This document shows, piece by piece, positions 1 to 36,510 of a stretch of DNA of 36,510 bases (positions are counted from its first letter, which is position 1; each line of letters opens with the position of its first letter). Made by a program: the position numbers and the translations under genes. The stretch is from Armatimonadia bacterium (GTDB lineage: Bacteria > Armatimonadota > Zipacnadia > Zipacnadales > UBA11051). The stretch spans positions 1 to 36,510 of the forward strand of contig JBDKRC010000204.1 of the NCBI GenBank assembly GCA_039683575.1, given 5' to 3'. Below the pieces are notes generated by a model, which was given only the letters and a program-made list of their open reading frames with translations, was not told the DNA's origin and did not search any database.

Positions 1-1326
1 GTGAGCTTTGGGCTGCAGAAGCTGCTGCGGTTCCAGCACGGCGACGGGGGCTGGCACTGGTGGGAGTTCGATGAGAGCGATCCGTTCATCAGCGCATATG
101 TGGTCTATGGGCTGAAGCTGGCGGATATGAATGGCTACGTGGCAGCGCATGCGGCCATGGTGCGCGGGACCGCGTACTTGCGCGAGGCGCTGAAGGCGGA
201 GCAGTATCGCGACGCGCAGGCGTACCTGCTGTGGGCGCTGGCGTTTGCGGATGTTTGGCCGGAGGCGAAGGACCTGCAGGAGGCGAGCGCGCTGGCGGAG
301 ACCCTGGCGGGGCAGCGGGCGAAGCTGGATATCTTCAGCCGGGCGAGCCTGGCGCTGGCGATGGATAAGCTGGCGGCGGTGAAGGGGCAGGAGGCGGGGA
401 CGCAGGCGAAGCTGGCAGGGCTGGCGCGGACGATTGCCGGGGAGCTTGAGGCAGAGGGCAAGCCGCTCGGAACGGGCGCATACTGGGCGGCGGACGGGCG
501 GTACAAGTACTCGTGGCTGGACAACAATGTGGAAGTCACGAGCCAGGTGCTGACGGCGCTTCTGACGCTCAAGCCCGACAGCCCGAAGATCGTGCCGGCG
601 GTGCAGTGGCTGATGGCGGCGCGGCAGGGCAAGCAGTGGACCTCAACCAAAGACACGGCGGCAGCAGTGCTGGCGCTGACCAAGTACCTGCAGCAGAGCA
701 AGGAACTGCAGCCGAACTATACGGCGAAGGTCTACAGCGGGAACAAGGTCATCAAGGAAATCGTCTTCACACCCGCGGACGCGTTCAAGGACCCGGTGAA
801 GGTGGTTGTGCCGGCGCTTGATATGGGGGCGCTGCGGGTGGCCAAGCAAGGCAACGGCAACCTGTACTACAGCGCACGGTTGAGCTACCTGCTGCCGAGC
901 AAGGATGTTGTGCCGGTGGCGAAGGGGATCACCGTGGAGCGGAAGTACCGGGTGCCGGCGGAGGACCCGTCGGGCGCTGGGACGCTGGAGCCGGGGCAGG
1001 TTGTGTTCGTGAATGTGACCGTGCGGACGGAGGACAATCTGCGGTACGCGCTACTGCAGGAGCCGATTCCGGCGGGGTGTGAGGTTGTGAACACCGAGGA
1101 GGACCGCATCCCCGAGATCGGGGTCGAGCGGCGCGAGGTGTGGGACAACAAGCTGGTGCTGTACTTCAACTACCTGCCGCGCGGCGAGCGGACGTTCACG
1201 TATGTGCTGCGGACCGAGGCGCCGGGGAACTACCGGATCCTGCCGAGCATGGCAGAGCTGATGTACTTCCCGGAGGTGCGGGGGAATGGGAAGCCGGTGC
1301 GGATGCTGGTGGGGGAGGCGGAGTGA
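1..1326 (+). CDS. Alpha-2-macroglobulin family protein, C-terminal part (5' truncated by window)
   Basis: FQHGDGGWHWW and W-x-STKDT helical-domain motifs; C-terminal EPIPAGCE...YVLRTEAPGNYRILPSMAELMYFPEVRG typical of bacterial A2M. Thioester CxEQ not in window. Confidence 0.9.
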   Translation: MSFGLQKLLRFQHGDGGWHWWEFDESDPFISAYVVYGLKLADMNGYVAAHAAMVRGTAYLREALKAEQYRDAQAYLLWALAFADVWPEAKDLQEASALAETLAGQRAKLDIFSRASLALAMDKLAAVKGQEAGTQAKLAGLARTIAGELEAEGKPLGTGAYWAADGRYKYSWLDNNVEVTSQVLTALLTLKPDSPKIVPAVQWLMAARQGKQWTSTKDTAAAVLALTKYLQQSKELQPNYTAKVYSGNKVIKEIVFTPADAFKDPVKVVVPALDMGALRVAKQGNGNLYYSARLSYLLPSKDVVPVAKGITVERKYRVPAEDPSGAGTLEPGQVVFVNVTVRTEDNLRYALLQEPIPAGCEVVNTEEDRIPEIGVERREVWDNKLVLYFNYLPRGERTFTYVLRTEAPGNYRILPSMAELMYFPEVRGNGKPVRMLVGEAE

Positions 1327-1340
1327 CGGGAGAAAAGGCA

Positions 1341-1403
1341 TACAGGATGTACAGGATGAAGGCAAGGATGGACAGGATATAAGGATGTGAGGATGGGGAG
1401 GAT
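1341..1403. repeat. Degenerate (AC)AGGAT short tandem repeat, seven AGGAT cores
   Basis: tacaggatg tacaggatg ... aggatg gacaggat ataaggatg tgaggatg gggaggat directly after the A2M stop codon. Confidence 0.7.
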
Positions 1404-1449
1404 TTTGGCGATCTTAGGCCAGGCGACATTCTCCGCATGGAGGTCTGTG

Positions 1450-2001
1450 ATGCGCCCCGTAATACCAGTCCTGTTGGGCCTCATACTGTTGTTGATGGCT
1501 GCGTTCGCGATTCGACAGGTCTCACGTAGGGCCCCGGGCAGCGACAAGGCAAGCGAGACCAAGGCTCTGCCGGAGCCCGCTAAGACAGTACCGACACCGG
1601 CAAAGGCAAGCCAGCCTCCCGCCAAACGCAGCCCTGCGGAAATGGTTGTACAGTTGTACGGAGATGAGACAACGTCGAACGGAACACTGATATCAGACGT
1701 CTGGGCAGCGGTGGTATCCGACGGCAAGGACAAGCGCAAGATTGTCGTTGAGCCGGTATTGCTCCCGGTGTCGCCCAGCCCGACCCGGAAGAAGATGGTC
1801 GAAAGCTTCGGCGAACCCACCACGTATTCAGACAAGGTTGTGCCGGGGCTGATGATGGCGAAAGGAGACGGCAGCAAGTCTAGCGAGCTCAAGGCCCACA
1901 TGGCCTGGTATGGTGCGATAGGCTTTGGTCTTACGTCGGACTCACCCGACGCGTCAGTGATAGCACTTGCGTACGATCCGACGAAGGACGCCGCCAAGTA
2001 G
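1450..2001 (+). CDS. Hypothetical membrane-anchored or exported protein
   Basis: ATG 1450 preceded by GGAGG; N-terminal hydrophobic segment (VIPVLLGLILLLMAAFAI), then Pro/Ala/Lys linker and a globular domain. Confidence 0.65.
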   Translation: MRPVIPVLLGLILLLMAAFAIRQVSRRAPGSDKASETKALPEPAKTVPTPAKASQPPAKRSPAEMVVQLYGDETTSNGTLISDVWAAVVSDGKDKRKIVVEPVLLPVSPSPTRKKMVESFGEPTTYSDKVVPGLMMAKGDGSKSSELKAHMAWYGAIGFGLTSDSPDASVIALAYDPTKDAAK

Positions 2002-2049
2002 AACGCTACGCCAGCCCACAAGCAAGCAGAGGGGGCTGCTGATAAGGTC

Positions 2050-2598
2050 ATGGGAGGTCGGATTTTGGCTGCCGGGCGCGGATTGGCGACTCGTCTGATC
2101 CTGATCGCCGTGCTGGTGGCGTCGGTGACAGCCTGCGCGGCTGACACGGACGATCCTCGCCCGGCCCCCCAAGCCGGCCAGAGCGTGTCCGACTTCCCCC
2201 TCTTCGATATGGATGGCAAGCTCCACCGGCTCTCGGATTACCGGGAGCCGGTGATTGTCATCAACTTCTGGGCGTTTTGGTGTGACACCTGGCAGAAGCA
2301 GCTTGGGCAGCTCCGGGAGCTGGCGCGGCAGCAGGAGGAGTTGGGGTTCCGGCTGATTGTGGTGAGTGTGGACGGGCAGTGGTCGGATATGCAGAAGGCG
2401 CATTTGCGGCGGATCAGAGAGGAGGGGGAGCTGGGGTTCCCGGTGCTGCTGGACGGACAGAAGGTGCTGGCAGGGCGGCTTGGTTTGCGGCGGGTGCCGA
2501 CGGTGATGGTGCTGGATAGGGGGAGAAGGGTGCGGTGGGTGCATGAGGCCTATCCGGGGAATCCGGCGGTGTTGGGGGCGGTGAGGAAGGCGTTCTGA
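2050..2598 (+). CDS. TlpA/redoxin (thioredoxin-fold) family protein, probable lipoprotein, with atypical CxxW site
   Basis: DFPLFDMDGK..LSDYR..VINFWAFWCDTW, VSVD, FPVLLD, VPT (cis-Pro) motifs; lipobox-like VTAC. Start may be TTG 2083. Confidence 0.85.
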   Translation: MGGRILAAGRGLATRLILIAVLVASVTACAADTDDPRPAPQAGQSVSDFPLFDMDGKLHRLSDYREPVIVINFWAFWCDTWQKQLGQLRELARQQEELGFRLIVVSVDGQWSDMQKAHLRRIREEGELGFPVLLDGQKVLAGRLGLRRVPTVMVLDRGRRVRWVHEAYPGNPAVLGAVRKAF

Positions 2599-2626
2599 GT
2601 CTTACGTCCTACGTCTTAGGTCTTAC
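2599..2626. repeat. Heptamer tandem repeat (GTCTTAC)x4
   Basis: gtcttac gtcctac gtcttag gtcttac. Confidence 0.75.
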
Positions 2627-2630
2627 GGCG

Positions 2631-2657
2631 GGGGCCGGATGCTTCGCATTCGGCCCC
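2631..2657. terminator. GC-rich hairpin between convergent genes, probable terminator
   Basis: ggggccggatgc-ttc-gcattcggcccc; no clear U tract. Confidence 0.5.
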
Positions 2658-2681
2658 TCCGGATTAGTGGCCGCATTCCAC

Positions 2682-2716
2682 CCCGATTCCCGATTCCCCC
2701 AATCCCGATTCCCGAC
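2682..2716. repeat. Heptamer tandem repeat (CCCGATT)x~5
   Basis: cccgatt cccgatt c ccccaat cccgatt cccgac immediately after the htpX stop. Confidence 0.75.
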
Positions 2717-2717
2717 C

Positions 2718-3575
2718 CTAGTAGTTGCCGCTGCGGGCCATTTCCTGCAGGCGGGCTATGCGCTCTTCCATTGGCGGGTGGGTGGCGAAGAGGCTGGCCA
2801 TGGAGCGGCCCTTGAGCGGGCTGACGATGAACATGTGCGCGGTCGCGGGGCTGGCCTGTTCCATGGGGCGGTACTCGACCCCGCGCTCTAACTTGGCGAG
2901 GGCGTTCGCGAGGCTCATGGGGTTGCCGGAAAGGTGGGCGCCACTGGCGTCAGCCTGGTACTCGCGGGAGCGCGAGATTGCCATTTGAATGAGCAGTGCC
3001 GCAATCGGGGCGATGATGAGCATGGCGATGGCGCCGAGGCCGCCACCGTCGCGGTCGCGACTGCTGCCGCCGCCGTAGAACATGGTGCTGAAGGCGAAGA
3101 TGCGCACGAGCACCATCAGGGCACCGGCGAGCGTGGCCGCGATGGCCGAGATCAGGATGTCACGATTGCGCACGTGCGATAGCTCGTGGGCGATTACCCC
3201 CTCCAGTTCCTCCTCATTGAGTATCTGCATGATCCCGCTGGTCACGGCGACCGCCGCGTGCGAGGGGTTGCGCCCTGTCGCGAAGGCGTTGGGCGAGTCC
3301 GTGGGGATGATGTAGACCTTCGGCATGGGAAGGTTGCCGCGGTCGGCCAGGCGGCGGACGATGCGGTAGAGGGCAGGGGCGGTGGTCTCGTCCACGGGCT
3401 GGGCGCGGTACATGGCGAGGACGATCTTGTCGGAGAACCAGTAGCTGATGAGGTTCATCCCGGCAGCGAGGACGAGGGCAATGTACATGCCCTGGCGGCC
3501 GCCGATCTGGTCGCCGACGAAGATGAAGAGGCCTGTGAGCAGGCCCATTAGCAAGACGGTTTTGACGAAGTTCAT
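2718..3575 (-). CDS. htpX: Zinc metalloprotease HtpX (peptidase M48)
   Basis: [15 protein letters not shown] (HExxH), [21 protein letters not shown] motifs; two N-terminal TM helices. Confidence 0.97.
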
Positions 3576-3682
3576 GGTGATTCGATGTCTACCAGGCGTG
3601 TTTGTATCAGGGACGTCCAGTAGTATTCAACGGTTTGACGGGAGGGAATGCCTCCCCAAGCAGTCAGAGCGCCAAGCTATCC

Positions 3683-3750
3683 GTCATCCTGAACGCAGTG
3701 AAGGATCTCCGACGCAGATGCCGGCGATCCTTCACTGCGTTCAGGATGAC
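3683..3750. repeat. REP-like inverted repeat, family C (GTCATCCTGAAC...GGATC)
   Basis: Perfect 25-bp arms: gtcatcctgaacgcagtgaaggatc (3683-3707) and gatccttcactgcgttcaggatgac (3726-3750). Confidence 0.9.
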
Positions 3751-3772
3751 AATTATCGTCGCTACGAACGCC

Positions 3773-5002
3773 CTACCAGTCCCAGTCCGGGTTGGGGGAG
3801 GGGACGCGGATGGTGGCGTCGAGGGCCTCGAGGAGGTCCTGGGGGGCCTCGAGGTCGTCGGTGTACGCGAGGCCGGTGGCGGGTAAGACGCCCAGCCAGA
3901 GGCGCGTGAAGGCGTTGACCGTGGTGGTGAGGGTCGGGAGAGTGGCGTCATGGCCGGATTCGGCGCCGGAGTCGGGGCCGAGGGTGTCCACGTAGTCGCC
4001 GGCAACGCCGCGCCACGGGCGGTCCTCGTCGAGATAGCACTCGATGGGGTCAGAGAGCTTAAGGTTGAAGCGCGTCTCGCCCCACGGGAGGTGGGTCTTG
4101 GCGAGGCAGCCGGGCAGGTCGCAAAGGCGCATCTGCCACCAGGCGTAGACGCTGTTTCTGATCTCGTGGTCGCCGCCGCTCATGCGGTGAGTGCGGAAGG
4201 GCTGGTGAACGAGGTCCTGAAGCTGCACGCCGGGCGGCTCGGGGATGTTCACGACATAGACCTGATCGCCGAGGGTCTTGAGGACCGCCATTAGCTCCAG
4301 GAACTGCTCGCGGGTGCGATAGACCAGGTACTTGACGAAGTAGGGCCCATTTTCAACGCTGTCGGCAGAGCACCAGAGCAGGTGTGAGAAACCGCCGCCG
4401 GCGTCGTCGCGATAGCCGAGGCCGAAATGGTGGTTGCCCCAGTGCATGCGGGTAAGGGTGATCTCCGGCGGGAAGAGGTTGGAGGAGCCGTGGGTGCGGC
4501 GGCGGCTCAGGCGAGCGGTGTGAAGCTCCTGCCAGTCGTCGAGACCGAGACGCTCAGGGACCCGCGCGCGCTCTTTGACCAGGAGGTTCTGGACCGGGAT
4601 GGCAATGGTCTGCGAGTACGAGCCGCTGCCGAAGCCGAGTTGGTTATAGTAGCCCTGGTCGAACATGCCCAGGCCGCAAAGAAGGGCGCCGGAAGCGACT
4701 TCCTCGGCGATGGCGTGAGCAGTGAGGCGCCCGGCGAGGCCCTGCTTGCGGCCAAGGCGACTGGTGGTGACGCCGGTGATGCAGCCGAAGGGGAGTAGCT
4801 CGTCGAGATACTGAATATCGCCGGGAGTGGCCATGACGAGGCATTCAGGCCCGCCATTGAGATCGGCGACCCAACCGCGGCCGGAGCGGCTGAAGACCAC
4901 GTCCATCTGGTCCTCGGTCTCCTTGTCGATCCAGCCGACTTCCTGCCAGATGCGCCAGGCGGCGTGTTTGTCACGGGTTGAGTCGTAGGGGCGGGCGTTC
5001 AT
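3773..5002 (-). CDS. GNAT family N-acetyltransferase (Eis-like architecture, C-terminal SCP-like domain)
   Basis: ITGVTTSRLGRKQGLAGRL acetyl-CoA motif A and YYNQLGF. Start MNARPY at 5002 with GGAG; the longer ORF-track start runs through REP elements. Confidence 0.8.
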   Translation of the reverse strand: MNARPYDSTRDKHAAWRIWQEVGWIDKETEDQMDVVFSRSGRGWVADLNGGPECLVMATPGDIQYLDELLPFGCITGVTTSRLGRKQGLAGRLTAHAIAEEVASGALLCGLGMFDQGYYNQLGFGSGSYSQTIAIPVQNLLVKERARVPERLGLDDWQELHTARLSRRRTHGSSNLFPPEITLTRMHWGNHHFGLGYRDDAGGGFSHLLWCSADSVENGPYFVKYLVYRTREQFLELMAVLKTLGDQVYVVNIPEPPGVQLQDLVHQPFRTHRMSGGDHEIRNSVYAWWQMRLCDLPGCLAKTHLPWGETRFNLKLSDPIECYLDEDRPWRGVAGDYVDTLGPDSGAESGHDATLPTLTTTVNAFTRLWLGVLPATGLAYTDDLEAPQDLLEALDATIRVPSPNPDWDW

Positions 5003-5040
5003 GGGCAGGCTCCGTGAAAGGTCTGGCAGGCAACTACCAC

Positions 5041-5154
5041 GCGTAGGTGGGTTCGTCTCGAACCCACGTCGTGAGAGGTCGTGCGGCCGGTGGTGTGGGT
5101 GCGAGACGCACCCACCTACGCGGCATTGTGGGTGCGAGAGGCACCCACCTACGC
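5041..5154. repeat. GTAG-type REP cluster, family D (three 27-nt units: one forward, two inverted in tandem)
   Basis: gcgtaggtgggttcgtctcgaacccac (5041-5067); gtgggtgcgagacgcacccacctacgc (5095-5121); gtgggtgcgagaggcacccacctacgc (5128-5154). Confidence 0.9.
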
Positions 5155-5265
5155 TATCAAGGGCAGGTTCCATATAGACTGCCCAAGGTCCTGCATAAGG
5201 CAGGAGGCTTCGCCCTGGGCGCGGAAGGGTATGGGCATACTTAGAGAAGGATCGGGACTATCAAA

Positions 5266-6300
5266 ATGTATCGTGCACTTGTTCTCGGCTGCGGGGCTCG
5301 CGCTCATTGTCATGCCCGGGTGTATCCGGTGGAAGGCATTGAGATTGTCGCCTGTTGCGACATTGACGCGGAACGGCGGGAGGCGTTTGCGAAGACTTAT
5401 GGCATCCCAGCGACCTATGACGACTATGAGAAGGCGCTGGCGGAGGTGCAGCCGGAGGTGGTGCATATCGTCACCAACCCGGTGCGGCGGGTGTGGGAGG
5501 CGGAGACGACCGCGAAGGCGGGGGTCAAGGTGATGATACTGGAGAAGCCGATTGCGGTGCGGCCGGGGGACCTGCGGGGGCTGGCTGAGGTGCGGAACAA
5601 GTATGACATGGAGATCATCACGAACTCGCAGCGGCGGTGCTTCCCGGAGACCACCGACGGCGTGCTGCATGAGGTCATTCGCGAGAAGCTGGGCGAACTG
5701 TACTTCGTGCGCTGCTCGACGCGGGGTAACCTCATGGGCATGGGGCCGCACCTGATGGACTGGCTGCTGGGCTTCCTGGGCGATCCGGAGCCGGAGGCGG
5801 TATGGGCGAATGGGTCGGGCAGGAGCACGGAAGGGTACCAGGCGACCCATATCGCGCCGGAGCATGTGCTGGCGGAGTACTGGTTCCCCGGAGACGTGCG
5901 GGTGGTGTTTGACTGCGACCCCGACGCGCTGGGCACGCCGAAGGACCCGAAGGGGTTCAACTGTCACCTGGACTTTCTGGGTAGCCGCGGGCGGCTGTAT
6001 ATCAGCCAGATCGGCAGCTACTTCTACCAGACCGAGGGAATGGCCGAGCCGGTGCGGCACACGGCGGATGAGAACAACCACGATATCGGCCAGCGGGAGT
6101 TGACACGGAAGGTGGTGGAGATGCTGGCGGACGGAACGCCCCACCCGTTGCGGTTTGAGGTGGGCGAGCGCAACTTCCGGGCGCTGTTTGCGGCGGAGCA
6201 GTCCATGTGGGAAGGGCGGCGGATAGAGCTGCCGGCGCGGTTTGAGGACGAGGACTGGGAGAAGCTGATCAAGAGGCTGGAGGCGGGGGCCGCAAGCTAA
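5266..6300 (+). CDS. Gfo/Idh/MocA family oxidoreductase
   Basis: N-terminal Rossmann LGCGARA, VACCDID, ILEKPIA, GPHLMD. Confidence 0.92.
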   Translation: MYRALVLGCGARAHCHARVYPVEGIEIVACCDIDAERREAFAKTYGIPATYDDYEKALAEVQPEVVHIVTNPVRRVWEAETTAKAGVKVMILEKPIAVRPGDLRGLAEVRNKYDMEIITNSQRRCFPETTDGVLHEVIREKLGELYFVRCSTRGNLMGMGPHLMDWLLGFLGDPEPEAVWANGSGRSTEGYQATHIAPEHVLAEYWFPGDVRVVFDCDPDALGTPKDPKGFNCHLDFLGSRGRLYISQIGSYFYQTEGMAEPVRHTADENNHDIGQRELTRKVVEMLADGTPHPLRFEVGERNFRALFAAEQSMWEGRRIELPARFEDEDWEKLIKRLEAGAAS

Positions 6301-6308
6301 CGAGGCTT

Positions 6309-6385
6309 GTCATGCTGAACGAAGTGAAGCATCTCCGGCGAAGGGGATCCTTCGCGCCGCACGCGGACGTGCGACGCTCAGGATG
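6309..6385. repeat. Degenerate family C REP with an inserted mini-hairpin
   Basis: gtcatgctgaacgaagtgaagcatct ... gatccttcgcg[ccgcacgcggacgtgcgac]gctcaggatg; resembles 3683-3750. Confidence 0.75.
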
Positions 6386-6537
6386 CCAACTACTACGGTC
6401 ATGCCAGCCCGAGATTCGACACCGGGGCGCGCTTTACCGGTAGCAGTACTCTCGACAGCCATGCGGCGAAGTGCGATTACTCGTGCAGCGGGGATTTCAG
6501 GCTGATCCCGAGGCCGTAAAGGCCGCGGGTCATATGC

Positions 6538-6587
6538 AAAAAGAAAGGGGCTGGAGGTCGCGATTGACGCGGCCCTCCAGCCCCTTT
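6538..6587 (-). terminator. Intrinsic terminator of the minus-strand cluster (possibly bidirectional)
   Basis: aaaggggctggagg...cctccagcccctt stem; on the minus strand followed by tttcttttt. Confidence 0.8.
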
Positions 6588-6605
6588 GATTCTGTGCGGT
6601 TGGCG

Positions 6606-8402
6606 TCAGTTGCCCGGCGGGGCCGGCGGTAGCTCCACCCTGGGCTGCTCTAGCCCCAGCAGCACCATCGCTTCGTCCACCAGTTTCTCCGACGCGTCGA
6701 GCTTCTTGTCGTACAGCGCCTTGCGGGCCTCGGCGAAGAGCCGGTCGACCTCGGCGCTGTCTTTCCCCTCGGTTTCCCACTGACGCAGGACCGGCGAGGA
6801 TTTCAGCATCTTGGCGCGGATGCGCTCGCCCTGGTCCTTAGGCCACTGCTGCTCGGCCTGAGCGGGCGTCTCGGGCTTGGGGCGCTCGAGGACGGCGCGC
6901 AGGATATCGCGGATGATCTGCACGCGGTCGCGCTTGTATTCCTCGTCAGTCAGCGAGCGAACCCGGTCGAGAACCGCGCCGACGCGGTCGCGCACGATGG
7001 CCATCATGCTCCGGCGCTCTTCAGGGGTGAGCTGTCCGGGCCGCTGCTGTCCGGGGCGCAGACCCTGGGCGAGCTTGCCTGCCGCGCCCGGCTTGCGGCC
7101 AACCGGCATCCTGGCGGTAAGCTCCTGGCGGCGGTTAGCGACGATCTGCAGATCGCCGAGGGCGCGGTCCACCATGGGCTTGAGCAGGTCGGGCTTCTCG
7201 GCAGGTGGCTGGCTGCCCAGGATGACCTTACGGGCGCCCACGAGTTGGTCGGTGACATCGCGCAGGTTGTTCTCCTCCGCGGTCATGACACCGAGCAGGG
7301 CACGGACGAAAGGCGCGAGCGGGTTGGCGCGGGATTCCCGTCCCTGTGCGCCGAGGCGGCGCCGGAGCATCGCATCGCGTCCCGGACCGCCGCGGCGTCC
7401 ATGACCGGCCATGCGCGGGGCGCGGGCGACGGCGGCGATTGCCTCATCAAGGTGCTTACCGGCGGAAGCCATGTCGCCGCTCTGGGCCGATTGCTCTGCC
7501 TGTCGCATAAGCCCGTAGACTGCGCGAAGGTCCTTGCCCTGCGCCTCGGCCCTCGCGGCCTGACGCTTGAGTCGCTCGACTTTGCGGCGCAAGTCCCCAC
7601 CAGCGCCACCACCACCGCGGCCGGCCCGGGCTGCGGCTGGCCCGCCGGCTCCCATCATGCGTACCATCTGCAAAAGCTTGGTCTTGACGGAGTCTTCCTG
7701 GTCGAGGCGCGCAGACTCGATGATCTCGTCACGCATCGTGCGCAGGCTGGCGACGTCCTTGCCCTGGTCGCGCATCTCTTTGGCGCGGGCGCACAGCATC
7801 AGGAAGCGACGGAACAGGTCCTGATGCTGTCGGAAGAAGGTCGCGGCATCGGCCGGGAGGTCCTTGAAGGCCTGCTCGGGGATCTTGGCGCCCCCGCCCG
7901 CACCGGCGCCCTCGCCCTGCTGTTTGCTCTGGGTGAGAAGCTTGTTCAGCGACGCGAGCTTTTCGGAGGCATCCGTGGCGCGTCCGGCGGTGAGGTCGCC
8001 CTGAATGGCCGCTATCTGGGCGCTCAGTTCAGGCGGGGCGCCGGCACCGATAAGGGCCACAGCCTGATCTGTGGCATTGGCAATCGCAGCCTTCTCGCGG
8101 TACAGCTTGACGGCGAAGGCCGTGGCGGCGACGACGGCGATTGCGAGGAAGATCACGACCAGGCTGGTGATGACTGAGTGCGAGGGGGCGGCGCGGTGCT
8201 CCGGCTGTGGCTGCAGGTCCGGCGTCGGCGGCCAATCGGAGAGGCCAAAGGCGGTCACAGGGTGGGGCTCAGCGTCTTCGGGCTCTTCCAGCAGCGGAAG
8301 ATCGTCCTCCTCCGTGTTGGACTCGACTTCACGGGCGAGAGGTTGCTCTTCGGTATGGTCTTCCGGGCGCTGGAGGTCGTCCCCCGGGGGTTCGATGGTC
8401 AC
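6606..8402 (-). CDS. Hypothetical single-pass membrane protein, helical/coiled-coil
   Basis: GTG 8402 preceded by GAAAGGA; acidic Pro-rich N-terminus, TM VITSLVVIFLAIAVVAATAFAV, repeated helical units containing xGKD. Confidence 0.75.
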   Translation of the reverse strand: MTIEPPGDDLQRPEDHTEEQPLAREVESNTEEDDLPLLEEPEDAEPHPVTAFGLSDWPPTPDLQPQPEHRAAPSHSVITSLVVIFLAIAVVAATAFAVKLYREKAAIANATDQAVALIGAGAPPELSAQIAAIQGDLTAGRATDASEKLASLNKLLTQSKQQGEGAGAGGGAKIPEQAFKDLPADAATFFRQHQDLFRRFLMLCARAKEMRDQGKDVASLRTMRDEIIESARLDQEDSVKTKLLQMVRMMGAGGPAAARAGRGGGGAGGDLRRKVERLKRQAARAEAQGKDLRAVYGLMRQAEQSAQSGDMASAGKHLDEAIAAVARAPRMAGHGRRGGPGRDAMLRRRLGAQGRESRANPLAPFVRALLGVMTAEENNLRDVTDQLVGARKVILGSQPPAEKPDLLKPMVDRALGDLQIVANRRQELTARMPVGRKPGAAGKLAQGLRPGQQRPGQLTPEERRSMMAIVRDRVGAVLDRVRSLTDEEYKRDRVQIIRDILRAVLERPKPETPAQAEQQWPKDQGERIRAKMLKSSPVLRQWETEGKDSAEVDRLFAEARKALYDKKLDASEKLVDEAMVLLGLEQPRVELPPAPPGN

Positions 8403-8479
8403 AGGTTGAGTCCTTTCTGAGGCCGGAGCCCGACACGAATGTCGGGCGTACATTGGCGCTAGAAGCAAAAATGTGGGCC

Positions 8480-8576
8480 GTAGGGCGTAGCGACGTCTGC
8501 GTCGCAGGCGGCTCGTACCCCGCCGGCCGCTATCCATGACTACCCGAGCGGCGGGGTACGAGCCCCCGCCCTACAG
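8480..8576. repeat. GTAG-type REPIN, family A copy 1 (with 19-nt hairpin insert)
   Basis: gtagggcg[tagcgacgtctgcgtcgca]ggcggctcgtaccccgccg-spacer-cggcggggtacgagcccccgccctacag; followed by solo REP ggcgggacgcccgtcctac (8581-8599). Confidence 0.92.
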
Positions 8577-8613
8577 CAGAGGCGGGACGCCCGTCCTACG
8601 AAGTCAGCGTTTG

Positions 8614-9459
8614 CTAACCTTCTACAGCCAACTGGCCTGAGAGTTCGGCCAGGGTGATTACATCGTAGATGTTGTGCTCGATGATGCGCTTGAGGCGGCA
8701 GGCGTCGCCGTCGGCCACGAAGTCATGGTACGCCTGCGGAATCTCGGCGCCCGGAATGTCGGCACAGCGCTCGCGGCAGCACAGGTGGCGTTCGAGCGTC
8801 TGGAGCTTGCAGTTGCCGTACGTGCGCCCGATGCGCGCGCGGGCCACGTGCAGCAAGTCCAGGTGCCCCTTCAAACGCAGTTGCGGCAGCCGGTGATAGC
8901 GCAGACGGTTTCTTAGATACGGCAGGTCGAAGGTAGTTCCGTTGTAGCTGACAACCAACCCGGCGCGAGCCAGCAGGCGGCGCGCGGCATTCAGCACCGG
9001 CGCCTCCTCGGCATAGTCGCGTGCCAGTAGTTGCCGGAGGTACGGCTCGCCGTTCTCATGGCACAGCAGGCCCACCAGAAACAGCGGCGTGTGGTTCAGG
9101 CCCGTGGTTTCGGTATCAAAGAAGACGACGTCCTCAGGGCTCAGATTCCCCGCCTCAGTCAGAGGTGGATGCGGAAAACGTCCCTGCCGGGTGTGCTCGG
9201 CCCAGCCTGCCACGGCCTCGAGCGCCCATGGGCCAACCTCGGCGAGGGGCGTGAGGAGTTCGTAGTATTCCCCCTCCTCGATCTCCTGAACAAGTCCGGG
9301 CAACAATTCCTCTAACGTTCCGTGAGCCTCGTCCGCCTCCCCGACAGAGAGCAGCCGGCGGCGCGGAGCGGGCGCGGGGGCGGCTTCCGGGGCGGGTCCC
9401 GGGGTGCCGGAGCGGCCCAGATTGGATAGTCGGCGGCGGGTTGATCGGTCAAGACTCAT
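8614..9459 (-). CDS. RNase H-like DEDD exonuclease (YprB/MrfB, RNase_H_2 family)
   Basis: FFDTETTGL, SYNGTTFDLPYL, HLDLLH, DIPGAEIP, HNIYDV motifs. Start 9459 or 9489. Confidence 0.9.
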   Translation of the reverse strand: MSLDRSTRRRLSNLGRSGTPGPAPEAAPAPAPRRRLLSVGEADEAHGTLEELLPGLVQEIEEGEYYELLTPLAEVGPWALEAVAGWAEHTRQGRFPHPPLTEAGNLSPEDVVFFDTETTGLNHTPLFLVGLLCHENGEPYLRQLLARDYAEEAPVLNAARRLLARAGLVVSYNGTTFDLPYLRNRLRYHRLPQLRLKGHLDLLHVARARIGRTYGNCKLQTLERHLCCRERCADIPGAEIPQAYHDFVADGDACRLKRIIEHNIYDVITLAELSGQLAVEG

Positions 9460-9494
9460 GGTGGGTACGTCTTTCGGGAAACGGCTCATGCCTG

Positions 9495-9593
9495 CTGTAG
9501 GGCGTAGCGACGTCCGCGTCGCAGGGGGCTCGTACCCCGCCGGCCGTTGTCTACGACCCCCCGAGCGGCGGGGTACGAGCCCCCGCCCTACAG
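9495..9593. repeat. GTAG-type REPIN, family A copy 2 (with hairpin insert)
   Basis: ctgtagggcg[tagcgacgtccgcgtcgca]gggggctcgtaccccgccg...cggcggggtacgagcccccgccctacag; followed by solo REP-like gcacggccagtggtgcgcccctac (9601-9624). Confidence 0.92.
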
Positions 9594-9637
9594 TCCGATT
9601 GCACGGCCAGTGGTGCGCCCCTACATAGCGCGCAGCC

Positions 9638-11353
9638 CTACCGGGCCATCTCGCTCAGGTGTGACAGGGCGCGTTCTTCACTTTGCTGCATCTGGCGCGT
9701 CAGGTCGGCGGCTTCGGCCCAGGTGGCTTCTGGTGGCGGTTCGGCGCCGGTGGCTGGACGGGTAAGCGACAAAAGCGTGCGGCGGAGTTCCTGGCCGACG
9801 CGGGCGAGCTCGCCATAGGCCTCGGCGGCCTGGGCTGCATTGTTCTGGGCAAGGCTCGGCGCGGCGGCGGCGAGGCCGGTCAGGGCGCGGGCGGCGGCGC
9901 GGCGTTCGGCGAGAAGCTGCGGCAGGGCGCCGGTGGCCCACTGGCGCAGGACTGCACTGCGCTTGGAGGAGGGGTCGTCCATCCGCTCTATCTGCTCGGC
10001 CAGAACCTCATAGGCGTGCAGGCCCGTGGCCGCGCGACCGCCTTCGCGCTGATTCGCGACTTCCAGCGCCCGCCGGGCGGTGTTGCGCAGGACGGTCGCC
10101 GGAGCGGGCGTCTGCAGTCGCTGGCCGAGCGCAAGCTGGAAGTACGGGCCGGTGACGCAATCGGTGTGGCCGCTGGTCCCACGAGCCCAGCGGCTCATGA
10201 ACTGCTGCCGGGTGAGCGCCTCGGGGCTCTGGCGACCCGCGGAGAGCAGGTACACGCGCTCTTCGGCGGGTTTGTAGCCAACGACGAGCGCCCAGGCGCC
10301 ACCGCTGGACAGCGGGATCATCGCGGGGCGGCCCTGGCTGAGGGCCTGCACGAGGCTGGCAAAGCTTGCCTCAGCGGAGGGTGCGGACCAGACATTCACG
10401 CCAAAGCCGTACTGCTCGGCAGCGGCGGCGAGGACGTTGCGGCCCAGGTTCGGCACGCTCGCGCGGTCAGGGTCATAGGCGAAGTCGAAGGCCGCGCCAC
10501 AGACGGTCAAGAGTTCTTCGGGCGTGGCGCGCACGCCCTGCTGGGCGAGCAGGCTGCTCAGGCACGCGAAGGGCTTGAGGCGCAGGCCATTGACCGCAGG
10601 CGGGGCGGGTACGCCGCTGAGTACGCGGGCGGCCCGAACCTTGGCCAAAAGCTCCTGCTTCATCTGCTGGCCGCGCTGGCCGTAGTAGATCCACCCGATC
10701 GCGCGCTTGGCCTCGACGGCGCTGGGCGTCTGCGGGTACTTGCTGACGATCTGCTCGTAGAGCCTGACCGCCTGATCGCCCTGGTTGCCCTGCTTGTCGG
10801 CGATGCGGGCGCGAATGAGCATGGCGGCAGCGCAGGGCCGCATCTGCTCAGGGTGGGCCTGCACCAGCGCGCGGGCTTCCTGGTCAGCCTCCTTGAGCTT
10901 GCCACAGGCGAACAGGGTCCGCACGAGCAGCAGGTGCGCGGCGGTCAGCGTGCGGGGATCGTCCGCGAAGCGCTCGGTGATGACCCGGTAGGTGAAGCGC
11001 ACCCCGGCGGTGTCCTTGAGGTCCTGCCCCCTGATTTGCATGACATTCAGGAGCGCTTCATCGGCATAGGGCGAATTGGGATACTTGTCCGCCAGATACT
11101 CGTAGGTCTGGACAGCCTGAAGCGGGGCGTCGAACTCCTCGCGGTGCAGATAGGCGAGCTTGTAGAGGGCGTCATCGGCCAGAGCCGAGCGCGGCTGCTC
11201 GAGGGCGAGGCGCCGGTACTCGGTCGCGGCCATGGAGGCCTGCCCCTGCGAGAAGAGGGCCTCAGCCCGGCGGTAAAGGCGCTCGGCGCGGTTGGAGCAG
11301 CCGGATAGCAGCACTACCACGATGATGGCGAGAAGAGAACCTCGTCTGCTCAC
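9638..11353 (-). CDS. TPR lipoprotein (BamD/CpoB-like repeats) with C-terminal BtrH/C39 papain-like domain
   Basis: Lipobox LSGC; repeats such as YPNSPYADEAL and YPQTPSAVEA; C-terminal ALSQGRPAMI...WALVVGY. Confidence 0.8.
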   Translation of the reverse strand: MSRRGSLLAIIVVVLLSGCSNRAERLYRRAEALFSQGQASMAATEYRRLALEQPRSALADDALYKLAYLHREEFDAPLQAVQTYEYLADKYPNSPYADEALLNVMQIRGQDLKDTAGVRFTYRVITERFADDPRTLTAAHLLLVRTLFACGKLKEADQEARALVQAHPEQMRPCAAAMLIRARIADKQGNQGDQAVRLYEQIVSKYPQTPSAVEAKRAIGWIYYGQRGQQMKQELLAKVRAARVLSGVPAPPAVNGLRLKPFACLSSLLAQQGVRATPEELLTVCGAAFDFAYDPDRASVPNLGRNVLAAAAEQYGFGVNVWSAPSAEASFASLVQALSQGRPAMIPLSSGGAWALVVGYKPAEERVYLLSAGRQSPEALTRQQFMSRWARGTSGHTDCVTGPYFQLALGQRLQTPAPATVLRNTARRALEVANQREGGRAATGLHAYEVLAEQIERMDDPSSKRSAVLRQWATGALPQLLAERRAAARALTGLAAAAPSLAQNNAAQAAEAYGELARVGQELRRTLLSLTRPATGAEPPPEATWAEAADLTRQMQQSEERALSHLSEMAR

Positions 11354-12207
11354 AGAGCTGCCACCTCCTCGAGGGCCAGACGGGCTTGCAGCAGGTCGCG
11401 TCGCGAGAACTCGTCGCTCTGCTGGGCGATGTCCGACAGGTCCTCGACCAGGGCCTCCTGCTCAATGCGGGTGACCAGATAGGTGAGTGTTGGCGCCTGG
11501 GGGCGCGCGTTGGCAATTTCATCCAGGACGAGAGAAGCGCGCTGGAGTGTACGCGCCTGCCCCTGGTCGGCACCGTCGGGATCAGGCAATTCCCCCGCCT
11601 GGTCGCGCAGGCACTGGGCCAGCTCGTGCTTGATGATCCGGTCCTGCAGGCAGGCGAGCTGGACGTCGGTGGCCCCGCTGAGGGTGGCAAAACGCAGCCA
11701 GCCGAGCCCGCCAAGAGTCACCAGAACGGCGGCGGCGGCGGCAATCCACGTGCGGCGGCGGAAGGCCGTCCGTACGCGGTGGTTGTGGGCGATTTCGTCG
11801 GCATAGCGGCCGATCAGGTCCACGAGGGGCTGAAGCTGCTCCTCGGGGAGGCTCAAGAGCCCCTCCTCGGCTTGCTGCTGGGCGTTGCGGAGGTGGCGCC
11901 GGACGGTGGCGCGGTCGGCGTAGTCGGCCAACCGGGCTCCGAGCAGATCGAAGGCGCGGTGGCTGAGATGCCCGCCGACGTAGGGGCGGGTGAGCAGGGC
12001 TAGGAGGTCCTCCCAGGCGAGAATAAGCGCCGCCTGGGCGGAGGGCTCATCAGGCGCGACGAAGGTGGCCGCGACGTAGAGGCGGTCGACCAGGCGGTAG
12101 AGCAGGGTCGCCAGCGCCTCGCGCTCGCCACGGCGGCAGCGGTGGTACAGTGCGCGCTGGACCCGCGCACCGCTCTCTTCCGGGTTGTTAACGGTGTGTC
12201 TTGGCAC
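11350..12207 (-). CDS. Hypothetical membrane protein with N-terminal ECF sigma region-2-like segment
   Basis: LYHRCRRGEREALATLLYRLVDRLYVAATFV...SAQAALILAW; TM WIAAAAAVLVTLGGLGWL; start and stop overlap both neighbours. Confidence 0.7.
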   Translation of the reverse strand: MPRHTVNNPEESGARVQRALYHRCRRGEREALATLLYRLVDRLYVAATFVAPDEPSAQAALILAWEDLLALLTRPYVGGHLSHRAFDLLGARLADYADRATVRRHLRNAQQQAEEGLLSLPEEQLQPLVDLIGRYADEIAHNHRVRTAFRRRTWIAAAAAVLVTLGGLGWLRFATLSGATDVQLACLQDRIIKHELAQCLRDQAGELPDPDGADQGQARTLQRASLVLDEIANARPQAPTLTYLVTRIEQEALVEDLSDIAQQSDEFSRRDLLQARLALEEVAAL

Positions 12208-12848
12208 TACTTGCGCTTTTCCTTGAACTTGGCATCCGAGAGGCCGGTGTTGACGCGGACGTTGTTGAACTGCACCGCGATGGTACCGGGCTTATTCTTG
12301 GACCGATCTCGGGACGGTATGGTTGCAGTCAGGCGCTGGGGCATCCAGTACTTGCTTTGCAGCTTCTGGTAGGTCCAGGTAACTGCCATCTCCAGCCCCC
12401 GCGCGGAATGCGCTTCCATGCGTTCGACCGTCCACCTGTCTCCACGTACATACACCAGTACATAGTCACCGCTGCGCCTGGCGCCCTTTTCGAGGACCCT
12501 GAGGGTGTACTGCGGGGCGCCGTTGACCCTCTTGGTGCCGAGAATGGTGACGCTGGTGTCCCTGGTCATCTCGGTGCCCATCTTGCCCAGCATGAGCGCC
12601 TCTTTGGGGATCATGACGATGCCCTTGGAGTCGATGGCGACCTTGTCCGGACGTTTATAGTACACCTTTGCCGTGCGGCGCGGTATCTGCACGTCCGGCA
12701 TGTCCACGGTGACGACGACATCGGCGACGTAATCCTTGATCTCGGCGCGCAGGTCCATGGCCCGGCGGAGGATGTCCGGGCCGGTCTGGGCGGCGAGGAC
12801 CGGGGCGAGCGTGAACGTGACAAGTATGATGATTGCGAGGCGCTTCAT
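12207..12848 (-). CDS. LolA-like (outer-membrane lipoprotein-sorting fold) periplasmic protein
   Basis: Signal peptide; VYYKRPDK, YWMPQR, FNNVRVNTGLSDAKF C-terminus characteristic of the LolA-like fold. Confidence 0.8.
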   Translation of the reverse strand: MKRLAIIILVTFTLAPVLAAQTGPDILRRAMDLRAEIKDYVADVVVTVDMPDVQIPRRTAKVYYKRPDKVAIDSKGIVMIPKEALMLGKMGTEMTRDTSVTILGTKRVNGAPQYTLRVLEKGARRSGDYVLVYVRGDRWTVERMEAHSARGLEMAVTWTYQKLQSKYWMPQRLTATIPSRDRSKNKPGTIAVQFNNVRVNTGLSDAKFKEKRK

Positions 12849-12849
12849 G

Positions 12850-13695
12850 TCAGGACACGATGTCCTTTTGGCGGAAGATGATCAGGCCGAGCACGTACGG
12901 CACGAGGCAGTAACCTACTACACAGTATAGCGCCGGGAGGAAGTCTGCGAGTTCCAATTGCGCCTTGAAGGCGTACTTCCAGGCGTCGAGATAGTTGGTC
13001 AGCAGGTAAGGCTTGAGGCACTCGAAATACTCGAGGCTCTGGATGATACCGCTGATCGGGATGAAGGCCACGGCAGCCCCGGCGGCCACGAGCGGATTCT
13101 CGAAGATGACAGAGGCCAGCAGCGCCAGGGCGCCCATGCCGCACATCAGCAGGGCGGCGAGGCCATAGGCGAGTCCGAGCCGCTGCAGGGCCATGGCCTC
13201 GTCGAGTATGACCAACCCATGCTCGCTCTGGGACATGTCCACCAGGTCTCCGCCGCCGAAGAAGACATAACCGAGCAGAAGGGTGAACAGGCCCAGGAAG
13301 AAGGTGAGCAGGATCGCGTGGGTCCCGGCGGCGAGGCTCTTGGCGGTGTAGAGCGAGGAGCGTGAGAGCGGGCGGCAGAGCCAGGTGCGCAGGACGCCGG
13401 ACTTGCTTTCGGCGGCGATGAGCGAGCTGACGATCATGGCGATGAGCGCGGGGACGAGAACGATGAAGACGGGTTCCATGATGTGCCGCGCGACGGTCTG
13501 GGCGGTGACGAGCCGGCCGCCGACGACCATGTCACGGCCGAAGGAGTGCTTCAGGTGCTCTCCAAAGCCATAGCGCCACATGCCCCAGACCATGAGGCTG
13601 GAGACGATCGCAAGTATGGCATACGACACATAGGTGCCGCGCTGGCGGAAGATTTTGTTGAGTTCGAGCCGATAGCTCGTGAGGAGGCGGATCAT
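12850..13695 (-). CDS. ABC-2 type transporter permease
   Basis: ELNKIFRQR start, IAAESKSGVLRTWLCRPLSR..LYTAK, six TM segments, FRQKDIVS end. Confidence 0.92.
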   Translation of the reverse strand: MIRLLTSYRLELNKIFRQRGTYVSYAILAIVSSLMVWGMWRYGFGEHLKHSFGRDMVVGGRLVTAQTVARHIMEPVFIVLVPALIAMIVSSLIAAESKSGVLRTWLCRPLSRSSLYTAKSLAAGTHAILLTFFLGLFTLLLGYVFFGGGDLVDMSQSEHGLVILDEAMALQRLGLAYGLAALLMCGMGALALLASVIFENPLVAAGAAVAFIPISGIIQSLEYFECLKPYLLTNYLDAWKYAFKAQLELADFLPALYCVVGYCLVPYVLGLIIFRQKDIVS

Positions 13696-13714
13696 GGTTG
13701 GTGGTTCTGGTCTA

Positions 13715-13794
13715 CTGTAGGGCGGGGGCTCGTACCCCGCCGGCCGTTATCTATGACCACCCGAGCGGCGGGGTACGGAGCCCCCGCCCTACAG
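13715..13794. repeat. GTAG-type REPIN, family A copy 3 (no insert)
   Basis: ctgtagggcgggggctcgtaccccgccg-spacer-cggcggggtacggagcccccgccctacag. Confidence 0.92.
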
Positions 13795-13812
13795 CAACGG
13801 CAACGCCAAGGC

Positions 13813-14730
13813 CTACGACTCGGGCGGCTTCATCAGCTTGAGATACAGGTCCTCGAGGTCCGGGTTGTGCGGCATCAGGGCCGAGACGCGGAGACCGCAG
13901 GCCACCAGGGCCGCGTTGAGGTCCGCCGTCTTGTCCGGCGGCAGCGAGACCTGGAGAAGGTCTTCGTATGGTTCGGCGGATTCGACGTAGGGCAACTCGC
14001 TGGCGGCTGACAGGGCGTGGGGCAGGTCATCTACCTGCACCCGCACGAGGCTGTGATCGGTCTTTAGAAGCTCCTCCACGGGGCCGCCCGCGATCAGCTT
14101 GCCCTGCGAGATAACGCCGACCTGATCGCAGATTAGCTGGACCTCGTGGAGCAGGTGGCTGGAGAGGAAGACTGTCATCTGGCGCTCGTCGCGCAGGCGC
14201 AGGAGCAGGTCGCGGATCTCCACGAGGCCCTGTGGATCGAGGCCCTGGGCGGGCTCGTCCAGGATCAGCAGGCGCGGGCGCGGAAACAGGGCCTGGGCGA
14301 TGCCGAGGCGCTGCTTCATCCCGTGGGAGAAAGTGCGTACGCGGTCATTCTGGCGCTCGGCGAGGCCAACAAGCTGCAGGGCCTCCTCGAGCGGCTGGTC
14401 GTGCGGCAGGCCCGAAAGGCGGCCTAACATCAGGAGGTTCTGGCGGGCCGAGAGATAGTCCACGAAGGCCGGCCCCTCGACCAGCGCCCCGACCTCGCGG
14501 CGGGAGCGGGTGTCGTCCCAGCGCACCGGGCGGCCAAGCAGGGCGGAGGAGCCGCTGGTGGGCTTGATGAGGCCAAGCAGCATGCGGATTGTGGTGCTTT
14601 TGCCCGCGCCGTTGGGGCCAAGGAAGCCATAGATGCAGCCGGTGGGTACGCGCAGATCGAGGCCCGCGACGGCCTGGCGGCGGCCGTAGCGCTTGTGCAG
14701 GGCGCAGGTTTCGATGGCGTAGGTGGGCAT
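13813..14730 (-). CDS. ABC transporter ATP-binding protein (BcrA-like exporter subfamily)
   Basis: Walker A GPNGAGKST, signature FSHGMKQR, Walker B LLILDEP, SSH switch. Confidence 0.96.
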   Translation of the reverse strand: MPTYAIETCALHKRYGRRQAVAGLDLRVPTGCIYGFLGPNGAGKSTTIRMLLGLIKPTSGSSALLGRPVRWDDTRSRREVGALVEGPAFVDYLSARQNLLMLGRLSGLPHDQPLEEALQLVGLAERQNDRVRTFSHGMKQRLGIAQALFPRPRLLILDEPAQGLDPQGLVEIRDLLLRLRDERQMTVFLSSHLLHEVQLICDQVGVISQGKLIAGGPVEELLKTDHSLVRVQVDDLPHALSAASELPYVESAEPYEDLLQVSLPPDKTADLNAALVACGLRVSALMPHNPDLEDLYLKLMKPPES

Positions 14731-14743
14731 GATTTGGATGTTT

Positions 14744-14844
14744 GCTGTAGGGCGGGGGCTCGTACCCCGCCGCTCGGGTGGTCATGGATAAAGGCCGGCG
14801 GGGTACGAGCCCCCTGCGACGCGGACGTCGCTCCGCCCTACAGC
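14744..14844. repeat. GTAG-type REPIN, family A copy 4 (reverse orientation, with insert)
   Basis: gctgtagggcgggggctcgtaccccgccgctcgggtggtcatggataaaggccggcggggtacgagccccc[tgcgacgcggacgtcgctc]cgccctacagc. Confidence 0.92.
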
Positions 14845-14855
14845 CTTGAAGCAGC

Positions 14856-15686
14856 CTACAGGCTCGCGGCCATGGCTATGCAGGCGCGGTTCTGTAGCTC
14901 GCGCATCGGGTCCGCGCTGCCCTTGAAGCCATTCATCATGATAGAGAAACATAGAACCTGCCCGTTGCGGTCCACGTAACCCGAGAGCGTTGAGACGCCG
15001 GTTAGAAACCCGGTCTTGGCGCGTACGCAGCCTGCCGCGCAGGAGTCCTTCATCCGCGTGCGCAGGGTGCCATCCACGCCCGCAATGGGCAGGGAGTTCA
15101 CACAGGGCCCGGCGCAGTCGCTTTCGGTGCGCATGTACCGCAGCAACTCGACGAGGAACCGCGGGGTGAGGCGGTTTTGGCGCGAGAGACCGCTGCCGTC
15201 CACAAAGACGCAACCCTCCACCGGCAGGCCGACTTGCCGCCACGCGGAGGCCATCAGCTCCTGGTAGTCACTGGCCGCGTGCGCGTCGAGCAGCGCCTGC
15301 CGGAAGCCCTCGGCGAGGTAGTTGCTGCTGGGCTTGTTCATGTCACTGAGCAGGCGGCAGGTCGGCTGGGGCTGCGCGCAGTGCTTGCCGAACCACGCGG
15401 CATGGGCGTCGGGCGGGAATTCGTGCTCGTCGCGCCAGGTGCGCAGAGCCAGGGCGCCGGTGGGAAGCTTCATGTTGGAGGCGGGCATGAAGGGCCGATC
15501 CGGTGTACGCTGGTACAGGACCGTCCCACTAAGGTCTTGCACCAAAACGCCTACAGCGACGCCATTCAGGCGCGGGCTGTCGAAGATGGGGTCCAGGTCA
15601 GCTTGCAGGCTCGCGGCCTGAGAAAGGGCCGTTACGAGCAAGCAGGACGCAAGCAGGAATGGACGCGGCGGGCGGAGGTGACGCAT
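14856..15686 (-). CDS. dacB: D-alanyl-D-alanine carboxypeptidase/endopeptidase, peptidase S13 (PBP4/DacB-like), minimal form
   Basis: PASNMK (SxxK), SSNYLAE (SxN), DGSGLSR, SLPIAGVDGTL, AKTG; signal peptide. Confidence 0.88.
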   Translation of the reverse strand: MRHLRPPRPFLLASCLLVTALSQAASLQADLDPIFDSPRLNGVAVGVLVQDLSGTVLYQRTPDRPFMPASNMKLPTGALALRTWRDEHEFPPDAHAAWFGKHCAQPQPTCRLLSDMNKPSSNYLAEGFRQALLDAHAASDYQELMASAWRQVGLPVEGCVFVDGSGLSRQNRLTPRFLVELLRYMRTESDCAGPCVNSLPIAGVDGTLRTRMKDSCAAGCVRAKTGFLTGVSTLSGYVDRNGQVLCFSIMMNGFKGSADPMRELQNRACIAMAASL

Positions 15687-15693
15687 TGGCGAT

Positions 15694-15699
15694 ATTATA
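15694..15699 (-). promoter_or_regulatory. -10 box TATAAT 7 nt before dacB ATG (probable leaderless transcript)
   Basis: Minus strand cagggTATAATatcgccaATG; no Shine-Dalgarno visible. Confidence 0.65.
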
Positions 15700-15756
15700 C
15701 CCTGCTGGCGGGAACGGGGGAAGGGGAGGGGTGCCGGGAACCGGGCACCAGTTGGT

Positions 15757-15843
15757 CAAAACGGGGACGGAGCCTTCGCGCCGATCAGAGTGTTGAGAGT
15801 TCCAGCGCACAAATCACGGCGCGAAAGCTCCGTCCCCGTTTTG
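15757..15843. repeat. Inverted repeat, family E (27-bp arms)
   Basis: caaaacggggacggagccttcgcgccg (15757-15783) and cggcgcgaaagctccgtccccgttttg (15817-15843), one mismatch. Confidence 0.85.
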
Positions 15844-15937
15844 GGCGACAGGCGACATCGCCTTCGACGCAGCCCGAACCTTCCCTGCCCGAGGCCGTCA
15901 ACACTCCTGCAAACAAACCATTCCCAAGAGGTGGAAC

Positions 15938-16681
15938 ATGCGGACACGGATATTGGTAATCGCGGGACTATTGGCGCTGACGACGGTAGGGGCGTGGGCG
16001 CAGGGGGGGAAGATACGCGTGCTTGGGCAGGGCGAGGTCTTCACCGCCCCTGACATTGCGGAGGCGTCGTTTTCGGTACGGGCGGAGGACAAGCAGCTTC
16101 CGGCGGCGCGGGAAAAGGCCGCGGCGCAGATGACGCGCGTGCTCGACGCGCTCAAGGCGCTGAAACTGCCGGGGCTGACGCTGAGCACCACTTCGATCAG
16201 TGTGACGCCGCTCGTAAAGCCGCAGGAGGGGGGATACGTAGGGCCTGATGCCGAGGCGCGACGGGAGGTCGTGGGCTACCAGGTGACGAGCACGGTCAAC
16301 GCGCGGCTCGAGGGCGAGCCGGCGGCCCTGTCGCAGGGCATGTCGAAGATCATGGACACAGCAGTCGCCAACGGCGCGACGACGTTCTTCGGGCCGAACA
16401 TCTACCGGCGCAACCTCGACGAGCCGAACCGTCAGGCGCTGGCCGTGGCGACGAAGGACGCGGTAGCGAAGGCCCAGGCACTGGCAGCGGCGGCGGGAGT
16501 GACCATCAAGGGGTATAGCTACGTGGGAATGTACCCTGAGGACCAGCCGAACCAGGGGCCGATGCCGATGTTCGAAGCGCGGACCATGGCCATGGGCGGC
16601 GGGGGAGCGCCGACGCCGACGCCGGTGGAGGTGCGGGATATCCAGGTAACGGCGCAGGTCTGGGTGACGGCGGTGTACTGA
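15938..16681 (+). CDS. SIMPL domain protein (DUF541, YggE/BP26-like)
   Basis: Signal peptide; IRVLGQGEVFTAPDIA, GYQVTSTV, AVAKAQALAAAAGV, VTAQVWVTAVY. Confidence 0.9.
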   Translation: MRTRILVIAGLLALTTVGAWAQGGKIRVLGQGEVFTAPDIAEASFSVRAEDKQLPAAREKAAAQMTRVLDALKALKLPGLTLSTTSISVTPLVKPQEGGYVGPDAEARREVVGYQVTSTVNARLEGEPAALSQGMSKIMDTAVANGATTFFGPNIYRRNLDEPNRQALAVATKDAVAKAQALAAAAGVTIKGYSYVGMYPEDQPNQGPMPMFEARTMAMGGGGAPTPTPVEVRDIQVTAQVWVTAVY

Positions 16682-16726
16682 GCACAAGCGAGCGGAAGGG
16701 AGATCGGCGTCAACACATGACCTGTC

Positions 16727-17407
16727 TCACCATGTCACGGGCTTGATGATCGTGCCGCGACTATCAATGAGCTGATCCTCAAAGACCGCCGCGCGCAGCA
16801 CCTTTGCGGAGAGATCGAAGGCGCCTGTTGCTGCCTGGTCGAGACGACGGGTCCGGGCTGTGGGATTGGGCCTGCACAGGTATACGGGCTTGCCTACGTC
16901 TTTTGTGACAAGATTGATGGCTCCAGCCAAATCCTCGTCGGTGGTTATTACGAGGGCCACGTCAAAGGTCTTTGTATCGTCTGTCTGGTTGGCATCGTGG
17001 ACCAGGTGGGCCGCCAGATTCACATCGGAGCCTTTCTCCTCGCACCTGAGTACCTGCGCCATTTTGGGCTTCTGCCCACAGACATCGACCCCGGCAGCCT
17101 CCTGAGCCTCCAGCGCATAGACGGAGGAGCATAGCGGCATGTACTTTTCCCAGCGGGTGAAATAGCCCTCAATTCGCTCAACACAGCCGAGCGTCTTCAG
17201 GGCTCGCCAATAGGTGCGCTGGTTTCTACGCTGGTCGGGTGCGCCGGCCCGCTGCTCAACCATGGCGGTGAAGTACTTCACTCGTTCGACTGTGTCGTTC
17301 GGGCGCAGTGACTGGCAGAGATCGAGAAGGTTGACCCACTTGCAGGAGAGTCGCTTACACGCGCCATGGTACAGGTTGAACCCATCTATGTACGCCCAAC
17401 AGCGCAT
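16727..17407 (-). CDS. NYN domain (LabA/DUF88, PIN-like) ribonuclease
   Basis: YIDGFNLY, VKYFTA, EEKGSDVNLA, TTDEDL acidic active-site motifs; visibly more A/T-rich than flanking genes. Confidence 0.92.
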   Translation of the reverse strand: MRCWAYIDGFNLYHGACKRLSCKWVNLLDLCQSLRPNDTVERVKYFTAMVEQRAGAPDQRRNQRTYWRALKTLGCVERIEGYFTRWEKYMPLCSSVYALEAQEAAGVDVCGQKPKMAQVLRCEEKGSDVNLAAHLVHDANQTDDTKTFDVALVITTDEDLAGAINLVTKDVGKPVYLCRPNPTARTRRLDQAATGAFDLSAKVLRAAVFEDQLIDSRGTIIKPVTW

Positions 17408-17420
17408 ATGACTATCCCCC

Positions 17421-17456
17421 AGAAAAAGTGCAAGCCACCCTTGAGAGGTGGCCTGC
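17421..17456 (-). terminator. Intrinsic terminator just upstream of the NYN start codon
   Basis: Minus strand gcaggccacc-tctcaag-ggtggcttgc-ac-tttttct; the G-U wobble pairs only on the minus strand. Confidence 0.75.
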
Positions 17457-17489
17457 GGCTTACGCCTAATGCGTAAGCTGGTTTGCTTT
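17421..17489 (-). ncRNA. Candidate ~70-nt structured RNA/leader upstream of the NYN gene
   Basis: Lies between a consensus promoter and a terminator; hairpin gcttacgc-attag-gcgtaagc (17458-17478) plus terminator hairpin. Start inferred from -10 spacing. Confidence 0.55.
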
Positions 17490-17495
17490 ACGGTG

Positions 17496-17523
17496 ATTAT
17501 ACCCTGGCATCACCCCATGTCAA
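17496..17523 (-). promoter_or_regulatory. Consensus sigma70 promoter TTGACA-N16-TATAAT
   Basis: Minus strand TTGACA tggggtgatgccaggg TATAAT. Confidence 0.88.
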
Positions 17524-17567
17524 CCCGCAAATCGCCTCCAATTATCCATGCGCCACCATGCTCGGGG

Positions 17568-18380
17568 TCACGGCGCTAGCGCCTTGAGCGCGCCTGCGCA
17601 GAACCGGCTGCAGCGGCGGACCCAGTCGGCGCGGTCCTGGAAGACCGAACCGTAGAGGTATTCGGCCCAGAGCGAGGCCGCGAAGTCCTTGCCGTCAAAG
17701 TAGGGCACAGACAGGTTGAAGCAGCGATGCAGCGCCTGCTTCATCAGGCTGCGGCAGCCGTGCTTGAGCGAGAGGAGCGTCGACAACTGGCCGGAGAGGT
17801 GCTTCCAGTCGTTGATGAGCTTCGCCGGAGGCTCGGGCACCGGCTGAAGGGACTGAAGGCGGGCCAGATCTTCGCGAAGCGAGCGGGTCAGCATGGGCAG
17901 ATAGCTCACCGGATCGTAGACGCGCACGGCCGGGCGGAGGTCGGGGCCCCAGAGGGGGAGGCTGTTTTCCACGAAGTCGAAAGCGTAGATCCACAGATAG
18001 CGGTCGCGGGAGAGGTATTCGCGTAGGAAGCCGGCGGGATCGGCCCAGTCGGGTTGGCGGCAGACCGTCTGCCTGTCGGCGAAGTGGCAGTCAACGAGGA
18101 ACGGCTTTTGGCGGCCGGTGCTCATCCCAAGGCGCAGGAGGGGCTCGCCAAAGTGCTGGATGACCGCGCGGAACTCCGGCAGAGAGGCGACCTCGCTGCC
18201 CTTCTCCCCCAGGCCATGCACGAAGAGCAGGTCTACATCGCTGCCACCCTCATTGAAATCATCGCGGGACAGCGATCCGACCAGAGCGACGCTGTGCAGG
18301 CCCGCGCGCTCGGCCAGAGAGGTGTCGAGGCTCGCGGCGCTGGCGTGGAGATTCTCGATCAGGCGAGTACTGAGGCCCAC
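17568..18380 (-). CDS. Nucleotidyltransferase domain protein (Pol beta superfamily)
   Basis: VGSLSRDDF...SDVDLLFV (GS...DxD); GTG 18380 preceded by GGAGG; helical C-terminal domain. Confidence 0.82.
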   Translation of the reverse strand: MGLSTRLIENLHASAASLDTSLAERAGLHSVALVGSLSRDDFNEGGSDVDLLFVHGLGEKGSEVASLPEFRAVIQHFGEPLLRLGMSTGRQKPFLVDCHFADRQTVCRQPDWADPAGFLREYLSRDRYLWIYAFDFVENSLPLWGPDLRPAVRVYDPVSYLPMLTRSLREDLARLQSLQPVPEPPAKLINDWKHLSGQLSTLLSLKHGCRSLMKQALHRCFNLSVPYFDGKDFAASLWAEYLYGSVFQDRADWVRRCSRFCAGALKALAP

Positions 18381-18473
18381 AGTGTGACCTCCGAAGGCAG
18401 ATAGTGGTTTATTCGCGTTGGGCACGGGCGGGACCTTCACGGCTGGAAGTGCTTCCCATCGGCAGGCCTTCGC

Positions 18474-18863
18474 ATGCCCATCGTCGAAACCTCCACCGCC
18501 ATGACCGACGATCAGCCCACCTACACCACTCTCGACGGCTCGCTGATCCGCGAGATCATCCGCCCGGAGCGCCAGGGCAGCCGCCACCTCAGCCTCGCCG
18601 AGGCAACCATCGCTCCCGGACAGTCCACCATTCGCCACCGCCACCATCAGTCCGAGGAGATATACTACGTTCTGTCTGGCGCGGGCACCATTGAGGTCGC
18701 GGCGCGCCTGCAGCGCGTGCAGGCGGGTGACGCTGTGCTGATCCCGCCGGGGGCCGAGCATCGCGCCACCTGCATGGGCGAGACGCCGCTGCGCATCCTC
18801 TGCGCCTGCAGTCCTCCCTACCAGCATAGTGACACTGAGCTAACGGAGGGGGAACTGGCGTAG
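18474..18863 (+). CDS. Cupin domain protein
   Basis: HRHHQSEEIYYVLSGAG and GDAVLIPPGAEH cupin motifs; start 18474 or 18501. Confidence 0.92.
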   Translation: MPIVETSTAMTDDQPTYTTLDGSLIREIIRPERQGSRHLSLAEATIAPGQSTIRHRHHQSEEIYYVLSGAGTIEVAARLQRVQAGDAVLIPPGAEHRATCMGETPLRILCACSPPYQHSDTELTEGELA

Positions 18864-18913
18864 GCGGTACCCACGCCCTGTCTCCTTCACACTACCCCAT
18901 ACCGAGGCTAACG

Positions 18914-19987
18914 ATGACTTCCCGAGAACGCGTTCTGGCCGCCTTCGCCCATACCGAACCTGATCGAGTGCCGGTCAACTATCTTGGCAACCCCGGCATC
19001 ACCGCCCGCTTGGTGAAGCACTTCGGGCTGGCGGAGGGGGACTATGGGGGGCTGCTGCAGGCGCTGCAGGTCGACTTCCGCTCGGTCGGCGCGCCCTATG
19101 TGGGGCCGCAACTGCACGAGCAACTGCCCGATCGCAGCGTGGATATCTGGGGCATCCACCGCCGCTACATCGAGCATCCGAGCGGGGGTTACTGGGATTA
19201 CTGCGATTTCCCGCTGCGCGAGGCGACGGTCGAGCAGGTGGCCGACTGGCCCCTGCCCTCACCGGACGACTTCGACGTGTCAGGCGTGGCGGAAGCCTGC
19301 AAGCGCTATGAGCCATATGCCCTCAACGGCTCGGGTGGCTTTGGCGACATCATCAACGGCAACGGGATGCTCCGGGGCATGGAGCAGACGCTGGTGGACC
19401 TTATCACCGACGACCCGGCAGGGCTGCTGCTGGCAGACCGGAGGATGGCGATCCAGCTTGAGGTGACGGAGCGGATTCTTGAAGCGGCAAAGGGGAGGGT
19501 GGACTTCGTGTGGCTGGGCGAGGACCTGGGGACGCAGATTGCCCCGATCATCAGCCCGGCAATCTTCCGCAAGCACATACGCCCGCGCTTTCAGCCGGTT
19601 TGCGACCTCGCTCGCGCGCACGGCGCCTACGTGATGATGCACTGCTGCGGGTCGAGCAGTTGGGCCTTTGAGGACTTCATCGAGATGGGCATCCAGGTCG
19701 TGGACACCCTGCAACCGGAGGCGAAGGACATGGGGCCCCGGTACCTGAAGACCACCTTCGGCGGCCGTCTGGCCTTCCATGGGGCCATTTCGACCGCCGG
19801 GCCGCTGGCTTATGGCAGCGTGGACGACGTCGTCGCCAACGTGCGCGAGACGCTCGAGATCATGATGCCCGGCGGAGGGTACTGTCTGGCGCCGACGCAC
19901 CAGATCCAGGACAACACGCCGACTGGGAACGTGCTGGCGATGTACGAGACGGCGCGGACTGTCGGCACCTACAGCAACAAGGTCTAG
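18914..19987 (+). CDS. Uroporphyrinogen decarboxylase (UroD/MetE-like) family protein
   Basis: MTSRERVLAAFAHTEPDRVP, LRGMEQ, EDLGTQ, MHCCG, GGYCLAPTHQIQ; the non-HemE subfamily expanded in carbohydrate degraders. Confidence 0.92.
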   Translation: MTSRERVLAAFAHTEPDRVPVNYLGNPGITARLVKHFGLAEGDYGGLLQALQVDFRSVGAPYVGPQLHEQLPDRSVDIWGIHRRYIEHPSGGYWDYCDFPLREATVEQVADWPLPSPDDFDVSGVAEACKRYEPYALNGSGGFGDIINGNGMLRGMEQTLVDLITDDPAGLLLADRRMAIQLEVTERILEAAKGRVDFVWLGEDLGTQIAPIISPAIFRKHIRPRFQPVCDLARAHGAYVMMHCCGSSSWAFEDFIEMGIQVVDTLQPEAKDMGPRYLKTTFGGRLAFHGAISTAGPLAYGSVDDVVANVRETLEIMMPGGGYCLAPTHQIQDNTPTGNVLAMYETARTVGTYSNKV

Positions 19988-19997
19988 GAAGGCAACA

Positions 19998-21773
19998 ATG
20001 CGTAGGCTCTGCCTGCTGGCGCTAATAGGAGTTGGTATCATGGCGACCTCCGCCGCCTCGGCGGCTAACAAGCGTGTTGTGACGCTGGCCTCGGTTTGTC
20101 TGCTCGATGGCAAGCAGTACCAGACACGGGAGTATGTAGTCTCGGCACTGAAGACGGTCCCGGCCAAGACCGACCTCGTGGCGCTGCCCCACATGCCCTT
20201 CCTGACCTATCGCGGACGGGCCACCGCGCGGGATCTGGCGCCGTTTGTGGAACTGGCGCGGCAGCGGAAGACCTATGTGGCGCTCTCGCTGACGGAGGAA
20301 GCGGCGGGGCAGACGTTCTACACCGCACTGCTGCTGGACCGGACCGGGAAGATCGTGGGGCGCTATCGCAAGACCCACAAGATGGCCGACGACCCGCAGG
20401 AACTGGCACTGGGTGATGACCTGCCGGTGTTTGAGACCGACTTCGGCAAAGTCGGCCTGACCATCACGACCGATTTCTACTTCTTTGAGCCGTACAATGC
20501 GCTGGCGATGAAGGGCGCGGAGGTGATCGTCTGGCACGACTATCCGGAGCGGGTGAGGGACTATGGCGGGCACGAGCCGCTGCTCATGGCGCGGTGCCTG
20601 GATGCCCATGCGCACATGGTAGCGGCGACCTATGCCGACCCGCGCACCTACATCACCAATAGCTGGGACATGGGCATGCCAGGGGCCGCGTGGGGGCGGA
20701 GCATGGTGCTGAACCGCGTGGGGACCCCGGTGGCGGACACGGGGTATGAGGACGGCGTGGCCGTGGCGCGCGTGGACCTGGACAAGCGGAAGCTGGAGGT
20801 CTACCAGCCCGCTTGTGAAAACGAGAATATCTTCTTCGTGAACAACTACGGGGACCGTAAGGCCTTTGCTCCGGTAGCCGGGCCCTGGACGCCGCCGAAG
20901 CTGCCGAAATATGCCAAGCGCACGGCGCGGGTGGCCGTGGCGTGGCTGCCACGGCGTGATAGCTGGGTGCGGGGGAAGATGCCGGAGAGGATGCTGAAGC
21001 TGATCGAGCGGGCAGGAGAGATCAAGCCCGACCTGGTGCTGCTATCCGAGATGAGCACCAGCTACGAGGATGCGACCACACTGGACGCGGCGGCGAAGGT
21101 GGGGGAACTGGCCCGCAAGCTCGGAAGCTATGTGGCCATCGGGGGCCTCGGCGACAAGGATCAGGTCAGCTACATGCGGGTATGGGACCGGCAGGGCAAA
21201 GAGATCTACGCCCAGGCATTGTACTGGCCCAAGGGTTACCCGGAGATCAGGGTCTTCGACACCGACTTCGGGCGGGTGGGCTCGCATGAGTGCGGAGACC
21301 TGTACCTCCCGGAGTTCGACCGCACCTTGGGGCTGCTGGGGGCGGAGCTGATCATCGATGCCTCGCAAATGTGGGGGGCGAGTGGGCGGACGAATGAGAC
21401 GCTGCTGCGGGCGCGGGCGATTGACAACGGCGTGTGGCTGGCCTGCGCGCACTGGCCCACCTCCGACCCCTCGCTACGGAGCCTGATCGTTGACCCCTAC
21501 GGCCAGATCATGGCCTCCTCGACCTTCGAGGATGAGGGCATCATCTACCGGGACCTTGATTTTGACCAAGAGCGGGTGTACTACGCGGGGCAGAAGGCGG
21601 AGCAAGCCACGCCGGGGACGGCAGGCATCCCGGCGTACTTCAGCGACAACATGCCTGACCAGAAGTGGGGCTGGCGGGAGATGATGCTCAAGGCACGGCG
21701 GCCGGAGTTGTATGGAATACTGCCGACATGTAATGAGGTGACGGCGCGGTATCGGGGCGAGAAGTGCCCGTAG
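19998..21773 (+). CDS. Secreted tandem carbon-nitrogen hydrolase (nitrilase superfamily) protein
   Basis: Signal peptide; two CN-hydrolase domains (GRYRKTH...PVFETDFGKVG; VFDTDFGRVG..CGD, RARAIDN, SLIVDPYG, RRPELY). Confidence 0.88.
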   Translation: MRRLCLLALIGVGIMATSAASAANKRVVTLASVCLLDGKQYQTREYVVSALKTVPAKTDLVALPHMPFLTYRGRATARDLAPFVELARQRKTYVALSLTEEAAGQTFYTALLLDRTGKIVGRYRKTHKMADDPQELALGDDLPVFETDFGKVGLTITTDFYFFEPYNALAMKGAEVIVWHDYPERVRDYGGHEPLLMARCLDAHAHMVAATYADPRTYITNSWDMGMPGAAWGRSMVLNRVGTPVADTGYEDGVAVARVDLDKRKLEVYQPACENENIFFVNNYGDRKAFAPVAGPWTPPKLPKYAKRTARVAVAWLPRRDSWVRGKMPERMLKLIERAGEIKPDLVLLSEMSTSYEDATTLDAAAKVGELARKLGSYVAIGGLGDKDQVSYMRVWDRQGKEIYAQALYWPKGYPEIRVFDTDFGRVGSHECGDLYLPEFDRTLGLLGAELIIDASQMWGASGRTNETLLRARAIDNGVWLACAHWPTSDPSLRSLIVDPYGQIMASSTFEDEGIIYRDLDFDQERVYYAGQKAEQATPGTAGIPAYFSDNMPDQKWGWREMMLKARRPELYGILPTCNEVTARYRGEKCP

Positions 21774-21979
21774 GTAGCGATCGAAGCGCTGGATATTTGC
21801 TCACAATAGTCGGGAAGAATGCAGGACAGAGGCGCATACATAACGAAGTGAGATCAATCCGGGGGGGCCAGCGGTATAGCCTCACGACCCCTCCCTGATC
21901 CCAAAAGACCGCACAACATAGCTCTTGATCACGGGCTCTCATTGAGTCACGTTGATATCTGCCACGGAGGGGTGCGCCA

Positions 21980-22171
21980 ATGTCCAAGAAGCGTATTGAC
22001 GTCAACGTCACATCACCGGGGATGTTCCAGAGCGAGTATTACGCAGTTGCCAGGGATGAGGGCGGTAACGAAGTCGCATATGCCTATGGCCGCGACAGGC
22101 GGGAAGCAACGGTCAAAGTAGTGCAGAAGGTGCGAGAACGCTACGGCAGTGACGCAGAAATCCTCTACTAA
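21980..22171 (+). CDS. Small hypothetical protein (63 aa)
   Basis: GGAGGG RBS; first of three co-oriented lower-GC ORFs. Confidence 0.6.
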   Translation: MSKKRIDVNVTSPGMFQSEYYAVARDEGGNEVAYAYGRDRREATVKVVQKVRERYGSDAEILY

Positions 22172-22210
22172 AGAGGAGTTGTACCATATCGCATGGGAGG
22201 AAGATACGAC

Positions 22211-22441
22211 ATGCAGTACAAGACCGAGTTTCTGCCGCGGGAGTTCACGGGTAGTAGGGATGTTATGCAGAACGCAGCGGCATACATTGACGGGCGTCTG
22301 GCAGAGTGGGCGAGCAAAGGCTGGGAACTGGACCAGATCGGGCAGATATCGATCAGCGAGAAACCTGGATGTCTAGCCAGTCTGCTTGGCGCTAAGGCCA
22401 TGGAGACAGAATTGAACTGCCTCATCTTCAGAAAAGCGTAG
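22211..22441 (+). CDS. Small hypothetical protein (DUF4177-like)
   Basis: GGGAGG RBS; MQYK...LAEWASKGWEL...PGCLASLLG...LIFRK pattern. Confidence 0.65.
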   Translation: MQYKTEFLPREFTGSRDVMQNAAAYIDGRLAEWASKGWELDQIGQISISEKPGCLASLLGAKAMETELNCLIFRKA

Positions 22442-22513
22442 GCGATTCGAGCTGGTGGCCAGAGTTGCGTCCGGCACTCTGGCCACATATCCGAACTCCG
22501 GGAGGAGAGTGCC

Positions 22514-22951
22514 ATGAGTTCCTTTGCCGACCTCTTTTCTGGGCTGAATTTCGAGAGAACCATCCGGCGCTTCTGCAGTGACCAGAGCTGGGTCATAGCC
22601 GAAGTCAACGACCGCAAGGCTGTACTGCGGTTCAACATGGAGTCGGGGCGCAAACAGACACTTTTCATACTGAAATACGAGTCTACTCTTGAATTCTCAG
22701 TGCCCAGCGGAGCGCAGTTTGACAGCGAAGACGAGATACCGGACTTTCTGTCCACGCTCCTACTGAAGCGCAGTGCACAACGCAAGATCGGGTTCTGGTG
22801 CATCGAGAAGATTGGCTCCCGCCACGTCTACTCGTGTATGCACAACGCAGAGTTCCAGCTAATCGACAGCGTGTTCTTTGCGAAGGTTGTTCGTGCCCTG
22901 ATTGGTGAGTGCGACGAGTTCGAGGGTGAACTGCTCAGACTATTGGCCTAA
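22514..22951 (+). CDS. Hypothetical protein, YbjN/CesT (type III chaperone)-like fold
   Basis: GGAGGAG RBS; 145 aa acidic protein with LLLKRSAQRKIGFW and C-terminal helix ECDEFEGEL. Confidence 0.65.
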   Translation: MSSFADLFSGLNFERTIRRFCSDQSWVIAEVNDRKAVLRFNMESGRKQTLFILKYESTLEFSVPSGAQFDSEDEIPDFLSTLLLKRSAQRKIGFWCIEKIGSRHVYSCMHNAEFQLIDSVFFAKVVRALIGECDEFEGELLRLLA

Positions 22952-23010
22952 GGCGACAGCGCGGTACCGCGGGGAGAAGTGCCCGTAGACGACAGTTTGC
23001 ACTCAGAACG

Positions 23011-23039
23011 AGAGGGGCAGGCACTCAGCCTGCCCCTCT
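23011..23039. terminator. 12-bp hairpin, probable terminator
   Basis: agaggggcaggc-actca-gcctgcccctct. Confidence 0.65.
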
Positions 23040-23059
23040 TCGATTCCCGGGGTGTGGGA

Positions 23060-23155
23060 CTATCGACCCCACCAGCACTTCGAGACCGCGTCGTTGCCGG
23101 TGTCGCCCTCGAGCAGGCTGCGCTTGACCCGCTTGACGTGGCCGTCGGCCACGTA
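23060..23155 (-). pseudogene. 3' remnant of an H-X9-DG/DUF1559-type gene
   Basis: Reads YVADGHVKRVKRSLLEGDTGNDAVSKCWWGR*, matching the FADGHAK C-terminal motif of the neighbouring intact gene; nothing homologous upstream. Confidence 0.55.
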
Positions 23156-23294
23156 TGTCTCATGTTTGCCACAAGTATGCAGGAATCTTAACCATGCTAC
23201 GGAACCTTGGCCTGCTGTCACGGGTCCTTCACAGAAGGATACCTGCGTAAGCAGAACTTCGTAGAGAATCGTTACATCGGAGGAGGCCATCTAG

Positions 23295-23933
23295 TTGCGC
23301 AAAGGTTTTACATTGATTGAGCTATTGGTTGTAATCGCTATCATCGCGATTCTGGCGGCAATCCTGTTCCCGGTTTTCGCCAAGGCACGTGAGAAGGCCC
23401 GGCAGACGAGTTGTCTGTCGAACCTCAAGCAGATGGGTACCGCGCTTTTGATGTATGCGCAGGACTATGACGAAGTGTATATGCCCAGCGGCTACGTGAT
23501 CCCGAGCCTGGGCACCGACCCCAACGTGAACTGGTGGCGCTTTTTGATCCAGCCGTACATCAAGAACTGGCAGGTCTTCCTGTGCCCGTCCTCGGCGTAC
23601 ACGGGCGTCCCGTCGAACCCGGCGGCGCAGCTTACCAACGCCTACGGCTACACGAGCACGCTCAACTGCCGCGCGCAGGGCACGATCACGAAGCCGGCGG
23701 AGTTCATTGCGATGGGCGACTCGGTACACTGGATCGGCGACTGCTACGGGTTGTGGACGTACGCGTTCGCCGCGCCGAGCGGCTGGCCGGGCAACTTCTC
23801 GACCAACCCGGCGAGCCGCACCGAGTCCAACACGCGGCACAACTTCGGGTCCAACCTGACGTTTGCCGACGGGCACGCGAAGTGGTACCAGACGAATGCC
23901 ATTTTGGGGATGACAACGGCGCTGACGCCGTAA
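23295..23933 (+). CDS. Prepilin-type N-terminal cleavage/methylation domain protein (DUF1559, H-X9-DG)
   Basis: [62 protein letters not shown] start with GGAGGAGG. Confidence 0.96.
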
Positions 23934-23959
23934 CGGCACGGTAAGTCCGAGGGAATGAG

Positions 23960-23993
23960 AAGGGCCAGACCTTGTTTGAGGTCTGGCCCTTTT
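23960..23993 (+). terminator. Intrinsic terminator
   Basis: aagggccagacc-ttgtttga-ggtctggccctttt. Confidence 0.8.
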
Positions 23994-24015
23994 GCGTGTT
24001 GGCGATTGTTACGGC

Positions 24016-24043
24016 GCGGCGGGGTACGAGCCCCCGCCCTACA
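24016..24043. repeat. Solo arm of family A REP
   Basis: gcggcggggtacgagcccccgccctaca, identical to the right arm at 9565-9592. Confidence 0.9.
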
Positions 24044-24054
24044 ACAGATGACTG

Positions 24055-25095
24055 CTACGCGGGCAGTTCGCTAACCTTCACCGGGCGTCCCTCCGCCAGG
24101 GACTTCTCGATGGCGAAGATTACCCGGAACGTCTTGAACGCGTCCGCGACGTTGATGACGTCGTCCTTGCCTTCCTTGAGCGCGCTCATGAAGGCGTCTA
24201 TCTGCGGCGGGTAGGGGTGGTCGAGGACGTCGCCGCTCGTGGCTTCTGCCGTCGGGATCTCGATCCACTCTTCCTTGTTCACGCCCTTGATCTTGGTGGA
24301 GGAGAGCTTGGTGCCCAGGAGCGTGCCCTCGCTGCCCACGAGATGGACGTTGAAGACGTACGGCTGGCGGCAGTCCACGCAGGACACGCACTTGCCGATG
24401 GTGCCGTTGGCGAACTTCAGGAGCGAGACCGAGGTGCTGTCATACTCGTAGTCCTGCGCCCAGTCGGCGGCGGACTTGTTGGAGTAGGCAAAGACTTCCT
24501 CGACCTCGCTGTCGGCAAAGAACAGCAGGCTGTCGAGGGCGTGGCAGCCAGCGGTGATGAGGGAGCTGACCCCGATCTCCTTCTTGACGTTCCAGGGGTG
24601 CTGCGCGTACCACGGGCCGATGCCGTGGTAGTAGTCCACCTCGAGGTGGTGGACCCTGCCGAGCAGGCCCTGGCCCACCAGCGACTTGACCAGCGTCATG
24701 TGCGGGATGAAGCGCAGTTCGAAGAAGACGCTACTGCTCACGCCGGTCTTCTTGACGACGTCGCGGATGGCCAGCAGGTCTTCGTAGGTGGTCGCGAGGG
24801 GCTTTTCGATCAAGAGGTGCTTATCGGCCTCGGCGGCCTTGATCGCCTGCGGGGCGTGCATGTTGTGCGGGGTGCACAGGTCCACGACCTGCAGCCCCGG
24901 GTGCTTCAGGAACTCATCGTAGTCATGGTACAGCTTCGCCGCCGGGTTGCCTGCCATGCAGGCGACCTCATCCTGGCTGAGGTCCTTGCTCGAGCAAAAG
25001 GCGGTGATCTCACAATCGGGGTTGTTGATAAAGGCGGGAATGTGGCCGCTGGCGGCCCAGCCGAGGCCGACAACGCCGACGCTGAATTTGGACAT
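24055..25095 (-). CDS. Gfo/Idh/MocA family oxidoreductase
   Basis: VGVVGLGW, LCTPHNMH, LLIEKP, AGCHALD; GGAGGAG RBS. Confidence 0.94.
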   Translation of the reverse strand: MSKFSVGVVGLGWAASGHIPAFINNPDCEITAFCSSKDLSQDEVACMAGNPAAKLYHDYDEFLKHPGLQVVDLCTPHNMHAPQAIKAAEADKHLLIEKPLATTYEDLLAIRDVVKKTGVSSSVFFELRFIPHMTLVKSLVGQGLLGRVHHLEVDYYHGIGPWYAQHPWNVKKEIGVSSLITAGCHALDSLLFFADSEVEEVFAYSNKSAADWAQDYEYDSTSVSLLKFANGTIGKCVSCVDCRQPYVFNVHLVGSEGTLLGTKLSSTKIKGVNKEEWIEIPTAEATSGDVLDHPYPPQIDAFMSALKEGKDDVINVADAFKTFRVIFAIEKSLAEGRPVKVSELPA

Positions 25096-25135
25096 GGTAG
25101 CTCCTCCGTGGTAGCCGGTTGTATATCACTCTAGC

Positions 25136-25161
25136 CGCGTGGGAGGCATGCCTCCCACGCG
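25136..25161. repeat. Perfect 26-bp palindrome
   Basis: cgcgtgggaggca|tgcctcccacgcg. Confidence 0.85.
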
Positions 25162-25171
25162 TTTGGGGGGT

Positions 25172-25972
25172 CTAGTCGAAGCTCGGCTCGGGCAACGGGC
25201 GCGTCTGGACCCTGCTGCCAAGCACTTCGCTGAGCTTGTCGCAGTCTTCAGCGGACAGGCCGCCGTGCAGGTGCTGGCGGAAGCCCTCCGCATACGGCAG
25301 CGGCGAGGGTGCCATCTTGCCCATCTGGGCGCAAACGTCGCGCATGGTCAGCAGGTAAGAGTCCATGCCCTGGCTGGCGTCCAGCCATTCTTTCTGCGAC
25401 ACGTGGCGGCGGAGCATCTCTTCCTTGGTGTCGATCTTGTCGTTGATGTCCACATAGAGCGTCGGTACGACGAGGTTGCGCATGCCGTCGTGGTTGCCGT
25501 GCGGGTTGCAGTGGTAGACATACACATCCTGCATCGTCGGCGACTGGACGGGGTTGGAGAGCCAGTTGCGCATCCCGCGCGTGAAGCAGGCGCTAACGGT
25601 CAGGCGGCAGGCGTTCTGGTGGTCTTCCATGTAGTCGTTGGGGGATTGGGTGAGCACGATCTCCGGCGCAAGCTCCCGGACGACGGCCGTGACCTCGCGC
25701 AGGGTCTTCTCATCATAGAAGATCTCGATGTCGTTGACGATACCCTCATGGTAGGTGGCGCCAATGACTGAGGCGGCGCTATGGCCCTCGGAGGCCCGCA
25801 TGCGGACGATCTCATTGTGATCGAATACGGCGGTGCCGCAGTTACCGTTGCCGACGGTGAAAATGTGTAGTTCGTAGCCGGCGTCGCCGAGGGCGGCGAG
25901 AGTGCCGGCCATCATGAACTCGACATCATCAGGATGGGCCCCGACGGCGAGAGCGACTTTCTTGTTAGACAT
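25172..25972 (-). CDS. PIG-L/LmbE family deacetylase
   Basis: AHPDD metal motif, R..E, DYMEDHQ, HVSQ; ATG 25972 with GGAG. Confidence 0.93.
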   Translation of the reverse strand: MSNKKVALAVGAHPDDVEFMMAGTLAALGDAGYELHIFTVGNGNCGTAVFDHNEIVRMRASEGHSAASVIGATYHEGIVNDIEIFYDEKTLREVTAVVRELAPEIVLTQSPNDYMEDHQNACRLTVSACFTRGMRNWLSNPVQSPTMQDVYVYHCNPHGNHDGMRNLVVPTLYVDINDKIDTKEEMLRRHVSQKEWLDASQGMDSYLLTMRDVCAQMGKMAPSPLPYAEGFRQHLHGGLSAEDCDKLSEVLGSRVQTRPLPEPSFD

Positions 25973-26016
25973 GGTGCTATGCATCTCCAAACGGATTAGG
26001 TTGTGCCAAAGAGAAC

Positions 26017-26038
26017 TTGTGGGAGAGCCCTCCCACAA
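26017..26038. repeat. Collapsed family B REP
   Basis: ttgtgggag-agcc-ctcccacaa; shares gagagccctcccacaa with 30388-30403. Confidence 0.75.
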
Positions 26039-26126
26039 CCATTGGATGGGATTGCTCACCCTCTTTGGACACAACCATTAGGGTTAGGCTGCCGGACAGT
26101 TCGGCGCCAATGCGCCGGTTTCCTTC

Positions 26127-26855
26127 TCAGTCCGTGTGGGTGTGGTTGTTCGTCTTGGTCTGGCCCATCAGCTCGTTCATCAGGTCCATCTGGATCTGCT
26201 GGATCTCGGCCAGGCGTTCCCACTGGTGAGTCATGATATGGTCAAGCTTCTCGTGTAGCTGCTTGATTTCTAGCTCGGCCTTGAGGTTGATCTGGTAATC
26301 GTTCTCCGCCCGCAGGCGGTCACGGTCTTCCTGGCGGTTTTGGCTCATCATGATGACAGGCGCCTGCACAGCCGCGAGACACGACAGGATGAGGTTGAGC
26401 AGGATGAAGGGGAAAGGATCGAAATGCCGGACGAGGGCGATGACGTTGATGGCTATCCACACGGCCAGGAAGAAACCGAAACACAGGATGAAGGCCCAAC
26501 TGCCCGCAACGTCGGCCATGCGGTCGGCAAGACGCTGCCCAACGGTAGTGGTGCGGTCGTACGCGGCGTAGATGTCGGTGGACATCATGCGCTGCGAGGC
26601 GAGGCTGTTGATGACCTCGCGGTCAAGGTCGGTCAGCTCGCCGCGCTCCGCCTCGAGGGCATCCTGCACGTAGAGAGTGCGGAACTTCTCCACGTCCTCG
26701 CGACACACTGGCTGATCGGTGTTCCAGTCTGGATTGCGCCGGCGGATCGCCTCAGCGATCGAACTGCGTATGTCGCGCCCGCTGATCAACTCCTCGCGCG
26801 GCTTCTCCTTCTGACACACCGGGCAACGAACAAGCGAGCTATCAGTCTGGGTCAT
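26127..26855 (-). CDS. DUF1003 domain membrane protein
   Basis: GQRLAD..AGSWAFI, FDPFPFILLNLILSCLAAVQAPVIMMSQNRQ, NLKAELEI; ATG 26855 with GAGG. Confidence 0.95.
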   Translation of the reverse strand: MTQTDSSLVRCPVCQKEKPREELISGRDIRSSIAEAIRRRNPDWNTDQPVCREDVEKFRTLYVQDALEAERGELTDLDREVINSLASQRMMSTDIYAAYDRTTTVGQRLADRMADVAGSWAFILCFGFFLAVWIAINVIALVRHFDPFPFILLNLILSCLAAVQAPVIMMSQNRQEDRDRLRAENDYQINLKAELEIKQLHEKLDHIMTHQWERLAEIQQIQMDLMNELMGQTKTNNHTHTD

Positions 26856-26959
26856 GTATGCCACCTCACAAAGTTGCGACAGCCCTAGGTTCGCCATCGG
26901 CGACAGGATATCATTGCCCGAGGGAGGAACTGATTGCCATTATTCGAGACAGGTGCACC

Positions 26960-28546
26960 ATGAGCCTATACGTGGGCCTCGATGTCGGTACAACGGCTGT
27001 GAAGGCGCTGGCCATTGACGAACAGGGACGGGTACGGGCGCAGGCCAGCCGGGAGTATGCCTATTATACGCCACAGGCGGGCTGGGCGGAGCAGGACGCG
27101 GAGGACTGGTGGCGGCTGACGTGTGAGTGCGTGCGGGAGGTGGTCTCCCACTGTGGGGCGGGGGCTGGTACCCCGCCGTCTCCCTCTGGCAACCCAGAGG
27201 CGATTGCCCAGGTAACGGCCGGCGGGGTACGAGCCCCCGCCCTACAGGCGGACATCGTCGCCCTCGCCATCTCCACCCAGGGCGATACCATGGTGCCCCT
27301 GGACGCCTCCGGCGCGCCGCTGTCGCCTGCCATCACCTGGATGGACACCCGTACGTTGGACCAGGTGGCTTCCATGCGCGAGGAGGAGGAGCTGTGGTTC
27401 GGGATCACCGGCACCACCCCGGCCCCCTTTGCCGCCGCGACCAGCCTGCTGTGGTGGCGGGAGCATCAGCCGCAGGTATTCGCCCAGGCGCAACGCTTTG
27501 CGCTGGTGGCCGATTTCATCGTTGGACGGCTGACGGGGCGATATGTGCTGGACGCGCCGAATGCCTCGCGCACGATGATCTACGACATTCAGCGGCGGGA
27601 TTGGTCCGAGGAACTCCTGCAGCGGGTGGGAGTGGGTCGGGAGCGTCTGGCTGAGACCGCGGAATCCGGGACGGTCGTGGGGACGCTGCTGCCGAAGGTG
27701 GCGGCTGAGCTTGGGCTATCTACAGAGACGCAGGTGGTGCTCGGTGGCCATGACCAGACCTGTGCGGCGGTGGGCTGCGGCGTGATCAAGCCCGGCAGCC
27801 TGCTGCTATCGTGTGGAACCGCGTGGGTGGTGCTCGCGGCGACTGAGAAGCCGCTCCACGACGATCAGCGCAGTCTGCAGGGATATTGCCATGCGGTGCC
27901 CGGTGGCTACGCAGCGCTGGGGGCGTTTGCGGGCGGGAACTTGCTGAAGTGGTTCCGGGACAACTTCTGGGAGGAGTGGCGCCTCAATCCTGGCCCGTCC
28001 GGTGACGAGGTCTATGAGGCTATCACGGCGGAGGCGGCTGAGGCGCTGGCCGCGGGGCGCCCCCCACTGATCTTCCTGTCACACTTCTACGGCACCTTCG
28101 GGCCGGTCTGCTGCGCGCAGGCGAGAGGGGCGTGGGCGGGCCTGACGCTGCAGCACACGCGCGGGGACATGGCGCTGGCGCTGCTGGAGGGCGTGGCCTT
28201 GCAGACGGCGTGGGCGGTGCAGAACCTCGCGCGGCAGGGAGCGTCAACGGACGATATCCGCATGATCGGCGGGGGCTCGCGGAGCCGCTTCTGGACGCAG
28301 CTCGTGGCCAATGCCCTGCAGACCCCGATCAACCTGCCCAGGGTGACCGAGGCCGCAGCCTACGGCGCGGCCCTGATCGCCGCCACGGCAGCCGGGGCGT
28401 TTCCTAGCCTTGAGCAAGCTTGCGGCATGGTCAGTATCGAAAGCCGCGTCGAGCCGATGCGCGAGGCCAACCCGCAGGCGCTCGAGCGGCGCAAGGCGTT
28501 GCTTGAAGCGCTGGTGCCGGTCTGGGAGGAGCTGCAGGGAATCTGA
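26960..28546 (+). CDS. FGGY family carbohydrate kinase (xylulokinase-like) with in-frame REPIN insertion
   Basis: GLDVGTTAVK, GWAEQD, ITWMDTR, GGHDQ, SCGTA, GGGSRS, EAAAYGAA. Confidence 0.94.
   Translation: MSLYVGLDVGTTAVKALAIDEQGRVRAQASREYAYYTPQAGWAEQDAEDWWRLTCECVREVVSHCGAGAGTPPSPSGNPEAIAQVTAGGVRAPALQADIVALAISTQGDTMVPLDASGAPLSPAITWMDTRTLDQVASMREEEELWFGITGTTPAPFAAATSLLWWREHQPQVFAQAQRFALVADFIVGRLTGRYVLDAPNASRTMIYDIQRRDWSEELLQRVGVGRERLAETAESGTVVGTLLPKVAAELGLSTETQVVLGGHDQTCAAVGCGVIKPGSLLLSCGTAWVVLAATEKPLHDDQRSLQGYCHAVPGGYAALGAFAGGNLLKWFRDNFWEEWRLNPGPSGDEVYEAITAEAAEALAAGRPPLIFLSHFYGTFGPVCCAQARGAWAGLTLQHTRGDMALALLEGVALQTAWAVQNLARQGASTDDIRMIGGGSRSRFWTQLVANALQTPINLPRVTEAAAYGAALIAATAAGAFPSLEQACGMVSIESRVEPMREANPQALERRKALLEALVPVWEELQGI
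27151..27247. repeat. Family A REPIN inside the kinase reading frame
   Basis: ctgtggggcgggggctggtaccccgccg...taacggccggcggggtacgagcccccgccctacag, encoding CGAGAGTPPSPSGNPEAIAQVTAGGVRAPALQ. Confidence 0.92.
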
Positions 28547-28566
28547 CGGAGTAAGGAGATCGACCT

Positions 28567-28950
28567 ATGAGCGAAGCAGATACCATGCAGGAATGCCTTG
28601 CCCAGCGTGTCGTGGCCGTAGTTGGCGTGTCCGAGAACCGCGAGAAGTATGGCTGGCAGGCGTACGCCAACCTCAAGTCACGTGGCTATGAAGTCCTGCC
28701 GGTGAACCCGAACTATGATGAAATTGACGGGGCGAAGTGCTATGCCTCGGTTCGTTACCTGCCGCCTGAGGTGGGGCTGATTGTGACGGTAGTGCCGCCC
28801 AGGTCAACGCGGCGGGTGGTGCATGAAGGATTGGCGGCGGGATTCCGGCGGTATTGGATGCAGCCGGGGTCGGAGGATGAGGAGGCAGTCCGCGAGATCG
28901 AGGCAGCGGGCGGGGTTGCCGTACTGGACTGCATCATGGTACGCGGCTAA
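28567..28950 (+). CDS. CoA-binding protein (YccU-like)
   Basis: VAVVGVSENREKYG, PVNP, WMQPG, DCIMV. Confidence 0.93.
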   Translation: MSEADTMQECLAQRVVAVVGVSENREKYGWQAYANLKSRGYEVLPVNPNYDEIDGAKCYASVRYLPPEVGLIVTVVPPRSTRRVVHEGLAAGFRRYWMQPGSEDEEAVREIEAAGGVAVLDCIMVRG

Positions 28951-30149
28951 CTGTACCCGCTCTGGACGCCGGGCTGCACCGGACTTAGCGCGCGGTCGTG
29001 GTATGTCAGCGCCGTCTGCCCGATCTGGATGACGTCGCCGTTGCGCAGGGCCTGGCGCTGGATTGGGCGGCCGTTGACCGCGGTGCCGGTCTGGGTGCCG
29101 AGGTCGCGAACCATGTAGGCGTTCCCCGTGATCTCGATGAGGCAGTGCTGCGGGGCGATATACGGGTCCTTCAGCAGCGCGATGTCGCACTTGGGCGAAC
29201 TGCCGACGCTGGTGACGCGGTTGTAGAGGATGAACTGCTTGCCGGTGAGCGGCCCGCCGGTGATGATGATCCAGGCCTGCTTGCGCAGTTCTTCGATAAG
29301 GCCAATCGCCGCGCCGCTCGCCGCGCCGATGGCGGTGAGGCCGATCAGGCGGCTGACGAGGCCGGTGTCGCCGCCGCCGAAGGCCATGACGGTGCCGACC
29401 AGATCAAACAGAACTCCCCCAACGAAGCCGCCAACGGCGCCCCCGACCATCCCGTTGAGAACCTTCTTCCACGACCGTCCCGCCGCCCCCTGGCTAAGCC
29501 CGATGAACATCCCGGCTATGCTCCAGCCCACCGTGCGGGCAAAGATCTGCATGATGCTGAGTTCGTCGCCGCGCCCGCCCAGCAGCGTGTAAGCCCCCTG
29601 CGCCAGAACCCCCGCCAGTGCGCCGCCGAACAGACCGATGCCGAAGCTGATGCCGCCGCCGATCAGGGCCTTGCGCGGGTTGAGTTCGCTTGCCCCTGGC
29701 ACTGCGCCAAGGCACAGGCCGATTATCGAGCCGGCGATGGCGGTAAAGATCATGGTGTGGAAGAAGGCGCCCGCGGAGGATCCGCCGTCGCCCATCATCG
29801 GTTCGTTGATGGCCCAGGCGAGCAAGCCGCCAATGGCGCCAGCGATGAACATGTGGAGCAGAAGCGAGCCGACCAGCGTCGGGACAAGGCCCTTCTTGCC
29901 CATCGGCGGGGCGAAGGCCCCGGGAGCGGCAGCGGCGGGGTACTGGCCGGGGCCAGGATAGGCCGCCGTCGGCGCGGGCTCGTCCGAAAGGTCGAGGAGG
30001 TCTTCGGTGTCGATCACGAGAGCGCCCGAGGAGGGCGTGAAGGCAGGCACCGGCTTGGCAGGCGGCAAGGCCTCGGCCTGGTCCTCTTCGAGGTCTTCAA
30101 GAGATATCTCTATCTCGTCATCGGGCGGGCGCGTCTGGTTGTCGTCCAT
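28947..30149 (-). CDS. Multi-pass membrane protein with C-terminal FHA domain
   Basis: Gly-rich TM helices; GPLTGKQF, VGSSPKCDI, IAPQH, DLGTQTGTAVNG, LRNGDVIQIG. Confidence 0.9.
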   Translation of the reverse strand: MDDNQTRPPDDEIEISLEDLEEDQAEALPPAKPVPAFTPSSGALVIDTEDLLDLSDEPAPTAAYPGPGQYPAAAAPGAFAPPMGKKGLVPTLVGSLLLHMFIAGAIGGLLAWAINEPMMGDGGSSAGAFFHTMIFTAIAGSIIGLCLGAVPGASELNPRKALIGGGISFGIGLFGGALAGVLAQGAYTLLGGRGDELSIMQIFARTVGWSIAGMFIGLSQGAAGRSWKKVLNGMVGGAVGGFVGGVLFDLVGTVMAFGGGDTGLVSRLIGLTAIGAASGAAIGLIEELRKQAWIIITGGPLTGKQFILYNRVTSVGSSPKCDIALLKDPYIAPQHCLIEITGNAYMVRDLGTQTGTAVNGRPIQRQALRNGDVIQIGQTALTYHDRALSPVQPGVQSGYS

Positions 30150-30332
30150 GGGTAGGCCTCTACGCGTTTCGGAAGCCGGTTGCCGGTTGGCAACATGCAG
30201 CGGGGCAAGCGTCTGGCTGCCACCGCCGGCACTCCCCTTGCTGAGCTAGTTCGGCGGGAGGGGTACGCGCACCTGCCGGGCCAGAGTGGGAGGGTGTGTT
30301 CAAAAAGGTATGTGATGCCCCCCAGAATGATC

Positions 30333-30401
30333 GTGGGAGGGCTCTCCAGAGCCCGATCCGTGCGGACTGGGAGCCTGTCGGGCTCTGGAGAGCCCTCCCA
30401 C
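30333..30401. repeat. REP doublet, family B (GTGG-type, perfect 24-bp arms)
   Basis: gtgggagggctctccagagcccga (30333-30356) and tcgggctctggagagccctcccac (30378-30401). Confidence 0.9.
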
Positions 30402-30573
30402 AAGCGTTTCCCTAACACAACCGGAGGTCCCTGGCGCGCCATCTCGACCCGCCCAAACCCGCTGTACCCCGCATTTCACCACTTGCTGGGAATATCTACC
30501 TTCAGCAGGAGAAACCGCCCTTCATCACGAACCCTTCGAATCCAGTCCGTAATCCCGAAGGAGGTGCAGTTTC

Positions 30574-30951
30574 ATGCCTACGGCGCGAGATGTGATGACG
30601 GTGGGAGTTGTCATGATTGACGGATCTGCTTCGGTGGCTGACGCGGTGAAGCTGATGAAGGAGAAGGGCGTGCGCGCGCTGATCGTGGACCGCCGCGACG
30701 ATAACGACGCGTACGGTATCGTCACGCAGCGCGATATCGCTTACCATGTGCTGGCCCAGGGCATTGACCCCGCTGAGGTCAAAGTCCACGAGATCCACAG
30801 CAAGCCGCTGGTGGTCGTCAACCCGGACCTGGACGTCAAGTACGTCGCGCGCCTGATGGCCAACATGGGCCTATCTCGCGCCCCTGTCATCTTCGACAAG
30901 CAGATTCAGGGCATCGTCTCGGTCAGTGACCTGATCAACAAGGGCATGTAG
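30574..30951 (+). CDS. CBS domain protein
   Basis: ARDVMT, YGIVTQRDI, GIVSVSDL; AAGGAGGTG RBS. Confidence 0.94.
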   Translation: MPTARDVMTVGVVMIDGSASVADAVKLMKEKGVRALIVDRRDDNDAYGIVTQRDIAYHVLAQGIDPAEVKVHEIHSKPLVVVNPDLDVKYVARLMANMGLSRAPVIFDKQIQGIVSVSDLINKGM

Positions 30952-31040
30952 ACCGGTAACTGCCAGCGGCCGGCACTCCGCGGAGGGCCGCCTCGAACCA
31001 GGTCGTTCCCCCAACGGGCGCAAGCCGGCGGGGCTCATCG

Positions 31041-31073
31041 GGGCCGCAGACGCTGTGGGAGCGTCTGCGGCCC
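31041..31073 (+). terminator. 14-bp hairpin, probable terminator
   Basis: gggccgcagacgct-gtggg-agcgtctgcggccc followed by tgtacttt. Confidence 0.6.
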
Positions 31074-31211
31074 TGTACTTTGCTCTACTCTTGCGTTTCG
31101 CTCCGAGCCAGCGCGGGAACCATATGGATAGGCCTCGGTTGCATGTGAACCGTGAATGCCCCCCGGCGCGTCGCCACCTAGGCGTGCGGCGGTTACAGGA
31201 GGCCTCTCACT

Positions 31212-31463
31212 ATGTCAATTATGGGCTGGATACTGCTTGGCGCCATTGCCGGCAGCCTTGCCTCTGTGCTCATGGGCGAGTCGCGCGGCTGCTTGACCAA
31301 CACTCTTATCGGCATCGTCGGTGCGCTGCTCGGCGGCTTTCTCTTCTCCACCATCGGCCATGAGGCCATCACCGGCTTCAATTTCTGGAGCTTCTTCGTG
31401 GCCTTCATCGGCTCGGTGATCCTGGTGATGTTCTTCCGCGCCATCCGCAGTCCGGTCGTGTGA
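31212..31463 (+). CDS. GlsB/YeaQ/YmgE family stress-response membrane protein
   Basis: WILLGAIAG.LA, IGIVGALLGG, AFIGSVIL; AGGAGG RBS. Confidence 0.93.
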   Translation: MSIMGWILLGAIAGSLASVLMGESRGCLTNTLIGIVGALLGGFLFSTIGHEAITGFNFWSFFVAFIGSVILVMFFRAIRSPVV

Positions 31464-31623
31464 CGGCAGAAACACTGTGACCTCAGCGAAAAGCGGCCTG
31501 GCAAGATATGCCGGGCCGCTTGAGTATGCCAATTCGGGTTGGGTGACCCGATGACGGTCATTCAGCCCCTCCCGCGATGCGTTCCATTCGCCCCCCGGGA
31601 AACGTCTCGCCCTCTCCCCACAT

Positions 31624-32553
31624 TCACTTCCTCAGCCGTCCAAGCTGTGCCATCGTCCCCTCCGCCAAACTCCCGTCCTGATACACGCCCACGTTGAACG
31701 TCACCCCGCCGCCGTGCTGCCGGCAGTCATCCAGATACTCCTGCAACTCCTCATCCGGAAACCGCGGCCCACAGATTTCGCCCGGCTGCTCGAAGTGCCC
31801 CCAGGGGCAGTCCAGCCAGATCAGCGAGTGCCACTGCATGCCATCCTGCAGCGGGCCCTCCGGCCGCACCGCGAGCGTGTTGGCCTCCCCCGCCAGATAG
31901 TCCTGTAGCGGCGTTAGCGCCTCGTGCCGGACGTCATTGACGCCCATGTTCATCGCCACCAGCGCCTCCGGGTTGCCGGCCCGCGCCGCCGCAAACCAGC
32001 GCGGCAGGTCAAACCGGCTGTTGTCCCAGCCGCTGGTGCGCTTGTGTCTCTCGCCGGTCATGTCATAGCAGCTATCGAACCACCAGCCGTCGACAGCCCG
32101 CCCCCAGCCTCGCGCATAGGTGCTCACAACCTCCCTCCACCGCTCCATGAACACGCTCTTGTCGCGGCGGTCCAGGTCCCACCCAAAGGCCTCGCGGAAG
32201 GCATCGGACTCGTGGTCAATCTCGGTCTGGAAGTACACGATCAGATGCCGTCCCCGCGCCTGCAGCGCCGCCGACAGATCGGCCACCAGGTCTCGCTCGG
32301 AGCAGTGCCCCGGAAAGTAACGCTCCAGCGCAGCATTAGGCGCGCAGAAGTAGTCCCCGCAGTGACCCACGGTAAAGATCAGCCACGCCGCGCCAGCCTC
32401 GCACAGGCCGTCCACAAACCGCTCCACGGGGAAGTCAGCGACCCGCCGGTTCCAGTCCGGCTGGCCCGGCGCCACCCGTGGCTGCGTGCGCCATGTCCAA
32501 TGCACCATGACCCCAAAGGGCCCCTCCTGCATCCAGGGAATAGCCGCCATCAT
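31624..32553 (-). CDS. Alpha-L-fucosidase (GH29)-like TIM-barrel protein
   Basis: FGVMVHW, RDLVADLSAALQARG, VDGWWFD (nucleophile-like Asp), GGGVTFNV. Confidence 0.75.
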   Translation of the reverse strand: MMAAIPWMQEGPFGVMVHWTWRTQPRVAPGQPDWNRRVADFPVERFVDGLCEAGAAWLIFTVGHCGDYFCAPNAALERYFPGHCSERDLVADLSAALQARGRHLIVYFQTEIDHESDAFREAFGWDLDRRDKSVFMERWREVVSTYARGWGRAVDGWWFDSCYDMTGERHKRTSGWDNSRFDLPRWFAAARAGNPEALVAMNMGVNDVRHEALTPLQDYLAGEANTLAVRPEGPLQDGMQWHSLIWLDCPWGHFEQPGEICGPRFPDEELQEYLDDCRQHGGGVTFNVGVYQDGSLAEGTMAQLGRLRK

Positions 32554-33554
32554 GAACTCCTCAGCAACAGAAGATCATATGCCTTACCGTCCACGCTCAC
32601 CCCGCCCCCAAACCGGTACTGCTCCACAAACCCCGCCTCGGAGAAAGCCGCCATCCGCTTCTCGTCGCATTCCGCCACACACGCATAGGCCGCGCCCTCG
32701 CCCGCCAGCCCCACGGTCTCACGCAGCAGCCGTGGTCCTTCGCTCAGATAATGCGGATGCAGCGCAAAATCAACCGTTACCGTCGTCTCTGCCGCAGCCC
32801 CCAGCCTGAGCGCAAACGCCCAGCCCACGATGCTCCCGTCCTCCGTCTGCAGCACGGTCACTATGCCGCGCCCATCCTCCACCATGTGCAGTGCGGCGAT
32901 GAAGGTCGGGACCTGGCTGGCCAGCCTCACGAAATGCCACCGCTTGCGCGCCGCAATCCATCCCGGCGAGAAGTCAAGTAATCTGTCTATGTCATGCCGG
33001 TCGCCGATATGCCCCAGCCGCACCGTCGTCGGCCGCCCCGGCGCGAAGGTCCTGCTCTCCAGTTCCTCAAACGTCTCACCCTTCATCAGCGCCATTGGCC
33101 CCGAATCCGCAGTCGGCGGGATGAACTCAAACCCGAACCGGCGGTAGATGCGGCCCGCCTTCGCCCCGGCGCTGCACAGCAGGGCCCTGCCCTCGGGGTC
33201 CGCATTGAAGTGGTCCACCAGCACCCGGCACAGCTCGCTGGCGATGCCTTCACCCCGCCACTCCGGGTCGGTGTACACATGTCCGAAGTTCCCCACGCCG
33301 GTTCCTCCGCGCGGCAGGCCATACCACACGTGGCCCACGAAGCGCCCATCTACTTCACCGACGAAGTAGCGGTCAACGGAGTGGTCTACATATTGCCCGC
33401 GCACCCGCTGCTGGATGGCGCGCAGGCTGTCGTCGTGCTTGTGGCGCAGAAACTCCAGCAGGCGCTCGCCGAAGGCCTCCCCCGGCGGCTCCATCAGGTA
33501 CATCGTCATCTCCCGGCCACTGCGCAAGGTAACGGTACCAAGCGTCGTAAGCAT
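32550..33554 (-). CDS. Tandem GNAT family N-acetyltransferase
   Basis: GHVYTDPEWRGEGIA, IYRRFGF; second degenerate GNAT ending FSEAGF. Confidence 0.88.
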   Translation of the reverse strand: MLTTLGTVTLRSGREMTMYLMEPPGEAFGERLLEFLRHKHDDSLRAIQQRVRGQYVDHSVDRYFVGEVDGRFVGHVWYGLPRGGTGVGNFGHVYTDPEWRGEGIASELCRVLVDHFNADPEGRALLCSAGAKAGRIYRRFGFEFIPPTADSGPMALMKGETFEELESRTFAPGRPTTVRLGHIGDRHDIDRLLDFSPGWIAARKRWHFVRLASQVPTFIAALHMVEDGRGIVTVLQTEDGSIVGWAFALRLGAAAETTVTVDFALHPHYLSEGPRLLRETVGLAGEGAAYACVAECDEKRMAAFSEAGFVEQYRFGGGVSVDGKAYDLLLLRSS

Positions 33555-36508
33555 CAGCGCGCTCCCTGTACGACCAGTTTGACTCCGCGATAGATTCCTC
33601 CGGCATAGGCGCTGTCATGCACCCGTACCGCGATGGTGTTCTCTTCTCCCGGCCTTACGAGTTCCCTCGGCACCGTGACCGCGAACGGCTCCTCCCAGAT
33701 CTCCCCGATGCTCTTTCCGGTTGACTTCACACTCCGCTCGCCGACGAACTGCCCGTTCACGTAGACCCACGCCTCCTCATCCACCCCGCTGAACTGCAGC
33801 GCGAGCTTCCCCTCGGGCAGCGTGGCGGGCAGCTTCACCCGTGCCCGGTACCACCCGTACCCGTCATAAGGCCCGATCTCGCTCTCCCAGGCCTGACCCA
33901 CGCGGATTAGCTTCCACCCTGTGTCATCAAACTCGCGCGCGAACCACTGCTCGGCCACTCCCACATCCTTCGGGTCGGTCTGAAACGCCCACCGTTCCGG
34001 CAAAGCCGTGACCTCCGGCGCCTCATCCGCCACTACCCGCAGATACAGGCCCCAGGGGAAGCTATCGGTCGAAAGCTGGGTCTGGCTGAGCTTCACCACG
34101 ATCAGGTTCGGCCCTGGCTTCAGCCGCACATCAACAACCTGCCGGTCCGGGCAGTCTGCGTTCAGCCCCGCCTTGTAGAAGACTTCCTCGCCATTGAGAA
34201 ACACATGGAAGGGGAAGAAGCTGTCCAGCCGGATCTGCGCCGAGAGGGCTCGCGGCGCGGTGTAGGTCGTCGCCGCATACGCATACGAGAGAGTCCACGG
34301 GTCCTTACCCGGCTTCTTCGGTGCCAGCGCCTGCTCGAGGTTCAGAAACCCTCCGGGGCTCTTATAATCCCACCAGGCGACCCCACGCCCGTTCGCCAGC
34401 TTCACTGGCTCCAGGCTGCCCAGGGGCTCAAACGTCTCCCGCACCTTATCCGAGGTGTTGGCTGTGTTGTCAAACGGCCCCAGCAGCTTCCACTCCGTCA
34501 CATAGCCCATCTGCTGCGGGAAGTTCTCGGCCAGCGCCTTCAGCCGCATGACCTTGGCCCGCGCGGGCGCGTCTTTCCCGTTCACCCAGTTCTTGGCCAT
34601 CAGCGCCGCCAGGACCCGGTCCATCCGGTCGAACTCGCTCACGGACTTTGCATAGTCCTTGCCCTGCGCCGCCCACACGCCTCCGAGGTAGGCCTCCAGG
34701 TACTGCTGGGCCAGGTCTACCATCGCCACCCGCTGCTCGTACGGCGCCTTGCCGTCCGCCAGCCTCATCCCCTCGTCCAGCGCCACCCGCGCCCGCTTGA
34801 TCTGCTCCGGCGTAAAGAGCCGGTGATAGTACGTCGTCCCCACCCCGATCATCTGCAGCCCCGGATGCGGCCGCTCCGTGGACTTCGCCATCTCGAGGTA
34901 GTGTCTCTCGAGCGCCCCTGCCGCCGGCCCGAAGAAGGCCCCGCACATGTCGTGCAGCACCGCTTCCGGCTTCTGGCTCGGGTCAACCTTCATCCGCAGC
35001 GGGATATACCGGTTCAGGTACGTCGCGGCCCCCGACGCCGGCAGCACTCCGCCGTCCGAGTAGCTCCCCATGACCCCCATCCCGCCCAGCATCGTCTTGA
35101 GCGACCGCCCCATGTCCAGGTAGATCGGGCAGGGCAGCCCGCCTGTCCACGAAATCGGGTCATACTCATACGCAAACACCCGCGGCGTCAGCTTCTGCCA
35201 GCGCGCCATGAAGCTATGGAAGTCCGAATGGGCGCACAGCTTCGTCGGCGTCAGGTGCAGCAGGCAGTAGTTCATCCGCGTGACCCCGATCACGACATTG
35301 TCGGCAGGCTTCTCGCGCACCGGCGGCTCGTCATGGCTCCAGTACGCATAGAACCCCACATACCGGTCAGGGAACTCGTCCTTGATCCCCGCCGCCACTG
35401 CGTTTACAAAGTGCAGCACCCGGTCGGTCACAACTGGCACCCCGCCGATGTATCGTCCCGGTGGGTCCAGTGCGCGGCACTTGTCGCACTCACAGAACTC
35501 CGGCCCGTCCTGCGGGTCCATCGGGAAGGCGACCCGCTCCTTGCCCCCACCGAGGTAGGCCTTGGCAACCTTGATCATCTCCGCCACTACTTCGGGGTTG
35601 CTGGTGCAAAGCTGCCGCGGCTGCCGCTTGCCGGCAATCAGCGAATACCACTCCGGATGCTTCTCAAAGTACTTCTCCGGCGGCAACGCGTAGAACCAGT
35701 AGTGCTGGGCCGTCAGCCAGTTGTGGAAGCCCCCCTGATTGCGCTCGAAGAAGTCCGCATAGGGCGTGCCGCTGCCGCACGGAGCCACCGCAAAGTTGCT
35801 CCGCGGTGCGAATTTCACAGTCCCCACTGGCAGCGTCAACCGCTGCACCCTTGGTATACACTCGCCCAACTCTCCCGGCATGACCCAGCGGCATCCCCAG
35901 GCATCGAGGATTGCATACAGCGCATTCTGCAGCCCCAGCCGCGTACAGGCCGTCAGCGTGATCCCCTGCGGCGTAACCTCCCGCCGCCAGCCCTGCCATA
36001 CGGCACTGTCGAGCATGGTGGTGCCCGGCGGGGTGGGTTCGAGCACCATTCGTAGCGCCAGAGCGCCCTCAGGCCGCGCCTGGGGTTCCGCCGCCGCCGC
36101 CAGCCCCACCGTATTCCAGGCCGCCGGGTCGGGCAGGAAAGTGATCGCGTTCTGTTCGACGATCGCCTTCCCCTGTTGCGGTCCCTGCCGCCACCGCGGC
36201 AGCGCCCATCCCTCTGTCCCGTCCGCTGCCTCAAACCCCTCGGCAAACAGCACCCTGTCGCCGCTCATCACGCGCACATCATCAACCCGCATCCGGCATT
36301 CCCGACCCTTGGCAGCATAGCCGCTAACGAAAGCAGCCGTCTTCCCGCCCCACTTCGCGGGCCAGTCCGCCGCCCACGCCTGCGCCCCACCTGTGTCCGA
36401 CACTCCCGGCTCCCGCTTGTCAGTACCCGCCTGGGTGGGGTCAAACCACTCGGTATAGACCCACTCCCCACCCGCAATCCGGTACCCGCCACGCACATCC
36501 TGCCCCCC
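33554..36508 (-). CDS. DUF4838 domain protein with C-terminal GH2-type sugar-binding domain (5' end beyond window)
   Basis: GCRWVMPG, YFEKHPEWY, QLCTSNP, FCECDKC, YAY; C-terminal W.FQTDP..G..EQW, YDGYGWYR, F.GVD..AWVYVNG, NTIAVRV.D..GGIY. Confidence 0.9.
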   Translation of the reverse strand, partial: GGQDVRGGYRIAGGEWVYTEWFDPTQAGTDKREPGVSDTGGAQAWAADWPAKWGGKTAAFVSGYAAKGRECRMRVDDVRVMSGDRVLFAEGFEAADGTEGWALPRWRQGPQQGKAIVEQNAITFLPDPAAWNTVGLAAAAEPQARPEGALALRMVLEPTPPGTTMLDSAVWQGWRREVTPQGITLTACTRLGLQNALYAILDAWGCRWVMPGELGECIPRVQRLTLPVGTVKFAPRSNFAVAPCGSGTPYADFFERNQGGFHNWLTAQHYWFYALPPEKYFEKHPEWYSLIAGKRQPRQLCTSNPEVVAEMIKVAKAYLGGGKERVAFPMDPQDGPEFCECDKCRALDPPGRYIGGVPVVTDRVLHFVNAVAAGIKDEFPDRYVGFYAYWSHDEPPVREKPADNVVIGVTRMNYCLLHLTPTKLCAHSDFHSFMARWQKLTPRVFAYEYDPISWTGGLPCPIYLDMGRSLKTMLGGMGVMGSYSDGGVLPASGAATYLNRYIPLRMKVDPSQKPEAVLHDMCGAFFGPAAGALERHYLEMAKSTERPHPGLQMIGVGTTYYHRLFTPEQIKRARVALDEGMRLADGKAPYEQRVAMVDLAQQYLEAYLGGVWAAQGKDYAKSVSEFDRMDRVLAALMAKNWVNGKDAPARAKVMRLKALAENFPQQMGYVTEWKLLGPFDNTANTSDKVRETFEPLGSLEPVKLANGRGVAWWDYKSPGGFLNLEQALAPKKPGKDPWTLSYAYAATTYTAPRALSAQIRLDSFFPFHVFLNGEEVFYKAGLNADCPDRQVVDVRLKPGPNLIVVKLSQTQLSTDSFPWGLYLRVVADEAPEVTALPERWAFQTDPKDVGVAEQWFAREFDDTGWKLIRVGQAWESEIGPYDGYGWYRARVKLPATLPEGKLALQFSGVDEEAWVYVNGQFVGERSVKSTGKSIGEIWEEPFAVTVPRELVRPGEENTIAVRVHDSAYAGGIYRGVKLVVQGAR

Positions 36509-36510
36509 GC

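Follow-up and report, generated by a model that had tools for sequence, protein, structure and literature searches.

The window, by which we mean the entire 36,510-nucleotide stretch of DNA that was analyzed, carries a locus that we propose to be a two-component module, in which a small RNA gene is paired with a gene for a NYN-fold ribonuclease. The RNA gene would consist of a near-consensus promoter, a two-hairpin RNA of ~65 nucleotides and an intrinsic terminator. From comparative sequence analysis, we assign a probability of about one half to the reading that this RNA is a putative protein-binding partner or antitoxin that restrains the NYN ribonuclease.

A promoter, a two-hairpin RNA and a terminator precede the nuclease gene

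All components of the window locus reside on the minus strand. A sigma-70-type promoter, TTGACA-N16-TATAAT (17496..17523), is positioned to drive the small RNA and, by read-through, the NYN gene as well. Its -35 element (TTGACA, 17523-17518) and its -10 element (TATAAT, 17501-17496), both read directly from the sequence and separated by 16 nucleotides, together match the consensus at 12 of 12 positions. This is the sole 12/12 site in the 15 kb scanned (10000-25000), a region in which four promoter-like sites with at least 9/12 matches were found versus 2.4 expected. Downstream of the promoter, covariance model R1, which was built from homologous loci, matches positions 17421..17488 over its full length (1-68; 35.9 bits, E 1.3e-8), with the window RNA being a single unit by this match. 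Hairpin 1 (17458..17478) was both read and folded as an 8-bp stem with a 5-nucleotide loop, and its stem is kept among homologues via compensatory changes. When the plus strand is read instead, hairpin 1 scores as terminator-like too.

Hairpin 2 and its U tract constitute an intrinsic terminator (17421..17456), with the stem spanning 17456-17430 and the tail extending to 17421. The hairpin comprises 11 pairs (7 of them G-C), a loop of five nucleotides and the tail ACTTTTTCTG, and is followed by ACUUUUUCU, the last base of which is 17421. It is classed as terminator-like on the minus strand, where its one G-U can pair, as it cannot on the other strand. The window therefore has a Rho-independent terminator located between the RNA and the nuclease gene, ending 13 nucleotides before the start codon of the latter. 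A Shine-Dalgarno-like GGGGGA (17415..17420, read directly) lies seven nucleotides 5′ of the ATG at 17407, which begins the gene for a 226-amino-acid NYN/PIN-like ribonuclease (16727..17407) of the PADLOC HEC-09 type. The 88-nucleotide leader has a predicted folding energy of -33.9 kcal/mol (z = -3.63), and none of 200 shuffled sequences was as stable.

Most of this anatomy had been proposed by the sequence-only reading, which described a perfect and unusual promoter, an 8-bp hairpin, a terminator hairpin with a U tract before the NYN start codon, a G-U in that terminator functioning only on the transcribed strand, and a nuclease gene more A/T-rich than its neighbors. Each of these observations held upon re-examination, the last as evident by a GC content of 0.58-0.60 over positions 16800-17599 versus 0.64-0.68 for the flanks. 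The same reading saw neither tandem repeats nor a pseudoknot, and indeed no tandem repeats were found in positions 17380-17600 and no pseudoknot is predicted for the window RNA.

Two metatranscriptome runs from one study are represented by assembled contigs only, from which absence, transcript ends and levels are not readable. These contigs overlap the NYN coding region in part, at 16691-16923, 17170-17346, 16918-17138 and 17216-17412. The interval 17420-17560 carries no contig, and the contigs are uninformative on the small RNA.

The structure of the RNA is conserved through compensatory change

Eighty homologous loci were collected from public genomes by an alignment-based scan, whereas a single-protein query gave none. 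Among the 67 loci with enough upstream sequence, 39 carry a promoter with at least 10/12 matches within 200 nucleotides upstream, a level of matching that only 37 of 1911 control windows drawn from these loci attain. Spacing between the -10 element and the start codon clusters at 76-104 nucleotides across the homologous loci, and a paralogue encoded elsewhere in the genome of the window is organized alike (TTGACA-N16-TATACT followed by an 85-nucleotide leader). When aligned, the leaders reveal a two-hairpin motif, in which hairpin 1 has a run of C nucleotides on the 5′ side of its base and is usually capped by a UNCG-type loop, just 1-2 nucleotides join it to hairpin 2, and hairpin 2 exhibits a conserved base with a bulged U before the U tract.

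RNAalifold predicts 18 base pairs, and double substitutions are present in all 18. Using a seed alignment (A3) of 38 sequences with a hand-set structure of 20 pairs, 90.8% of the cells are paired versus 74.8% in shuffles, and 19 of the 20 pairs exhibit changes on both sides; none of 500 shuffles reaches any of these measures, and sliding the register yields at most 50% pairing. A similar result was obtained for 46 matches outside the seed (92.7% paired versus 76.4% shuffled, double changes in 18 of 20 pairs, 0/500 shuffles), with an alignment that was fitted to R1 and therefore somewhat favors the structure. Helix 2 is paired in 95-99% of cases across homologues. At pair 16-29, U-G occurs in 21 of 38 rows, and many such G-U pairs function on the transcribed strand only. 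In the clade that includes the window, the sequence of hairpin 1 has been almost wholly replaced while its stem has been kept. Variation in the RNA is limited to compensating stem positions and loops, such that almost no variable single-stranded segment exists.

The sequence-only reading had proposed that conservation among NYN homologues, covariation and a search of Rfam serve as checks on the leader, and all three favor its interpretation, which is thereby supported in part. No match was found in Rfam 15 either for the window leader (16000-18500, E <= 10), the abiF motif included, or for 10 homologous loci (E <= 1). Likewise, the main texts of the papers searched contain no description of this RNA as a NYN-associated RNA or antitoxin. 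A PNAS 2025 paper that contains the term ‘NYN’ was dismissed because the term denotes a codon pattern there.

RNA and nuclease gene are linked from both sides

Starting from the protein, a full-length R1 match is found within ~100 nucleotides of the NYN gene in 80 of 82 sources. Of the two exceptions, one (L005) has a weak match (E 0.0019, filters off), and the other (L082) has its NYN start only 48 nucleotides from the contig end. The loci that carry both components span at least 15 phylum-level lineages, candidate-phyla-radiation bacteria included. A survey of 151 genomes of the phylum yielded 20 strong NYN genes, and the RNA is directly upstream of every one of them, as established by a filtered search for 13, by the window itself, and with filters off for the remaining six (one of which is weak, E 8e-4).

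Starting from the RNA, the 6.2-Mb genome of the window yields two R1 matches among the 150 of ~4300 first-look candidates that were scored, each located upstream of a NYN paralogue (41% identity between the two proteins). Among the best 15 RNA-first matches, 12 have an intact NYN gene 10-30 nucleotides downstream, one precedes a decayed NYN fragment, and two are orphans, both of the same genus, with no NYN gene within 1.5 kb. A further orphan RNA adjoins an IS630-type transposase gene. Weaker RNA matches that lack a NYN gene may be chance matches to hairpin-terminator sequences. Orphan RNAs thus occur, whereas no NYN gene lacking the RNA was seen in this clade, an asymmetry of the kind that an antitoxin and its toxin should leave. 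Farther out in the NYN family, homologues encoded on Rhizobium and Mycolicibacterium plasmids lack the RNA, and an ORF that belongs to no known family abuts them upstream.

The RNA can be encoded as a separate gene

In 69 of the 82 sources, the window included, the RNA is situated between the promoter and the NYN start. Two other arrangements were also found. At eight Acidobacteriaceae-type loci, the RNA is upstream of NYN on the opposite strand and thus divergent. At three metagenome-derived loci it is encoded just past the NYN stop codon and points back toward the gene, and this convergent layout recurs in the Mycobacterium phage prophiGD43A-1 (E 2.5e-18), a prophage, and on a Paenarthrobacter plasmid. 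A promoter scan covered the 12 minus-strand copies from metagenome-derived loci. For all 12, the best promoter-like site is positioned 2-19 nucleotides before model position 1, with 11/12 matches for six sites, 10/12 for one, 9/12 for two and 8/12 for three. No consistent gene was found downstream of the divergent RNA at the three loci examined, where the RNA is followed either by the 3′ end of a gene that converges on it or by short ORFs that differ between loci.

On a quick maximum-likelihood tree of NYN proteins (IQ-TREE), the divergent class forms one clade (support 98), whereas the convergent class falls in an unresolved part of a tree in which phyla are intermixed. Two whole RNA units occur in tandem at three loci, and units flank NYN on both sides at one locus. 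Because the RNA is divergent at eight loci and convergent at five, with promoter-like sites of its own at the copies scanned, we judge from its genomic placement that it is a separable sRNA gene and not merely a leader. The divergent, convergent and tandem arrangements cannot be accounted for by an attenuator that functions exclusively in cis. At L061, a tRNA-like stretch beside the RNA was considered and rejected when ARAGORN gave no confirmation. A tRNA is present at L107, ~1 kb from the RNA.

The module is carried on mobile DNA

A tblastn search locates NYN homologues on 172 plasmid records, including 35 from Escherichia and 32 from Klebsiella, and many of these plasmids are only 3.5-5.7 kb in length. 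R1 matches are present directly upstream of NYN on E. coli plasmids of 3461 bp (NZ_CP091696.1) and 4600 bp (NZ_CP145651.1), and also on Phaeobacter, Acetobacter and Leptospira plasmids. The 4600-bp E. coli plasmid (L110) carries 3.5 copies of a 33-nucleotide unit (88% match), each unit composed of a homologue of hairpin 1 and an A-rich linker, followed by a terminator and then NYN. On ColE1-type plasmids of Klebsiella, the leader is longer and contains internal repeats as well as a terminator. Given the plasmid carriage, the intermixing of phyla in the NYN tree and the dip in GC content over the window gene, the NYN-RNA module is taken to be horizontally mobile.

An all-against-all BLAST of the flanking ORFs of 82 loci identified no protein family common to more than five of them. 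Since no flanking family is conserved, the nucleotidyltransferase-domain ORF upstream of the window locus, which had been considered as a partner in the module, was rejected and is regarded as a neighbor. Other genes near the window locus include those for SIMPL and cupin proteins, among others. No defense families were recognized among these neighbors, save for generic ABC-ATPase similarity, and neither Hma (helicase-methylase-ATPase) nor another recognizable defense system was found around the window gene. A search of relatives for synteny that might define insertion boundaries matched only the NYN gene (65-67% identity); the flanks yielded two short, weak matches plus one on a different contig, and hence no usable synteny.

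The protein is a NYN-fold nuclease of the HEC-09 type

The sequence-only reading had called the protein a NYN nuclease with intact acidic motifs. With respect to family models, this assignment is only partly sustained, in that the match of the window protein to Pfam NYN (PF01936; E 0.0049, 17.8 bits) falls below the 24.2 cut-off, and NCBIfam gives no match to the window protein. The PADLOC model for HEC-09 (PDLC04163), by comparison, gives a match at E 6.2e-34 (115.4 bits). An AlphaFold2 model computed with 32 homologues has a pLDDT of 95.6, and Foldseek places VPA0982 (2qip) and the MARF1 NYN domains from mouse and human (5yaa, 6fdl) at the top of its PDB matches, with E values against NYN structures of 2.9e-7 to 4e-4, a TM-score to target of ~0.7 and 9-12% identity. 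Because the Pfam match is weak, the NYN assignment rests on PADLOC HEC-09 and the fold. The acidic motifs are intact as claimed: D8, N11, E124, K125, D128, D157 and D159 are invariant among 32 aligned homologues. An insertion distinguishes the window protein from the NYN-fold proteins of known structure or activity named here, as does a conserved C-terminal extension with an invariant final Trp. At least 1238 homologues were found at E <= 0.001 among the candidates scored, and PF01936 is present in most of those listed. The further claim that the nuclease is not a classic type III toxin is also upheld, as Pfam and the fold search give NYN only.

HEC-09 is reported to have a NYN domain similar to that of MARF1 with conserved aspartates, and was proposed as a defense candidate on account of its embedding in Hma systems; in the only published test of this family, it gave no protection in E. 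coli against the phages tried (bioRxiv 10.1101/2024.01.29.577857). A CRISPR-associated NYN protein is reported to be a Mn-dependent, sequence-nonspecific ssRNA nuclease that trims crRNA intermediates (bioRxiv 10.1101/2024.04.08.588522).

A proposed function for the RNA and its alternatives

In the mechanism that we favor, the terminator of the RNA would have to be read through for any NYN mRNA to be made in the window. With the RNA upstream and a terminator following it, the RNA is expected to be plentiful and the nuclease scarce, with the terminator maintaining the surplus of RNA. The RNA would act through the protein, binding NYN and keeping it inactive or sequestered, in a manner likened to an RNA antitoxin of type III toxin-antitoxin and abortive-infection systems, or to the AbiF partner RCd22. 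Once RNA synthesis stopped or the RNA was destroyed, for example upon phage infection or plasmid loss, the nuclease would be set free. If the CRISPR-associated NYN protein, reported to be a nonspecific nuclease of single-stranded RNA, is a guide, then a structured RNA is plausible as a ligand that is not a substrate, and an almost fully double-stranded RNA could occupy NYN while remaining uncut. That a short RNA is transcribed as a discrete species, that it binds and inhibits NYN, that NYN is toxic and that the pair serves in defense are all elements that we infer. A strong and portable promoter, a compact and very stable RNA, a terminator before the nuclease gene at most loci, obligate linkage in the absence of a protein partner, orphan RNAs but no orphan nucleases in this clade, arrays in one lineage and mobility all fit an RNA that acts on NYN, most simply as an antitoxin-like inhibitor.

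Several other explanations need to be weighed against this one. The RNA might be a purely cis-acting leader with no function in trans, which would limit NYN expression either by attenuating transcription or through autoregulation from the 5′ end of the mRNA. NYN itself might then cleave or bind the leader, in the way known for RNase III and RNase E and the leaders of their genes. The common arrangement, in which the terminator must be read through to reach NYN (69/82 sources), is as expected for such a leader. However, the RNA is fully conserved when it is divergent (eight loci) or convergent (five loci) and therefore outside the NYN 5′ UTR; hairpin 1, the conserved C-run and the sequences at the stem base are dispensable for termination; and orphan copies persist without NYN. 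We consider a leader of this kind unlikely, and the free-standing RNA genes together with the ToxI-like tandem array argue for a trans-acting RNA partner rather than a simple attenuator. That partner could have a positive role, serving an RNP nuclease as its scaffold or as the RNA that guides it or gives it specificity, or being an sRNA that NYN matures. Strict two-way linkage and free-standing RNA genes are compatible with any obligate RNA-protein partnership, so that the linkage data agree no less well with an RNA that activates or guides NYN, and the reported trimming of crRNA intermediates by the CRISPR-associated NYN (bioRxiv 10.1101/2024.04.08.588522) offers a parallel. We nevertheless regard a subunit or substrate role as rather doubtful, given that the RNA has almost no variable single-stranded segment to serve as a guide, that a strong promoter, terminator and read-through layout plus ToxI-like repeats are hallmarks of antitoxin RNAs, and that orphan RNAs would be useless as subunits. 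It is improbable, in particular, that the RNA is an obligate subunit of NYN, although this would make the module a new mobile RNP nuclease distributed among at least 15 phyla, with the RNA providing structure-specific target recognition or turning the enzyme on upon infection and the terminator setting the stoichiometry of the subunits.

Base pairing with the mRNA offers another route to control, whereby an antisense RNA of the type I kind would pair with the translation-initiation region of NYN, for example through its C-run and a G-rich Shine-Dalgarno sequence, and block translation. The RNA does carry a conserved C-run toward its 5′ side, and several loci, the window included, have a G-rich Shine-Dalgarno sequence. 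However, duplexes between the RNA and its cognate initiation region are predicted to be no more stable than non-cognate duplexes (-0.545 versus -0.537 kcal/mol per nucleotide, Wilcoxon p 0.99), the cognate region has a median rank of 16.5 of 38 and performs worse than coding controls from the same locus, and the C-run is mostly paired within hairpin 1, all of which renders this mechanism very improbable. The least credible option is that the hairpins function as DNA, whether as a recombination site, the end of a mobile element, a replication signal or a mere bidirectional terminator for neighboring genes. A terminator-like hairpin 1 on the plus strand and the horizontal mobility of the module are compatible with such a role, but numerous G-U pairs can form on the transcribed strand alone (e.g. 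U-G in 21/38 rows at pair 16-29), a near-consensus promoter precedes the RNA on its own strand with short and constant spacing whichever the orientation class, and the two copies in the window's genome (from 150 of ~4300 candidates scored) are both at NYN genes.

If the RNA does restrain the nuclease, then NYN would bring to four the toxin folds of RNA-antitoxin (type III-like) systems, and with at least 15 phylum-level lineages this would be by far the most widely distributed such system, extending from candidate-phyla-radiation bacteria to small enterobacterial plasmids and a mycobacterial prophage. Restraint by RNA would also explain how a stand-alone NYN ribonuclease is tolerated without a protein partner. 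HEC-09 would gain its missing second component, which may bear on the negative defense assay. The RNA motif is new to Rfam 15 and to the literature searched, and the natural copies on E. coli plasmids of 3.5-4.6 kb make the module easy to test.

Comparison with known systems

The closest parallels in layout are the type III systems (ToxIN, CptIN and TenpIN), which likewise present a promoter, a non-coding RNA, a Rho-independent terminator and an endoribonuclease made by read-through, and which are also carried on plasmids and phage-related DNA. The promoter in type III systems is constitutive. ToxI RNA is described as a series of tandem repeats (PMC3401426), and the E. coli plasmid with its 3.5 tandem 33-nucleotide units resembles this organization. 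In contrast, the window and most other loci have a single two-hairpin unit and no repeat array, no pseudoknot is predicted for the NYN-linked RNA, and the RNA gene can be divergent or convergent relative to its partner. The nuclease, moreover, is NYN/PIN-like in fold and belongs to neither the ToxN, the CptN nor the TenpN family. Because the toxin family differs and the window lacks repeats, the module is outside the three known type III families.

The window protein belongs to the same family as PADLOC HEC-09, but unlike the HEC-09 candidates it is not embedded in a recognizable defense system. The terms ‘non-coding’ and ‘ncRNA’ are absent from the main text of the HEC-09 report (bioRxiv 10.1101/2024.01.29.577857). 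Other NYN-fold ribonucleases (MARF1, VPA0982 and the CRISPR-associated NYN) share the fold, but none of these has been reported with a dedicated small RNA.

Structured 5′ leaders that mediate autoregulation are known for the ribonuclease genes rnc and rne, and the commonest arrangement of the NYN-linked RNA, a structured leader before an RNase gene, is similar. To our knowledge, leaders of the rnc/rne type are always part of the mRNA, whereas the NYN-linked RNA is also found as a separate gene on the other strand.

A conserved structured RNA encoded beside an RNA-targeting protein, with no ToxI-type array, is likewise the arrangement of AbiF (Abi_2) and RCd22. [quoted passage not shown] The AbiF protein has a HEPN-type Abi_2 fold rather than NYN, and the two RNAs are unrelated, as evident by the lack of abiF motif matches in the window and 10 other loci. 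By analogy, AbiF with RCd22 is a direct precedent, outside the classical type III families, for the kind of RNA-protein partnership that we propose for the NYN module.

Genomic setting of the module

The small RNA (17421-17488, minus strand) that accompanies the NYN/PIN-like ribonuclease gene (16727-17407, minus) may have termination activity beyond its own strand. Hairpin 1 (17458-17478) followed by GTTTGCTTTA, when read on the plus strand (17456-17480), also yields a terminator-like score, and therefore the two hairpins together (hairpin 2 with its U tract, 17421-17456, being the terminator) could stop transcription from both directions.

A 419-codon ORF carrying a nucleotidyltransferase domain (17568-18827, minus; PF01909, E 2.4e-4) stops 45 nt short of the -35 box of the RNA. 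Its true start probably lies further downstream, because a cupin gene on the opposite strand (18474-18863) overlaps roughly the initial 120 codons of the ORF. This ORF is not conserved next to NYN genes elsewhere. A separate region of the window (21600-23000), in which GC content drops to 0.54-0.58 versus about 0.65 in the rest of the profiled stretch, may be another foreign segment.

Variation among homologous loci

At locus L098 (G127:C10, about 1565-1700), the sequence after a promoter-bearing RNA copy encodes just a short N-terminal remnant of NYN (YIDTFNLYNG...), and the rest of the gene has been lost; this locus is a decayed module in which the RNA is retained. In-frame stop codons, one TGA and one TAG, interrupt the NYN homologues G062:C197:6154-6795 and G115:C138:415-1011, and the RNA is still present upstream of the G062 copy (L119, 417-487). 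At L107 (1501-1581, minus) the RNA copy is an orphan and its hairpin 2 is longer; it neighbours an IS630-type (DDE_3) transposase gene (1812-2825, minus), and there is no NYN gene within 1.5 kb.

The RNA is absent from two loci (L115, 1000-1416; L116, 986-1498) on plasmids of Mycolicibacterium and Rhizobium. Their NYN homologues are distant ones, and each is abutted by an upstream ORF without a Pfam family. Some other distant plasmid hits (H52, H68, H79 and H82) have an Xre/MbcA/ParS antitoxin domain annotated under the NYN match. A protein partner may take the place of the RNA at these distant plasmid homologues.

In Klebsiella ColE1-type plasmids (L129-L131), the NYN gene is 28% identical, and the leader that precedes it, about 330 nt upstream, is longer (~230 nt); it contains two direct repeats internally as well as a strong terminator. 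This leader gives no match to R1, the covariance model of the two-hairpin RNA, and could represent another RNA of this type. On an E. coli plasmid (NZ_CP145651.1; L110, 1081-1193), 3.5 copies of a 33-nt unit, each comprising a hairpin-1 homologue and an A-rich linker, precede a terminator and then the NYN gene. This array, a feature of a relative of the window module, resembles that of ToxI, the repeat RNA antitoxin of the type III ToxIN system.
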